Below, one piece after another: positions 1 through 64,000 of a stretch of DNA of 64,000 nt. The notes under the pieces were generated by a model. The model ran no database searches and was not told where the DNA came from. It saw only the letters and a program-made list of their open reading frames with translations. Numbering within the stretch: position 1 is the first letter of the stretch; each line of letters starts with the position of its first letter. Source of the stretch: Azolla caroliniana (Eukaryota; Plantae; Polypodiophyta); the NCBI GenBank assembly GCA_043228905.1, contig JBHGNT010000008.1, forward strand, positions 21,390,001 through 21,454,000, read 5' to 3'. A program made the position numbers and the translations under genes.

Positions 1-1582
1 ACCCTCACACCGATCCGGAGACCCCGGCTGTTCGGCCAACGTGGCAACGTAAGACCGAGGGAGAAGGACGGTGGCGGTAGGGAACAGGACCCGACGACAC
101 GAGGTTTCGGAAGGGCTAAGCGGGCTACTACGGGGTGTTCCTCGGATGCAAAGGACACCGGTATGCGGGTGAACGACGATGCACGATCTGGCCAAAAAGG
201 GGGCCGACAAGACGTGCAGTAAACCGGAGTGCGACACAGGCGGTGCCAAACAACGGGCGAGGGTACATGGCACACGGAGGTGCCGGAGCGGAAAGGCGAG
301 CGCGGAGATAGGTTGCGCGGTTCGGAGGTATCGCGGAGAAGACCGGAAAGGGATCCCCACACCGTTCCGGAGACCATGGCGGTTCGAGCCAACGCGGCGA
401 TGTAAGACCATGGAGAAGGAAGGTGGCAGCGAGAGGACGAGGGCAACACGAAACGACATGGGACAGCAATCAGGACGACACTGATGATCAACGAAGGCCA
501 AGAAGGCCGCTATGAGCGTTCCTCAAATGGAGGACATCGGGCATACGGCGGGAAGCGAGGTGTTCATACGGCCAAACAAGGGCCAACGGAAGTACGCGTA
601 CTACGGAGATCGCGGTAGAGGACCCATCGACGGGTCGGACGAGCCTAGGGGAGGTAAGCGCGAAGGAAGAATCGAAGCCGACGGATCAAACCGGCAACAA
701 GCCGGGATGCGGATCACGGAAGACCGGTTTCTCGCCGGCCGAAATCTCTCACCCTTCATCCAGATTTGGCACGTACCGGTGGACGTGCAGTTAGGTGGGG
801 GCGGATGTCGTGAAGAATTTCAGCCAGAGGCGGAAACCGGGAAACATTGGCTACATCGGCGGGGTGCAGCGTGTGTACGCACCCGTGTACATTTAGTGTG
901 AATATCGAGGGCGCCTTTATGGCGCCGAAGAGTAGTCAAGTCGGGACAGTCGATCCCATGTAAGTCAGGATATGTCCCACATTGTAACGCATCCCTTTCT
1001 TTGTTCTATAAAAGGAAGGGAACGCCCTTTGTGTAAGGGTTGCCCATTTTGCATTAGAGGGTATACCGTTAGGTTTAGAGTTAGGTTCTTCTTCTTCTTC
1101 TCCTTCTTCGTGTTTTGCTTAGGGTTTGCTTTGGTTCGGCCTCCTGTGCAAGACCCCGCTCGGCGTGACGAGCTGAGAGCTCCCCGACGGCGGCTTGACA
1201 GCAGACGACTACTGTAACCTACCTCAGTCCGGCTCGACGCCGGGAATGTATTCTTCCCTTTATATGTATATATATATACGTTTGTTTGTGTATATTCGCG
1301 TCGTTCTTGGCGTCGGGTGCCTACCCTTTCCTGCGTTTTCTGTACATAAGGCGTGAGTCGGGTTGGGCTGTGTGTGTGTGTGTGTGCGTGAGTCGGTGTT
1401 AAACACGCTCTCTCTCTCTCTCCCTTCGGTTGCTTCCGGTGTGCTTCTGGGATGCCCCGGAAACGGTGAAGTGCGACTTCCTACGCTCCGTCGCTCCCTA
1501 GTCCAAGACCCCCGTGGTCCTGCCTTTCCCCACGCACGCGCGTAACAACGCGACAACGTATCCTCGTCGTATTTTCACGACA
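1..1582 (+). mobile_element. 3' end of a Ty3/Gypsy LTR retrotransposon (3' internal region, PPT and 3' LTR); 5' part lies outside the window
   Basis: PPT GGTGGGGGCGGA (794-805). Its context (ccggtggacgtgcag...) resembles the PPT context of Gypsy C at 31019-31049. An LTR with 9-bp terminal inverted repeats follows. The internal region has a degenerate ~350-bp-period repeat (11-90 vs 363-440). Confidence 0.75.
806..1582 (+). repeat. Gypsy 3' LTR (777 bp)
   Basis: Starts TGTCGTGAA, ends TTCACGACA; TATA-like CTATAAAAGG near 1006; U5 motif CCTAGTCCAA shared with Gypsy C LTRs. Confidence 0.75.
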
Positions 1583-1951
1583 ACGGTCCGGTAGTCGGAG
1601 GCCGAACAGAAACGATCATAAAACAGTGAAGAGATCGAATAGCAGCGGCCGAACCGGCCGAAATCCAGCATGTGGCCGGAAAGACACGGCCAAACCAAGA
1701 GACAGTCGGTCAGACAACCGCCCAAACAGGGTTGGCTGCCAAACTGCATGGGCCGAATCGACGTCCAACAACCGACGGAGAGACGGCAACAGCCCCGAAC
1801 AAAGTCGGCCCCTGGACAGCGGTAACCGATCGGACAGACATAAGGGGAAGGGGGAAAGAGGAAAGAGGAGAATGAGGAAGGCACACAAGAAACACAAAAA
1901 GAAAGAATGGCATTGACGAAACGAAGAAAACAAAGTGAAGAAAGAATGATG

Positions 1952-2167
1952 AAGAAAATTAAGGAAGTTTGTCATGGATGGTCCCTTGTCAACAAACAGA
2001 AGCCCATATGGATGAGGAAGCTTGAGGGGATTACAAAAGAGGAATATGCCACCTTCTACAAAAGTTTGACTAATGATTGGGAAGAACATCTGGTTGTGAA
2101 GCATTTCTCTGTGGAAGGGCAATTAGAGTTTAAAGTCGTGCTTTATGTACCTAAGAGGCCCACCTTC
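1952..2167 (+). pseudogene. HSP90: Cytosolic HSP90 gene fragment (linker and start of middle domain)
   Basis: Translates to [72 protein letters not shown], which matches the conserved plant HSP90 segment. Flanks are unrelated to HSP90. Confidence 0.9.
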
Positions 2168-2984
2168 ACAAAATGCACCAGAATTCTTGAGGAGAAGAAG
2201 CAAGAAAGAATAAGGAGAAGAAAGAAAGAAAGAAAGAACGAGCATAGTAAGACTGAAAGAATGGATTTCGAGCTTGGTGTTGGTCCTGTTGCCTCCTCCT
2301 CAACCACGGAGTCTAATCCATTAACTGCAAATCAGCTAACAGAACTTGCATTCGGAAAGAATGATGAGGCCTTCTTCATTGTAGAGATTCATGAGGAACA
2401 AAAAGAAAAAGAGAGGGGCAGGTGACCAAATTTTAGAAACATAAGGGCATGACATGGAATTTTGAAAACTTAAGGGCAAAAAATACAATTTTAAAAAATT
2501 TGAGGGTAAAATTGACATGGAATACGCGGATTAATCTCCAGCAACAACTGAAGCATAGATCACTTGATGACAATCGAAAACAAAAATCACAGACTAAATG
2601 GGAATGGAGGTAAGTCGACAAAACAGAAAGAGAATACACAAGATATTAACGTGGAAAACCCTGAGAGGGAAAAACCACGGGAGTCCGCAGACTCCAAACT
2701 ATCACTCTGTAAAGTAATACAACATGGAGCATAGAGGCAACGACCTCTTTCTCACAATCTTCGCCTAGCGATGGTTACAACAGAGACACAATCTCTGTAT
2801 GTCGCTCTCTCTCTCTCTCTCTGTAGGTGTCGACCGTCGCTATCACCTACACCTCTTACGGCGTCGTGACGAGAGAGTACAAATGTGCTTCTACACTTAT
2901 ACCTAGCGCGCAAGACATCAATGCTCGGCTAAGTTTTTTCTGCCCTTTTTGACTTTTTCTTTCATTTATTCTTTGAATTACAAC

Positions 2985-3776
2985 ATGACTTCTCGACGAA
3001 ACCATAAGGAAACACACGACGAAATGATAAGTAAGGAAGAATTTTTAGATGTCCTTAACCGGTTAGTAAAATTTGAAAAATGGGCGAAAGAAATTGAAGC
3101 TGAAAAACAAAAAGATAAGGAAGAAAAAGAACTACTTTTTGCGGAAATAGCGAAACTTAAGGTAGATAATGTGAACCTCCGAAAACAAGTTAAGGACCTC
3201 GAGATATCTAGGGAAGATGGTGAAATATCTTCCCTAGAGGATATTAAGGACGAGATAAAAAAGGTTAAAGAAGAGGTTAAAAGTGATATGGAATTAGCTA
3301 AAACTGGGTGGGTTGATGTAGTAAAACGTAATATTAAAAAAGAACTAAAGGATGAAAACATTGTAAACACTACCCTCGAGGAAGAAAAAATGCGTCAAGC
3401 TCGACGCCTAAATGTACGAGTTACTGGGCTCAAGGAAGGGGCATCTCCGGATGAAGATGCACAAACATTAGGGAAAATGTTAGGGTACGAAGCCCTACCA
3501 ATCACTAAAACCTGGAGGGTAGGGCGTGACACAACTAGGAAAAGAGCTTTAGTCCTTCAGTTTAAGGACTCAGAATCTAGAATCGCCTTTTTTAAAAAGA
3601 GACCAATTCTTCGAGGCTTGGGCGGGGAGCCTATCTACCTCGATGAAGACTTGACCAAGATGCAAATTGAGCATCGTAAAACTTGTATGCCACGAGTCAT
3701 ACAAGCTCGTAAAGAGGGGCATCGTGCTTTCTACCGGGACGGACGTGTCATAATAAATGATCGTGCCGCCAATTGA
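2985..3776 (+). CDS. LINE ORF1 (coiled coil plus RRM/CTD-like domain), 263 aa
   Basis: First ATG at 2985; E/K-rich heptad region, then RRLNVRVTGLKE...RVGR...LVLQF...IYLDEDLT. Confidence 0.85.
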   Translation: MTSRRNHKETHDEMISKEEFLDVLNRLVKFEKWAKEIEAEKQKDKEEKELLFAEIAKLKVDNVNLRKQVKDLEISREDGEISSLEDIKDEIKKVKEEVKSDMELAKTGWVDVVKRNIKKELKDENIVNTTLEEEKMRQARRLNVRVTGLKEGASPDEDAQTLGKMLGYEALPITKTWRVGRDTTRKRALVLQFKDSESRIAFFKKRPILRGLGGEPIYLDEDLTKMQIEHRKTCMPRVIQARKEGHRAFYRDGRVIINDRAAN

Positions 3777-3782
3777 CGGCGT

Positions 3783-6700
3783 GTGGCCCATGTGACAGAT
3801 AATAAACTTAGGATCACTTTATGGAACTGTAACGGCGCACTTTGGACACATCCTGGCCGTCTAGAGGAGATTTTGAAAGTATCTGATATACTTTTTGTAG
3901 TAGAAACACATCAAAGCCCAAATCGAGGACTGCCACGAGTTGACGGTTTTCGTTGGGAATCTGTCTTTAGACAAACCTCACGTCGACACACTACTAGAGG
4001 GTCTGGGGGGGTTGCGATATTATTTCGGAAAGAGATAAATAATAGGATAGAAATACTAAAGTCAGACCCAGAAGCCCGTTTTATGTGGGTGAAAGTCCTC
4101 ACTAGTAAGGATCAGGTGATATTTATCGCAGTTTGTTACTTCCCCCCGAAAGGGTCCCGCTACAATATGGCTGGAGAGGCGAGTATAGTTGATGAAGGAA
4201 CGCCACATGGGCCTTCTCCATACGAACCTTTGTCGGATGACATAATCCGATATTCTTCTCAAGGGGAAGTCTTCCTGGTAGGAGATTTCAATGCGAGAAC
4301 CCAGTCCCGACAATGCACAATATTTCAGATGGATAGAAACCTAGAAATGGTGAATGTCGACCCTTTAGCCTTAGGCATAACACGTACATCGAAGGATCAA
4401 GGTGCGGATGCCACAAGCTTTGGCCATCATCTGCTTGAACTTGGAAGCCGACACCAGATGATCATATATAATGGCTTAGCCAAGTGGCCGGGCTCGGAGG
4501 AGCTCACATGTTTCCCACATGGAGGAGGGGAAAGCACCGTTGATTATCTAATAGGACGCCCTGAAGCTACCCACATGGTTAGCTCCTTCCGGGTGGCCCC
4601 ATGCCCCATTGGGGCAGACCATACCTTCCTATACTTTGAGCTAAAATGTGACACCTCCCACACCACCAACTCTAGTAAACCAACCCATCACACTATAATA
4701 CATTTCACGCATGAGCTCGCGGACATCTACTCTCGACATGTTCAAGCCCATCTTTCCTCGTTTGATTCTTCCTTGCCTTTAGAGAACCTCACTACAGAAC
4801 TCACACACATCCTTCACTCAGCCGCCACTAGTAGCTTCCCATACACGAAAGACTCCAATCATAGTAGAATAGGGTCTATGCCACAAAACAAGTGGTATGA
4901 CGAGGATTGTAGAGAGTTGTATAGACAACTTAAAGTATCGCGACTCAGTGGTACTATCTCCTTAGTACAGGCTCGCAAAGAGATGCGCAAGATGACACGT
5001 CGTAAAAGACGAGCTTGGGAAGCATCTCAATATTGGGAACTCTACCATATGCTCATGAGTAGGGATTGTGCCCTTGCATGGAAGAGACTACGGGAACCGA
5101 AACCACAAACACCCATCGAGGATCCCAATATTTGGCACACATATACCGAGAGACTCTACCATGTCCCGAACCAACCACCCATTCCAATGCCCTCCACACC
5201 TCGACCTACCATGGGGACACTTTTCACGACCTCTAGGGTCACGAAGGTCATAAAAAAATTACAACATAGGAAATCCATGGACCACACAGGATTGCGAGCC
5301 GAGCACATCATATATGCTCGAGAGTGCCTAGCTCCCCTTCTCACTCTAATCTTCAACCGCGCCCTCGCCGAGGGTTTTCCACCACAATGGGCCATGAACA
5401 CTGTGGCCCCTATACATAAAGGAGGGGACCCAATGGACCCAAATACATATAGGACCATTATGATAGGTCATACGCTTGCTAAACTATATGGTGCAGTAAT
5501 GGAAGCGGAGCTCAGTGATTATATGGAAACATTAAGTCTTCGAGCACCTGAGCAGGCTGGCTTTAGACGAGCCTTCTCCACTATTGACCACATCTTCACA
5601 CTTAGGTGCTTAATTGACCAAACAAAGGCTCGTAAGAAGAAACTATATTGTTGCTTTGTGGACTTTCGCAAAGCCTTTGATACAGTTCCTAGGGAGAGGT
5701 TGTTTGATAGACTTAAGAGCTTGGAGATACCAAATGACATGATTTGGGCCATTTATGCCCTATATGAGCAAGTCTATGGGCGCGTAAGATGCCCAGGTGG
5801 CCTATCCGATTGTTTCACTAGCACCATTGGTGTAAAACAGGGTTGCCCCCTATCACCGACTCTTTTTGGGATCTACATTGATGAGATCACTGATTTTATT
5901 GCTCGTAAGGGAGGCAAAGGAGTGGCTATTGGGGATACGCAAGTTAGTCTCTTACTCTACGCAGACGACATTGTCTTGCTCTCGGAGTCGGAACACGACC
6001 TACAAAAGCATCTTAATGCCCTAGATGACTTTTGTACACAACGAGGACTGGTAGTGAATCTAGCGAAAACTAAAGTCCTTATCTTTCATACATCGTCCAG
6101 ACTTAGGAGTAAATGTCACCTCATCCTCTCTCATAAACTAGTTGAGGTGGTGGGATCTTATGTATACTTGGGAGTCACTTTTAGTGCTCGCTCAGGTAAA
6201 TTCTCGATGACCCAGGCAGCCAAAGATAGGCTAACGAGAGGATATGCATCCCTCTCACTCTTAGAGAGACAATGCCACCAAGCATACTTTCAAGAGCCAC
6301 GGACTAAGGGATGGCTTTTCGACTCATTAGTGACCCCGTCCCTCATGTATGCATCAGTAGTATGGGCTCCAGGTCTACCATCTTTTATGTGGACGCAATT
6401 GGAGAGACCTTTAGTGGTGATGTTATCACGTCAACTCCGAAGCAAATCGACAGTACCACATGACATTATTAGAGCGGAGTTTAGCCTACCCCCGATGTTA
6501 GTAGAAGCACTCTTTCAAGTGGTAGCTTTTATTCATCGGATACATAGTCAACCACAAGATAGGATATCCCGTCGAGCCTTTGAGGCATCCCGATCCTTAC
6601 ATGTGTCTGGAGACACCAACTCTTGGTATAGCATTGTGGTGAGTTGGTTATTTGCAAATGGCATAGACATTAATAACCTACCTCCCCTTAAGTACAACCA

Positions 6701-7529
6701 TGGGACTGATCAAACTTTAATCTCTCGTGAAGATCGTAATAAAGTGATACGCCAAGAAATATGGCAAATCTACACTCGATACAAATGGATCACCCCACGA
6801 GAGCCACTCCCATCTAAAATGGTGTACTATAAGGAACACTTCTTGCACTTCTCTAAGTTAGGGTTTATTACACGACCAAGATACCTAGATACTTTCTTAT
6901 CAAATGCACTAAGGGTGGCCATTGGACAACTTAGGATATCATCTCACCAACTTGAGATTGAGAATGGTCGAGCTAATAGAGTCCCTAGAGAGGAAAGGCT
7001 ATGTAGGTTATGCCACATAGAGATAGAGGATGAGTATCACTTCACATGCAAGTGCCCAACTTATGCCGAGATACGGGCGGAATACCAAGACATACTAGGA
7101 CCCTCTCCCACCCTCTCCAAACTATTAGATACCCCGAGTGTAAAGAGACTAGGTAGGTATATCTTAGAGCTAAAACAACATAGGGAGGATAAATTACAAA
7201 GTGTTAATCATAACCCTTTTACTACTCATCAACATGTACCTAGTGTAATTTTTCAGGAACATGGGGAGACGATGAATGTGGATACACTTATGCCGCTCGG
7301 CCTCTCCCTTGAGGAAGCAGAAATACAAAGAGCAACCAAACGTCCTCGGATGTTGGGCTTCAACACAAGTCAACGTGGAGTAGAAAAGATTAAGAAGATA
7401 AGGGAACGTGAGCTACGTCGACTCGAAGCTATGGTTGGGGTACCTCTTACATGGGGACCACGGGCCACATCCACATCATGGCAACCCTTTGACCCCCCGC
7501 TTCTCTTCGAGAGACTTGGATGGAAATGA
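3783..7529 (+). CDS. LINE ORF2: AP endonuclease, reverse transcriptase and Cys/His C-terminal domain (no N-terminal ATG)
   Basis: APE motifs WNCNG, VETH, GDFNA, TVDY, ADH; RT motifs QAGFR, VDFRKAFD, GVKQGCPLSP, YADD; C-terminal LRISSHQLEIENGR...CRLC...EDEYHF..CP. Confidence 0.92.
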   Translation: MAHVTDNKLRITLWNCNGALWTHPGRLEEILKVSDILFVVETHQSPNRGLPRVDGFRWESVFRQTSRRHTTRGSGGVAILFRKEINNRIEILKSDPEARFMWVKVLTSKDQVIFIAVCYFPPKGSRYNMAGEASIVDEGTPHGPSPYEPLSDDIIRYSSQGEVFLVGDFNARTQSRQCTIFQMDRNLEMVNVDPLALGITRTSKDQGADATSFGHHLLELGSRHQMIIYNGLAKWPGSEELTCFPHGGGESTVDYLIGRPEATHMVSSFRVAPCPIGADHTFLYFELKCDTSHTTNSSKPTHHTIIHFTHELADIYSRHVQAHLSSFDSSLPLENLTTELTHILHSAATSSFPYTKDSNHSRIGSMPQNKWYDEDCRELYRQLKVSRLSGTISLVQARKEMRKMTRRKRRAWEASQYWELYHMLMSRDCALAWKRLREPKPQTPIEDPNIWHTYTERLYHVPNQPPIPMPSTPRPTMGTLFTTSRVTKVIKKLQHRKSMDHTGLRAEHIIYARECLAPLLTLIFNRALAEGFPPQWAMNTVAPIHKGGDPMDPNTYRTIMIGHTLAKLYGAVMEAELSDYMETLSLRAPEQAGFRRAFSTIDHIFTLRCLIDQTKARKKKLYCCFVDFRKAFDTVPRERLFDRLKSLEIPNDMIWAIYALYEQVYGRVRCPGGLSDCFTSTIGVKQGCPLSPTLFGIYIDEITDFIARKGGKGVAIGDTQVSLLLYADDIVLLSESEHDLQKHLNALDDFCTQRGLVVNLAKTKVLIFHTSSRLRSKCHLILSHKLVEVVGSYVYLGVTFSARSGKFSMTQAAKDRLTRGYASLSLLERQCHQAYFQEPRTKGWLFDSLVTPSLMYASVVWAPGLPSFMWTQLERPLVVMLSRQLRSKSTVPHDIIRAEFSLPPMLVEALFQVVAFIHRIHSQPQDRISRRAFEASRSLHVSGDTNSWYSIVVSWLFANGIDINNLPPLKYNHGTDQTLISREDRNKVIRQEIWQIYTRYKWITPREPLPSKMVYYKEHFLHFSKLGFITRPRYLDTFLSNALRVAIGQLRISSHQLEIENGRANRVPREERLCRLCHIEIEDEYHFTCKCPTYAEIRAEYQDILGPSPTLSKLLDTPSVKRLGRYILELKQHREDKLQSVNHNPFTTHQHVPSVIFQEHGETMNVDTLMPLGLSLEEAEIQRATKRPRMLGFNTSQRGVEKIKKIRERELRRLEAMVGVPLTWGPRATSTSWQPFDPPLLFERLGWK

Positions 7530-7748
7530 AATTAGGCCTAGTATAGAATCATTCTCATTGTAGAACATGTTTTTTTATATAGAACATGTTTGTTGTTTTC
7601 TTAGAACTATTTAGCTTAAACCCTATTTTATCTTATTTTTATTTTTACTTTCGATGAATGGGTAAATATCCCATTTTTGTTGTACACCTTTTGTCTCATG
7701 GGCCAATTTTGGCCTTAGAAGACGTTAATATATCTTTCTTTCTTTCTT

Positions 7749-7779
<31 letters not shown>

Positions 7780-8596
7780 TACGCATTGTACAGAGGTTAC
7801 ACCAATAACTCTATCCTCATCACTATTAAGTTTGCCCTAGGTCATATTTATACTAATATGACTTTTGGGCTATTTACAAATATAGCCCCAGTGGCCTCTC
7901 TAGAACATATTTACATATATGTCCCTTCCATCCGATGAGAGGTTCTCACCGGGCCTGCAACATCCGGTTCTCACCGGGTCTTCCGTTGCCAGCCACTCCA
8001 CATCCGGATTCGGCCTCGGCCGAGTTGCTCATCAACACTTTTCTTCTCACTTCCCATCCAGAGGGACCTGTTTCCTAACAAAAATTTAGAATTTAAAAAA
8101 CGAAGGGGGTACAACATAAAATTTTGAAAACACAACTCACATGATGAAAGAAAGAATACACATACACACAACGCGATCTTATGACCCATGCCGCAGTGGG
8201 CGAGCCGATTAGTGTGTGATCCAATCGAGAGATGTGTTGACCGAACGAGAAGGTTCGAGTCAAGCAAGCTCCAATTGAAATTATCAATCGTAGACATATG
8301 ATCCGGTCGAGGGATTTCCGACCGTTGAGACAACCGATGGAGTTCCGATCGCTAAGAGTTGCCATGGCGAGTGGGTTGATTTTGCAATGCACTATCCCAC
8401 ATGTGTGCCATGTGTTACCCATAGGAGTTGTACAGGGAGGTATAAGGGTGGAACACTATAAAGTGGTTGTTGTGTATGTGTAATGTATATGAGTGTGTCA
8501 GGATAAATATGTGTATGAACACATGCACAATTATGTGCATGTGTACAAGAATGTAATGGTCTTTTTGTATTAGTCATATTAGTAACCGTTACATTA

Positions 8597-9005
8597 TGTT
8601 GAGAGACAAGCTCAACATTTGTGCGTAATACGATGGGTAACTAGTGCGTAGACTAGGTGCGTAAACTCGGTACGCATAACATGGTCGTAGCGGTGCATAA
8701 ACCGCGAGGCCGTTAGAAAGATATTCCTCATAAGGAATAGTTTTGGGAGTAAGTGTCGAGGCTCATTTATGAGCAGTCAAGTACTGTTAGTACTTGTGTC
8801 AGCCCGATTGTCAGGGCTTGTATAAAAGTGCTCACTGAGCACATCCTATGTACAGATTGAGTATTATTTTTTAATTAAGTTCTTGTGCTTACTCTCTCTC
8901 TCTGTGTGTCTCTCTCGTGTGTACTATGCAAACCTAAGCTTTCCATTAAACCTATGTCTTCTGTTGTTCTGTCTCCTATATTGCTTCCGCATGACATTCT
9001 TTTCA
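8597..9005 (+). repeat. Copia A 5' LTR (409 bp)
   Basis: TGTTGAGAG...TTTTCA; near-identical to 13894-13903 + 32139-32535; followed by a tRNA-iMet PBS. Confidence 0.95.
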
Positions 9006-9087
9006 TGGTATCAGAGCGCGAGGGTTGAGAACCTCTGCAGCCAACTTTACTTGAAGGGAAAACCAATGAAGAAGAACAACAAAACCG

Positions 9088-12000
9088 ATGGATAGAGGCA
9101 TGGCTAGCTTGCTTCCAACGGAGAAGCTCGACAAAAACAACTACGCGTCTTGGTCTTCCAAGATGCCCCAGTACCTGTTCAGACACGGTTACTAGAGCTA
9201 TGTCGATGGAGCAAATGACACAGCACCCAATTCGACACACAAAGACTTCCCGGCGTGGGAACAATCAGCAAGCAGAGTGTTATACTATTTCGCGTCTTGT
9301 GTGGGCGAATAGCTATTAAGCTACGTTCGGGATGCAAAAACGTTGAAGGGTGCGTGGGAAAATCTGAAGAAGATCTTCGCCGCGAGCACCACAGCCAGGA
9401 AGCTTCAGCTCTGACAGGCGTTGAGCAACCTACGACAACGCGATTTGTCGGTGGCTAACTAAACCTCGAAGATCAAGGACATATGCGACTCCTTAGCCTC
9501 CATCAATGTGAACATCGAGGAAAGCGAGATGGTCCACATCTGTCTCGGGGGTTTGGCGTCAAAGTTTGGAGCGTTCCGAACTGTTGTGTGTACACGGGAG
9601 AATACGTCGTCGTTTTTCGACTTACAGTCGATCCACCTTAAACAGGAGAACCACGGGGTGTGTCGACAAACACGCATGCAGACAACAAGATGTTGTACAC
9701 GGAGGGAGAGAGGCCCCGTGGTCATGGCGGACGAGGCGAGTCGGTACGCAATGGACGCGGCCGACGGGATCAAGGAAGAAGGCACTGAAGTGATGCCAAC
9801 AGCAACTCCGGACCCTCCGGAAACAGGGGGAGTCGAGGCGACGAGAACCAGTAAGGGAAATCTGCCGCGGAATGCTGGTACTGTGGCAAGAAAGGCCATA
9901 GGGAGAGCGAGTGCTGGAAAAAGCGCGCCGAGTCAAAGAGGACTGGTTCCGGATCTTGTTCCGAACATACCGACAAAGGAAACCGGCAACGATCGCACTA
10001 CGCCGAAGGATCCGGAAAAGCCGAAAAAGGGTCAGTCTTCATGACAAGACACGAAGCAAACTCAATGAAGAAGATCACCCCAAAGTCGGAGGAGGTGTGG
10101 TACGTCAACTCCGGCGCGCCAAACCACATGACGTGCCACGAGGAGTGGTTCTCATACCTTGAGAAATCGACGCAACCAGGAGTAGTCGCAACCGGAGACG
10201 ACACTCTACATCCGATCGCGAGTGTCGGTGAAGTTCCCTTGAGCCATGTCGGGTAGAAAGGGAAACTTATGAACGTGTTACATGTCCCAACCATCACGAA
10301 GAATCTGGTGTCGGTCGGCCAGATCATCGACCAGGGGATGCAGGTTTGGTTTACACACCTCGAGTGCTTCATCGAGGAAGAAGGCCGTATTATTGCGCAA
10401 GGGCGCAGAGATGGGAGGATGTTCATCCTCGACTCTACTGACGGTGGCACCGCAATGTTCGCGAAGGGACAAAAAGTCGAGTTGGACATCGACTTATGGC
10501 ACAAGCGGATAGGCCACATCAACTACCAGCGGCTTTAAGACCTACAATCGAAACAAGTAGTGTTCGGATTGCCCAAATTTAGTGGCCGGAAGGCACAAAT
10601 TTGTGAAGCCTGCCAGCTTGGGAAGCAACACCGACTTCCCTTCCCCAACGAGTGTAACTGGAGCTGGAACAAGCTCGACGTGATACACTCAGATGTGTGG
10701 GGGCCAGCACAAAACGTTAGTCTTGGCAGGAGCCGATATTTCGTCTCCTTCATCGACGACTACACGCAGCACACATGGGGCTACCTCATCGAGCGAAGTC
10801 TTTGACTATTTCCGGGACTTCAACGGGTTCATGGAAACGGAAACAGGAAGAAAGATCAAGTGCCTACGGTCGGATGGCGAAAAAGAATACTTTTCCGGTC
10901 AATTCAACGGTTATCTACAACAAATGGGAATTCGGCGCGAATTCAGTTGTAGATACACGCCAGAGCAAAACGGCGTGTCCGAGAGCAAAAATCGGTCGGT
11001 TGTGGAGGCGGCACGGGCAATGCTAGAAGAAAAGACCTTGCCCAAGTTATACTGGGCCGAGGCGGTAAGGACCACGGTATACATCCAAAATCGGATCGGA
11101 GAAAAAGTGTCGGCGCACGAGCTATATTTCGGAACGAAGCCGAACTTACGACACTTACGACTTTTCGGTAGCATTGCATATGTGCGTGTGCCAAAGGAGA
11201 AACGGAGGAAGCTAGACGCAAAGGCCGAGAAATGTATCTTGGTCGGTTACTCAGACGAGCAGAAGGGTTATAAGTGTTATAACCCACGCGCTAAACAAGC
11301 GCGCGTGAGCCATTACGTTGTGTTTGATGAGTCTGCGTCCTGGTACTTGCCTCCGACTCCGGACATCACCTCCAATCCGAGTTCTGACGATGAGGTCAGT
11401 GAGGCCGAGATGCCTCCGGATGAGCCTGAAATCCGGACGGGCGAAGAGAGTCCGAATTCATTTCGGTTAAGTGGACCGAATGGATGACTGTGTCGGTTCG
11501 ACTGGTCCGATGAAGAGTCGGCGAGTAGTGGAGACTCGGCCATGCATTCCCCGCGCAGGAAGCTGAGGAGACGGCTTACATGCAAAGAGAAAGGGAAGAA
11601 GAAGGTGTCGGATTCCGGCACGGATAGGAAAGAGTCAGACCGACGTGAGTCCGACTCCGAGGGAAGTGGTGACGGGTCTTCAAGAGAAAAGTCTGTATCG
11701 GCCGAGAAGACCTCGATATCGGCTAATGACCGATTACGCCGATCTACCTGCCAAAAGAACCCAATTGTGCGGTTCGGATACAACGAGTACATGGCGCATC
11801 ATTATGCGTACATGACCCGTGTAGCAGAAGTGTGTGAGCCGGAGAGCTACGTAGAGGCAGCTAAGGACGCAAATTGGCGCGCCACGATGGAGGCAGAGAT
11901 GCAGACATTGGCGGAAAACAAGACCTAGGACCTAGTTGACGCACCAAAGGGTGTGAAGCCGATCGGATGTAGGTGGGTGTACAAGGTCAAGTACAACACC

Positions 12001-13719
12001 GATGGCTCTGTCAACCGATACAAGGCCCGGTTAGAAGCGAAAGGCTACACGCAGAAACACGGCATCGACTACGATGAGACGTTTGCGACGATCACGAAGA
12101 TGACGACCGTGTATGTTTTGCTCGCAGTAGCCGTGGCCAAGGGGTGGCACTTACATCAGATGGATGTAAAGAATGCGTTCCTGCAAGGTGAGCTTGAGGA
12201 ACTAGTGTACATGGTACAACCCCCCGGATTTCACTCCGGAACGAACACGTCGGCAGTGTGCCGATTGAAGAAGTCCCTTTACGGACTGAAGCAAGCCTCG
12301 CGTGCCTGGAACGCCAAGATCACACATCGTCTGCGTCGGATGGGCTTTGCGATGTCAAAATCGGACTCCTCACTGTTCGTTCGGAAAGGTCGACTTGGGT
12401 CGGTCAGTATTTTACTCTATGTTGATGACTTGGTCATCACCGGTGCCGACCTAGGTGAAATCAACCACGTGAAGCTTCAGCTTGCGGCATCATTCGACAT
12501 GAAGGATCTAGGAGACCTTCATTACTTCCTCGGGATCGAAGTGGTCCGCACCCCCGAAGGCATACTGATCAGCCAACGTCATTATGCGCTGAATATGCTC
12601 TTCAAATTCGGGATGGCAGACTGTAAGTCCGTCTCGACTCCTCTAGATAGAACCATCAAGCCTCGCCCCAATACCAGAGAGGTATGCGACCCGACGAGGT
12701 TCCGACAAATTGTCGAAAGCCTTATCTACTTGACAATCACCCGACCCGATCTCAGTTATCTGGTCGGGGTGATCAGTCAGTTTATGGAGCGACCTACCGA
12801 GGAGCACCTTCAGTGTGCGCAACGCGTACTGCGATACGTAAGCGGGACTAAGGACCGCGAACTGCTATTTCGGACCGGTCTAGCCCCGCAGTTGGTCGGC
12901 TACATCAATGTTGATTGGGCTGGCAACGCCGCCGATCGCCGATCGCCGATCCACGTCCGGATATGCGTTCTCTCTTGGGAGTGCCACGATAGCATGGAGT
13001 AGCAAGAAGCAGCCAACAGTTGCACTGTAGAGCACCGAAGCCGAGTATAGAGGAGCGGTTGTCGCGACATGCGAAGCCATATGGTTGAAGCGGCTACTTA
13101 AGGATCTGCAGGTGGAGGTGTCCGACTACTTAAGGATCTGCAGGATCTGCTCGCGAAGAACCCCGTCTTCCACGCACGGACCAAGCACATTGAGGTACAC
13201 TACCATTTTGTCCGTGAGCGTGTCCTTTTTGGTGAAGTCAAACTTCAGTATGTTCCGACAGATCGGCAGACCGTCGACATCTTCACCAAGCCTCTTGGTC
13301 TGGACAAGTTGTGGCAATTCTCGGGTGCGCTTGGGTTGCGTCACCTCGACGTGCCGAACTTGAGGGGGAGAGACGTCCCAAATGACCATGGAAGGGAGCA
13401 GGAAAGGAGCGGAAAAAACCGTAGCGCCGAGTCGGATGATGAATTCGACTTCGGATCGGCTGAAGAAGCCGAAGGTGGATCCGCCGATGAGTCCGAAAAC
13501 GGACATAAGGGGAGCAACCAGAAGAAAGAGCCAAAGCCAACCAAGCATGGGGGAGATGACATCGTCAAGGGCAAGAAAACCAAAGACGAGTTGGAGACAA
13601 CCAACTCAGACGAGAGCGAAAACCGATCGGGGGTAGCCGAGTTGGTTCGGATGTTTGATTCAGATACACTGAATCAATTGAGGGTCAAGCGGAAAAGAAG
13701 GCAGCAGGAAAAGCGCTAA
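9088..13719 (+). pseudogene. Copia A gag-pol, disrupted (gag, zinc knuckle, PR, INT, RT, RH)
   Basis: CWYCGKKGH knuckle; WYVNSGA protease; HSDVWGP, LRSDG and EQNGVSE integrase; LYVDD RT; RNase H TKHIEVHYHFVRE. Many stops and frameshifts. Confidence 0.92.
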
Positions 13720-16700
13720 CACCACGACAGCAAGGAAGCTGTGAAGGGTCGTGGGAGCATACAAGCCGACCGAAAGGGTCGAAGCGCACAGAGTTGAACA
13801 GGTCGAGGAGCGCGAGCAAGGTGTGGAGCCAGGAGAAGCCGAAGCGTAGATCCGGTGGAGCAGGCGGAACCTCAAGTTGAGCTTGAGGGGGAGTGTTGAG
13901 AGATGTAAACGATTTCTTGCGGAAGCATTAGAAAAACAGAGAAATTAGGGAAAACACAGAGTACGCAGGAGAGACAGAGAGAGCAAAACATAAAAGCTAT
14001 ATTCAAAAACGATATATGCCTCTGTCCTTTACAATTGTGCTCAATCACACTATTAATACAAGTCCTCATGGGACTGACAGAAGTACCGCGTACTTCAATG
14101 CTCACATGAGCTTCTGACACTTACTACGAGACTATAATTGCCCAGTAGTCTAAACTAATACTAGACTTCCGGTTACCGATTGGACCCGGCTAACCGGCTC
14201 CCCAGCTCACCGACTCTGTTGCTTACCGGCTCAGGCTTATTCAGCCGATCCGGCTCCAGTTGAGCTTGCCACTTCAACACTCCCCCTCAAGCTCAACTTG
14301 AGGTTGGATCCTAGTGTCAGTCTCTGTGGTAGTCTGGTTCTTCCAACAGACTTCTCCTGGCGTCGCTCCGCCTTGCTCGCGCTCCTCGTCCGGTCTGGTT
14401 CTGTTTGCCGCGACCCCTCTTGTTCTGCGCGCCTCGACCTTCTCGATCGGTATGTTTGCTCAATAGGCCCCTCCCCTCTCAACTCTTTCGCTACTATGAC
14501 TCCGGCGCTTATCGATCCGTCGGTTCCTCCGCGATGGCATCGACTTCCGCTGCATCTGTGTCTGCTTGGCCTTGAATTGATCTGGTTCTGCCGAATCTGT
14601 CTTTTGAACCCAATCGACTGTCTCTGATTCGTTCACACTCTTGTCCGAATTGGTTGCTCCCGATTCGTCTTCTGGTTCCAAGCCCTTCACCACATCGGAC
14701 CATGTCCGGGTCTTGGCCTTCTTCCTTCGGTCGGCTCTGTCCTTCTTGACTCTGCCGCCTTCTGTTCTTCCCTCACCGGCGCAATCGGCAGTCTATTTGC
14801 CTTTGCCCGTTCTCCCCCTCAAGTGTGGCACATCGAGATGCTGAACACCAAGCATTTCGGTGAAGTGTTGCAACTTGTCCGATCCGAGCGGCTTGGTGAA
14901 GATGTCGGCTATTTGTCGATCTGTGTGAACATACCGTAGTTCAACTTCACCACTCAGGACCCGCTCACGCACAAAGTGATAATACACTTCTAAGTGCTTC
15001 GTGCGAGCATGGAACACAGGGTTCTTGGTGAGTTGCATGTTGCTTATGTTGTCGCAATAGACCAGAATCGGGGTCGGTACCTCGATCCGTAAGTCTTGCA
15101 GCAGTTACCGAAGCCAGATGGCTTCATAGGTGGCAATGGTAGCGCCCCGATACTCAGCATTGGTGCTCGACAGAGCAACTGTTGGCTGCTTTTTGTTGCT
15201 CCATGCAACAGCTGCGCTACCTAGGGAAAACATGTAACCAGAGGTTGATCGGCGATCTGATGCATCGTCGGCCCAGTCGGCATCCGTGTAACCGACGAGC
15301 TCTTCGGTTATACCTCGCTGGTAGAACAATCCCCGGTCCTTCATGCCGCTTACATATCGCAGTATCTGTTGCACGCACTGAAGGTGCTCCACGGTCGGCT
15401 TCTGCATGAATTGACTTATCATTCCGACTGGATAGCTGATGTCAGATTGAGTGATAGATAGTCAAGTAAATAAGGCTTCCGACGATTTGTCGGAACCGTT
15501 TCTCATTGCAGGCCGGTCCGGAATTGGGACGAAGCTTCTAATTCCGGTCCAAGGGTGTGCAGACAGGTCGGCATTCTGTCATGCCGAACTTGTACAGCAT
15601 ATTCAAGACGTAATGTCGTTGTGAGAGCAATATGTCGTCCGGGGTTCGGATCACCTCGATCCCTAGAAAATAATGAAGGTCCCCCAGATCCTTCATCTCA
15701 AATGTGTCCGACAACTGGGACTTGACGCGGTTGATTTCTGGAACTCCTGGTCCAATGATGACTAGATCATCAACATACAATAGTATACATACCGGAGTGG
15801 CTAAGCCTTGCTGGATGAACAATGAAGAGTCTGATTTGGAGGCCACAAACCCCATCTTACGCAACCGGTGCGTGATCTTCGCATTCCAAGCTCGAGGGGC
15901 TTGCTTAAGGCCATACAACGACTTCTTCAGCCGGCATACCGCCGACTTGTTCATCTCCGATTCAGAGCCGAGGGGCTGAGTCATAAAGACTTCTTCTTCA
16001 AGATCACCCTGAAGAAACGCATTCTTCACATCCATCTGGTGAAGATGCCACCCCCTTGCTACAGCAACCGCCAACACCACACGAACCGTCGTCATCTTCG
16101 CTACCGGAGCGAAGGTCTCGTCGTAGTCGATTCCGTGGGTCTGCACATATCCCTTCACCACTAACCGGGCTTTATACCGGTTAATAGAACCGTCGGTGTT
16201 GTACTTTACCTTGTATATCCACTTGCATCCGATCAGTTTACAGTGACGAGGAGGGTCAACCAGGTCCCATGTCTTGTTGACATCAAGTGCCCGCATTTCT
16301 TCTTCCATAGCGGCACGCTAATTTGCGTCCTTGGCCGCTTCTGCGTAGCTCTCCAGCTCACACACTTCCGCCACCTTACTCATGTACGCATAGTGATGTG
16401 CCATGTACTCATTGTACCCATACCGCTTGACGGGATCCTTGTGGCGGGTGGACCGACCTAACTCACTGTTACCCGGTTTGAGGCCCTTCTTGGCCAGTTC
16501 GGTCTTCGTTGCCGAAGATCCTCCTTTCTCCTTGTCGGAGTCGGATGCACACTAATCCGACTCATCGTTGCCGGTTTCGAATTCCGACATCTTCTTCTTC
16601 CCCTTCTCTTTGTGCATGAACCATCGCCTGGGTTCCTTGCGCGGGGAGTGCACGGCAGAGTCTCCACTACTCGTCGGTTCCTCATCGGACTGGTCAGATT

Positions 16701-17343
16701 GACTCAGTCTCTCGTTTGGCCCGCTCAACGGAACGATTCCGAACTCTCATCCAGAGTCCCTGCTTCATCATCCTCTACCTGGGCCGGTTCAGGCTCACTA
16801 GCCTCATCCATCGGCACCAGGTTGGATTCGGAAGTCGGAGCCGATAAGGAGTACCACGATGCTGATTCATCGAACTCGACATCTCGACTAACTCGGACCT
16901 ACTTTGTCCGGGGGTTATAACACTTATAACCCTTCTGCTCTTGAGCATAGCCAATTAGGATGCATTTTTCCGATTTTGCATCTAGCTTCCTCCGCTTCTC
17001 TTCTGGTACATGCACATATGCAATGCTACCGAAGATCTTAAGGTGTCTCAAATTCGGCTTGCGTCCAAAATACAGCTCGTGAGCTAACACCTTGTCATCG
17101 ATCTGGTTCTAGATGTAGACAACTGTTCAGACTGCCTCCGCCCAATAGAATTTGGGCATGCTCTTCTCCTCCAGCATTGTCCTTGCCGCATCAATAAGCG
17201 TCTGGTTCTTCCTTTCGGCAACACCGTTCTATTACGGTGTGTATCTGTAGCTGAACTCTCGCCAAATTCCCTTTTGCTGCAGATAACTGTTGAATTGGCC
17301 GAAAAAGTACTCTTTTCCGCCATCCGACCGCAGGCATTTGATC

Positions 17344-17900
17344 TGACAGGAATACACGCTCCCGATGAACAGCACTCGGCCACAACCGAGCCTAGAATCA
17401 AACACAGTAAACGGGTAATGAACGCACGACACAATGAAGAGAAGAGTACACAGGATGTTAACGTGGAAAACCCAAACTAGGTAAAAACCACGGTAGCCCA
17501 CAAACTGCAAACTATCACTATATCAGAATGTACAATAGAGAAGCACCGAGGCAACGACCTCGAGCTTGCTATCTTCGCCACAAGCGGCGGTTACAACAAA
17601 GGCAACGACCTCTTCCTCTCTCTCTCTCTGTACACAGTTACACGCTCTAATCTTGAACCAACAAGAATAAAACATCATCTTAAACTAAGTTTGCCCTAAG
17701 TCATATTTATACTAAAATGACTTTTTGGCTATTTACAAATATAGCCCCGATGGACACTCAGAAACATATTTACGAATATGTCCCTTCATCCGGTGAGCAC
17801 TCCTCACCGAGCCTGCATCATCCGGCGCTTGACGAGCACTCATCATCCGGTTCTCACCGGGTCTTCTCACTTCCCATCCGGAGGAACCTGTTTCCTAACA
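17344..17900 (-). mobile_element. Copia D-family solo LTR (557 bp) in the Copia B integrase
   Basis: TGACAGG...CCTAACA; TSD TGATC (17339-17343 and 17901-17905); reverse complement of the LTR at 18355-18979. Confidence 0.95.
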
Positions 17901-18354
17901 TGATCTTCCTCTCCGATTCCCGTTCCCCCATGCTTTGGAGACTTTGGAAACACTTGAAGACTTCACTCTTCCGCTCAATGACGTAGATCCATGTGTGCCG
18001 CGTATAGTCGTCGATGAAGGAGACGAAATATCGACTCCCGCCATGACTAACATTCTGTGCCGGTCCCCACACATCCGAATGGATAAGGTCAAGCTTGTTA
18101 CGGCTCCGGTTACATTCGGTGGGGAATGGAAGCCGGGGCTGCTTCCCGAGTTGGCAGGCTTCACATACTTGGGCCTTCCGGCCGCTAAACTTCGGCAAAC
18201 CGAAAACAACTTGTTTCGTTTGCAGGTCTTGAAGCCTCCGGTAATTGACGTGGCCTATCCGCTTGTGCCCCAGGTCGATGTCCGATTCGACCTTCTGTCC
18301 TTTTGCAAACAGAGCGGTGCCGACGTCATTGGTGTCGAGGATAAACATCCTCCC

Positions 18355-21300
18355 TATTAGGAAATAGGTCCCTCCGGATGGGAAGTGAAAAGAACAGAGA
18401 TGATGAGCAAACTCGGCCAAGGCCGGAACCAGATGTGGAGTACCCGGCTACGGAAAACCCGGTGAGAACCGGATGACGTGTGCCCGGCAAGCACCAGATG
18501 ATGCAGGCCCCGTGAGGAGTGCTCACCGGATGAAGGGACATATTCGTAAATATGTTTCTGAGAGTCCATCGAGGCTATATTTGTAAATAGCCAAAAAGTC
18601 ATATTAGTATAAATATGACTTAGGGCAAACTTAGTACTGTTGTTGTTATCATTCTTGTTGGTGCAAGATTAGAGCGTGTAACTGTGTACAGAGAGAGTGA
18701 GAGAGAGGGAGAGGTCATTGCCTCTGTTGTAACCACCGCCTGTGGCGAAGATAGCAAGCTCGAGGTCGTTGCTTCAGTGCTTTACTATTGTACATTCTGA
18801 TATAGTGATAGTTTGCAGTCTGTGGGCTGCCATGGTTTTTCCCTAGTTTGGGTTTTCCAAGTTAACATCCTGTGTACTCTTCTCTTCACTGTGTCGTGCG
18901 TTCATTACCCGTTTTCTGTGTTTTATTCTAGGCTCAGTTGTGGCCGAGCGTTGTTCATCGGGAGCGTGTGTTCTTATCAAAGTGGTATCAGAGCGAAACG
19001 ACACAAAAAATGGACGAATCGTTGGGAGGCATGTTCAAGCTCACCGGCTCCAACTATTCCGTGTGGAAGTCGAAGATGAGGGACATGCTCGTGGTTAAAG
19101 ATCTTTGGTTGCCGGTTCAGTTCGGGGACAAGAGACCGGACAAAATCGACGCCACGATATGGGAGGTGATGCACATGAAGACAACGGCTTACATACGGTG
19201 CTTCATCGACATGAGTCTATACAACAACTTCAATGAAGAGAGCAAGGCTCATGAGCTTTGGGAGAAGATCAGCATTATGTTTCAAAACAAAAATGTTGTT
19301 AATCATGTTTCGGTATTTCGGAAGCTAGTAAGACTCTGATACCAAGATGGCTCCAGCATAGCGGAGCACATGAATGCCTTCCAGGGGCTGATCCACTAGG
19401 CAACATCATTGGAAGTTCCTCTCGCCGATGAGGTACTAGCGCTACTCCTGCTCGGTTCCCTCCCAGATAGCTGGGAGACGTTGGTTGTCACTTTGGGCAA
19501 CGCCGGGCCGGAAGGGAAACGGTTATCCCTAGCAAGAATGAAGTTGAGCTTGCTAGATGAGGAGGCGCGTCGGAAAGATAAGGATACGAGCTCTGACTCC
19601 AAAGCGCTCCTTACCGAATCGGAACGCGGAAGACAAAGGAACCGTAGCCCCCAGAACCGGGAAAAGTCGGGGACACGGTCAAAGTCAAGGGGGAGGCCTA
19701 CTTGCTTCTATTGCGGCAAGCCGGGACACTTCCAAACGAACTGTCAGCACTTCCGAAAAGACAAGGAAACCGACGGTACCGATTCGAAGCGGACACCGGA
19801 CCGGAACGGTAAAGACCGGAGGGGGCCGGACCGGAAGTGAACGACGGCAATCACGGCAAGTGAAGAAGAGTTGATGCTCATCACCGAGGAGAGTGAGCTA
19901 AACCTTGCCGGCGACGAGATGACCTGGGTGGTCGACTCCGGAGCGTCGTTCCACCTTACCCCAGACCGGAAATGCTTCTCATCCTACTCGGCCGGTGATC
20001 ACGGCTGTGTCCGGATGGGGAATGAAGGTACATGCCGAATTGTCGGCATAGGAGACGTGTGGTTGACAACACCAACCAGATGCAAGCTGCTACTGAAGGA
20101 TGTCCGACACGTTCTGGAGGTTCGTCTGAACCTAATATCAGCCAGTCGGCTAGATGATGAGGGCTACATGGGTAGCATCCGGAACGATGTTATGAAGTTT
20201 AGCAAAGGAAGCCTGATTGTGGCTCGGGCCCGGAAAGTAAACACGTTGTACCTGATGAATGCCCGGTTATGCTCGGAAGAAGTGAACATGGCTTCTGACA
20301 CTGCCAGTGAGGTGTGGCACAAGAGGCTGTGTCACATGAGCGAGAAGGGGATGAAGAGGCTTGCAAACGACAACCTCATTCTAGTGAAGAACGTGCACTT
20401 AGAAAAGTGCACTGATTGTCTGGCCGGTAAACAAAACCGGACCTCCTTCTGATCGAGGCCACCGATGAGACGTAATGCACCACTGGAGTTGGTGCATACT
20501 GATGTATGCCAAGTGGACACGAAGTCACATGCCGGATCGCAGTACTTCGTGACATTCATAAATGACCACAGCCGGAAGTTGTGGGCCACACCGTTGAAGA
20601 CGAAGGATCAGGTGCTATCCATCTTCAAAGAGCTCCACGCGAGAGTGGAAAGAGAAACCAGTTGGAAGCTGAAGGCGGTTCGAACAGATAACGGAGGTGA
20701 ATACCGGGGGCAGTTTGAGGAGTATTATCGCTCGAAGGGAATCCGGCTCGAATTTACCGTGCCGAAGACGCCGGAACTAAACGGGTTGGCCGAGAGGATG
20801 AACCGGACCATAATGGAGAGGGTCCGGAGTATGTTGGCGCGTGCAAAATTACCCAAGACGTTTTGGGCTGAGGCGCTGTCGACAGCGACGTATGTGATAA
20901 ACAAATCACCCTCAGTGCCCTTGGATGGAGACACACCGCAGCAGGTGTGGACCGGTAAGGAAGTGTCCTACCGGTATCTGAAGGTGTTCGAGTGTCTCGC
21001 GTACGTGCATGATTCTAAGGACCAGAGAGGAAAGTTGGATCCAAAGACCCGTCCATGCATATTCCTCGGATACAGCGATGATGAGTTCGGCTACCGAGTG
21101 TGGGATCCGGTTGACAAGAAGGCTTTCCAGAGTCGAGATATTATCTTCATGGAGGACAAGACTCTTGCCGACCATTAGTTGGAGAAGAAGATAATGAACT
21201 CCGATGAGATTCGGACACACCCGGCTATGAGTCGGTTGACACTCGAGGAACCAGTTGGTTACGGTGAGAATACCGAACCGGTAGAAGAAGAAGTAGAGGA

Positions 21301-23263
21301 AGCTGAAATCGGAACCGGCCAAGACCCCGAATCGGATTCGGATGAAGAACAAATAGTGGAGCCGGTTGCCGAAGGCCAAAGACGCAAATGGTTAAGTGCC
21401 ATGTAGGATGAGATGGATTCCCTACATGAGAACCATACGTACAAATTGATGGAGTTGCCGGAAGGAAAGCGGGCACTCCGAAACAAGTGGGTGTACAAGT
21501 TGAAACTGGGAGATGCCGGCAACCCCCCGAGATACAAAGCCAGGATTGTGGTGATGGGGTTCCAGCAGAAGAAGAGCCTCTACGGGTTGAAGCAGGCCCC
21601 CCTGCAATGGTACCAGAAGTTTGACTCCTTCATGACCGATCAAGGGTACCACAAGACGCAGGCCGATCACTGTGTGTTTGTGAAGAAGTTCGAAGGAGGC
21701 GACTTCTTGATACTCCTTCTGTACGTGGATGACATGTTCATTGTCGGACAGGACCAAGCCAGAATAGGGATGCTGAAGAAGGCTCTCAACCAAACTTTCG
21801 CAATGAAAGACTTGGGTCGGGCAAGACAGATGTTGGGGATGCATATCATCCGGAACCGGCCAACGAAGCAATTGTGGCTATCACAGGAGAAGTATGTGAC
21901 AAAGGTGCTTCAGCGGTTCAACATGTTAGAAGCGAAACCGGTCGGATCGACACTCCCGGCAAACTGCAGATTATCCGGTAAGCAAAGCCCGAAGACGAAA
22001 GCAGAGAAGGCTGATATGATGAAGGTTCCATATGCCTCTGCTATCGGGAGCTTAATGTACGCAATGGTGTGTACCCGACCGGACATAGGATACGCAGTCG
22101 GAGTGGCGAGCCGGTTTATGAGCAATCCCGGCAAGGAGCACTGGAACACGGTCAAATGGATACTCCGGTACTTGAAGGGCACTTCGAACATGTGTCTCCG
22201 ATTCGGCCCCGGCAAACCTCAACTTGACGGTTTTACCAATTCGGACATGTCGGTTGATGTGGATACCAGCTGGTCTACATCCGGGTATGTAATGACATAT
22301 GCAGGGGGAGTTGTTTCGTGGTAGTCGAGGCTGCAGAAGACAGTTGCGTTGTCAACCACGGAAGCGGAGTACATGGCGGTTGTGGAAGCCGGCAAGGAAA
22401 TACTATGGATGAAGGACTTCATCGGAGAGCTCGGTATTCGGCAAGATGAATATCGACTCTATTGCGACAGTCAAAGTGCCATCCACCTTGTTAAGAACGC
22501 AGCGTACCACTCCAGGACAAAGCACATCTAGCATAGGTATCACTGGATCCGGGAGCGAGTAGAAGATCGAGAGTTCTCGCTGATGAAGATCCACACGGCC
22601 GAGAACATGTCAGATATGCTGACCAAAGTATTGATACCTCACAAGCTGGACGCATGTCAGAAGCGGATTAGACTAGTAAGACATCCCATGCCGGAGTGAA
22701 GGGGGAGTTTGTTAGGAAACAGGATGGGAACCGGATGTGGAGTACCCAGCTACGGAAGACCCGGTGAGAACCGGATGATGAGTACCTGGCTACGGAAGAC
22801 ACAGTGAGAACCGGATGACGAGTACCCGGCAACGGAAGAACCGATGATAACCGGATGACGAGTACCCGGCAAGAGCCGGATGGTGAAGACCCGGTGAGAA
22901 CCGGATGACGTGTGCCCGGCAAGCGTCGGATGATGCAGGCCCCGTGAGGAGTGCTCACCGGATGAAGGGATATATTCAAAAATATGTTTCTGAGAGTCCA
23001 TTGGGGCTATATTTGTAAATAGCCAAAAAGTCATATTAGTATAAATATGACTCAGGGCAAATTTAGTACTGTTGTTGTTATCATTCTTGTTGGTGCAAGA
23101 TTAGAGCACGTAACTGTGTACAGAGAGAGGGAGAGAGAGGGAGAGGTCATTGCCTCTGTTGTAACCGCCGCTTGTGGTGAAGATAGCAAGCTCGAGGTCG
23201 TTGCTTCGGTGCTTTACTATTGTACATTCTGATATAGTGATAGTTTGCAGTCTGTGGGTTGCC
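18355..23263 (+). mobile_element. Ty1/Copia element D (Tnt1/Tork-like), 3' LTR truncated
   Basis: 5' LTR 18355-18979; PBS TGGTATCAGAGC 18983-18994; PPT AAGGGGGAG 22699-22707; 3' LTR 22710-~23263 lacks its last ~150 bp, so no TSD can be read. Confidence 0.9.
19010..22700 (+). pseudogene. Copia D gag-pol, with stops and an internal RT deletion
   Basis: KLTGSNYSVWK gag, CFYCGKPGH, WVVDSGASFH, RTDNGGEY, LYVDD, LYCDSQSAIHL. RT jumps from GFQQKK directly to SLYGLKQAP. Confidence 0.9.
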
Positions 23264-25384
23264 GCAATAATCTGGCCCTCTTCCTCGATGAAGCACCCAA
23301 GGTGCATAAACCGCACCTGCATCCCCTAGTCAACGATCTGTCCTACCGACACCAGGTTCTTCGTGATTGTCGGAACGTGTAATACGTTCATCAGCTTCCC
23401 CTTCTGTCCGACGTGGCTCAAAGGCACTTCTCCGACATGCACGATTGGGTGAGGAGTGTCGTCTCCGGTTTCGACTACTCCTGGTTGATCCGGTTTTTCC
23501 AAAAAGGAGAACCACTCTTTGTGGCTCATCATGTGGTTCGACGCACCGGAGTCAACATACCACACTTCCTCCGATTTGGAAGTGGTCTTCTTCATCGAGT
23601 TCGCCTCATGCTTCATCACCAAGGCTGGCCCGTTACCGTTCTTGGATCCTCCCGATCCCTTCGCGTAGTGCGAGCTTTGCCAGCCTTATCGGATCCGGTT
23701 TTGTCCGAATCGGTGCGTTTTCTCCAGCACTCGCTTTCTCTGTGGCCCTTTTTGCCACAGTACCAGCATTCCGTTGTAGATTTGTCTTGCCAGCCTCCGG
23801 CACCGCCTTGACTCCCCCTGCCTGTGGAAGTCCCGGAACTGCTGTCGGCACGTTCTCTGTGCCTTTGTTCTTGCTCTTGCCGGCCGCCTCCATTGTGTGC
23901 CGGCCCGCCTCATTCACCACACCCACAAGACCGATCCACCTCCGTGTACAGCATCCGACTATCAGTGGGTGTGCTAGTTGATGCACCGGCGTGGTTCTCC
24001 TCTACAAGGAGCATCGACTATAAGTCGAAAAATGACGGGGTATCCTCCCTCGTACACACTGCCGTTCGGAACGCTCTGAACTTCGACGCCAGGCCCCCAA
24101 GACAGACCTATACCATCTCGTCTTCCTCTACGGTAACGTTGATAGAGGCAAGCGAGTCACGGATCTCTTTGATCCGGGCCGTGTAATCCGCCACCGACAT
24201 GTCCTTCTGTCAGACATTGCTCAACTCCTATCGGAGTTGCAGCTTCCGGGCTGTTGTGCTCGCGGCGAACACATTCTTCAAGTTCCCCCAAGCCTCCTTC
24301 GGCATCTTGGCGTCTCGGATGTGGCTCAGCAGCTGGTCTCCGCACAGGACGCGAAGTTGTACATCACTCTGCTTGCCGATTGTTCCCACATTGGGAAGTC
24401 CTTATGTGCCGCATCAGGTGTTGTTTCGTTGGCTCCTTCGAGGAAACTCCAGTAGCCATGCCCAAGCAGGTACTGGTGCATCTTATACGACCAAAATGCA
24501 TAGTTGGATCTGTCGAGTTTCTCCACAGGGAGCGAGCTAGCCATCCCTCTATCCATCACTTCTCTGTCTGCTGTTTTACGACCTGTTAGGGTTTGTTGTC
24601 AAGCGTTTGTCGGTTGCAGAGGAGGTTCTCAACCCTCGCGCTCTGATACCATGTAAACGATTGCTTGCGGAAGCGTTGTCGTAGTGTATTCCACACACTA
24701 CGTGAAAACCATAAAATAATATATCCAATTTTAGATACATATAAATAAATAAATAATATATCAAAATATTTATCACGTGCATAGGGCAAGATTCGAACCC
24801 TACACCTCCACGTAAATAAACCTCAACTTTACCATTGTAATAACTTATCTTTAGTGTTATATATATAGATTTAATATGTATAAGACCTTTATTTATACAT
24901 ACCTTTATTAAAAGGTAAAAATCATGTATTCTTTAGGATGTGAATATTTTATTTACACGTGACATTAAAAGTGACTCATGCACATCTAGCGTGCATGAGC
25001 CCTATACTTAGGAAATGACAAAGCATCACATGCACATTTAGTGTGCATGGACACTTTTGGTGAAAAAGCATGAAGCCATGCTTAGCCTCTTCCATCTTTA
25101 TATAAGGAGGAGAGAAATATGTATAAGGTTGTTGATTAATATACAGGGATTGATCAATCTAATATATTCGTGGAATTCACGAATTTTGCCACCTAAATTA
25201 CTCTTATAATCTAAATATTGTTTTAAATACACTAAACTCGTGGGATTCACGAGATTGCTATCTTACTTCTCTTTCTACTATTCATAACTAGCCTTAAGTT
25301 GTATTCCTCTTCCTCCTAGTCCAAAACCTCGGCGGTTCCCACCCGACTCACGCAACGATCCGGAGCCGAAACGCACAACACAGT

Positions 25385-25402
25385 TGGTGAACCCGACGTG
25401 AA
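25385..25402 (+). other. Primer-binding site complementary to the tRNA-Trp 3' end
   Basis: TGGTGAACCCGACGTGAA is the reverse complement of ...TTCACGTCGGGTTCACCA of plant cytosolic tRNA-Trp; it lies 4 nt after the LTR. Confidence 0.85.
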
Positions 25403-25419
25403 AACCGGGTGGCAAGGAG

Positions 25420-27460
25420 ATGGAAAATCAACCGGAGGCTAGCAACATGATGATGATGTTCGAGCGCATGCTACAAGAACAACGCGCGATGTTGGAGATA
25501 GCGGCATCAGTGGAGCGGCTCGTGCAACGAAACAGGCAATCCAACGGGAAAGACGTGTCGCGGTATCTTCGGGACTACAAGGCGGAGATGCTACGGTGCG
25601 GAATATCGGAAGGACTGCAAGTGACGTCCTTCAACCGGGTGGCGACCGACGGGCTTCAAGCAAGCATCCATGGGCTACGACAACAAAATCCGACATGGGA
25701 GGCGTTTGAAGAAGAGCTAAAGAGGACGTTCGCCGTCGAGGATTCCTCCAAGGCGACGCGAAGGGGATTCGAAGATTGGGTGGAGACGCCGGACAAGGGA
25801 TTGAAGGTCGTTGATGTGTTTTTGGCATTCGAAAGCCGGTTCGGGAGGTTGTCCGAGAGGTCAAGCTATCCTCGTACCGGACAAGGTGATCATGTTCTTG
25901 TGAGCCATGGACGTCCGGGACCGGAAAGATCTCGGAGTGCTCTTGGAGGACACGACCATGGAGAGTGGCCTCACCGAAACATGGGAAAGCGTGCGGGATA
26001 TCGTCGCACGATACACGAAGAGGGGGCAATGGCTTGCCAACGAGGAAAAGAGGGTTTCGGAACCGATTCCGAAACCGAGAACCGGATTGGAAGACCATCA
26101 ACCGAGGGCTCGGGAGACTACAACCGAGAAGGGGATTGATGCATCTACGGTGGAGCAACTATTGAAGGAGATGGAGAATCTGAAGATCGCGATGGTGAAG
26201 AAGTCGGATGACCGCCCCACAAGCTCCAAGTATACGGACCGACGGTGCATATGATGCGATAGCGCCGAACACGATCGGAGGGATTGCGACGAGCATAAGG
26301 AGGCGCTACGGTGGGATCTCATCTACTATGAGGGAAACCGGATTCATTCGATGGACTCTCGGAAGCCACTCCGACCGAACTTCCGGAAAGGCGGCATGAA
26401 GAAGGTGCTCGAGGAGGAATTGCCAGCAAGAAGCAACTATGCGACAACATCGGGAATATGTGTCGGGGAGTCATCGAGAGCAAAGACGTCTTTTTGGCCG
26501 GAAGTTCTAGAAAACACCGAGAAAACCGACTCCAACGAGATCTGAATCACCGCGGAAGGCGTCCGGGAAGCTACGGGATGGGAGTGCCCTGTCGACAAGA
26601 ATAGCGTATACGCCCTGTGTCAATTGCATAAGGTGTATGTGGACGAGAAACGACGACGCACGGAGGATGCGGCCGGGCCATCGAAGATACTGGAAAGCTG
26701 GAACTCCGGAGGTAAGGGAAAAGAAAAGGCGACTCCGGCATTCAAGCTCGCCTCGGACATAGAACAACAAACCGACTTGAAAAGAGTGTTCGAGGAAAGA
26801 ATCTTGGATAGCCGGGTAGATTTCTCGCTTCGGGAGCTACTCGGAATAGCAAAGAAGGAGTTCCACGATCTTCTCGTGGATCTCATGAAGCGAAAAAGAC
26901 AAAGTACGGAGGAAAATCCTCCAAGGGTGAATGCGAACACCGTTTTAATGAACGACACCGAAGTGGAGGACGAAATTCCGAACTCCCACTATACAAGGCC
27001 ACATTGGGCACGTGCGACTACGGAGACTCCGGTCCGAATCGGCAACATCAAAGAACCCATGCTAGCATTGATTGATCACGGATCGGAGGTCAACTTGATG
27101 TCCAAGGAGTTCTACCGGAAGGGGAAGTGGCCTATTAACACCAACCATGGATGGAAGATTCGGGCGGCCACCAAAGCAACGGAAGATCTATTTGCGGCTT
27201 GTCCGGATGTGACAGTGAAGATCGGGGATGTCGAGATCGAGCAAAATTTCTTCGTGCAAGATGAGGTTTCACATTCCGTCATCCTCGGCCAACCCTTTAT
27301 CACGGCATCACAGATGGAGACGAAGGTGCTCGATAGCGGTGTGGCTTTTGCGCGAATTCGGAGCCAAAACGGTGGGAAATCCGTCCAATTCCTAACGGTG
27401 CCGGCAAATCACGAAAGGAACAAGAGGGAACTCTTGTCCCAAGTCAGAATGGATTTTTAA
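25420..27460 (+). pseudogene. Gypsy C ORF1: gag and aspartic protease (disrupted)
   Basis: Gag start MENQPE; degenerate C-x2-C-x4-H-x4-C at ~26246; PAFKLASDIE segment; protease LIDHGSEVNLM; ends RMDF-TAA. Confidence 0.85.
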
Positions 27461-30400
27461 AGCGGACTGTTGCGGAGTGGGGAAGTGATAGTTCGAGAAG
27501 CCCTGATACCCCACATAGGAAGAAAACTCTCGGAGCAAAACATGTACGAATCGGTCCGGATGGGGCATCTACGTACATGACCGTAACCGGAGGATTGAAG
27601 AAAGGATACCGACAAGTCGAGGATAAGTTGCGGTCGGCATCAATAATAAAAGAAGATGAAGAAATCATGGGGATAGTCGAAGAAGTGTTCTATGGGAGCA
27701 CGCTACAACGACTTGAAGAGCTTGCGGAAGATAAAAGCCAAGAGAACCGGGTAGTCCCGGTGGAATCGGTCGAGATGTATGAGATCATTGCGAAAATGGA
27801 GCCGGATACGCTCCGCAAAGAAGAAGCAATGGTAAGTACGAAATACAAGACCATGGAGAAGAAGGTGAAACCGGCCACGGGACCACTACCCGCCGATAGC
27901 GAACAAAAGAGGAAAGAAGTCTCAGGAGATCCAACACTTCGGAAGTCCGTGGATATCAGACATGCCTTCACGGATAAGACCCGGAAGAAACTTCGGATCG
28001 GTGGAGGTGGGTTCCTATTACAAAAAGAAGAAGAACGGTTTCGCGAGATGTTGGAGCAACACGGCAAAGCGTTTGCATTTACATCAAGGGAGATAGGGTG
28101 CGTTGATCCGAGAATAGTGGAGCCGATGGTGATCTTCACGATTGACCATGTACCGTGGAACCTGAAGCCGATTCCGGTGCCACGAGCGCATATTCCAAAA
28201 GTCATTGACTTGCTCAAGGAGAAGGTGGCGATGGGGATTCTAGAGCCATCAACTGCTCCGTACTCAAATCGATGGTTTACAGTTCCGAAGAAGAATGGGT
28301 CACTCTGATTTATCCAAGACTTGCAACCGGTGAATAAGGTCACGATCCGGAACTCGGGAGTCAGTCTGATAGTGGACGACTTTGCGGAAGCTTTTGCCGG
28401 TCGTGCGATATACTCCATCAGAGACCTATACTCGGGGTATGACCAATTCCAACTAGCCGTGGAGAGCCGAGACATCACAACCATGCGAACGCCGATAGGA
28501 TTAGTCCGAATGTGCACACTACCACAAGGAGCGACAAACTCGGTTGCTCATATGATGAACGCGATGAATAAGGTGCTTCGAGACTGCATTCCGGAGATAA
28601 CGATGCCGTTCCTCGATGACATTCCGATGAAAGGATGCGCGGTAGAAGAAAAAGATGAGACTATGGATGATCGGGGATGCCGAAAGTTCTTGGTCGACCA
28701 TATTCATGATTGCGAGAAAGTGTTGTGAAAGCTAGAAGATGTGCACCTAACACTTTCCGGGGAGAAATCGGCATTCGGGCAAGAAGAAATATTGGTGGTC
28801 GGACATCTATGTGGGCCCTACGGCCGAAGACCGTCACCAACAAAGATCGATGCGATTCAAGCTATGGAGGAAATATGCGAGTCAACATCCGAAGTCCGAA
28901 GGTTTCTCGGTGCATGTGCATTCTATCACATATGGATTCCGCACTATGCACATATAGCGGACCCGCTCTACCACTTGTTGCGGAAAGGTAAGAAATTCGA
29001 ATGGAAACCGGAACACACCAAAGCCATGAAGAAATTGAAGAAGACACTTCGGAGGGCGGAAGCACTTAAGAAGCCGAGCTATGACCGACCGATCATAGTA
29101 ACGGTTGATACAAGTCCAACCGGTATCGGGTGGGTCATCAATCAAGCCGACTCGGATGGTTCGCGGTATCCGATCCGATTCGGAGCAAAGGTTCTCAACG
29201 AAAGGCAACGTGGATATGCACAAGTCAAAAGAGAACTGTGGGGAGTCGTGTCGGCGATAAAATCAGATCGGGATTATTTGATCGGAGCCGAAGTGGTGAT
29301 CGAGACGGATTGTCTTCCGATACTCGGGATGATGCGGTGTTGTACGATACCAGATGTAGCTATGCTAAGGTGGGTTGCATATGTCAAGTCGCTTAATCCG
29401 GAGGTTCAACACATCTCGGGGAAGGACAACGCGGTAGCGGATATGTTATCAAGGGCTCGGTTTGGAGACGACATAACCGAATCGGATAATGAAGAAGTTT
29501 TCGAAGACTACTTCGCGTCAGAGCACATATGCCGAGTGAACGTAATCTGAGAATTCCGGGAAGAAGAATACGAGGGAGAAAGCTTGATGATCGGAAAGAT
29601 GTTACAAGAGGCCGAGGATTCAACAAACGATAAAGGAAGAAGAGCCGAGATCCGAAGGAAGAAGAGGCAAGTCCAAAAGTTCTTCTTGGAAAACGGATTA
29701 ATATGGAGGGCGCCAAAAAGACCGGATGGTATACCACTTCGAGTAGTCGGGACAAAAGAGCAACGAAACCGGATAATGTCCGAGTTTCACGAATCCGATT
29801 GGGCTGGACACCGAGGAACATGGGCAACATTTGTGAAGATCAAGCAAAAATATTGGTGGAAGAAAATGTACAAAGATGTCGCGAAGTTCACGGAAAGCTG
29901 CGAGAAATGTCAAGTCTACTCCGGGGTTCGACATCGAGATGAGTTACATCCGACATTCTGACCGACAATCAACTTCAAGTGGATGGTCGACATAGTGGCC
30001 ATGCCGACCGGGATCGGACAAAAGAAATACTTGGTATTAGCTCGGGAAGATCTCACGAATCAAGTAGAAGGTCGAGCGCTTCAGAGGAAAACGTGTTCCA
30101 CGGTATGCCAATTTCTTTTGGAGGAAGTATTTTGCAGGTACGGGTGCGTAGGACAAGTGATTACGGACCGGGGAGAACTCAACTCGGACAAAGCTAGGGG
30201 ATTCTTCGCCAAACACGGAGTTTAGTTATCGCTGACAACGGCATACAATCCGGAGGTCAACGGGAAAATCGAACGAGGACATAGTCCGATCGTGAAAGCA
30301 CTTGCGAAGGCATGCGATGGAAAGGTGAAGGACTGGCCGCAGATGCTTCCGTATGCACTATGGGCGGATCGGACGACACATAGCTCCGTAACCGGTTACA

Positions 30401-31080
30401 TGCCGGCAGAACTCATGACCGGACAAGCACCGGTAATGCCGACGGAAACCGCAATCGCAACATGGACAGTGCTACCGTGGAAGGAAGAGATGAGCCGGGA
30501 AGAACTACTAGCGGTCCGGATACGACAACTAGAGGGAAGACCGGCAGACATAGCGGAAGCAATACGCCGACAACAAGAAGCACGATTCCGGAACAAAAGC
30601 CGGTTCGACACAAAGCACCGACTACGACCGAGGAGGATTGAAGAAGGAGATTGGGTGATCGTCTATGACAGTAGTTTGGACCATCAACATACAACGATGC
30701 GGAAATTCACGAAAAGGTGGTTCGGGCCATACGAGGTTCGGAAAGTCTTCGACAACGGAACATACCGACTGTCCGAGTTGGATGGAACAATACTACGAGT
30801 GCCTATAGCCGGGAAGCGGGTGAAGATTTTCAAGAAGCGGACCGACGACAAACCCTATGTGATCCAAGCCAAGGCTAACAACGAGGAGCAATCGGACGAA
30901 GACCACGGTGATGCGGGAAGCGAAGAAAGTGAATTACAACTCATAGTCGACATAAGGGGAGAATCGGTGGAAGCTTTGGGTGAAGACGGATATGAGGAAT
31001 CGAGAACTTCGGCACATACCGGAGGATGTGCGGGTTCGGAGGGGGCGAGTGTCGTAGTGTATTCCACACACTACGTGTAA
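27451..31080 (+). pseudogene. Gypsy C ORF2: RT, RNase H and integrase in the -1 frame (several single in-frame stops)
   Basis: RT DLYSGYDQ, LPQG, FLDD; RH VDTSPTG, ETDC, NAVADMLSR; INT H-x6-H/C-x2-C, TDRGE, NGKIERGH; GPY; no chromodomain. Confidence 0.9.
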
Positions 31081-32929
31081 ACCATAAAATAATATATCCG
31101 ATTTTAGATACATATAAATAAATAAATAATATATCAAAATATTTATCACATGCATAGGTTAGGATTCAAACCCTACACCTCCACGTAGATAAACCTCAAC
31201 TTTACCATTGTAATAACTTATCTTTAGTGTTATACATATAGATTTAATGTGTATAAGACCTTTATTTACACATACCTTTATTAAAAGGTAAAAATCATGT
31301 ATTCTTTAGGATGTGAATATTTTATTTACACGTGACATTAAAAGTGACTCATGCACATCTAGCGTGCATGAGCCCTATACTTAGGAAATGACAAAGCATC
31401 ACATGCACATTTAGTGTGCATGGACACTTTTGGTGAAAAAGCATGAAGCCATGCTTAGCCTCTTCCATCTTTATATAAGGAGGAGAGAAATATGTATAAG
31501 GTTGTTGATTAATATACAAGGATTGATCAATCTAATATATTCGTGGAATTCACGAATTTTGCCATCTAAATTACTCTTATAATCTAAATATTGTTTTAAA
31601 TACACTAAACTCGTGGGATTCACGAGATTGCTATCTTACTTCTCTTTCTACTATTCATAACTAGCCTTAAGTTGTATTCCTCTTCCTCCTAGTCCAAAAC
31701 CTCAGCGGTTCCCACCCGACTCACGCAACGATCCGGAGCCGAAACGCACGACAGCGTTAGAAAAACAGAGAAATTAGGGGAAAAACAGAGTACGCGGGAG
31801 AGACAGAGAGAGCAAAACATAAAAGCTATATTCAAAAACGATATATGCCTCTGTCCTTTACAATTGTGCTCAGTAGCACTATTTATACAAGTCCTCATGG
31901 GACTGACAGAAGTACCATGTACTTCAATGCTCACACGAGCTTCTGACACTTACTACGAGACTATAATTGCCTAGTAGTCTAAACTAATATTAGGCTTCCG
32001 GTTACCGATTGGACCCGGCTAACCGGCTCCCCAGCTCACCGGCTCTGTTGCTTGCCGGCTTACTGATCCGTCTCACTTGCTGGCTCAGGCTTATTCAGCC
32101 GATCCGGCTCGAGTTGAGCGTGCCACTTCAACAAGAGACAAGCTCAACATTTGTGCGTAATATGATGCGTAACTAGTGCGTAGACTGGGTGCGTAAACTC
32201 GGTACGCATAACATGGTCATAGTGGTGCATAAACCGTGAGGCCGTTAGAAAGATATTCCTCGTAAGGAATAGTTTTGGGAGTAAGTGTCGAGGCTCATTT
32301 ATGAGCAGTCAAGTACTGTCAGTACTTGTGTCAGCTCGATTGTCAGGGCTTGTATAAAAGTGCTCACTGAGCACATCCTATGTACAGATTGAGTATTAGT
32401 TTTGAATTAAGTTCTTGTGCTTACTCTCTCTCTCTCTATCTCTCTCGTGCGTACTATGCAAACCTAAGCTTTCCATTAAACCTACGTCTTCTGTTGTTCT
32501 ATCTCCTATATTGCTTCTGCATGACATTCTTTTCACATTATGTATTATATAAACCCCTTATGGGGCATGTAATGGAATATAGATTTTTCCCTCTCATTTC
32601 TATGTCATTTTTCTCTCTCCTCTCTCTCCCTCCCTCACTCGTAACCCCCTTGGGAGGGGGTTGGAGTTGTTTCATGGCTTCACCCCCCACCCATTAACAC
32701 TTTCCATATGTGAACCTATACAAGATTCAAGAATATGCATGTACAAGACTCTCAAATGTACAAAGCAAAGAAACATGAACAACAAGAATGGACAAACAAG
32801 AACAAAAACATTTAACTTCATCAACAAGAATAGAAAATCATATCATCATAGCACCCTCTTTCCATATGTGAACATGTACAATATTCAAGCAAATGCAAAA
32901 CATGCAACAAAGCCTAAAGTAGGAGGAGA

Positions 32930-33330
32930 CCCAGATGTCGTACAGGTTGTCGATGTCATTGTAGAGGTCGTTCCAGAGGGGACACAACGACCACAAGTCG
33001 CAAGCAAGGGAACATACCGAGTAGAGGGAACACAGTGAGCACAAGTCATTGACAGAGGGAACACAACAAGCAGAGGTGGTTGTAGAGGGAACACAACAAG
33101 CAGACGGAACACAACCAACAAAGATCGATGCAGGGAGGACACGATGAGCAGAAAACGCCTTGAGGTTGCAGAGGGGTCACAACGAGGAGAGTGAGCAGAG
33201 AACGTGGGGAAACAACAAGTGAAAGGTCGTTGCAGAGAGGACATGACAAGCAGAGAACACTTGGAGGTTGTAGAGGGATCACAACGAGCAGAGTGAGCAG
33301 AGAACGTGGGGAAACAACAAGAGAAAGGTC
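32930..33330. repeat. Degenerate tandem repeat (GTTGYAGAGGGRACACAACRAGCAGAG-like units)
   Basis: Recurrent AGAGGGAACACAAC units and a ~100-bp direct duplication (33145-33230 vs 33249-33330). Confidence 0.7.
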
Positions 33331-33454
33331 ATAGGAGAGAGAGAGAGAGATTGTGTGCGTGAGAGATTGACTGACTAACTGAATAAATGACTTACAACTC
33401 GAGATCTTATACAGTTAAGTACTCCGTACAACTTTATGGAGGACACCGCCAGGC

Positions 33455-33885
33455 CCAACATTCAACGAGCGACTCATTGAGTTTTTTGTCGACGCTCGAC
33501 AATTGAACCATTGAGGATTCATCAATGTTAGACATGCCAAATGCTCCATGAGCGACTCCTCGAGCATTCGTCTACGTTCAACTTGTCGAACATTCGATGA
33601 GCAACTTGTCGAACATTCGTCAACGTTCGACGAGCTGAGAACTCAACGAGCAACTCGTCGAGTATTCGTCGACACTCATCGAGCGACTCATTGAGGATTC
33701 ATTAACGTTTGATGAACCAAACGGTCAACAAGCAACGTTTTGAGCATTCATCAATGTTCAACGAGCCACTCGTCCAGGATTCGTCAACATTCAATCAACC
33801 AAACATTGGATGACATGAACGCTCGAGCATTCGTCAATATTTGACGAGATGAACGTTGAACACGCCGAACGCTTGACGAGCCAGG
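33455..33885. repeat. Degenerate ~40-50-bp tandem repeat (GAGCATTCGTCAACGTTCGACGAG-like)
   Basis: Repeated GAGCATTCRTCAAYGTTCRAC and GAGCGACTC motifs. Confidence 0.65.
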
Positions 33886-34069
33886 AACCGTCGGCCAAGA
33901 GCTAATATGTTGACGCCACTAAACCCGAAGCTGATAGGTCGAAGCTATAACCAAAAGCCAACCCGTATAGAGGTCGATGAACCAATCGTTGATGCGAAGC
34001 AAAACTCAACCCAGTGAGAGGCCAAAGGCCAACGAGGTCAGAAAACCGGAGTTCGGGACAACCGAAAGG

Positions 34070-35880
34070 TACAATCTCCCTCGCCTCCAACTCCCTAGTT
34101 CCAAAACCCCATCATTCCACCTAGTCGACTCGCATGCGCAAAAATAGCGTGACATCATTGGTGAACCCGACCTGAATGGGTAGGAAGGGAAATCATCATA
34201 AGGGGAGGAGAGCTTGCCGAAGCAATGTCGATAGCCATGGACTGCTTGGAAAATGCCCGAGAGAGTTTGATTGGCCTAGATCATGTCATAGGGACGGTGG
34301 TCGGCAGATCAGGCCAATTCAGTGGAAGAGATATCACGAACTACTTGGAGGCCTACAAGGCCGAGATGCTAATCCGCGACATCTCAAAAAAAAGGCAACT
34401 AACTAGGTTCACCAAAGTGGTGATGTTGAGCATCCACGTTGAGATGCTCAAGATACAAGGAGACTGTTACAATTTGGAGGAGTTCAAAGAGAAACTCCTC
34501 GAGAAGTACGACCTCGACAACTCTCTTCTATTTCAAAGAAAGACCTTATGGAGTGGGTTGAGCTTCCTGGCAAAGGAAGGAATACCACGATGCTTCTTCA
34601 AGAATTTGAGAAGCAATTCGCTTGACTCTTGGCATTGGACAAGAAGATCCTCGACACAAGCAAGGTTTTGTTGTTTATAAAGGTGGTTGATGCATGAGAC
34701 CGGCAGAGGATGGGACTCCTCCTCGAGACAAACAACCAACTAACAACGGATTGTGCCATAATGAAGAGGGTTTGTAGTTGCTTCGACAAGAGGCGCAAAT
34801 GGAACGACAAAGGGTCGTCGATCCGCCAAACCTTCACAAGGAAAGCAATGGTGGGGCTCACCAGGGCCAAAACAACGAGAGGGCCTGCCAACATGGGCCC
34901 CGCACCTGCAACAAACATAGTAGAAGGGTCGTCTAGAGGATCGACAATCGCGGAGCTTACAAAGATGGTAAGATCACTGAAGCAGGAGGAGACGAAGGGG
35001 GCCCTCCTCAAGACCGATGTTTCACACTTGCACAAAGGTGCATGTGGTGTGATAGCCCTGACCACCTAAAAAGAGATTGTTGGGACTTTCAAGATTCCTT
35101 GAGAAGGAACGTTGTCATAGTGTATTTCGTACACTACGTGAAAAACGTATAAAGTACCCGATTCAATAAATATGAAGAAAACGAAGAAAATATGAGAATA
35201 CATGTTACATGCATAGGGCAAGATTAGAACCTTGTACCTCCATGTTAATAATGTAAATCTTTACCAATACACTAACATATCATTAGTGTTAAAAAAGTAG
35301 ATGTCCCACATACAAAGGTATGTTCATGCTAAGATAAACTTTATTTAGAAGAAAAACGCATGATAAAAGAAAAAAACTACACATGCATGAACATTATATT
35401 CGATAAAAAAAATGTATGAGGTTAGAAAAAACATGTTAGAGAAAGCATATAGTCTATAGTTAGAGAAAAGCATGGATTGCTAAGACTCTCTCATCACTAT
35501 ATAAGGATGGGGAGCACAATGTAATAAGGGGGGGAAAACTTTGGAAATTGGATATATTTCTAAAAACACCAATTAATAAATTATATTCGTGGGATTCACG
35601 AAATAAACTATACTCGTGGGATTCACAAGGTTTCTATATTTTTCTCTTTAAATCTAAACTCATATTCTTATCTTAATATTGATTAATCTAATAAAATACA
35701 TTATACTCGTGGGATTCACAAGGTTTTTATATCTCTTTCTTATAATCTATTCATATTCATACCTAGATTAGCCTCAAATTCTTCCACCTCCTAGTCCAAA
35801 ACCCCGGCGGTTCCCACCCAACTCACGCAACGATCCGGCACCGAAAGGCACGACACAATTGGTGTACCTTTGAAACGACA
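34070..35880 (+). mobile_element. Old Gypsy remnant E of the C lineage: LTR 3' end, tRNA-Trp PBS and decayed gag
   Basis: U5-like CCTAGTTCCAAAACCCC; LTR end GTGACA at 34154; PBS TGGTGAACCCGACCTGAA 34159-34176; gag FSGRDITNYLEAYKAEML aligns with C gag SNGKDVSRYLRDYKAEML. Confidence 0.8.
35113..35855 (+). repeat. Isolated Gypsy LTR (743 bp) related to C, inside the gag of remnant E
   Basis: TGTCATAGTG...GCACGACA; both ends closely match the C LTRs while the middle is diverged; no TSD. Confidence 0.88.
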
Positions 35881-36060
35881 TGTCGTGAAGATTTTCGGCA
35901 ACAGTGTGAAAATCGCGTGGAATGGAGAAAACCGAGAAGGTGCAATGTGCACATGTATCGTATGTTAACACTTGAGATGGGTTTTGAACCTTAACCTCCA
36001 AGATAAGAGACAATTGACATACCATTAGGCTAAGTTGTTTTCGTTATTGTGTCGTAGGCT
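35881..36060 (+). repeat. 5' fragment of another Gypsy LTR
   Basis: Begins TGTCGTGAAGATTTTC, like the LTR at 806 (TGTCGTGAAGAATTTC); right boundary unclear. Confidence 0.5.
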
Positions 36061-36404
36061 TCTTAAGCACCCTCGTTATATGCTTCAACATCAGCTTCCA
36101 CCACCAATCTAATTTTCTCCCTTCACACTATGAGCTCTATTGCTCCTTTAATTTTTTTGAGCTCCTCCCCCAAATAAAAATAGTGGTTCCTCTTTTAACA
36201 TTGTCATAAAGATCGTGATCGTGTGTCACAACCACCAAGGTTTTGTGACTTGAGGATGATCGATATCACAAGCTATATTTGCGGATGGTGCGATGGCAAG
36301 AAGATGAGACAAATGTGAAGTTGTTGAAAAAAGAAAAGTAATTGATTCAAAAACACTAACAAGATTCATTTGCCAAGGGGGGATGCAACTTCAAGTTTTG
36401 CCAC

Positions 36405-36519
36405 AGTAGTTTACCACAAAAGGCCCAAAGCGGGGATGCAACTTCAAGTTTTGCCAAAGTGTTGTTTTGGCAAAACTTGAAGTTGCATCCTCGCTTTGGG
36501 CCTTTTGTGGTAAACTACT
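36405..36519. repeat. Near-perfect inverted repeat (54-bp arms, 7-nt loop)
   Basis: 36405-36458 vs 36466-36519 with one mismatch, which is a G:U pair in RNA. Confidence 0.95.
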
Positions 36520-37736
36520 TCAACATTTCATTTCTTTTTTTGTTTTCCTTCCCTTCCCTTTTCTATTTATTTCTTTGACCTCACAAAATTCATTTGCCAA
36601 AAAGATGTGCTTTAGGTGCTTTGGCAAAAGCCAAACTCGCAACTTCTCATTAAGGAGTGTGTGTTTGAGGTAAACCGCTTCAACAATCTTCTTAGCTTTT
36701 GATTTTTTCTGTGTGTTTGAGGTAAACTGTTTCAACAATCTTCTTAGCTTTTGATTTTTCTTTTACTATTTGTATTATTTTATGCAGGTTATATGTCTCT
36801 TACACAAACCATCTTCACTATGTTCCTTCTCTGAGAGCCTCCTTGAAGTCGATTTTCCTTCACGATTTTCTTCACGCTTGCAAGCTCCTCCTTTCCTTGC
36901 TTTTCATTCACTCATTTTCCATGCCTTCTCCCACCTTGGTAGAGGGCTTTTATGGGAGATGCAAACTTAGGCAAATTGCTCATCGTCGGTTGCATTTTTT
37001 TTTATTTTTTTTTTGTATAAACATAATTTGACCTTTAAAATAGTCAATCCCCACTTTTCAAAAATTACAAATTTGACCTTATTTTATCTCAACCCCCTTT
37101 TAATATAATTACAAATTTTTCCCTTACAATCTTGAACTTAACATTATCTTTTCGGAGGTTGTAGCATGGGCTTCCATAGGTCGATTCATGGCCCGTATCC
37201 TGAATGCTCTTTGCCACAAGTACTAGCTGGTGGGATTCGTTTTTTATCTTCTTGACATTGTTTCAAATTTCAATATCATGAAGCCTTAGCTTTATGATAA
37301 CGTGCACCACTACTTCTTTTTCTTTTGCATGCCTCTATTCTTAGAATAGCAAGGACTCCTTATGCTAGAAGGATCAAACCCTTGACCTTACCATTCCAAT
37401 CATTAGCTCATGCTAGTTGATTTTTGTTGCCATAACTGATAACAAAATTCAACTCACCCTTGTTTTTTATTTATCATAAATGCAATTCGAGACACTTTCC
37501 TTCATTGTACACACCACTCCACAACGGTTATGCTTGTAACATACTCCCCCTGTCTCTAAAAAAGTTCACTCTTGCAATGAAAAGTTAGGAAGTTGATATT
37601 GTTAAGAGAATCTTCTTGATCTTTATGTAGTACCTTCGATAGAACCATTCATCTATTTTATTTTAAACTCTGGAATAACTTACATTGTAAGTGTTTAGTT
37701 TTAGAATCGAGAATTCATTCTTGCCTATGAGGTCTA

Positions 37737-38253
37737 TGTTGAGAAATCGTTGCGGAATAAATCACAATAATCGAACTACGAGCTAAAATACGAATCACAC
37801 TACAATGCAAGAAAGACAAGATAAGCGACTATACACAGAGATTTACGTGGAAACCCTAAAACGGGGAAAACCACGGGAACAAATTCTTCATTATACAAAT
37901 AGTGGATATACAATAGCGAGAGGAATACAACACTCTGTCGAGTGCATCAACCGCATAGGGCTCTTCGCGTCTGTTGTTACACACACAACTATGGCGCGGC
38001 TCTTGCTTCTTCTCTCACACTCTCTCTGCACACAGTTCTGTACATACAAACTTTTGTTCTGTTCTACACAGTTAAAGTTTGCCCTAGTTACATATATACT
38101 TATGCAACTTTTTTGGCTATTTACATACATAGCCCTCATGGAGCGCACACATTGACTATTTACAAATATAGTCTCCCGAGTTGGCTATTTCCACAATTCC
38201 AATTTTGGCCGAGGCCTATCAACTCAGCTCCTCAACTGTCAACTTTCCGAACG
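37737..38253 (-). mobile_element. Probable Copia solo LTR, distantly related to the D family
   Basis: Starts TGTTGAG; shares ACGTGGAAACCC...AAAACCACGG, AAGTTTGCCCTA and TTTGGCTATTTACA motifs with D LTRs; right end and TSD are uncertain. Confidence 0.65.
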
Positions 38254-38643
38254 ATTAGATCTTCCTCCCATATATTTTAACTTTACCCCTCCCCTTAACT
38301 TTTCTTTCTTTTAGTAGCTTTTTAATGCAACCTCGCTTTCCTTTTATTTGTAGTTTCTACCTTTACCCATGTTTTACCATTTTATTTTATTTTTTTTCCT
38401 ACCCCTCCCTTTTTTCTCTCCATAACACTCTTCTCCTTTTTTATTCCCCTCTCTCTTTTTTTTTTTTTTCAAAGTAAAGCTACTTTCCCATTAGTTAGGA
38501 AGGATTATTACATAGAGTCTATAAGGAGATTTATACACACATCGGGGAGACTTCCTCCGATCAAGCCAAAGAAGATGAGCCACTTACATTGCCTTGCGGC
38601 CTAACTTAATGTAAGAAGCTACCTATATCCAAGGCAATGCCCT

Positions 38644-41600
38644 TCAATGTGGCCTCGTACGAGTCGGCTCTTGGGGCCTACACCGAAAAGAGGGTGGCAG
38701 GTGAATAGGAAACAACCAACGTGGGGGCTGGTAGTTCCACCTCGGGCCACTCCCGCCTTGCATCACCATAGGTGTGTTCCGCCATTTCTGCCAAAAGCGC
38801 AAACGGGCAGTGGTCACGTCGTTGGAGTGGCTGCAGATCTCTTCTAGTTGCCCTCGTAGGCAGCTGATAAGCGCGAACCATATGTCCATGATCACTTCCT
38901 CCGGGGGGCGTACCGTACCTTGGAAGACCTTGAGGCAACGCGCTTTCCATATATACCACAAGGTGAAACCTGCGATCAACATCCAGATTTCCGGAAACCT
39001 AGGGGATGCGGGCTGCAAGCCTCTTTCAAAACGGATCTTGACGATTTTGCCTCTCGTGCATACATAGCACCAACTATCCGCATTGACGGCGTCCGTCCAC
39101 CCTTCGACCGAGTGATCAATCCATGCCGCAGCGCTCCACGAGGCTGTTCCTTCAACGTCACATGCCACAAGGAGGCGAGTCACTCTATCCCATATCTTTT
39201 GAGCTTGAGGGCAATCCCACAAACAATGTCTCAGAGACTCATTAGGTAGAGAGCACAGTGGGCAGCCTAACGGGCCGCCCCGTTTATCTAACCATTCGCC
39301 AACGGGCACCACATTATGACCGATCTGCCACCAAAAGAGCTTGATCTTTTCAGGCATGTGGAGACGCCAAAGACCCTTCCAAAAGGCAATGAGCGCCTCA
39401 TCGGGGATGCCCAATGTTCGCCAGCCGTTGCGAAGGGGGCCGCCTCGCTGCAGTTGCAAAGTCCGACCCAATTTAGTGGTGTAATCGAAGAAGTGGTGGA
39501 GTCTATCGTCATGTTTCCATCTGAAATCCCCGGGGTCCCAATCCAGATCGACAAGGGGCCGGCAACCGTATACCCTTAACCTCCAATGGGGTTCCACCTT
39601 AGCAACATCCGGGTCTGTCTTCCAGATGTTATCAATCTGTGCCACCACTCGGATTGGGTGCCAAGAGCCGCTGCTCTGGCTGTCCCCAAAAACTGTATCA
39701 CTCCCCGATCCGCTCATGCCCTTTAGCGCCTTGACCATTCCAGCCTCGTCAAAGAGACCGAACCATGCATGTTCTCTCGCCACCCCCATCGGAACCCTGT
39801 CAACTGCCTCAGCTATCAGTCTCCGCATTTTCGTAGCTCCCTTGAGGGGAGGGAAAAGGACCTCTTGGGCTCTTCCTGAATCAGCCATGCGTCTCCAATC
39901 GTCTATAGATAGGAGGCCTGTTTGTGCCAACTTTCCCCATGCTAGGCCCTTAAGTTGCCCTAGCATCGCGTTGTCATTCGTTCGCACATGAGGATTCCAG
40001 AATAGTGGCTGTCTAGTCCATTCGGTCAATGTTTCCGGGGTGTGCTTGACCAAATGTTGTCGTATATGGCACCATGCCCGCAAGATGGAGTTCGTGACCC
40101 TATCCTCCGGATGGCAAGCCAGCCTGGGTGGGACTCCACTCGTGCAGCACCGATTCAAGGAGTCGGGCCAAGGCCTACCATACTTGGGAGTCCCTACTTG
40201 CAGCCTGTTGCGAAGAAGTACCTTCCAGCACCCCTTACCTGGCAGGAGGCAGCGAACCACCATTTTAGCCAGCAATGCACGACTCTGCATTAAGGGGTCT
40301 ATGAGGCCAAGCCCCCCTTTGGCCCGCGGTTGCGTTAACCAACACCATGAGACTCTGGCGGCAGCCCGTGGGTTGTCCTTACCTGACCATATAAACCCCC
40401 GAATGGCAGCCTTAATCGCGTGCAAACCTGCAGGGTCCATAATCCAGCATGAGACTGAGTGCCACATGGTAGCGAGCAGCACTTGGTTCGCCACAAGGAC
40501 CCTACCAGCGAAGGACAATTTTGATCTACTCCACTGGTTCAGCTTCTTACTTATTTTGGCTTGTACGTGGGCCAATTGAGCTCCCTTGGGGATTGACCTC
40601 CCCATCGTAAATCCAAGGTACTTGAAAGTCGTCCCACTAGGGACCCACGTAAAATCGGCATGGGGTTGCCATCTTGGTGTCTCCTGTTCGCTGAACCATA
40701 GACCTTGGGTTTTATTCCAATTGATCTTGGCACCAGCCGCCTGACAAAAGTCCTCGACAAGATGTTCAGCCCGCTGTAAATTCTCCTCATCACCTTGCAA
40801 GAAAAGAACCGTATCGTCGGCATATTCAGATAACAGCAAATCTTCAGTCGCATTGGGGATGGGCAATCCCCGCAACCCGCTAGTTGGTGCTTGTAAGTAG
40901 GCGGAGAAAGCCTCGGTTATAAAGAGATAGAGATATGGGGCTAGGGGACAGCCTTGCCTCACTGAGCGTTGTAGTTGGAAGGCGGGTCCCCTAGATCCAG
41001 CCATCAGCACGCTACTCGTAGCTGTCCGATAGAGTGCAGAAGTGCAATTCCTCCATTTTTGAGGTAGGCCCAAAGCTCTCATCACATTTTCCAAGAAGGG
41101 CCATAACACCCTATCGTAGGCCTTCTCAAAGTCTAGCATCAGAATAGCCGAGCTCGATACGGAGCGACCGGCCAATGCCATAGCTTCCCAAAGAAGCAAC
41201 ACATTATCAAAGATACACCTGTTCTTGACAAACCCAGTTTGATTGTCATGTATGATGTCCGGTAAGAAGCTTGCTAATCGCTGAGCAAGGACTTTAGCGA
41301 GTATCTTGTATGTCGTGTTAAGGATCGTGATTGGACGCCATTGGCGCAACTCTAGGCTTCGCTCTTGGGATTTGGGGATGAGATATATCATCCCCTCAGC
41401 CAGACCAATCGGCATCTTTCCTGAGGACCAAATCTCTTGGAACCCGGCTTCCAAGGACGGGATAACACATTCCCAATGAATCTCGAAGAAATCTCGTGAG
41501 AGACCATCGGGACCGGGGCATGCACCCCTTCGCAATCCCCTAAGTGCCTCCGAGAGCTCTAAACGAGAGATGGGACTATCGAGCACAACTTCCATCTCTT

Positions 41601-42957
41601 GGGTTACCTTGAGGTGAATGCAAGACATCACTCGATCAGCCAGCTCCGAGTTTTGCCGCACATGCGTAGGTGCGAGGAGGTCACGATAGTATTGTGTTGC
41701 CATTTCCAGAACCTCAGTCTTGTCCTCCGTTATTGAGCCGTCTGGTTTTCGCAGCCCGTGTATACGTCCACCACCACCCTTGGGTGCCTTGTAGTGAAAG
41801 AAATGTCGGTTGACCTTGTCGTCTTTTCTAGCCCACCATGCTGCGTTTCTTCGAAACAGCATTCGGTTCTTCTCCAAAGTCCTTTCATGTACCTTCATCT
41901 TTGCTTCCTCTAGTTTAGCTCTAGACCATTTGCAACCAGGGTCTACCTGTAACAGCCGTTGCGCTGCCGCAACGGCCTTCCTTAATTTTGTTTCAATGGC
42001 TCTAACCTGTTGGAGGGCGCGCTTGGTCTCTTGTTGTAAAAAGGAGGACGAGCGGGCCAATTTTTTCTGCAGATCTTCGCTGGCTGATTTACTGCCCATG
42101 GTGTCCTGCCATATACTCTGTAAACCGGCCTTCACCTCTTCACTCTTCATGATCTTTATGGGGATCTTTACATTGAGACTGCCCTTGCTATCGTTGGGTG
42201 GGTTAAGGTCTAGTCTCACCGGCTGATGATCTGAAAAGGTAAGGCCTGCCAAGATAGCAAAGGAGCCCCCGAGCTCTTCGAGGGATGAGCTGATGTATAT
42301 GCGGTCTAGCCGTGCAAGACTACCGCCCCTAGCATTCCCGTCGGCTCTAGAAAAGTGCAGCGAATGTGAGCTTCGCCTAAGGGAAGAGCCCCATGTATCC
42401 TTCACCCCGATTTTGCCAATTAGGAAAGCCCATGAATCTAGCTCCGCACCATAAATAGGCCTCTGGGTCCCTCCTTTCCTATCTCCCATGTGTTCAGTCA
42501 TGTTGAAATCACCTACCATTACCCAAGCCTCGACATTAGGTAATGTTGTCGCGAGCATCCTCCAAAAGATTGCTCTCTCGGGGGCTGAGTTAGGGGCATA
42601 AATGTTTAGCACCCCAATCTGTAGGCGATTCCATTTCAGAAGCACGTATAAGGCCCGACCCTCCACCAGCGTGCCAGATGATGTTACTTCGTATCGGGCC
42701 TTATCGCTGATCGAGATGCAGACCCCTCCTCTTCGGTGGAGGTCACCCTGCGCAGCCGACCACCATGTGGTCCACCCACCCGACAAGGGGTTTACTAAGC
42801 TCTGAGTTCGCTCTTGCGAGAGGTGGTGTTCCTGCAAAAGCAATATGTCAATATGGCCCCCTATATTAAGGGGATTCAACTCCTCCTGAAGTCTTCTACA
42901 CTCTTGGTGTTGTCGGCCTCCACCAAGGCCCTGTACATTCCACGTTAGGATCCTCAT
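38644..42957 (-). CDS. L1 ORF2: AP endonuclease, RT and zf-RVT (1437 aa)
   Basis: TWNVQG, LQEHH, IYAP, GDFN, RLDRIY, SDH; LDFEKAYD, RQGCPLAP, YADD; CPLC...HCLWDC. Confidence 0.95.
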   Translation of the reverse strand: MRILTWNVQGLGGGRQHQECRRLQEELNPLNIGGHIDILLLQEHHLSQERTQSLVNPLSGGWTTWWSAAQGDLHRRGGVCISISDKARYEVTSSGTLVEGRALYVLLKWNRLQIGVLNIYAPNSAPERAIFWRMLATTLPNVEAWVMVGDFNMTEHMGDRKGGTQRPIYGAELDSWAFLIGKIGVKDTWGSSLRRSSHSLHFSRADGNARGGSLARLDRIYISSSLEELGGSFAILAGLTFSDHQPVRLDLNPPNDSKGSLNVKIPIKIMKSEEVKAGLQSIWQDTMGSKSASEDLQKKLARSSSFLQQETKRALQQVRAIETKLRKAVAAAQRLLQVDPGCKWSRAKLEEAKMKVHERTLEKNRMLFRRNAAWWARKDDKVNRHFFHYKAPKGGGGRIHGLRKPDGSITEDKTEVLEMATQYYRDLLAPTHVRQNSELADRVMSCIHLKVTQEMEVVLDSPISRLELSEALRGLRRGACPGPDGLSRDFFEIHWECVIPSLEAGFQEIWSSGKMPIGLAEGMIYLIPKSQERSLELRQWRPITILNTTYKILAKVLAQRLASFLPDIIHDNQTGFVKNRCIFDNVLLLWEAMALAGRSVSSSAILMLDFEKAYDRVLWPFLENVMRALGLPQKWRNCTSALYRTATSSVLMAGSRGPAFQLQRSVRQGCPLAPYLYLFITEAFSAYLQAPTSGLRGLPIPNATEDLLLSEYADDTVLFLQGDEENLQRAEHLVEDFCQAAGAKINWNKTQGLWFSEQETPRWQPHADFTWVPSGTTFKYLGFTMGRSIPKGAQLAHVQAKISKKLNQWSRSKLSFAGRVLVANQVLLATMWHSVSCWIMDPAGLHAIKAAIRGFIWSGKDNPRAAARVSWCWLTQPRAKGGLGLIDPLMQSRALLAKMVVRCLLPGKGCWKVLLRNRLQVGTPKYGRPWPDSLNRCCTSGVPPRLACHPEDRVTNSILRAWCHIRQHLVKHTPETLTEWTRQPLFWNPHVRTNDNAMLGQLKGLAWGKLAQTGLLSIDDWRRMADSGRAQEVLFPPLKGATKMRRLIAEAVDRVPMGVAREHAWFGLFDEAGMVKALKGMSGSGSDTVFGDSQSSGSWHPIRVVAQIDNIWKTDPDVAKVEPHWRLRVYGCRPLVDLDWDPGDFRWKHDDRLHHFFDYTTKLGRTLQLQRGGPLRNGWRTLGIPDEALIAFWKGLWRLHMPEKIKLFWWQIGHNVVPVGEWLDKRGGPLGCPLCSLPNESLRHCLWDCPQAQKIWDRVTRLLVACDVEGTASWSAAAWIDHSVEGWTDAVNADSWCYVCTRGKIVKIRFERGLQPASPRFPEIWMLIAGFTLWYIWKARCLKVFQGTVRPPEEVIMDIWFALISCLRGQLEEICSHSNDVTTARLRFWQKWRNTPMVMQGGSGPRWNYQPPRWLFPIHLPPSFRCRPQEPTRTRPH

Positions 42958-44423
42958 CCGAAAACGGTGACGTTGGCGCCCATGTTCGGGCCGATCTCCA
43001 TGTCATGGGGCAAACTAACACCTGTTTCGGGGGGTATGGTCTCCACTGCAGGCTGCAAATCCCCTACAAGATTCTCAGCCGGTCGTTCTCGACCCGCTTC
43101 AAATAGATCCCGCGATACATTTGTGCTCCGAAGCGGTGGCACAACTTGCACCCCTCTATCTAACAGAGTCGTCGCCAAACTAGGTGTTGGTCTTCCTATC
43201 TTACCCTTTTCTTTGTCCTTGAGCTTGCCCGTCCGGATCCACGATTTCACTAATCTGAGGCCACTACCACATTCCCGCTCCACCGGGAGGGGGGGCTGTG
43301 CCAGCTTCTCTTCCGGGGTGGGCGGTACAAGTTGGGGTTGCATCTCCATCGGGGTGGAGAACACGAGTTCGGGCTCCCGCGGGGGAAGGCGTGAGGAGTC
43401 GCACGGGGATAGCATTGCTGCCAGCGCTGCTGGGTCGCCATCCCCTAACCCTTGAAGAAGTGTAAATCTGTTGGTAGCTCTCACCTGTAGGTCGGGTGCC
43501 TTGGCACTCCCGGAGAGGATCTTTACTCGTTTCAAGGGTTGCTCGTCCACGCTTGCTGGTGACAAGGTGGCAGGACTTCTTTCAAGGGGGTGGTCATGAA
43601 AGAGGGCGGGAGAGGAGGCACCTAGGCCTCCAAGTTTCCCCTTCTTCTTAACGGGTAGCCAAGGAGCTTCTTCACCCTTGGATGTCCCGACTTTGCCCGA
43701 GGGTCGTGGTCCCGAGCTTCCCTTTCCAATCTTACGAGGACACTCCTTAGCTAGGTGTCCTGTCTGTTTGCAAATGAAACACTGCCCCGGGAGTCCCTCA
43801 AAAACCACTTTTACCACTGTGAGGCCTAACTCCTCAGAGTAGAGTCTAATCCTTGATGGAAGTCCATGGAGGGAAGGCACCAAGATACGCAACTTGGGCA
43901 CCTCTGCGACTGTGTCTGCCATTGACGCTTTTTGAGGGCATATCATTCCTACTTGTTCGCCAAAAAGAGGGAGCAGATGGTACAAATGTGGAGGGAGGCC
44001 AGGAAATGTTGCGGTGATCACCCTAGGGTTGTTGAGTTTCCGTAACTCTTCGATCGGATTGAACCCTGGTGACCATGGTTGGAGCAACACCTTGCCGTAC
44101 TTCAGTTCGAGTACCTTGAGCTCGACCAATGGCTGCGCCAGCGAGTCATTACCTAATTCAATGTGGAAGAAGTTTTTCCCTAAACCCCTGACACTCTTGA
44201 TTACCGGCATGTTCTCCAACACAGCCACCTGAAACATGTCCCGAACCATGCCCCGACTTGGTCTACCTGCCAGAAACCTACATACGAAGGAGGTACGCCG
44301 TAGGCGTTCGATTTCTTCCGCTAAGACACGGTTAGCCTCGGGGGACAGGGTAATGGCGAGATCTGATCCACCTTCTTCATCGAGCAAATTGGACGCTGGT
44401 GGAAGCTCGATTCCTCCCATCAT
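42954..44423 (-). CDS. L1 ORF1 (DUF4283-like RRM plus CCHC knuckle), 489 aa
   Basis: LGKNFFHIEL, LLQPWSPGF and CFICKQTGHLAKEC, followed by a disordered tail. Confidence 0.9.
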   Translation of the reverse strand: MMGGIELPPASNLLDEEGGSDLAITLSPEANRVLAEEIERLRRTSFVCRFLAGRPSRGMVRDMFQVAVLENMPVIKSVRGLGKNFFHIELGNDSLAQPLVELKVLELKYGKVLLQPWSPGFNPIEELRKLNNPRVITATFPGLPPHLYHLLPLFGEQVGMICPQKASMADTVAEVPKLRILVPSLHGLPSRIRLYSEELGLTVVKVVFEGLPGQCFICKQTGHLAKECPRKIGKGSSGPRPSGKVGTSKGEEAPWLPVKKKGKLGGLGASSPALFHDHPLERSPATLSPASVDEQPLKRVKILSGSAKAPDLQVRATNRFTLLQGLGDGDPAALAAMLSPCDSSRLPPREPELVFSTPMEMQPQLVPPTPEEKLAQPPLPVERECGSGLRLVKSWIRTGKLKDKEKGKIGRPTPSLATTLLDRGVQVVPPLRSTNVSRDLFEAGRERPAENLVGDLQPAVETIPPETGVSLPHDMEIGPNMGANVTVFG

Positions 44424-44826
44424 AGCGAGTTATGTGTCTTGCGAGCCTAGGTTGTATGTGTTGTTCTTCCCTTCCCCCTTTGTTTTGTGTTTTTTTTAGT
44501 GTGTTACTTTGCGTTTTCTGGTTGGGGGAGGGAGGGAGGATTGTGTGTGAGAGTACCTGGACAGCAATTGGCGTTGTGCTCCTCCTCTTACTCTGTTGGA
44601 CAGCGCGCGTGTTCCTCAGTGTGCACCTACTCCTGCTCCTGCACGCCTTTTCCTGCTGCTCCCACTCCGCGCTCTGCTGCGTTTGCTCCCGCCAACGCTC
44701 TGCTGCTTATTACCTGCAGTTCTCCAGTGTGACGGCTTGGACAGCAGTTGGCGCCTCTGGCTCTGTTGGGTAGCGCGCGCGTTCCTCAGCGTGCACCCGC
44801 TCCTGCTCCTTCTTTCATAGCTATGG

Positions 44827-44865
44827 TTCCCCTCTCTCTTTAAATTCTTGGTTGCCCCATATATT

Positions 44866-44916
<51 letters not shown>

Positions 44917-45725
44917 TTTCATATCCTCTTTTGTCACTCTCCATCTCTCTCTCTTCCTCTATCTTTCTTACTTTTATATCCTATTTTCTCTCTCTCTCTC
45001 TCTCTCTCCCCCCCCCCCTACCTCTACCCCTCCCTTTACTTTTGTATTTCCACCCTACCCCTAACCTTAACCCTCCCTAGCTCACACCAAGTGTATCAAA
45101 CGGTTTAGGTGCGCTCAAATTGTTCTTGGTGAACCTTTCACTTCACCCCCACTTTGTCAATTTACCCCCCTACCCCTCCCTTACCTTCTTAAATTACCCT
45201 CCTACCCTTCCTCCTCACTTTTTCAAAATTACCTTTCTACCCCTCCCACTTTTTCTTATTACCACCCTACCCCTCCCCTAAACCCCCAACTCATTTCTTA
45301 AAAACTAAACACCCTACACCCACCCCTCCTCTCTCTATATCTTTTTCCTTTTTTTTCTCTCTCTCACACTTAAGCTATCACTTCTCCCTCTCTTAGTTTT
45401 TTCCTTTCCTCTCTCAAAATCTTTTCCTATCCTATTTTATCCACCTTTCTATTTTTGTTTTTCTACCCTCACCCATGTTTTACTTTTTCTTACCCTACCC
45501 CTCCCCATCCTCTTCCTAAATCTATAGCCTTCCCCCTTTTTCTTTTCTTCTTTCCCCACACTTGTCTCTCTCCTTTACCTCTCTCCTATTTCCTTTCTCT
45601 CTCTTACTTTGTCTAGTTTACACATGCATCTCTCTCCTCTCTCTACCCTCTTTCTCTCTCTTACTTTTATCTCGTTTTCCCACCCTTGATCCTCATAGCT
45701 TACTCACTCCCCTTATGTCTACTCA

Positions 45726-45773
<48 letters not shown>

Positions 45774-46085
45774 CCTTCCTTTCTCATTATCTCACATACT
45801 TTCCTTATTTCCCCCTCAATCTTAACTTCCCTTTTAATATTTCCCCTCATTTTACATTTCATATCCTAACTCCCTCTTTTCTTCTTATCACTCCTTAACA
45901 TTATAACCTCTTTTCCCTTATACCAAAACCTCCCCCTTGTCACATTAAAGCTCATAATATCCTTTTCTTTCTTCTCCAAATCTTCCCCTTTTTCAAATCA
46001 TATCCATAAGCACACACCCCCACTCCCTATTGTCATTTCTCTAAACACTCTCCTAAAACTCCTTATATAAACCTATGCACCCCTA
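44827..46085. repeat. Polypyrimidine low-complexity tract with (TC)n and ACCCTACCCC-like units; continues at 38255-38455 across the L1
   Basis: The + strand is almost devoid of G over ~1.3 kb. Confidence 0.85.
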
Positions 46086-46144
46086 ATGATCATTTTAGCA
46101 CTGATGAGCCCCGCGGTGGGCGAAACTAGTTTGCTCTTGACCAT
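46086..46144 (+). ncRNA. Minimal type-I hammerhead ribozyme motif
   Basis: AGCA-CUGAUGA-GCCC(CGCGGU)GGGC-GAAA-C(UA)G-UU-UGCU: complete catalytic core, stem I AGCA/UGCU, GC-rich stem II, palindromic helix III ACUAGU; distal stem I AUGAUCA/UGACCAU. Confidence 0.8.
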
Positions 46145-46589
46145 ATCCCAATGTAATTTCTTTTTCAATCTTAATGATAATTAGTAATAGCTTTGCTCTC
46201 TATCACTCTCTCTCTCTCTCTCTCTCTCTCTCAACATGTTAGTAACATTTGTTTTAGTCTTTTTAATTAATACTTAATGACTAGCCCTCTCTCCCTTTCT
46301 CATTATATGTTTAGATATTTTAGTTATATTTAAGTTTTAATCCCCATAATAATTTAAGTTATCAAGGTTTAATCTCTCTCTCTCTCTCTCTCTCTCTCAG
46401 ACATGCACCGATGATACACCATTTGCACTCCTTGTCGACGATCGTATGATCAACAAAACTCATGAGTCCCTCATCAACTCGGCTCCTCGATTGTTGGCTT
46501 TCCCGACAGTCGGATCTTCCTCCCACTGGAGGGACATATTCCCAACAATCTAGATGCCAAATCCAAGTAACCAAATTTTTTTATAGAAA

Positions 46590-47045
46590 CTAAATCATTG
46601 TTACAACCAAAATAGCTCTTCAAACGACTAACATGAATGCGAGTTGGAACATCGAGGCAATAGGCAAATGAACCAATACACTTGAGGATAGTGAAAGGTC
46701 CACAAAAGTGTGAGGCTATTAGCACAATCTTGCTTGTAGACAACTTTGTAGAGTCACAAGGCACATGTAAAAACACTTTCTATCCCAAGATAAAATGGGG
46801 TTATTGATGTTGTTGGTCAGCATAAAATCAGGCTTTTTTCGAAACTGTTGTTTTTATTGTCCCAAGCGGTATGCAACATGTCTTCCATATCCCTTAGAAA
46901 GTATTGTATAATTTGTAGCTCATCACAATAAATTTTGACATTGGTTAGGGCATGTGGATGGATACCATACATCAACATAAAAGGACTATGTTGAGTTGAT
47001 GTATGTTTGGATCTATTATAAGCAAACTCCAAAATAGGAAGAAGA
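46590..47045 (-). pseudogene. Decayed Gypsy (chromovirus-type) integrase C-terminal fragment
   Basis: LEFAYNRSKHTSTQHSPFMLMYG and GPFTILKCIGSFAYCLDVP..IHVSRLK (GPY/F region). Confidence 0.75.
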
Positions 47046-50000
47046 TATTAATTGTAAGGAGTGAAGGGTAAGGATTAGGAACTACGATTATGATTATGTT
47101 TGTAACAACATAGAATTTGCATGCACAATCTAACCATGAATGAACATCTAGTAAGTTTGAGGTGTTACATGTAAAACTAACCCTACATGAAAGTAAATAT
47201 TGTTCTAGGAACATTATGTAACATATCTTTCACTCATAAATGAATTGTGCCTATTTTGTCAATGTACATGTTAGCCAAAAAAACTTGATGAGAGTAACTT
47301 GTATTGTAAGGTAGAAGACAATATTAGATGTTTCATATGTTCCAAAAAGAGATAGCCTATCCTCGCCCTTAAAGACACTCAAAAGGTTCCAATGTTTGTA
47401 AGTTTCTTGCAAATAAGAGGGTTTCTAGTACCTACATATTGACTAGTATTTGTATGCTATAAATTTCTTTAACCAATTACACCTTTTTGAACATGTGGTC
47501 ATTGGTAGAGTATCTCGTGCTTGATTTATGAATTCAAACTTGGCAAGGTTTGACATTAAAATGGCTAATCAATGTTCATGTGACATCTTTGGTTGGCATT
47601 TGCCCTCTAGTAATAAAATAGCATATATTGATTTTTTCCAAGTATGTGTACATTATGTTTATTTTGTTACACACACATAAATATATGCTACATATTGATT
47701 TTATTGCACACAAGACACACACGTGTGTTGGTGTTTCTTGAATCTATGTATATGATTTTATGTTTTCTTAATGGAATAGTTATATTATAGGAAGTATATG
47801 CTCAAAACAATACCGTTTTGATTGATGACAAAGAATACTTGCTCTTTAGATAATAAGAAAACATCATCGGTTTCCGGCGCTAAATGCTTGAAGGTTAAGA
47901 AAACAGATACCAAAGTGGAGCTCTCAGCAAAATTATGCCTAAGATCTTTTATGTTAAAGGACAAACCCATCACTCAAAACATGACCCTACAAACTAAATT
48001 TTGCGAAACACAAGCTTTCCCATTAAGTCCTCGCGTATAAATGATTAGATTGAGAATCATGATAAGAAATAATGCAATGCTTCCATATTTGTTTCAACAT
48101 GTAATGTCATAGCATTAGTGCACTAATAGATGTGGAGAAAATGGCAATAATCAATTATGTGAAACGAGTGTATTCGGGTCAAACTAATAGTATGCCTAAT
48201 GTCAAACTAAACTATGAAGAGTTTTATCAATGGAAGGGGCATTGCTCAAATTAATATTCCAAACCATGATCTTTAGTAGAATTTTAATAAAGTAACCTCA
48301 CGAATGTCTAGCAATTATTTGGTGCATGCCTAAAGTTACCTATATATAAACACAATGGTCTAGCATTCTCTTTTTTTAGCCCTTGGGTTATGAAAAACAT
48401 GACTCTTCCAAGCCATTTTAGAATCAAATGAATTGTGTGTATGACCTCAAGCATAAAATTATAAAGAGTTTTTGTAATGATTGCAATATCAAAGGGCCAT
48501 TACTTAAGACTTCAACCCACAAGCTTTAAGTTGCCAAACACAAACCTTACTGCTTACCAACATGGTGATACATGTTGAAATTGTAGAAAAATAATTAAGG
48601 AGCCTCGAGAATCTAGAACTATAGTTTCAGTAGACATCTGGAATCTCATAGATATGAAGGCAATGGTTTCAGGCCATGATTAATTCTCATGTAGAGTCTT
48701 GTTTTTGTTGCTTCTAGTTTGCATGAAAGAGCTAGTAAATGATTCTACATAGTGGTCCTTTAACACCCAATGGTTTTCATTTGTTGCTTTTATTATTCAT
48801 GCACATGGATGGGATAGATCCAAGTGTTGAGAAAATATTGCCATTGGATATAATAACGCTTATTTTGTAGTCGAAGCTTGGCGGTGGAAATGTTCACCAA
48901 GTCATGGATCGCCACTTCATACTAGGTTTATTGATAATGGTATGTCTTCGATAGTTTATTGCTTTTGTGGATTAGGTTGGATGTTTTGTGACATTCTTTT
49001 GTCACAAGCAAGTGCCCCAAATTGCGGATCTAACCTGAGTGGTGGAGATATTGGGCTTTAAATATCTTGATTGAATGCAAAATGCTCTAGATCGATTGCT
49101 TCTTTTTATTTAACAAGCAACCTTGGGAGCTTTATTTGTTCTTTTGTTTGAGATCATGGGTGAAAAGCAATGTATATATAGCATGCATGTGCCTTTTCAA
49201 AGTGCCTAAATCATGGACCTAAAGCGATAGTGGAGACATTGATCTTGAAATGCCTTCATTGGATGTTGTGACTCGTGAGCATCATCATAACTCATTATTT
49301 TTCGTGTGCAATTGTTATGAGTAACCCAATTATTTTTCCTTTGCAATCATTACCTTGATGCCACAACATAACTATTTACATTCAAGGACACAAAAGAAGT
49401 AGTTTGTGTCTAGTTACTTGATGTGCTACGGATGTAAAGCCTTGATAGATATACATATTACATAAGTAAGAGGTGGTAGGGTAGACCTAAAGATTAAATT
49501 GTCCATGATCCATCAATGTCTACCTTTCTTCACGGCGACCCTTGCTCAACAACTCTAAACTTTAGAAAAAGTAATGTTTCTTCTACTAAGCGTACACACT
49601 ACAGCAAATCCGTGAATATTCCATATGCATGCATATGTGTGTGTACATATGTAAACTGTATATATATATATATATATATACAGAAGGATTCCAACACATT
49701 GTTTGGAAAAACATCATTCAAATGGCTTTGGATTGTTGTACAATTGTCTTCCTTCGCAAGGGAATCTTTCGATCACATGGTTCTTTGAGGCCAAATACAT
49801 TTGCCCCACAAAAAAAGCTCAATAAGCCTACGAGGTAGCGAACATGCAAGTGTCGGTGCTCTCAATCTGGCTACAATTGCAGGATTATATAAAGCATCAT
49901 ACAACCATATACATACCATAGCACTTCTTAGACATAAAAGGTGCTCTATACATGGAGCATTTACTTTTTTCCTCGTGTACTTTCTAGGCATGAAAACGCG

Positions 50001-50101
50001 ATCCCTCCATCCATGGGGTCAATTCCCTCTTCGGTAGTGTGTGTTCAAATCTCCTCGACGTAGAAACACCACATCGGTCCAAAGTGGGTGGCAAGGGGGG
50101 G

Positions 50102-50815
50102 GGATCGTCACACAATGGAACAGACACACAGGACTTGGGTTGTGAAAATGGATGGAAAAGTGGGATCAATAAGTCCTTGCTTGTTTTGGTTCATATGTGT
50201 GTTCATATGTGTGTGTGTGTGTGTGTCTCTCTCTCTCTCTCTATGTCAAAATGTGTGTGTGTGTCTCTCTCTATGTCAAAATGTGTGTGTGTCTCTCTAT
50301 GTGTGTATAGATCGTCACACGATGGAACAAACTCAGGTTGTGAAAATGGATAGAAAAGTAGGGTCAATAAGTTCTTGCTTGTTTTAGTTGATGTGCGTGT
50401 CCATATGTGTGTGTGTCTCTATGTCTGTATGTGTGTGTCTCTCTCTATGTGTGTAGATCGTCACACAATGGAACAGACACACGGGACTCGGGTTGTGAAA
50501 ATGGATGGAAAAGTGGGATCAATCAGTCCTTGCTTGTTTTGGTTGATGTGTGTGTGTGTGTCTCTCTCTATGTCTATATGTGTGTGTCTCTCTCTACGTC
50601 TGTATGTATGTATGTGTGTGTGTGTCTCTCTCTCTCTATGTGTGTATATGTGAGTGTGTGTCTCTCTGTCTATGTGTGTGTATGTGTGTGTTGTCTCTCC
50701 CTATGTTTATATGTGTGTGTGTGTGTGTCTCTATGTGTGTATGTGTGTGTGTATGTGTGTGTCTCTCTCTATGTGTGTATGTGTGTGTGTCTCTCTCTCT
50801 ATGTGTGTGTGTTTG
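50102..50815. repeat. Three copies of a ~85-bp unit separated by (TG)/(TC) microsatellite
   Basis: GATCGTCACACAATGGAACA...GGTTGTGAAAATGGA...CTTGCTTGTTTT at ~50103, ~50310 and ~50456. Confidence 0.85.
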
Positions 50816-51618
50816 AGAGGATTCGAACCTTGAACCATTTATTCCTCCAATGGAAAAGGTCAAACACCCAAAATACATACATAGACCAAACCAAAAAGGA
50901 AGAAAGGACCAAATACATACATAAGAGAGAGAAACACAGAGAGACAGAGAGAGAGAGCGTTGAACAATCAGAAACAGGGGAGGCAAGAGTAGTAGAAAAC
51001 AGAAGGAGAAACAGAGCAGAGAGAAAAGCACAACAAAACGCGCTTCTTCCTTAAATCATCTCTCTCTCTCTCTCTCTCTCTCTGTGTAAGTAACCCATTA
51101 TGTACTTCTGTTGATCTGAAAAAGAGAAAACACAGGCAAAAAAACACCATAAACCCTAAAAACAGACAAAACAAAACAGACAGAGAAATAGATAGATAGT
51201 TAGATAGAGAGAGATAGAGAGAGAAAGCCATTAGAAGGAAGAAGAAGAAAAAGTCCCCATACATACCCTTTCTTCCTTCCCCTGTATTCTTGCTTCTCTC
51301 AGGCTATACTACTACTAGTATATTACCACGTCCTCTCCACTTCTAAAATTGTCTCATCTCTCTGTGTCTCTCTGTCTCTTCCATAACTTCTTTCCTTTTC
51401 CCCTTCACTCCCCTGTTTCTCCTAGTCTGCTACCTTACTCTGTTTCCTTCCTCCCCTGTTTCTCCTCCTTGTTGATTATTCCCTTCCCCCCCTCACCTTC
51501 ATTTTTGGGTTGATTCCTCCCTAATTGTGGTCCATTTCTGTGCCCCCCCCCCCCCCCCTCCCCTGTCCAAAGATTTGTGTCTCCTTTTTGGGCCCCCGCC
51601 TCTTCCAATTTCCCACCT

Positions 51619-54600
51619 ATGGCTTCTTCGATTCCTCCTCCCCGAGGAGGGGGAGGGGGAGGGGGAGCCGGGAGCCGATCGTTTCGAAGCCAATCCTCGG
51701 ACAACAGCCCCATCCCCGAGGGCAGTTCCGCGAACGCGTTCTACCGCCGGATGGCTCGGGCCGATTCCTCCGACATGGACGCCAGCAGTGAGATCGGATC
51801 TGTCAACGGAGGCTACACTGTCGTCATCCCTCCCACCCCCGACAACAACCCCACCACCACCACCACCACCACCACCACCGAAAACCATGAGCCCGACCAG
51901 AAATTGGTGTCCAATAGCATCTTCACCGGTGGTTATAACAGCGTAATTCGAAGCCATCAGCTCGACAAAATGACCGATGGGGTAGCCCTGGACGACAATT
52001 CACACTTGGGCTTGGGCGGTGGCATCGGCCACACTTGTATGATGGATGGTTGCGACGCCCGAGCCATGCGGAATGAGCGAGGCGAAGAAATAAACCCATG
52101 CCAATGTAACTTCAAGATATGCAGAGATTGCTATATCGATGCAGTCAAGGCAGGAGGGAAATGCCCCGGTTGTAAAGAGCTTTATAAGGACGATGATCAA
52201 GACCCGTATTCGCCTACTCCTCTCTCATTGCCAGCGCCACCGCCTATTCAGCCTTATCTTGACCGACGGCTCTCAGTGGTCAAGTCAAAGAAGCAAACAC
52301 ATCAGCTATCTACGACAACAATGAATAAGAGGTCGAATCAAGGTTATGATTTCGACCACACGAATTGGCTCTACGAGACCAAAGGTACCTATGGATTTGG
52401 AAATGCAGTGTGGCCCAAGGAAACCGACCCTTACACGGGTATCATGGCCGGAGGGCCTATCCCTGACTTCAAAGATCGAGCCCGCCGCCCACTCTCTCGG
52501 AAAATCAAGGTCCCAGGCGGCATCCTCAGCCCTTACAGGTATGCGTGCTTGTTATATATACACTTTGTCTTATTCTTGATCCATAGGCTATTGAATCTCA
52601 AATGGAGTTGAGCCTTTTGTTTATCTAATGATTGTGAATCACTACTCTAGACACACTTGATTTTGTTGTTGTCAGTGCTTAGGTTGTAGATCATCATCTA
52701 TAGGCTTGACCTTTATTCCTACACTTGATCATAGTGCCAATACACATAATCTTTGTTTCACTACCCATTGATCTTGTAGTACTTCATTTGTGTTCCCATT
52801 GATTTTTTTTATCATGGAAGATTCATTTGTGTTTCTTGTTACCACCCCTTTTGCAGGCTTCTTGTGGTGGTTAGATTTGTTGTTTTGATCCTCTTTTTGA
52901 TATGGAGAGTGTCACATCCAAACACGGGTGCTATGTGGCTATGGGGAATGTCGATTGTTTGTGAGATTTGGTTTGCATTCTCATGGATATTAGATCAGTT
53001 GCCAAAGCTTTGCCCCGTGAACAGAGCGACAGACTTAGCTGTGCTCAAGGATAAATTCGAGCAACCTAGTCCAGGGAATACAAACGGAAGATCAGATCTT
53101 CCAGGGCTCGATATCTTTGTATCAACAGCAGATCCTGAGAAAGAGCCCCCGCTGGTGACGGCCAATACTATCCTCTCGATTCTGGCCGCCGATTACCCCG
53201 TGGAAAAGCTGTCATGTTACCTTTCTGATGATGGTGGTGCATTGCTAACTTTCGAGGCTATGGCTGAAGCAGCAAGCTTTTCTAGGGTTTGGATACCTTT
53301 TTGTCGAAAACATAACATTGAGCCACGTAACCCCGAGTCTTACTTCAATCTCAAAGGTGATCCTACCAAGAATAAGGTGCGACCGGATTTTGTTAAGGAT
53401 CGCAGGAGGGTAAAGAGAGAATATGATGAATTCAAGGTGAGGATTAATGGGCTTCCGGAATCAATCCGAAGGAGGTCTGATGCTTATAATGTTCACGAGG
53501 AAGTGAAAGCGAAGAGAAATCAACATGAGAACGGGCTTGACTTAACCGAGCCTCTTAATGTCACCAAAGCTACATGGATGGCAGATGGTACTCATTGGCC
53601 AGGGTCATGGACAACACAAAGCACCGAGCACAAGAAGGGAGACCATGCCGGCATCATCCAGGTAAAAAGATTGGATTGGGCTCTTATGTTATAATAATAA
53701 AAGGCACTTATGTATTTTGGAACATTAATCAGTGAAAAATGAGGGGTAAATATTCCATTGAAAAACTAAACATGGCCAATAACATGTGCTTACTTTACTC
53801 TTCTATGAGTAAAAGAGCCATTCAGTTATATCCGTGCTTCTAATTTTGTCGGCATTTGCTGGTGTGTCAGGTCATGTTGTCTCCACCGAGGCCCGACCCT
53901 GTGTATGGTAATACGAATGAGGAGAATCTTATCGACACGACCGACGTTGATGTCCGCCTTCCGATGCTCGTCTATGTCTCCCGCGAGAAACGTCCGGGTT
54001 ACGACCACAACAAGAAGGCAGGAGCCATGAACTCGTTAGTGCGTAGCTCGGCCATAATGTCGAACGGACCGTTCATCCTTAACCTCGATTGTGACCATTA
54101 TGTGTATAACTCTCAGGCGTTCCGCGAGGGCATATGTTTCATGATGGACCGCGGAGGCGAGAACATTTGTTATGTGCAATTCCCTCAGAGATTCGAAGGT
54201 ATAGACCCAAGTGATCGCTACGCGAATCACAACACCGTTTTCTTCGATGGAAACATGAGAGCGTTGGATGGTTTGCAAGGTCCGATGTATGTTGGGACTG
54301 GATGTATGTTTAGGAGAATTTCCCTTTATGCGGTCGACCCACCTAGATACAAGGATCGGGGTAGCTTTTGCTCTCGCGTTTTCTGTTGTGGAGGGAGCAA
54401 GCGGAAGAAGCAAAGGCAAGTGCATTCGAACATGCAGCAGAAGAAGAAGCTCGATATCGACTCGGTGTCTGTGATGGAGGACGACGATGAGGATCAAGAG
54501 ATGCAGCTCGTGCCGAAGAAGTTTGGGGCATCGGGCACCTTCCTGATGTCGATACCGAAGGCCGAGTTTCAAGGCCGCCCGTTGGCGGACCACCCGGGCA

Positions 54601-55643
54601 TCAAATTTGGCAGGCCACCAGGTGCTCTTACCGAGCCTCGTGAGCCGTTGGACCCCGCCACCGTGGCTGAGGCCATAAGTGTAATCTCATGCTGGTATGA
54701 GGATAAGACGGAGTGGGGCCGTAGTGTCGGGTGGATCTACGGTTCCGTGACTGAGGATGTCGTGACTGGGTACCGCATGCATAACCGCGGTTGGCGCTCG
54801 GTGTATTGTGTGACCAAAAGGGATGCCTTCCGAGGCACGGCACCAATCAACTTGACGGACCGGCTCCAACAGGTGCTGCGATGGGCGACCGGATCGGTCG
54901 AAATCTTCTTCTCTCGCAACAATGGCCTCCTTGCCGGGACCCGCATGAAGCTGTTGCAACGTATCGCATACCTCAACGTAGGTATTTATCCCTTCACCTC
55001 CATTTTCCTCATGGTCTATTGCTTCTTGCCCGCGCTCTCCCTCTTTACCGACCAATTCATCGTCGCCACGCTCGACGTGTTCTTCCTCATCTATCTCCTC
55101 GTCATCACGCTCACCCTATGCATGCTTGCGCTCCTGGAGGTGAAATGGGCGGGCATCACGCTCGAAGAATGGTGGCGGAATGAGCAGTTTTGGGTTATCG
55201 GGGGCACGAGTGCTCATATTGTGGCCGTGCTTCAAGGCTTGCTCAAAGTCATAGCGGGGGTGGACATTTCCTTCACGTTGACCTCGAAATCGTCTGGCGA
55301 AGATGAGAACGATGAGTTTGCGGAGCTTTATGAGGTCAGGTGGACATTTCTTATGATACCCCCACTCACCATCATGATGGTTAACATGATTGCGATTGCC
55401 GTAGCTGTGGCGAGGACCATATATAGTAGTGATCCATCGTGGAGCAAGTTGCTAGGGGGTGTCTTCTTCAGTCTCTGGGTGCTAGCACATCTGTACCCCT
55501 TTGCAAAGGGTCTTATGGGACGAAGAGGAAGAGTGCCGACCATTATCTGGGTCTGGTCAGGCCTTATTTCCATCACCATCTCTCTCCTATGGGTTGCCAT
55601 TAGCAATCCGCAAAGTCAATTCTCGTCAAGCTTCTCGCTATGA
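51619..55643 (+). CDS. CSLD: Cellulose synthase-like D; exons 51619-52538, 52857-53661, 53871-55643; 1165 aa
   Basis: CSLD N-terminus ([24 protein letters not shown]-like Cys, [12 protein letters not shown]); GT2 motifs DDG, DCD, TED, QVLRW. Two GT-AG introns give 3498 nt in frame. Confidence 0.96.
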
Positions 55644-57163
55644 GGAGTGGGGGGGAAGAACACGAACTAAAGACCTTTTTTCAACAAAATTGTGGTCACA
55701 GAAGTTTTGAAAAATGAGGTGGAAGGTATAGGGAACAACGGTCACGACAGAAAAGAGAGAAGACTCAAAAAAAAGGGGTGGGGTGAGGGGTGGGCAAGAA
55801 ATAAAACAAAATGAGGATTTTCATTAACAGGAGATCCTCATTTGTGGAATGTATATAAAACTTGCAATAAATTCTTTGATTTTTTTTGTGTATTTTTTTT
55901 TTCGGGTTTTTCTTTCTTTTCGTTGAAGGTTTTGCCAAGCCAAAAGAAAAAACTAGTAAGGCTTTAAACCCTTTTATCATGATCCTTCTGTTCGAGCAAT
56001 GGGCTGAGTAAACAAGAAGTTGGACCGGAAGAGACAAACAAGTTAACAAACATTGGCACGAGGAAGCCAGCCCTCTGTAAATAAATATATATGTATACTC
56101 TCTTTCTCTCTTCGGAATGGGCCTACATTTAGAATCTTCTTGTATCAATGTAGGGACAATATATGCCCCTTGATGTTTTATGACATGTTAATCAACAGTT
56201 CTTAAACATAAATTCTTTCATCTCTGGGTTTATGTTTATGCTTGGTACTCAATTTATTTAATTTACAAAAGATGCATTCTTTTTTTTCTTAACTTAAAAG
56301 TGGCACGTTAATATTAGCTGACAAGTGACAAGAATAACACGCTTTCTTTTCTTGTTCCAACATAAAGTTGTGCATGATTTTGTTGATTTGTAGATGTCAT
56401 TGTCTTTTGTATTGGCATAGTTGTCGATCGAGAATCCTCATTGAATGGGTCGAACAAAATAATGAAGGATGCTTTTGCAAGGTCTTGGAGCAATCTTTTT
56501 CTACATAACTTGATACTTCTCACCAATTTATTAAATAATTCAGATTGTGTAGCTCAAGTTGAAGTTTTCAAAGCCATTGATCATGAATAAAAGATTACTT
56601 GGATCTTCCAAAATACATGAATGGTTTCTTGCCTAGCAAGTGTTGTTATGTTACTTTTTGTAGCTTTTGTTTGAGGCAGGAGGGGAGGTGTGCGACAATA
56701 AACAAATGCCTATAGTGCAACAGTTGCGCCACAATTGTCTCGTCTACACAACATTCAAAGTGTCGTTAAATTCTATAGAAGTCTTGAAAGGAGAAAATTA
56801 AAATTCACACAATGGCTTGAGCTTGAAGTCTCATAGTTTTCGTGTGCACAACATTCAAACTGTTGTAAGATTGCATGAGATCATTCAAAAGGAAAAATTA
56901 CAAAATAAACACGATCTATGTGCGCCAATCCGAATCGCCAATGGATTGTTTAATAGTTTATGTATTGTGTTTTCCTAGAGGCCCTACATAAGGTTTTGTG
57001 CATAAAAGGCGAGGAAAAATAGGACATGTAAAAGCCCCCAAAAGCTCTTTTATGCTCTTCAATCTCTTTCTCTCTCTCTTTAATAAAACATTATAATATA
57101 AAAAGTGTAGACATAATAATAATATTATATAAAAAAAGAAGACTTTTTAACTGAATGGACAAA

Positions 57164-57235
57164 TGTGGCTGCTGGGATTCGAGCCCAGGTCTCCACGGCC
57201 ACAACGTGGAATTCTAACCACTAAACTACAGCCAC
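57164..57235 (-). tRNA. trnH-GUG: tRNA-His (GUG), cytosolic
   Basis: GTGGCTGTAGTTTAGTGGTTAGAATTCCACGTTGTGGCCGTGGAGACCTGGGCTCGAATCCCAGCAGCCACA folds as a cloverleaf; oligo-T terminator ~30 nt downstream. Confidence 0.97.
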
Positions 57236-57825
57236 TTTGATGACATGCAATTTAAATTTTAACATCTAACACGGTTTGATCCCATGTTTCTTTCTTACTC
57301 TATGCCTGCAATGTATATCCCTTCCACCTGAATTGTTCTCAATTTCCACATCATACTACCTGTTCTTGCCTCGGACACATGCCCACTGTCAATAATCTAC
57401 AATAACAGAAATTCCTTCTGTTAATGGGTGCTCCCCATTGCTATTTTCAGATCATCACCGTGGATGAAATTGTCATAGAAAAGTTTCTTTACCCTTAATG
57501 TGGGGTACAGAAGTCATCATGGCTCACATTGTTTTGCGGCATCAATACCATGGCTCCATTGCCATTTTTCCGAGACCACAAATAATGCCAAGCTTTGATA
57601 TCTTAACAAGCGATTTGCACATCCCCAATAGTCATATTTGCACACAGAAAATGAAGTAATGACTCCATTCATTCAAAATTGGGCTCACAAGTCATAACCT
57701 TAATCCATTCGACTCTATCATTGGCATGACATGTTTGTTTTCTTTGGCACCCATTTTCTTCCTCAACATATCCATCTCACTCACTGCCTCAAGCATGCCC
57801 ACATTTACATAAATATTGTCCAATG

Positions 57826-59517
57826 TCACATATGGGGGTTAGCCTCTGAATTCATGTGAATAAATTGATCAAAGCATCTATATCCTACTTCAACTTCCCC
57901 ATACATCTTACAAGCAGTAAGCATAGATGCCCACATTCCTTCGTCATATAATGGTCTTGGCACATTTTGTAATAAAAGCTTCTCGGCCTCTTTCACACCT
58001 CCAGACCGTGCCATGAGATCAATAATAGATGTGTAATGTCCAATGTTCGGCCTAATGTTGTACTTTTCTCTCATTGTTTCGAAATACTCCCAAGACTCAG
58101 TGACCATCCGAGCATGGCTGCATGCGGCAAGAAGACATGTAAAGGTTACTTTATCAGGCTTAACCTCTTGTTTTTGCATTTCATTGAAGCATTGTATCGC
58201 TAGTTTACCCTCATGGTTCATGGCATATGCATTTATGATCGAGTTCCATGCATATATATCTCGAATAGACAACATCCTGAACACTTCATGTGCCTCTAAA
58301 AGTAAGCCACTTTTTGCATACATCTTTATCAAAGAATTTACTATGAAGAGATCAGTATCATATCCCTTACATATGATCTCAACATATAATTCTTGCCCCT
58401 TTTCAATGGCCCCAACCTCACTACATGCCTTTAAAACACTTGCAAAAGTGACAACATCAGGGAAGAGTCTGTGCAATAGCATATCTTCAAATAATTTAAG
58501 TGCTTCATGATAAGGTCCATGTTCAGCAAAGCCGGCAATCAAAGAAGTCCATGATGTGGCATCCGCACAGATACCCTCCAGATGCATTTGTCCAAAACAC
58601 TTAAATGCTGCCCAAACAAAACCATGCTCTGCATACCCTTGAATCAACACATTCCAAGACACAACATTTCGAACGATGAGATTATCAAAAACTTCTTGTG
58701 CCTCTAGAAGCGCACCACATTTAGCATACATGTCAACCAATGTGTTTCCAAGCACTATATTTCCCCTCAATTTCTCTACGGGAATCTCCTTGCTTATTTC
58801 TCGGCCTTTGTCAATGGCTCTTATACTACCACATGCTTTCAGCACACAAACTAGTGTGAGATCATTCGGAGACACTCCCTCTTCTTGCATTTGTTTGAAG
58901 CATCGCAGTGCCTCTTCACCGGGCCCATATTCGGCATATCCCGAAATTAATGCCGTCCATGAAACCACATCCCGAACCACAAGATGCTCAAAAACCTCTC
59001 TTGCCTTCAAAACTGAACCACACTTCACATACATATCGATTAAGGTATTGTCCATGTAAAGATCTCTTATTTTAAACTTCATTATCTCAGCGTGCAACTT
59101 TCCCCCTAATTCGACACTTCTGGACCTTGAACAACCGCGCAAAAGTGCCATAAAAGTGTACATACTGGGATCGACTCCGTGCAATTTCATAGTTCTGTAG
59201 AGATCGAATGCCAGCATTACCTGTCCAGTATCGACATATGCACATATGAGTGCTGTCCATGAGTGCTCGTTTCGGTACGAAAGTTTCATCATAGCTTGCT
59301 CAGCCGAATGCATACATTCACATTCCACAAACATTTGCACTACATGGTTCCCTACTGATGAATGTGAATCCATTCCATAGCTACAAGCCATGACATATAT
59401 GGCCTTAGAGGAACTGACATTCTTCAACTTCTTACATTTTTGTAAGTTAAGGATCAAAGTTTCAACAGAAGGCACATCGTTTCCTTGTTTGAGAGTCTTG
59501 TACCCAAGAAAACCCAT
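57826..59517 (-). CDS. PLS-class pentatricopeptide repeat protein (RNA-editing factor type), ORF ending inside the E domain
   Basis: Repeated P-L-S motifs (NTLIDMYVKCG, DVVSWTALISGY, PDVVTFASVLKAC) and E1/E2 motifs (HYTSIIDLMARSG, WASMLTACKMYG). Confidence 0.88.
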   Translation of the reverse strand: MGFLGYKTLKQGNDVPSVETLILNLQKCKKLKNVSSSKAIYVMACSYGMDSHSSVGNHVVQMFVECECMHSAEQAMMKLSYRNEHSWTALICAYVDTGQVMLAFDLYRTMKLHGVDPSMYTFMALLRGCSRSRSVELGGKLHAEIMKFKIRDLYMDNTLIDMYVKCGSVLKAREVFEHLVVRDVVSWTALISGYAEYGPGEEALRCFKQMQEEGVSPNDLTLVCVLKACGSIRAIDKGREISKEIPVEKLRGNIVLGNTLVDMYAKCGALLEAQEVFDNLIVRNVVSWNVLIQGYAEHGFVWAAFKCFGQMHLEGICADATSWTSLIAGFAEHGPYHEALKLFEDMLLHRLFPDVVTFASVLKACSEVGAIEKGQELYVEIICKGYDTDLFIVNSLIKMYAKSGLLLEAHEVFRMLSIRDIYAWNSIINAYAMNHEGKLAIQCFNEMQKQEVKPDKVTFTCLLAACSHARMVTESWEYFETMREKYNIRPNIGHYTSIIDLMARSGGVKEAEKLLLQNVPRPLYDEGMWASMLTACKMYGEVEVGYRCFDQFIHMNSEANPHM

Positions 59518-59821
59518 GTCCGAGGAGAAATATCTTCTAGGATTACAACTTCTTATGCATACCTTTCATCAGATTTCCTCAACTTTTAGAGCAAAAGGAG
59601 CAATGGTGTGATCATTGATCTATCTCTCCAGGGTTGTTTTATAAAGAAACCAGACGATCATCCATCCATACCTGCGTTGAAGAAAGAGATCAAGTGATAG
59701 GGCTTGCCCATGAGTTGGATGTGATTCGGGGGAGCATCAGATTACGGTGCATATCTTGCATATTCCTGAGATCATCATCCATGGCCAGAGCTTAGCGAAA
59801 AGAGCAGAGTGGCAAAGGTCT

Positions 59822-59940
59822 GGGGAAATTACAAAAATAGCCCCCTACTAATTTTTGGTATATTTGCAAGGATGACCCTCTAGTTCCTCAAAACTACAAA
59901 TGAAGAACACATTTTCACACTTAAAAAAAAAGAGTCCTTC
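59822..59940. mobile_element. Possible MULE TIR remnant
   Basis: GGGGAAATTACAAAAATAGCCCC start followed by AT-rich sub-repeats; no partner found. Confidence 0.35.
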
Positions 59941-60220
59941 AAATAAAGTTCTTCACATTCGGAAAAGGTCGGGGGGTCAATGCGGGTCTCTAAACTAAGA
60001 GTCACGCTTGTATTATTGACCTCGTCAAAAAAACTAATGCACCAAAGCCATGGAATCTCAAAGAATATGGAATCTCGAAGAATATTAACATGCTTGCTTG
60101 TTAGCCACAACTCAATGAATGAATGGTGCAGAGTTCGAGTCCCCAACCATGAGAATCGCCCCCCAATGTTGATTGGGCTGGGGTCCATTAGATCACAAGA
60201 TAAAGTAGATAAGGTCCACT

Positions 60221-60718
60221 TGCCAGCAACCATGACCTTATACAACATACCAAGCTTGTAGTACCTCCACTTGTTTCACACCTCGATCCATAGACACGCA
60301 CAAATGGCATTCTTTGTTGCAACTTGGGCAGCAAATGGTCCCGCTCCTACTTTGTTGTGTCTTGATGTGTTTATCCTATTGTGTGTTCACATTTTAAATC
60401 CCCCAAACCCTAGGCTTGATAAACCTTCACGACCGGTATCTTTCCAACATTTTAAGGGTTTGAAACTCATATCACTTTGGTGAAGCTCCATTGAAAGCAA
60501 ATTGTATTGTAATGTTCCAGCTATGACCTTACACAACATACCGTGCACATAGTCTTGCCCCTACTTTTGTCTATGTCGTGACGTGTTTATCCTATTGTGT
60601 GTACACATCTAAAGTTCCCTGAACCCTAGGGTTGATGGAATTTCACAACATGTATCGCTCCAACCATGTCACTTTGGGGTAAAGTTCCATTGAAAGCAAA
60701 TGATTTGTAACGTTCCTC
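60221..60718. repeat. Degenerate tandem duplication (2 copies)
   Basis: ATGACCTTAYACAACATACC, GTGTTTATCCTATTGTGTGT, AACCCTAGG and CCATTGAAAGCAAAT each occur twice in the same order. Confidence 0.75.
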
Positions 60719-61526
60719 GTTTTTCATATAACTCACAACGTTTCATACTTGGCATTAAGTTGCTACATGGAAATGAAATAAATGATCCTCAATATAAAAG
60801 GAGTGTTAAAGTGTCATAATTCTTCCATCAAGTTTGTATGCTTGTTTGAAATATATAATAATACCTGAAAATTCAATATAAATATTCTAATAGTACACCT
60901 AAGTGAAGTATATATATGTCTCTCACTTATGTGTGCAAGGCATGGGAGATATTCGCATGGGAGATATTCTTTGTGACACGCACCATACATAGTCAATTTA
61001 GTGATTGAAAGACATGATAAAAGAATTCATGGGAAGTAACATTTAGGGTATGATGATCGCTTACCAACATTACAAACTTTCATGATGCTTGTTAACCATG
61101 TTGAGGTATATAATAGTTGAAAAGGTAATTTACATAGTCTACTCTACTTACTACACTTGGTCAAAGAGCCAATTGGGAAGTAATATGTCACATGTGTGTC
61201 CAACAATGGATATGGTATCTTACTCAAAGCCTTGTGTACAATATGCTGAACTAATTGGTGATTTACAGAAGAAAATTTGCCATGTTACATATAAATGAAG
61301 TTGATGTAAGAGGTTTGAAATATGAGTGCTAAGACTACAAAGAATGTGTTGGACTTGTTTGAAAAGTTCTTGTGATGCCTATATTTTAGGATGAAAAAAA
61401 TAGCTGTCCCAATCATTCTTTTGTCTAAATAATTGTGCGTGTTTTGTAAGAGTGGTTGAGCTTTTTCAAGAACAGACCACTAGGCCATAGGGCCACAAGT
61501 ATATCACTTTGAGCCATTCAAGCGAT

Positions 61527-63269
61527 TCATGCACCAGCGAGAACATTGTGATTGCAATGTGAAAGTGACCAGACTTTGATGGTTTCATCAATGCTCCTAG
61601 TGTAGATGATACAACTTGAGTCCATGTCTAAGATTTGAGGGTGAGTATGTTGGTTGGAAGAGACAAAGATGGACTTCACGGGACCATCATGTCCCTCAAG
61701 CATGCCAATGCGGCGTAAATGCGCCCGGGTGTGAACAAACAATCCTCTCTTGCCGTTGTGATGGAAATCCAAACTCGAAACTCCATTTCCACAACTTGAG
61801 CTTCTTTCTTGCAACTTTCTTTGTAGATACAGGGTGCGAGGAGGTGTGGCATTAACACAACTTTTCATCATGCAAGCATCATGAGAATAGCCAAGACAAT
61901 GACTTTTTGGCATGGAATCAAGAGGAGTGGCATCATCATTACTCTTTGATGTGGTATCGAGATTGGTAACAAGTGCATCGTTGTCATGATAGTGACATGT
62001 GGAAGCATCGTCATTATTGGCACCAAGGATATTGAGCTTCCATATGCTACTCTTTGACACTTTAGTGACATCTCCATCAATACCATCAACATGGGTATCG
62101 ACTTTCCATACGCGCACCGTCTTGTCTGCGGAGCCGCTTAAGAGGACTTCTCCGTAGATCGTAGAGGCAACAATGCACAAGCACAGGATGGGCAACCGAT
62201 GTGCACGTCGGGACTCACGAAGCTCTCCGATGTAATCCCGGCCCTCGCCTTTCCCCCATATGCATATAACTCCATCGGAGCCCCCGGAGAAGAGAAGCTC
62301 ACCATCGTTACTAAGGGCTAGGGAATTCACCGATGTCGACGTGGCATGGCCCCGGCCCCCGCAAAGTGTGGTGATACAAACATGTTTCTTCTTCTTCTCC
62401 TTCTTCTTTGACAACCACACGGACAAGTGGCTACTGTCCGATTCATCGTCTCCTTCTCTTCTCCACACTTTGATGGTCCCATCCGAGGAGCTCGTGTATA
62501 GAAACCCATCGGGACTCGCGACCATGGCTTGTACCGCATCGTGATGGGCTGGGAAACCTTCTAGACACTTGAGGTCCTTGAGTCTCCAAACTTTGATGGT
62601 TTTGTCCCAAGACCCAGAGTAAAGGACTGGTGATGAATCAAGAGAGCCTAGGGCAAGGCATGAGATGGTATCAGAATGCTCAATCCATAGCCTCTTCTCA
62701 TGTCTCCTAACTTGCACATAATTCCTTTGTGAGAGGCCCTTTATGAAGCAATCCTTTCTCCTAGGCATTGAACCAATTTGCTTGTGCTTTGGAATGAATG
62801 GCTCTGAGCCCTTCCTCCTCCTTCCTTCATCTTCTCTACTCCTCTTGTTGGTCTTCATCCAAACCCTAATTCTGGGCTCTCCGCCGTGTGCCGAGAAGAT
62901 GCGGCCGCCCGCCGACACCATAGCTTTGATGCTTGGGCCTCCTAGCATAATCCCCTCATGTTGTTGTTGTTGTTGTGAGAGAGCAGAGATGCTTGTGGGA
63001 GCAGCAGTGGATATGGTCTCTAACAAGCAATGAGAAAGCTGTGGCTCATCTGTCTTGGTGAGTGAGGAGGATCCATGGAAGCTTCCATGATGAGTAGGGG
63101 AGGAAGTAAGAGAGGAAAACAAAGAAGAATCGGATTGATCACAAGAAGAAGAGGATTGATCAGAAGAAGAAAGGAGGAGGTGTAGGCAAGGGTCAGACTT
63201 GGATTGATCGATGGAGATCTTCATCTCCATAGCTTCTTCTTCTTCTTTGTGGATTGGGTCAAATTCCAT
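61527..63269 (-). CDS. Intronless WD40-repeat protein, JINGUBANG-like (580 aa)
   Basis: NYVQVRRHEKRLWIEHSDTISCL, LYSGSWDKTIKVWR, AHHDAVQA, LSGSADKTVRVW, GHDGPVK. Confidence 0.88.
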   Translation of the reverse strand: MEFDPIHKEEEEAMEMKISIDQSKSDPCLHLLLSSSDQSSSSCDQSDSSLFSSLTSSPTHHGSFHGSSSLTKTDEPQLSHCLLETISTAAPTSISALSQQQQQHEGIMLGGPSIKAMVSAGGRIFSAHGGEPRIRVWMKTNKRSREDEGRRRKGSEPFIPKHKQIGSMPRRKDCFIKGLSQRNYVQVRRHEKRLWIEHSDTISCLALGSLDSSPVLYSGSWDKTIKVWRLKDLKCLEGFPAHHDAVQAMVASPDGFLYTSSSDGTIKVWRREGDDESDSSHLSVWLSKKKEKKKKHVCITTLCGGRGHATSTSVNSLALSNDGELLFSGGSDGVICIWGKGEGRDYIGELRESRRAHRLPILCLCIVASTIYGEVLLSGSADKTVRVWKVDTHVDGIDGDVTKVSKSSIWKLNILGANNDDASTCHYHDNDALVTNLDTTSKSNDDATPLDSMPKSHCLGYSHDACMMKSCVNATPPRTLYLQRKLQERSSSCGNGVSSLDFHHNGKRGLFVHTRAHLRRIGMLEGHDGPVKSIFVSSNQHTHPQILDMDSSCIIYTRSIDETIKVWSLSHCNHNVLAGA

Positions 63270-63473
63270 GGATTATACTCTGTTTTTTTTCCTTTTGGGC
63301 AAAATGCTCTGTTTCTATGGTGAGTGAGAGGAACAGAGTCACTTCCTGTTTTTATATAACACACATCACACCTAAAAGTTTATTCTTTTCTTTCCCTTCA
63401 ATTCCAACGTTTCTTCTTACTTTCTTTGGTTGTCTATCCCTTTTGATTCTTCACCAAACGGTCATATACATAG

Positions 63474-63623
63474 TATACATACATACATACATACATACAT
63501 ACATACATACATACATACATACATACATACATACATACCATACATACTATACATACTATACATACATACATACATACATACATACATACATACATGCATG
63601 CATACTATACATACATACATACA
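63474..63623. repeat. (ATAC)n microsatellite
   Basis: Seen directly; lies ~200 bp upstream of the WD40 start codon. Confidence 0.97.
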
Positions 63624-64000
63624 TGTGTGTGTTTGTATGGGCTTTGCTTGAATGTTGACATTGTCTGGACCTAGAGCCTCGACCAACCACAATGTTCGTC
63701 GATCATTGCTAGTCTTTTTCCATGTTGAGTTTCACAATGCTCCATCGCAAAACAAATGTTACCAAACCTTAGTAGAAATCTGATGGTTGTATGTGGTATC
63801 GGCTTCTCCGACCAAAACCCTCCCATTTACGAGCATGTCATGCATTTATGGAGTCCATATGCTCATAGATCAAACCATTACCTCGAATTTTCTGAACTTC
63901 TTTGAACGTATTGAGGCCTCTGGTTTTGCGATAGTACGAAGGTTCTAATTTGGATATGGATGCAAAGGATTAAATGGCATAAAATAGTCATACAACACAT

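Follow-up and report, generated by a model that had tools for sequence, protein, structure and literature searches.

A LINE family with a conserved UGA-CGG junction between ORF1 and ORF2 and predicted pairing of post-stop sequence with the 3′-terminal hairpin

Introduction

The tombusvirus CIRV controls translation past an in-frame stop codon that precedes its polymerase by means of an experimentally tested PRTE-DRTE readthrough switch (Cimino et al. 2011, PMC3234231). According to that account, the proximal element is carried on a large local stem-loop, and the post-stop region pairs over ~3.5 kb with the 3′-terminal replication structure. The terminal folds are mutually exclusive, and quality control and cis preference were proposed as consequences. 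Alphaviruses and Virgaviridae use a different arrangement, Type II readthrough, at UGA-CGG stops, with a helix whose partners lie within about 140 nt; stop-CGx-xxx-xxG is a conserved Virgaviridae motif (Firth et al. 2011, PMC3159437).

Among non-LTR retrotransposons, readthrough was proposed from sequence for Group 3 of Paramecium tetraurelia (Guerin et al. 2017, PMC5405496). SART1 and mammalian L1 have bicistronic RNAs with low ORF2 output (PMC5972666, PMC3894237), and structure downstream of the junction matters in SART1. The way in which LINE ORF2 is translated, and the reason why its product acts on the RNA that encodes it, are among the old unsolved problems of the field, according to a review (PMC3894237).

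Here we describe a LINE whose ORF1 and ORF2 share one frame across a single stop codon. An initial annotation had proposed that the two are joined by programmed readthrough. We compared the junction among related loci and looked for partners of the post-stop sequence.

Results

The window, by which we mean the whole 64-kb stretch of DNA analyzed, is nuclear, as it carries cellulose synthase, PPR, and WD40 genes (Pfam). On its plus strand, as for all features below, lies a full-length APE-type LINE (2823..7779) inserted into a (CT)n microsatellite that belongs to an LTR-like repeat; by within-window comparison, the LINE flanks (2631-2825 and 7756-8078) are successive segments of a repeat at 18357-18880. 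Because both flanks are (CT)n (2805-2822 and 7754-7779), a target-site duplication is indistinguishable from the target microsatellite, and the 5′ end of the LINE is approximate, since any target duplication would itself be (CT)n. The element ends in (CTTT)5 and then (CT)13 (7734..7779). Locus L007 has an end identical in type, and that of L023 is (TCATT)n followed by (CT)n. The window holds no second copy of the family, and scans of viral contigs and genome contigs gave no relatives. This is a LINE family of plants, probably from ferns.

Sequence and structure models identify the element as an APE-type non-LTR retrotransposon, with a predicted APE endonuclease and reverse transcriptase (RT) in ORF2 and a putative RNA-binding-type ORF1 upstream. 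ORF1 (2985..3773; 263 aa), which starts at ATG 2985, is predicted to comprise a coiled coil, RRM, and CTD in the fold of human L1 ORF1p (AlphaFold, Foldseek). Pfam had no match for ORF1, a PDB sequence search with the ORF1 profile found weak coiled-coil matches only, and the ESM Atlas returned eukaryotic clusters without names and nothing else. The AlphaFold model of the ORF1 residues from 3300 onward (pLDDT of 79.9) had as its top Foldseek match 2ykp, the human L1 ORF1p trimer (E value of 6e-7). The ORF2 frame (3777..7529) encodes an APE endonuclease (aa 16-277; PF03372, E value of 5.5e-11), which matched L1 EN and the ExoIII family in the fold search, an RT (aa 546-801; PF00078, E value of 1.8e-33), and a C-terminal CCHC-type motif read directly from the translation. 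Beta-strand 1 of the endonuclease (ORF2 K10-N17; 3807..3827; AlphaFold strand E10-17) includes codon 3813-3815 and aligns with Ile8-Asn14 of human L1 EN.

ORF1 ends AAT-TGA (3771-3776), and the same frame continues CGG CGT GTG and stays open to 7529 (1250 codons), as the initial annotation had read it; the fusion that it put at ~1514 aa is indeed 1514 aa long. The in-frame stop and its leaky context, TGA-CGG (3774..3779), were compared across 34 junctions. Eleven of 44 loci were omitted, either as not spanning the junction (L015, L019, L025, L033, and L043), as decayed or deleted there (L022, L024, L029, and L040), or as duplicates (L032 of L031 and L038 of L037). Assemblies that resemble one another supplied many of the loci, which are not independent, and lineages rather than loci carry the argument. 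A stop was kept in 34/34 junctions and a sense codon was found in 0/34. TGA-CGG occurs in 20/34, distributed over three lineages (the window family, L017/L039, and L023) that have diverged to saturation at 4-fold sites (5/34 to 12/36 identical), and CGG is rare in ORF2 (0.2 to 0.9% of codons). The sister clade (L012, L020, and L027) has TAG-G, and a divergent group has TAA-GGG. ORF2 is in frame in 30/32 junctions despite saturated synonymous sites. Spacers from the stop to the Trp of the WN motif have five lengths (13, 14, 16, 20, and 21 codons), and the indels, at least four events, are all multiples of three, which has a chance of about 1%. Together, the conserved stop, frame, CGG, and spacer coding pattern support the proposal of programmed readthrough into an ORF1-ORF2 fusion, as far as sequence comparison can speak to it.

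A synonymous dip at codons 1 to 9 (2 observed versus 6.8 expected; P = 0.035) ranked 4th of 388 windows and fails multiple testing, in a sliding test that is underpowered. No variants were found at 3768-3799 among the best 40 of 135 variant rows; the variant listing over four runs at 3780-3800 missed the known variants 3764, 3767, and 3815, and stop conservation rests on the loci.

The proteins agree with the loci. ORF1 proteins that are 36 to 98% identical, including Adiantum and Ceratopteris gene models, share the end residue, and 101 of the 118 ORF1-like proteins that reach the C terminus end within 15 aa. No intact fused ORF1-ORF2 frame was found among the ORF1-like proteins examined. In two short proteins, P0106 and P0146, an amino acid occupies the place of the stop, but neither runs into an intact endonuclease. 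P0182 and P0186, which contain ORF1-like and endonuclease parts, were considered as natural fusions and rejected; the endonuclease N terminus is missing from them, and they look like gene-model splices.

That the first in-frame ATG of ORF2 (4083) lies after the WNCNG and VETH motifs, as initially annotated, is true of the window but not of the family. The window has ATC at 3813-3815, whereas 23/30 in-frame junctions have ATG there, three codons before the WN Trp (W-3), and in 4/4 runs G predominates at 3815, with 73 to 96% of depth (among the best 40 of 135 variant rows). Three diverged TGA-CGG lineages retain the W-3 ATG, and seven loci have an additional in-frame ATG at codon 3. An ATG before the APE domain, which the annotation had counted against readthrough, is thus present in most close copies (before WNCNG), so the missing-ATG argument fails for the family, and reinitiation at AUG is possible in most copies. 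No in-frame ATG precedes the WN motif in the TAG-G clade or the TAA-GGG group. Two codons upstream of the family ATG, Leu or Ile is encoded in 29/30 junctions, via seven different codons; this position falls within predicted strand 1 and aligns with Ile8 of L1 EN. Readthrough is favored despite the family ATG because this ATG lies inside predicted strand 1, Leu or Ile is kept upstream of it, and whole lineages are without it.

The local stem proposed in the initial annotation (3783-3788 with 3855-3860, plus 3790-3794 with 3847-3851) can be drawn, but it is unsupported as a conserved signal. All 5 pairs of helix 2 were found in 2/18 sequences only, helix 1 drops to 4/6 pairs in L009 and 2/6 in L012, and the drawn stem shows no two-sided change of the kind expected from covariation. 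Local folding was no better than that of shuffles in five windows covering the downstream region (z of 0.03 to 1.32), and a search of 2700-7900 against Rfam gave no match at an E value of up to 1. The out-of-frame ATG-TGA mini-ORF, also annotated, is present in the window (3790-3795) but is missing in L009, L010, L012, L017, L020, L023, and L027, and hence is not a conserved signal. The local stem is not the structure that would stimulate readthrough; the post-stop sequence has its conserved partners farther away, about 420 nt and 3.9 kb in the 3′ direction.

The post-stop arm (3785..3797), the predicted proximal readthrough element, is conserved and begins at +9 after an 8-nt spacer. G is found at +9 in 33/34 junctions (xxG at codon +3), across nine amino acids, and four runs had no variants of ≥1% at 3784-3795. 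The predicted distal element, a complement of the arm in the 3′ UTR (7692..7705), forms 13/14 pairs with 3784-3797. Since the arm's partner is also the 5′ strand of a conserved predicted 3′-terminal hairpin (7693..7723), arm-tail pairing and the hairpin are mutually exclusive. The hairpin is predicted alike in the window, L007, L023, and L039 (z of −2.55, −2.26, −1.62, and −2.07, respectively). In these 4/4 full-length elements, the +9 14-mer ranked 1, 1, 1, and 2 of about 4,500 as a complement of the last 60 nt, a comparison of 4 tails from 3 lineages; the control, the second LINE of the window, ranked 1989 of 5127. Between the window and L039, compensatory changes convert G-C to A-U and C-G to U-A. 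With decoy tails, the arm came first in 0/31, 2/30, and 0/30 cases. The 2/30 belongs to L023, the arm of which is G-rich and pairs with the opposite hairpin strand. Against shuffled arms across the whole element, L039, L023, and L027 were nonsignificant (70, 93, and 75 of 150), and in four decayed loci (L030, L037, L042, and L044) the arm had no match to any tail.

A second, subfamily-restricted partner is a 10-nt internal stretch (4204..4213), perfectly complementary to the arm, at the end of a low-confidence endonuclease insertion loop (residues 126 to 143; AlphaFold pLDDT of <50). It was found in 10/10 close copies examined, with a U-A-to-A-U change in L009, and nothing comparably strong occurs in L020 or L027. 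Because 3′-truncated RNA of the subfamily could still form the +9 helix via this partner, the idea of a full-length checkpoint is weakened.

Discussion

From these comparisons, we consider it likely that the family makes its endonuclease/RT as an ORF1-ORF2 fusion by occasional UGA-CGG readthrough, regulated by the predicted pairing of the arm with the 3′-terminal hairpin. Most ribosomes would terminate at the UGA and release ORF1p. With the stop in the A site, the paired arm would place a helix at the mRNA entry channel and may favor a near-cognate tRNA; in the window's subfamily, the internal partner at 4204-4213 could form a similar helix. A ribosome reading through would strip the arm-tail duplex and let the terminal hairpin refold, and the new RT could then bind the refolded hairpin in cis and begin target-primed reverse transcription. 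The ATG at codon 13 may yield some ORF2p by reinitiation, yet would be dispensable. We propose more tentatively, at somewhat short of an even chance, that the RNA acts as a switch, in which the 3′-terminal hairpin either pairs with the post-stop sequence, licensing RT synthesis, or refolds after readthrough as the landing site of the RT.

The arrangement resembles that of CIRV (PMC3234231) in that an in-frame stop precedes the polymerase, the post-stop region is predicted from sequence to pair with a 3′-terminal structure (over 3.9 kb in the LINE), the terminal folds are mutually exclusive (with the LINE hairpin predicted in 4/4 tails), and quality control and cis preference can be proposed. 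It differs in that the LINE is a nuclear retrotransposon, pairs directly at +9 (13/14 bp), has UGA-CGG in the window family, and, by local folds and Rfam, does not place its proximal element on a large local stem-loop. With the Type II signals (PMC3159437), which have a conserved UGA-CGG or UGA-CUA, it shares UGA-CGG (20/34 junctions), xxG at the third codon whatever the amino acid, and a helix, predicted in the LINE, after an 8-nt spacer. Unlike those signals, it has partners about 420 nt and 3.9 kb away and no covarying stem-loop in the first 150 nt or so after the stop, and the xxA at codon −1 is missing in the window (AAT) and present in 10/34 junctions. In the sister clade, UGA-CGG has given way to UAG-G, which is the Type III context. 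Paramecium Group 3 is likewise a LINE whose ORF1 and ORF2 share a frame, with short-repeat tails, but it is a ciliate clade with a zinc-finger ORF1, for which the available part of the account gives no stimulatory element (PMC5405496). The LINE resembles SART1 and L1 in its bicistronic RNA, and its ORF1 model has the L1 ORF1p fold; unlike SART1, it has no UAAUG overlap (stop-start overlap in 0/34 junctions), and unlike both, its family conserves frame, stop context, and spacer coding.

The chief competitor is that ribosomes terminate at the UGA and initiate anew, either at the ATG that follows 36 nt later or, in copies that have lost it, at a non-AUG codon, to give separate ORF2p, with the arm-tail duplex holding or positioning the small subunit. 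The W-3 ATG, in 23/30 in-frame junctions and three diverged lineages, is what such a mechanism would use, and SART1, with its structure downstream of the stop-start site, and mammalian L1, with its unconventional reinitiation, provide precedents (PMC5972666). Reinitiation, however, requires no conserved frame, no CGG, and no Leu or Ile upstream of the ATG, and an ORF2p begun at W-3 would lack part of predicted strand 1. The stop fixes the position of the arm (+9), whereas the ATG lies at variable distances from it (19, 22, and 28 nt) or is missing, and the other LINE of the window has its ATG at W-5, overlapping its ORF1 stop. We regard this reading as unlikely. It is less probable still that the local UGA-CGG or UAG-G context alone drives readthrough and that arm-tail complementarity serves RNA folding, packaging, or masking of the tail until reverse transcription. 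Three 3′-adjacent nucleotides are reported to suffice in tobraviruses (PMC3159437), and the tail hairpin is of the type needed by stringent LINEs for reverse transcription (PMC3472496), but a different function would not tie the arm to the stop, and the +9 position that it takes in every lineage is that of the readthrough stimulators of MuLV, alphaviruses, and Virgaviridae (PMC3159437).

The stop might instead be removed from the RNA, by splicing or by U-to-C editing, which would turn all three stops into Arg or Gln codons. Such removal likewise demands a conserved frame, and in fern organelles stops do undergo U-to-C editing. The window, however, is nuclear DNA, and we know of no such stop editing in genes of nuclear DNA. 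Neither process explains CGG or the +9 anchor, the duplex leaves the stop uncovered, and an intron would have to delete the C-terminal strands of ORF1 or strand 1 of the endonuclease, which makes RNA-level removal very improbable. The initial annotation had also raised the idea that a single CGA>TGA change struck a natural single-ORF element. Decay at CpG is frequent among the copies (C>T and G>A dominate among the best 40 of 135 variant rows), and P0106 and P0146 carry an amino acid at the position, but stops of three kinds occupy it in all 34 junctions and ORF1 proteins as little as 36% and as much as 98% identical end at the same residue; the idea is refuted by this conservation, and we give it almost no credence.

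Our literature search, which had little coverage of subscription journals, found no retrotransposon for which a readthrough element acting over a long range has been published. If the mechanism is confirmed, nuclear retrotransposons would join plant RNA viruses in controlling readthrough over a long range, and a fused ORF1p-ORF2p particle would be implied. The switch, if real, would encode in the RNA of a retrotransposon both a preference for acting in cis and a test that the transcript is complete, much as in tombusviruses, and would tether the RT inside the ORF1p trimer. The design is compact and mutable, with one stop, a 13-nt arm, and one terminal hairpin, and nature supplies compensatory variants and a UGA-CGG-to-UAG-G switch. 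Annotators should not score the junction stop as decay. A reporter with local sequence alone may give a false negative, as for CIRV, the long-range interaction of which failed in a dual-luciferase context (PMC3234231). The available part of PMC10294476 names RTE-X and does not contain the word "readthrough."

The affinities of the element point to one candidate clade, RTEX (RTE-X), which its C-terminal CCHC motif presumably resembles. Its microsatellite tail is like that of green-algal RTEX (PMC3472496, Table 1). The second LINE of the window has an ATGA stop-start overlap.

Conservation of the ORF1 stop and reading frame

The LINE lies on the forward strand at about 2823-7779, inserted within a (CT)n microsatellite belonging to an LTR-like repeat. 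Its ORF1 starts at ATG 2985 and ends in AAT-TGA at 3771-3776; as the initial annotation had read, the same frame continues into ORF2, open from CGG 3777 to TGA 7527-7529. ORF2 of the window encodes both the APE endonuclease and the reverse transcriptase (RT), and the first in-frame ATG past the ORF1 stop is at 4083. The predicted model of the C-terminal 158 ORF1 residues has human L1 ORF1p as a structural match. Those ORF1 relatives that carry a name come from gene models of two ferns, Adiantum nelumboides and Ceratopteris richardii (identity of about 45 to 55%), so a fern host is likely. The 5′ UTR contains two short upstream ORFs, at 2883-2906 (7 codons) and 2921-2932 (3 codons). (CT)n flanks the element at 2805-2822 and 7754-7779; three of the four full-length copies (the window and related loci L007 and L023) terminate in or beside (CT)n and the fourth, L039, does not, suggesting that CT microsatellites may be preferred targets.

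Relatives of ORF1 terminate 14 residues past the YRDG motif. Among 118 ORF1-like proteins that reach the profile end, 101 have a stop within 15 residues and none is an intact ORF1-ORF2 fusion; a sense residue occupies the stop position in two short fragments (P0106 and P0146). A metagenome scan yielded 44 related loci, of which 33 were tallied together with the window. Alignment across the junction, the comparison suggested by the initial annotation, revealed a stop in all 34 cases: TGA-CGG in 20, TAA-GGG in 3, TAG-GGA/GGG/GAA in 4, TAA-CGG in 1, and six decayed-looking variants. The ORF1 stop is a feature of the family. TGA-CGG occurs in three groups (the window family, L017/L039, and L023) whose four-fold sites match one another at chance level, and CGG makes up <1% of ORF2 codons. 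The TAG-G loci group together in a single clade (support of 82/82), with the window family as its sister (89/90). Within it, L012:978, L020:849, and L027:254 have changed from TGA-CGG to TAG-G, lost the Met at W-3 (the codon three before the Trp of the endonuclease WN motif), and kept the post-stop arm described below; judged by sequence, this is a natural switch from the Type II (UGA-CGG) to the Type III (UAG-G) readthrough context. A far more divergent group (L031:908, L037:4104, and L041:347) carries an in-frame TAA-GGG without an ATG ahead of the WN motif.

Frame conservation across copies was likewise borne out: ORF2 is in frame in 30 of the 32 junctions with a recognizable WN motif, the Trp falling at codon 13, 14, 16, 20, or 21, and the two out-of-frame junctions (L016 and L030) bear additional frameshifts or stops. 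The spacer has undergone at least four indels, every one a multiple of three (chance of about 1%). The family is also seen at high copy in Logan contigs of four sequencing runs, where, among the best-supported 40 of 135 variants, third codon positions of one frame hold most common variants on both sides of the stop.

Predicted pairing of the post-stop arm with the 3′ end

The local stem drawn by hand in the initial annotation was supported neither by folding nor by sequence comparison. No variant of ≥1% was found at 3784-3795 among those listed for the four runs. A partner search for the arm (3785-3797), which begins at the ninth nucleotide after the stop (+9), returned two forward-strand sites: an internal one at 4204-4213, forming a perfect 10 bp, present in 10/10 close copies examined and with one compensatory change in L009, and one in the 3′ UTR at 7692-7705, directly ahead of the tail repeat. 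L012 has two other internal partners of 10 to 11 bp each, +286 to +301 and +365 to +380 after the stop, not homologous to that of the window; no strong internal partner was found in L020 or L027. The stretch with the lowest synonymous change in a seven-sequence test (4548-4578, codons 258 to 268; P = 0.027, uncorrected) contains a 7-nt complement of the arm.

In an arm-blind test, each 14-mer of every full-length element (about 4,500 each) was scored against the last 60 nt of that element. In the window, L007, and L023 the best score belonged to the 14-mer placed exactly at +9, which came second in L039; the window and L007 represent one lineage, and the window was the discovery case. Two compensatory changes separate the window from L039. 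For the TAG-G loci, which lack tail sequence of their own, the arms came first against each of the three available tails; the same held for two of three TAA-GGG arms against one tail type, that of L039. In four decayed loci the arm failed to match the available tails. As controls, the +9 14-mer of the other LINE in the window ranked 1989/5127, and the arm came first against decoy 60-nt windows in 0/31, 2/30, and 0/30 cases; the two decoys make L023 the weak case. With shuffled arms and the entire downstream sequence, 6/9 loci were significant, and L039, L023, and L027 were not. A tail hairpin is predicted in all four full-length elements; the arm would pair with one strand of it in the window, L007, and L039 and with the opposite strand in L023.

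Probable readthrough and possible reinitiation

The junction is real and conserved, on grounds partly different from those of the initial annotation, whose missing ATG and local stem fail. It probably directs programmed readthrough to a 1514-aa fusion, the likeliest reading, in which distal pairing would supply a helix at the ribosomal mRNA entry channel. The position of the arm is fixed relative to the stop rather than to an ATG, consistent with an effect on ribosomes paused at the stop. A ribosome reading through would then free the tail, and the hairpin could refold for the RT just made, by analogy with the tombusvirus CIRV (PMC3234231). In the subfamily of the window, the existence of an internal partner makes a strict check for full-length templates less likely.

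Reinitiation, the main rival, is less probable overall but may occur at the W-3 ATG in copies having one. Absence of an ATG upstream of the endonuclease is not a family trait: W-3 is ATG in 23 of 30 in-frame junctions. The window has ATC; at 3815, G is the majority letter in 4/4 runs, and the ATC variant recurs in contigs identical to the window across the site in runs X2 (depth of 618, which is no copy number) and X4. We argue that the W-3 ATG encodes an internal Met, because this Met and the Leu two codons upstream align with Ile10 and Ile8, respectively, of the human L1 endonuclease, the predicted first strand (residues 10 to 17) would begin three residues ahead of the Met, and Leu or Ile occupies that upstream position in 29/30 junctions, in seven codon spellings. 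No ATG precedes the WN motif in the TAG-G clade or the TAA-GGG group. At codon +3 (3783), ATG replaces GTG in seven loci and, in one of the runs, in as much as 15% of the depth, placing an in-frame AUG 6 nt past the stop with the +9 G retained.

The junction resembles Type II viral readthrough in stop context, and the arm-tail pairing resembles the tombusvirus switch in architecture; the LINE fits neither definition fully, since it lacks a local covarying stem-loop. For LINEs of Paramecium Group 3, sequence had already led to a proposal of readthrough (PMC5405496). We found no report of a long-range readthrough element in any retrotransposon in the literature searched, which lay mostly outside subscription journals.

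Other features of the window

A second intact LINE on the reverse strand (38644-44429) encodes a zf-CCHC ORF1 and an ORF2 with APE, RT, and zf-RVT domains and ends in a poly(A) tail. Its ORF2 ATG overlaps the ORF1 TGA (ATGA), and this stop-start arrangement differs from the in-frame stop junction studied here. Nested LTR-retrotransposon remains with RVT_2, SH3, and RT-RNase H domains and several LTR pairs occupy 8600-36000, and host genes at 51514-63272 include ORFs for RING domain, cellulose synthase-like, PPR, and WD40 proteins.

Follow-up and report, generated by a model that had tools for sequence, protein, structure and literature searches.

Putative tRNA-type Pol III cassettes in the LTRs of autonomous Phygy-type Gypsy elements, candidate chromatin barriers in a fern genome

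Pieces comparable to those described here are already known from gene-less mini-elements and from foamy viruses. In Helenus (TRIMp3; Kojima 2024, PMC10886601), tRNA-derived A and B boxes lie inside the LTRs of non-coding elements of 311-1263 bp, and the boxes have been kept while the cloverleaf was lost; the Selaginella family Helenus-1_SMo also has the GGAGGT motif and the 32-nt gap found here. In the portion of that paper available to us, the single plant family carries a sense cassette, suggested as the promoter of the element's own transcript, whereas the present elements are about 7 kb long, contain gag-pol as well as a TATA box, and carry cassettes that are mostly antisense with their own T-run. 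Thus, neither the short non-coding body nor the self-transcribing Pol III promoter of Helenus/TRIMp3 is found here. The Cassandra TRIM likewise has a conserved Pol III promoter and terminator in a plant LTR, but it is 5S-derived, non-autonomous and sense, and produces the element's own RNA (PMC10886601). The same source mentions "not a few" Repbase LTRs with tRNA-like parts, of which only TRIMs <1 kb were followed, and expects TRIM LTRs to share little sequence with their autonomous partners. Foamy-virus LTRs contain self-contained units of A box, B box and terminator in an autonomous retroelement, and these are optional, U3 deletions being viable in culture; the units give structured microRNA precursors directed against host genes, whereas the present cassettes have no shared fold, a clear tRNA ancestry and either orientation, in a plant Gypsy element (PMC3993851, as far as the available text goes). 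tRNA genes and B2 SINEs are mobile Pol III-type boundary elements known from yeast and mouse, the B2 effect being CTCF-linked, whereas the present candidate lies in a plant LTR (PMC11346459, PMC8136502, available parts).

Phygy, a non-chromovirus Ty3/gypsy group (Neumann 2019, PMC6317226), resembles the elements studied here in its 4-bp NCGN duplication, a coding region that fills the interior and the lack of a chromodomain match. It uses a Trp primer in 81%, and the primer site found here is presumably of this tRNA-Trp type as well. The Physcomitrella elements are longer (7.7-10 kb vs 7.1 kb here), and neither "polymerase III" nor "SINE" occurs in that text. A literature search that left aside subscription journals, bioRxiv supplements and Repbase entries turned up no account of Pol III boxes in the LTRs of Phygy or of other autonomous plant Gypsy elements; Repbase notes could have one.

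The window, the whole 64,000-nt stretch of Azolla caroliniana DNA analysed (assembly GCA_043228905.1, contig JBHGNT010000008.1, positions 21,390,001 to 21,454,000), contains four LTR copies from three Phygy-type Gypsy families in which the A and B boxes are antisense and separated by 31-32 nt (Table 1). Element C, 7077 bp at full length including gag-pol, is inserted in a Copia LTR and flanked by the 4-bp target duplication GCGT (24673-24676 and 31754-31757). It has a polyprotein that fills the interior and no extra ORFs, and its gag-pol gave no chromodomain match. NCGN is present on both sides of C and, as ACGT, before LTR D; in the related loci, five of seven LTR-like starts without a polypurine tract have an NCGN flank. 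One conserved primer site is shared by C, E and more than 20 loci, in cassette-carrying and cassette-less families alike. The named integrase relatives are from Riccia, Calypogeia and Ceratopteris. LTR F belongs to a third family, as its LTR start and cassette match loci L051 and L056, whose integrases are 65-67% identical to that of C; for the same match, a non-LTR reading of the 35881 piece was dropped.

Table 1. Positions of retroelement features and predicted Pol III cassettes in the window
Feature	Position	Strand	Details
5' LTR of Phygy-type Gypsy element C (C5)	24677..25380	+	704 bp, TG...CA; 97.9% identity to 31050-31753
Predicted Pol III unit in U3 of C5	24763..24856	-	A box 24842-24832, AGGT 24807-24804, B box 24799-24790, gap 32, T-run 24766-24763; putative start site
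TATA box, likely Pol II promoter of C5	25099..25106	+	from sequence; conserved TATAAGG block in alignment
Primer-binding site, element C	25385..25400	+	TGGTGAACCCGACGTG; presumably tRNA-Trp type
gag-pol of element C	25402..31031	+	interrupted by stops and frameshifts; DUF4100, RT-RNase H, integrase with GPY/F-type end
Polypurine tract, element C	31038..31049	+	
3' LTR of element C (C3)	31050..31753	+	
Cassette in C3	31136..31229	-	A box 31215-31205, B box 31172-31163 (GGTTTGAATC, C56 lost), gap 32, T-run 31139-31136
Element E (fourth Phygy-type), primer site and gag	34159..35112	+	
LTR D, same clade as C	35113..35855	+	5' flank ACGT; decayed primer site next; within gag of element E
Cassette in LTR D	35187..35288	-	A box 35274-35264, B box 35231-35222, gap 32, T-run 35190-35187
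TATA box, LTR D counterpart	35498-35505		
LTR F, 5' fragment, third family	35881..36048	+	resembles L051 and L056; two internal deletions
Cassette in LTR F	35981..36032	-	A box 36032-36022, B box 35990-35981, gap 31; 3' flank and T-run deleted

When both strands of the window were scanned (A box <=2 mismatches, B box <=1, gap 25-60), eight A/B pairs came up: a tRNA-His gene (57164), which is the only tRNA gene called by ARAGORN in the window, the four LTR cassettes, and three pairs with gaps of 52-55. With a looser pattern, six pairs at gap 31-33 were found vs a mean of 0.83 in 30 local shuffles (maximum 3). The window cassettes were called by neither ARAGORN nor Rfam. The minus-strand boxes and the tRNA-like spacing proposed by the initial annotation were thus located in all four copies, and the TTTT reported downstream in C and D begins 23 nt (C) and 31 nt (D) past the B box. 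The C3 copy of the B box that it listed needs a small correction: the sequence is GGTTTGAATC rather than GGTTCGAATC, and with C56 lost the box is damaged. The two LTRs of C differ at 15 positions, four of which fall within 24786-24795. Compared with L051, LTR F has deletions of about 21 and 78 nt, the second of which took the T-run, and its cassette spacer is shortened by one base. The proposed distance of about 100-165 bp from the LTR 5' end stands for F (101-152) solely owing to these deletions; in the intact relatives the cassette lies at 186-251. The LTR of element E has no cassette and provides a negative case inside the window.

The nesting of these elements could suggest a landing pad, in which Pol III complexes would attract the integrase, as happens in Ty3, and the cassette would steer new copies into old ones. 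F starts 25 nt past LTR D, D lies within E, nested LTRs occur in L030, L047 and L052, and targeting of the Ty3 type exists (PMC5911963, seen in part). However, the Copia LTR hosting C has no cassette nearby, no Phygy element was found beside the tRNA-His gene, no insertion was found at a predicted cassette start site, and Phygy preference is described as NCGN only in the available text of PMC6317226. A landing pad is hardly probable.

A survey of 80 related loci left 56 assessable LTRs after 11 without a recognisable 3' LTR start and 13 with an LTR of <300 nt were dropped (BLAST served to place L005; for L022, L023, L036 and L051, labels resting on a wrong TATA call were corrected by hand). 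A U3 cassette is present in 27 of them, antisense in 20, sense in six and in both orientations in one; several carriers have two or three. The distance between the LTR start and the near edge of the cassette ranges over 49-490 nt, and the U3 slot upstream of the TATA box holds cassettes of either orientation, which is what a DNA-bound factor allows. A fixed antisense position, as first proposed, therefore gives way to a variable one with a sense copy in seven of the 27 carriers. Nor does the lineage as a whole keep the module, since 29 of the 56 Phygy-type LTRs, entire clades among them, and element E lack a U3 cassette. What survives is that many diverged families of Gypsy LTRs retain a tRNA-derived A/B module in U3.

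The enrichment in U3 is marked. Box pairs at gap 31-33 number 27 in 55 U3 stretches (24.3 kb) vs five in 20-fold shuffles, and five in 149 kb of coding DNA. At <=2 mismatches, 25 of the 56 LTRs from outside the window were positive, and shuffles gave 0-1 of 60. All 45 strong matches to a profile, which was trained on these same cassettes, fall in Phygy LTR sequence within 415 kb of DNA gathered for Phygy elements; the host DNA sample is small, so a free family may occur elsewhere. AGGT counts based on this profile would be circular and were set aside. An integrase scan of viral contigs gave no loci. On the integrase tree (57 rows) presence and absence require at least eight changes, or four without the five suspected chimeras (L052, L055, L070, L011, L073), counted with no label shuffle; many contigs are collapsed assemblies.

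Such patchiness would be expected if the cassette were a passenger, i.e. if SINE or tRNA-pseudogene heads entered U3 several times and were copied along without benefit. Weak tRNA-like relics also occur outside LTRs, in host DNA, and beyond the boxes most lineages are alike only at background level. In the C lineage, C56 has been lost in eight of 19 copies, including the deeply covered contig L001. Against a passenger are the confinement of the strong matches to LTRs in the DNA gathered for Phygy, the T-run pattern described below, and the lack of a SINE body, poly(A) tail or convincing flanking duplication at any of the 45 cassettes, where the best direct repeats are 7-12 nt, AT-rich and of a chance type; the module is thus no free SINE that brought along a tail or target duplication. 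Furthermore, the boxes outlive the spacer and flanks within one clade. Among 11 C-clade LTRs, pairwise identity is 0.85 for the A box, 0.82 for the B box and 0.87 for AGGT; the remaining U3 blocks reach 0.56-0.65, and R reaches 0.51. Length across the cassette changed in none of 10 C-clade LTRs vs 3/8 to 10/10 LTRs in non-overlapping 53-nt windows. The identity and length tests, of the kind that the initial annotation had called for, agree that boxes and spacing are more conserved than the remaining U3. CpG decay in the B box is skewed to the tolerated form (CA 13, damaging TG 3, intact CG 7; n=23, P 0.021). The passenger explanation is unlikely, though it deserves to be taken seriously.

The tRNA ancestry is evident at positions that were not searched for. 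In 19 cassettes with <80% mutual likeness, selected by their boxes alone and used for both the tRNA-position and the T-run tests, tRNA-like bases are found at A21 (94%), G30 (78%), T33 (84%), A44-G45-G46 (94%) and T47 (100%), while positions 22-43 vary freely. No cloverleaf was detected: stem pairing is 41-63%, shifted registers are as good, and ARAGORN called no genes in 35 loci. The cassette is likely a tRNA-derived type 2 Pol III promoter without a working cloverleaf.

This ancestry could also point to a second tRNA-binding site, where the antisense cassette in genomic RNA would pair with the D and T arms and help the primer to bridge both ends, like the split primer site of Ty3. The Ty3 primer site lies partly in U3 and pairs with the T and D arms (PMC5371799, available part); the cassette corresponds to tRNA positions 8-61, left free by the primer site, and single positions such as T33 are retained. 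However, i) sense-only cassettes are unable to pair with tRNA; ii) cassette-less families share the identical primer site; iii) positions 22-43 are free to vary; iv) positions 61-72 are unlike the primer 3' end as read from the primer site; and v) a downstream T-run is needless for pairing. Two pattern scans for the host tRNA-Trp 3' arm gave no match. A role in tRNA binding is very improbable.

The sequence features of a type 2 Pol III unit are found together: A box, B box, no internal T-run and a T-run downstream. Internal T-runs are present in none of the 19 cassettes vs 4.3 expected in spacer shuffles (P about 0.004), and the first T-run lies 21-29 nt past the B box in 8/19 vs 2.0 expected (P about 0.0004), both P values being too small because the 19 cassettes are non-independent (five are of a single origin). 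Collapsed to lineages, this placement holds in 6/14, and in 5/14 the median T-run is >35 nt off or there is none; a T-run lies within 40 nt downstream in 34 of the 45 strong cassettes. Given the absence of internal T-runs and their cluster downstream, the cassette is probably a complete Pol III unit in its own right, about 95 nt long and terminating within the LTR. An outward promoter into the flank, the role first suggested, does not fit, since the T-runs of C and D would stop Pol III while it is still about 75-87 nt inside the LTR.

The terminator placement suggests a defined RNA. An antisense Pol III RNA about 95 nt long, with complementarity to the 3' U3 in the genomic RNA, might tune silencing, packaging or reverse transcription, in the manner of foamy-virus LTRs; retroviral LTRs do contain genuine Pol III units (PMC3993851, available text), an antisense copy is present in 21/27 carriers, and a hairpin surrounds the B box in 8/19 cassettes vs 16% of control windows. 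However, the hairpin registers differ, RNAalifold found no pairs over 18 cassettes, the folds of the three window units are no better than shuffles (z -1.44, -0.56 and +0.50), and six LTRs have a sense-only U3 copy. We consider a functional RNA product distinctly unlikely. Three poly(A) libraries from a single organism gave 149-190 reads on 2 kb, nearly all element-sense, with a depth over the cassette of 11-24 sense and 0-0.7 antisense, largely read-through from one flank; because Pol III transcripts would be lost on poly(A) selection, these data are no evidence either way.

The best reading of the cassette's role appears to be that of an insulator. A selected cassette would recruit TFIIIC and Pol III and keep a small open chromatin island shielding the Pol II promoter from silencing, a proposal whose chances we judge to be evenly balanced. 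tRNA or SINE heads would have been captured into U3, with a single origin for C, D, L032 and L040 and one old origin or several for the remainder, and would have spread through exchange of LTR modules. The transcript would be about 95 nt, ending inside the LTR; binding and the act of transcription would count, rather than the RNA. Such an island may help copies landing in dense, methylated nests of other elements. The cassette is optional, because half of the LTRs manage without it. It is established that TFIIIC binds tRNA genes, that nucleosomes are lost there and that tRNA genes can act as insulators (PMC11346459, available part). Since TFIIIC tolerates wide A-B spacing (PMC12498455, available part), the strict 32-33 nt is unexplained by binding alone; recent repeated capture from tRNA-like donors fits equally. 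Only tentatively, with rather less than even confidence, do we suggest that autonomous plant Gypsy LTRs repeatedly captured tRNA-type Pol III mini-genes and kept them as portable chromatin barriers borrowing TFIIIC, some families bracketing the Pol II promoter with outward-facing units on both sides.

How LTR retrotransposons remain active within methylated nests is still poorly understood, and, to our knowledge, Pol III machinery as a boundary has been little tested in plants. These families supply natural comparisons of LTRs that have the cassette with LTRs that lack it, in both orientations and at high copy number, making both questions testable with existing kinds of data. Pol III heads already within autonomous LTRs are a possible source of Helenus-type elements. 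For annotation, cassette LTRs may be mistaken for SINEs or tRNA pseudogenes.

Contigs from DNA runs of three organisms indicate a multi-copy family. Among the variants listed, the common ones at 24837, 24839 and 24840 agree more closely with the A-box pattern than does the copy in the window.

The window is probably fern DNA, judging by the match of its CslD exon to Ceratopteris proteins. A nest of retrotransposons fills 7.7-36 kb of it. Its element C has structural traits that fit the Phygy clade, since a 4-bp NCGN duplication and a tRNA-Trp primer are typical of Phygy (100% and 81% of 186 elements, respectively; PMC6317226 supplement). The four A/B box pairs that the initial annotation had placed in LTRs of the nest were found again at their positions. 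A scan with a gap of 31-32 nt returned only these pairs and the real tRNA-His, and a looser pattern gave 6 pairs in the window versus 0.83 in shuffles. The cassette in the 3' LTR of C is damaged, having lost C56 (tRNA numbering) of its B box; that of F has lost one spacer base and the 3' flank. Element E, whose gag is nearest to loci L024 and L027, has no cassette in its LTR.

Features of the window and their positions
Feature	Position	Description
LINE	2907-7529 (plus)	long open frame, endonuclease and RT; 1250 aa
Element E	about 8080-8599 and 32538-35112	fourth Phygy-type element; long, repeat-rich LTR, split by Copia element
Element C	24677-31753	two 704-bp LTRs, 97.9% alike; 4-bp duplication GCGT
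Element C, LTR-start inverted repeat	24680-24703	directly after TGT
Element C, CATGCA-type palindromes	24974-25053	repeated in U3, between cassette and TATA box
Element C, interior	25385 (primer site)	broken gag-pol; polypurine tract
Element C, hairpin GCACAT...ATGTGC	31012-31031	just 5' of polypurine tract
LTR D	35113-35855	clade shared with C
LTR F piece	35881	5' end of LTR from third family
Inverted repeat	36405-36519	54 bp, near-perfect, 7-nt loop; MITE-like or hairpin-RNA-like
LINE	38644-44429 (minus)	long open frame, endonuclease and RT, plus zinc-knuckle ORF1; 1452 aa
Weak tRNA-like profile matches	47978-48030, 48508-48560, 37371-37423 (minus)	outside LTRs
CslD gene	51514-55643	
CslD exon	53844-55640	85% and 81% identity to two Ceratopteris proteins; 69-76% to other matches listed, mosses included
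tRNA-His	57164-57235	
PPR gene	57826-59565	
WD40 gene	61527-63272	

An integrase-end alignment used as query gathered 80 metagenome loci, which share 60-97% identity with C. The 3' LTR is readable over 300 nt or more in 56 of these; 11 have no recognisable LTR start and 13 are too short. Box pairs with a gap of 31-33 nt number 27 in 55 U3 stretches (L005 was added to the set later) versus 0.25 expected. Carriers number 25/56 by the boxes alone and 27/56, counting cassettes in U3, by a profile trained on cassettes. The antisense orientation first claimed holds for 20 of these 27, but 6 are sense and 1 has both. The cassette is present in all 10 assessable C-clade loci, and two large clades have none in U3 among the 56 assessable LTRs; on the integrase tree its presence or absence requires at least 8 changes, or 4 without five suspected chimeras. 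Two or three cassettes occur in several of the families, and five loci (L038, L039, L051, L056 and L011) have an additional sense cassette downstream of the TATA box.

Single linkage sorts the cassettes into 14 lineages. The 3' flank is common to C, D, L032 and L040 at 78-92%, despite L032 and L040 integrases only 68-69% identical to C, which points to a single origin of these cassettes and module exchange. In the remaining lineages, identity outside the boxes is at background level. LTRs that switch family partway or contain a second LTR start (L052, L055, L070, L073, L011, L047) may reflect LTR-module exchange, nesting or assembly chimeras.

The boxes are better kept than the rest of U3. Pairwise identity across 11 C-clade LTRs is 0.85 in the A box, 0.87 in AGGT and 0.82 in the B box, above the other U3 blocks (0.56-0.65) and on a level with the LTR end (0.81); the top 10- and 11-nt windows of U3 each overlap boxes. 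Cassette length is unchanged in 10/10 C-clade LTRs, versus changes in 3/8 to 10/10 for non-overlapping windows. Of 23 distinct cassettes, 13 now have CA, a tolerated change, at the B-box CpG, and 3 have TG, a damaging one; TG in 8/19 C-lineage copies, including one deeply covered contig, is counter-evidence. We regard the cassette as real and under apparent constraint, with a putative function; that it is a passenger, carried along, is unlikely.

In nineteen cassettes less than 80% alike, picked only by their boxes, tRNA positions outside the search pattern are also kept (A21, G30, T33 and AGGT at 44-47), and 18 cassettes align without gaps. A tRNA fold is lacking: stem pairing does not exceed that of shifted registers, RNAalifold found no pair in the 18, and ARAGORN called no tRNA at cassettes in 35 loci. 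A B-box hairpin occurs in 8/19, in varying registers. A second, Ty3-like tRNA-binding site is very unlikely. Nor is the cassette a free SINE, as neither a tail nor a flanking duplication was found there. The weak non-LTR matches, including one in L072 (12017-12069), score 15-25, and five shuffles yield none at or above 14; the two near 48 kb are mutually similar and could derive from an ancient SINE, which would make them a possible donor pool.

T-runs are absent inside the 19 cassettes (4.3 expected) and lie 21-29 nt past the B box in 8 (2.0 expected; 6/14 lineages). Since a terminator counts only under transcription, the unit is presumably transcribed. AT content is 64-86% in the 40 nt upstream. 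The cassette has all the parts of a type 2 Pol III unit, ~95 nt long, whose RNA poly(A) reads would not capture. The C unit is predicted to end 87 nt inside the LTR, hence the outward promoter suggested at first would not read into the flank. The unconstrained spacer and lack of a common fold imply that the RNA itself matters little, and both orientations occupying one slot place the effect on DNA; a working antisense RNA is accordingly rather improbable.

The slot separates the LTR edge from the Pol II promoter, with the TATA box ~100-350 nt downstream of it. TFIIIC-bound genes are poor in nucleosomes, can insulate and are impeded by methylation (PMC11346459). If bound by TFIIIC and nucleosome-poor, the cassette would shield its element's Pol II promoter, being selected yet optional; we give this reading an even chance, and a landing pad hardly any. 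TFIIIC tolerates far wider A-B gaps (PMC12498455), so its binding alone does not account for the strict 32-33 nt gap.

The cassette would work in the same way as the Helenus promoter relic, and a Selaginella Helenus family likewise has GGAGGT and a 32-nt gap; however, cassette-bearing Phygy-type elements are long and coding, and their cassette is not positioned to copy its own element. A precedent comes from foamy viruses, autonomous retroelements whose LTR contains optional Pol III units (PMC3993851). Kojima remarked on tRNA-like parts in further Repbase LTRs, without pursuing them (PMC10886601). In the literature covered, mainly open access, no account was found of a Pol III cassette in Phygy or in any other Gypsy element of plants that is autonomous.

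C-clade LTRs start with an inverted repeat, CGTAGTGT...ACACTACG, and several other families have a comparable short hairpin there with different letters. The CATGCA-type palindromes of C, which we take to resemble RY elements of B3 factors, also occur in L032 and L040. The hairpin before the polypurine tract, present in most relatives' loci and common to nearly all Phygy-type families with otherwise unrelated LTRs, may serve as a signal for plus-strand priming or for packaging.

What the first reader, a model, noticed from the sequence alone, without database searches (positions are those of the whole stretch)
46086..46144. Minimal hammerhead ribozyme with a palindromic helix III at the end of a G-free tract
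Seen: a perfect core of CUGAUGA (46101-46107), GCCC/GGGC stem II, GAAA (46122-46125) and triplet GUU, with predicted cleavage after 46131. Stem I is extended through an internal loop, and helix III is reduced to the palindrome ACUAGU. It is a GC island in sequence that otherwise lacks G. Known: such minimal type-I hammerheads mark Penelope-like elements and non-LTR retrozymes and cleave efficiently as dimers. Inference: this is the terminus of an unannotated non-autonomous Penelope- or retrozyme-like element. No PLE RT or GIY-YIG ORF and no second ribozyme is visible in the window.
Basis: partly seen in the sequence, partly recalled or inferred. Interest (0 to 1): 0.8.

Follow-up and report, generated by a model that had tools for sequence, protein, structure and literature searches.

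The report
Hammerhead in nuclease-less plant Penelope element
This is a conserved, likely self-cutting RNA motif inside a broken copy of a protein-free plant jumping gene. Its partner elements have no detectable DNA-cutting enzyme, yet copies lie all along the chromosomes, some between unusually long duplicated flanks, so they likely enter through existing DNA breaks.

Summary
The hammerhead is real, at the stated coordinates, and multi-copy: 265 genome matches to a general pattern versus 0 reversed, with compensatory changes across 19 variants. It is a canonical type I motif, not a minimal one, and it is not the terminus. It lies 334 nt inside the 3' end of a 5'-truncated copy of a 2.2-kb non-autonomous Penelope-like (PLE) unit. 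That copy is split by an L1 and sits in a solo LTR between 57-bp duplicated flanks. The unit keeps the start of ORF1 and a covarying 3' hairpin signal shared with two-ORF PLEs that have no GIY-YIG domain and group with a Selaginella protein. Such elements are described as telomeric, yet 35 of 37 family matches lie over 1 Mb from contig ends. Of 27 freshly sampled insertions, 6 carry 119-982-bp target duplications. Likely mechanism: priming at staggered host breaks. Cleavage and expression are untested. A hammerhead-less, 5S-headed unit carries the same signal. The scan noted related things before, in this genome and in others. Verdict: new variant of a known kind.

The parts
46086..46144 (+). 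Type I hammerhead motif; predicted cleavage after 46131; two changes weaken distal helix I
46125..46130 (+). Helix III palindrome ACUAGU; ACAUGU or AUGCAU in other families, a palindrome in 19 of 19 variants
44842..46465 (+). 3' piece of the non-autonomous PLE copy: pyrimidine-rich filler, hammerhead, 3' region
38271..38458 (+). 5' piece of the same copy (5'-truncated), up to 94% identical to other family copies
46425..46451 (+). Conserved 3' signal: GCACTCCTTGT box (46425-35) plus 4-bp/tetraloop hairpin (46440-51); inferred RT recognition and initiation site
38459..44826 (-). L1-type LINE inserted later into the PLE copy (ORF2 38644-43002 with APE, RT, zf-RVT; ORF1 42954-44429)
38444..38458 (.). 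Left copy of the LINE's 15-bp target duplication (exact right copy at 44827-44841)
38215..38270 (.). Left copy of the PLE's flanking duplication; abuts the 5' junction
46469..46525 (.). Right copy of the PLE's flanking duplication, 43 of 57 identical to the left; empty-site LTR relatives carry it once
37737..46547 (.). Host solo LTR (TG...CA ends, 5-bp flanks matching 4 of 5) that the PLE interrupts

Best explanation
The motif is a canonical type I hammerhead inside the 3' region of a decayed, L1-interrupted copy of a 2.2-kb protein-free Penelope-like element, which is likely copied in trans by the reverse transcriptase of two-ORF relatives with no detectable endonuclease and likely enters chromosomes at staggered DNA breaks made by the host. 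Steps. (1) Shown: the unit runs ORF1 start - pyrimidine filler - hammerhead - box and hairpin, and occurs as 5'-truncated copies and partial tandems. (2) Inferred: tandem copies give more-than-unit RNA, linear or circular. (3) Inferred from fixed 3' ends: the RT binds the box, hairpin and ORF1 start, and begins copying about 18-36 nt past the box. (4) Inferred from long duplications: the primer is a 3' end at a break with long complementary overhangs; the other end may be extended by telomerase or by a second RT, then the ends are joined. (5) Predicted: the hammerhead cuts only as a dimer and weakly, trimming multimers or making circles; it does not set the ends of insertions. The window copy is probably no longer active.
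For: Unit period 2,218 bp; partial tandems in L033, L035, L037, L039, L048, L050. The unit's first 96 nt match four ORF1 starts at 51-56 positions, 0/10,000 shuffles as high. Autonomous relatives: 404 candidates, 150 scored; homologous hammerheads follow the RT ORF. Six RTs have DKN, no CxC and a 58-aa A-B spacing, and end about 210 aa after the catalytic DD, against 344-362 aa in GIY-YIG-bearing ones. PF01541 has 1 match in the genome and no RT within 1.5 kb of it. Five own RTs group with Selaginella and Cryptomeria proteins at 100/99. 3' ends cluster after the box in all families listed; the hairpin is 94.6% paired with 3 of 4 pairs changing on both sides in 14 variants; the junction pattern gives 71 vs 0. 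Internal initiation near the ORF start is shown in vitro for a lizard PLE (PMC11167929). Two-sided duplications: 6 of 27 fresh ends (982, 125, 119, 229, 818, 286 bp); earlier sample L032 1058, L042/L043 242, L133 162, L134 411, L137 737, L141 484, L170 35 bp. L134 and L190 carry TTTAGGG repeats at the 5' junction; L170 and L207 carry an inverted second end. A15.1-U16.1 has probability 0.0 in the monomer; the palindrome duplex is -4.8 kcal/mol.
Against: No cleavage or RNA data. The exact autonomous parent was not found among the loci examined. 21 of 27 fresh ends show no two-sided duplication of 20 bp or more within the fetched flanks, and 13 of the 40 loci could not be scored. The window's duplication is only 75% identical while the element is about 95% identical to its closest relatives, and this LTR family can repeat that segment by itself (L260). 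The one-sided control was not zero: 11 of 153, against 18 of 51 real ends. A divergent nuclease could escape PF01541, and intact L1 endonucleases are present. Loci were chosen by carrying a hammerhead or RT, which biases the test for cleavage-site starts. H17 is U in 18 of 19 variants; recalled knowledge says this cleaves poorly, and it allows a competing 10-bp duplex of -8.4 kcal/mol.
Confidence: 0.72

Rival explanations
1. Same element, but the nicks come from an endonuclease supplied in trans (L1 APE or an undetected PLE nuclease), as in ordinary target-primed reverse transcription with a distant second nick.
For: Intact L1 ORF2s with an APE domain lie in the window. A Dualen LINE makes duplications of median 900 bp, attributed to its two nucleases (PMC9977147 passages).
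Against: The sequences at the start of the duplications shown share no common motif by eye. PF01541 has one hit, away from any RT. Telomeric filler at two 5' junctions suggests an exposed free end.
Confidence: 0.14
2. An ordinary telomere-attaching EN-minus PLE: copies were added at chromosome ends or healed breaks and moved inward by later rearrangement.
For: L088 and L092 carry CCCTAAA-like repeats between hammerhead and ORF1 and form tandem arrays. L031 ends in CCCTAAA repeats 78 kb from a contig end. Published EN-minus PLEs are generally terminal (PMC8557442 passages).
Against: 2 of 37 family matches lie within 1 Mb of a contig end, median 6.5 Mb. The family unit has no telomeric repeats next to the hammerhead. 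Two-sided duplications and the intact host LTR show insertion in place.
Confidence: 0.07
3. A non-LTR retrozyme that multiplies as a circular RNA, with the hammerhead defining its ends.
For: Type I hammerhead with palindromic helix III; head-to-tail copies; a preprint derives animal retrozymes from PLE ends (10.64898/2026.07.22.740005, part 1 of 5). A circular template would also give partial tandems.
Against: The unit is 2.2 kb, against about 300 bp (PMC7229834 passages). It keeps an ORF1 start. Ends are fixed at the box and hairpin, not the hammerhead. A hammerhead-less unit with the same signal is abundant.
Confidence: 0.05
4. Chance resemblance in a pyrimidine-rich repeat.
For: Single-copy fold z = 0.07; loose pattern not enriched; no Rfam hit.
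Against: 265 vs 0 pattern matches; compensatory changes; fixed position after PLE RT ORFs.
Confidence: 0.02

Closest known systems
Telomere-associated EN-minus PLEs of Selaginella moellendorffii (Coprina Sm1/Sm2) with canonical type I hammerheads (PMC4209133 parts 1-2; PMC8557442 passages)
   Same: Canonical type I hammerhead in the repeated end; RT without GIY-YIG; own RTs are 38% identical to a Selaginella protein and group with it. That this protein is Sm1/Sm2 is inferred, not shown.
   Different: Many families, mostly chromosome-internal; long target duplications; non-autonomous derivatives; two ORFs with a candidate -1 frameshift; the window's family lacks telomeric repeats.
Athena/Terminon and fungal Coprina-1_Alen (PMC13159263, PMC12477314, PMC8557442 passages)
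   Same: ORF1 plus RT ORF2 with DKN and a basic N-terminal block; chains of joined units; telomeric repeats near the hammerhead in some families.
   Different: Those are at chromosome ends; these are mostly internal.
PAc Poseidon PLE of Anolis (PMC11167929, main text read)
   Same: Insert 3' ends fixed near the ORF start; hammerhead not needed for insertion in vitro.
   Different: PAc has a GIY-YIG nuclease and starts inside the ORF; here ends lie just before the ORF1 ATG.
Non-LTR retrozymes (PMC7229834 passages; bioRxiv 10.64898/2026.07.22.740005 part 1)
   Same: Non-coding, type I hammerhead, PLE-dependent, head-to-tail copies.
   Different: Animal, about 300-bp units; here a plant 2.2-kb deletion derivative that keeps the ORF1 start.
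PLE-X (Chlamys subclade) of Chara and Selaginella (PMC8557442 passages)
   Same: No identified nuclease, canonical hammerhead, non-telomeric insertion by an unknown route.
   Different: PLE-X has a CxC motif and Chlamys RTs have an IFD; neither is present here.
Dualen LINE long target duplications (PMC9977147 passages)
   Same: Duplications of hundreds of bp flank insertions.
   Different: Dualen has two endonucleases; none was detected here.

Membership tests
Canonical type I hammerhead | CUGANGA and GAAA boxes, NUH triplet, helices I and II | tested here: met
   the triplet is GUU
Canonical type I hammerhead | Helix III of 1-2 bp with a palindromic loop (dimer type) | tested here: met
   palindrome in 19 of 19 variants, three different sequences
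Canonical type I hammerhead | Match to an Rfam hammerhead model | tested here: not met
   no hammerhead family at E <= 5 over the window
Canonical type I hammerhead | Self-cleavage at the predicted site | not testable with these tools
   needs in vitro assay or raw RNA reads
min-HHR of metazoan PLEs | No helix III, long helix II, unpaired base before stem II | tested here: not met
   4-bp helix II directly after the box and a 6-nt palindrome (definition)
EN-minus PLE (Coprina/Athena) | PLE-type RT with DK motif and no GIY-YIG (in the partners) | tested here: met
EN-minus PLE (Coprina/Athena) | Hammerhead in the repeated end; 5' truncation; partial tandems | tested here: met
EN-minus PLE (Coprina/Athena) | Location at or near telomeres | tested here: not met
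   2 of 37 family matches within 1 Mb of a contig end; 3 of the 40 matches, on small contigs, were left out
EN-minus PLE (Coprina/Athena) | Reverse-complement telomeric repeats next to the hammerhead | tested here: inconclusive
   absent in the window's family and L095, present in L088 and L092
EN-minus PLE (Coprina/Athena) | RT falls in the Coprina clade | tested here: inconclusive
   groups with Selaginella and Cryptomeria proteins (39 rows, 6 left out), but no named Coprina or Athena reference was available
Chlamys / Naiad / PLE-X | CxC motif before DK and IFD between motifs A and B | tested here: not met
   no CxC; spacing 58 aa, as in animal PLEs at 59-63
Non-LTR retrozyme | Short (about 300 bp) tandem units, each with a hammerhead | tested here: not met
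   2,218-bp unit, mostly truncated monomers and partial tandems
Non-LTR retrozyme | Abundant circular RNA | not testable with these tools
   no raw RNA reads were offered
Plant LTR retrozyme | Type III hammerhead in LTRs, 4-bp TSD | tested here: not met
   type I topology; long variable duplications (definition)

The most novel reading that the evidence does not exclude
Endonuclease-less, telomerase-like PLEs in this plant have left the telomeres and spread by patching staggered host breaks, leaving duplications of up to 1 kb. Their RT needs only a short box, a tetraloop hairpin and the ORF1 start, not the hammerhead. This signal has been captured by many parasites, including a 410-bp unit with a 5S rRNA promoter, which would be a SINE driven by a Penelope RT; my one paper search for that pairing found none.
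Probability: 0.45. Interest if true: 0.8.

Novelty: new variant of a known kind. Interest (0 to 1): 0.57.

Why it matters
The ribozyme alone is an expected feature of plant PLEs. Its setting matters more. Craig et al. leave open how PLEs without an endonuclease insert away from telomeres (PMC8557442). This genome holds many such insertions with readable junctions, apparently intact RT ORFs, a short candidate RNA signal, and natural variants with and without the hammerhead. That makes both the priming route and the role of the hammerhead directly testable, in the closest mobile relatives of telomerase. It would also be a source of local duplications in plant genomes.

Tried and rejected
Rfam scan of the window: no hammerhead. 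Single-sequence folding and a loose pattern: uninformative. The RT fragment in L031 first looked like the parent; it has its own different hammerhead, so it is a neighbour in a chain. Parent search: 30 loci matching the ORF1 stub and 60 further 9.9-kb loci gave no long ORF behind this family's stub; 56 of 96 candidates were never scored. Duplication calls rejected: L192 (left copy far from the element), L159 and some L169 hits (repeats inside the element); ambiguous and not counted: L048, L160, L169, L041, L046, L034, L139; L164 (204 bp) is probable only. My first reading that the window copy has no duplication was wrong, because the L1 splits it. The pattern was mis-spaced and redone. Expression: no RNA holder listed; contigs of four runs of guessed kind were laid and three hold related sequence; this is no evidence on expression. 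Paper searches found no description of chromosome-internal Coprina-type plant PLEs with long duplications. Three key papers were not held (Gladyshev & Arkhipova 2007, Arkhipova et al. 2017, Lin et al. 2016), and I read no supplements. Lin et al. cover conifer EN-minus PLEs and may already report internal copies. The plant group was not tested beyond land plant (cellulose synthase and PPR genes).

Full report
1. Observation. Alone it is not significant: fold z = 0.07, loose pattern 3 against 8.6 expected, no Rfam hammerhead. The genome holds 125 candidates, of which 40 were scored at 87-100% identity. A tight family pattern gives 25 matches and a general one 265, both with 0 in the reversed control. 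In 19 variants chosen to span families, 97.1% of cells pair, 6 of 11 pairs change on both sides, and no shuffle of 500 reaches this (relatedness inflates the test). Helix III is a palindrome in all 19, in three different sequences. By the definitions in Cervera & de la Pena (PMC4209133, parts 1-2 of 4 read) this is a canonical type I motif, as they report for Selaginella PLEs, not a min-HHR.

2. The element. Copies share sequence out to about window 46460-46474, so the hammerhead is internal. Several loci hold partial tandems; the unit period is 2,218 bp. The junction between units keeps the start of an ORF1: 51-56 of 96 nt match four ORF1 starts of larger relatives, with 0 of 10,000 shuffles as high. 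Related non-coding subfamilies with their own hammerhead variants exist.

3. The window copy. Its 5' piece (38271-38458) and 3' piece (44842-46465) are separated by an L1 with an exact 15-bp target duplication. The whole lies in a solo LTR (37737-46547). A 57-bp LTR segment occurs on both sides and abuts both junctions. Of 11 LTR relatives examined, 8 showed the segment within the searched range, and 5 of them carry it once, followed by the LTR end. The two copies are only 43 of 57 identical, and most differences from the empty-site sequence are G-to-A or C-to-T. I read this as a decayed target duplication, with the caveat that L260 repeats the segment by itself. The copy is about 95% identical to its closest relatives and has lost 2 of 8 distal helix I pairs.

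4. Partners. The host is a land plant. PLE RT gives 404 candidates, 150 scored, many in long open frames and some in tandem arrays. These elements have ORF1 overlapping ORF2 at an A-rich site followed by a stable hairpin, a candidate -1 frameshift. The hammerhead follows ORF2. Pfam finds RT only. The RTs have DKN, no CxC and no IFD, and stop about 210 aa after the catalytic DD. GIY-YIG has one genomic match, with no RT within 1.5 kb. The nearest named proteins are from Cryptomeria and Selaginella; five own RTs group with them at 100/99, apart from the three GIY-YIG-bearing rows (6 rows left out). The exact parent of the window's family was not found.

5. Where copies end. Terminal copies of autonomous and non-autonomous families stop about 18-36 nt after a GCACTCCTTGY box, just before the ORF1 ATG. 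A 4-bp hairpin follows the box: 94.6% paired and 3 of 4 pairs changing on both sides in 14 variants. Box, hairpin and ATG together match 71 times against 0. I saw the box and the hairpin, after an earlier AI note had mentioned a second RNA signal. No copy starts at the cleavage site: 0 genome matches to a pattern for two subfamilies and 0 of 111 contexts in fetched loci (biased sample). This parallels the Anolis PLE, where RT starts internally near the ORF start and the hammerhead is dispensable for insertion in vitro (PMC11167929, main text read).

6. Where copies sit and how they joined. EN-minus PLEs are described as generally terminal (PMC8557442 passages). Here 2 of 37 family matches on chromosome-size contigs lie within 1 Mb of an end. 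In the first sample, 18 of 51 ends had an upstream duplicate starting at the 3' junction, against 11 of 153 random positions; 7 distinct events were clean on both sides (35-1058 bp). In a fresh sample of 40 hammerhead loci, 27 had a scorable terminal end, 7 had a duplicate and 6 were two-sided (119-982 bp). For comparison, EN-plus rotifer PLEs show 8-10 bp (PMC3846280 passages), and only the two-nuclease Dualen LINE reaches these lengths in the passages I read (PMC9977147). Two 5' junctions carry TTTAGGG repeats and two carry an inverted second end. By eye, junction overlaps are 0-5 nt.

7. Mechanism. Shown: anatomy, shared signals, no detectable nuclease, internal positions, long duplications. 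Inferred: more-than-unit RNA from tandem copies; RT recognition of box, hairpin and ORF1 start; priming on the 3' end of a staggered host break; extension of the other end by telomerase or a second RT; end joining. Duplications from breaks with complementary overhangs are described in PMC8355091 (search listing and start of abstract only). Predicted: the hammerhead works as a dimer, since the monomer helix III has probability 0.0 and the palindrome duplex is -4.8 kcal/mol, and weakly, since H17 is U in 18 of 19 (recalled to be a poor cleavage base). Rivals: a nuclease in trans (0.14), telomeric origin with later movement (0.07), retrozyme (0.05), chance (0.02).

8. A natural control. The filler in L207 is a unit with a 5S rRNA head (36.7 bits, gathering score 38, E 5e-6), the same box, a similar hairpin and an ORF1-type start, and no hammerhead box in the six copies printed. 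It has 446 candidates, 40 scored at 89-100%. Of 20 copies, 11 begin within 8 nt of a point 26 nt upstream of the 5S start, matching a 26-nt deletion inside the 5S part; 9 extend into the previous unit; 2 have 52- and 150-bp duplications. Pol III transcription is inferred, and a run of four T just after the predicted start argues against it. It suggests that the 3' signal suffices for mobility without the hammerhead.

9. Novelty. A hammerhead in a plant EN-minus PLE is known. I found no paper describing internal spread with long duplications, the 3' signal, these non-autonomous families or a 5S-headed PLE parasite, but three central papers were not held and supplements were not read. Unreviewed notes of this scan report the same kind of element in this genome, one with a telomeric reading that my position counts do not support for this family, and nuclease-less PLEs with long duplications in other genomes. 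These are leads, not support. Verdict: new variant of a known kind, interest 0.57.

Noticed in passing
L207:4320-4535 (minus); L211-L230; full unit in L215 and L212: About 410-bp unit with a 5S rRNA-derived head, the PLE 3' box and hairpin and an ORF1-type start, with no hammerhead; 446 candidates. Candidate SINE driven by a Penelope RT. Cassandra-type origin (recalled) looks unlikely because it ends in the PLE signal.
   Followed up: partly
L220, L228, L229, L158, L194, L160, L031, L036: Different PLE families joined head to tail exactly at the 3' signal, suggesting that the RT jumps between templates and builds chains.
   Followed up: partly
L134 (about 4627) and L190 (about 4463): Two to three TTTAGGG repeats between the left target copy and the element's 5' end, in chromosome interiors.
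   Followed up: partly
L088-L090, L092, L095 (C400, C22, C29, C32): Apparently intact two-ORF PLEs in tandem arrays of 4.7-6.1 kb period, some with degenerate telomeric repeats after the hammerhead.
   Followed up: partly
L089, L092, L094, L095, L098, ORF1/ORF2 overlap: Conserved A-rich site and a -19 to -31 kcal/mol hairpin at the ORF1 stop; candidate -1 frameshift signal.
   Followed up: partly
G000:C53:46051-164587: Five PLE unit starts spaced about 29.6 kb apart; a large tandem repeat or an assembly artefact.
   Followed up: no
Proteins P0018, P0023, P0025-P0028: Close RT relatives in Cryptomeria and a protein named Gb_11119, so this nuclease-less clade extends to seed plants.
   Followed up: partly
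L177, L185, L204, L149, L034, L155, L160: Several copies are 5'-truncated within about 25 nt upstream of the hammerhead core; possible RT stalling at helix I, but the sample is biased toward intact cores.
   Followed up: no
window 38459-44826 (minus) and 2907-7529 (plus): Two L1-type LINEs with long open ORF2s (1452 and 1250 aa).
   Followed up: partly
window 36419-36505: 87-bp near-perfect inverted repeat that draws weak miRNA model hits below gathering score; probably a MITE-like hairpin.
   Followed up: no
window 57164-57235 (minus); 51514-55643 (plus); 57826-59565 and 61527-63272 (minus): A tRNA gene, a cellulose synthase gene, a PPR gene and a WD40 gene; copia and gypsy fragments fill much of 9400-31100.
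   Followed up: no
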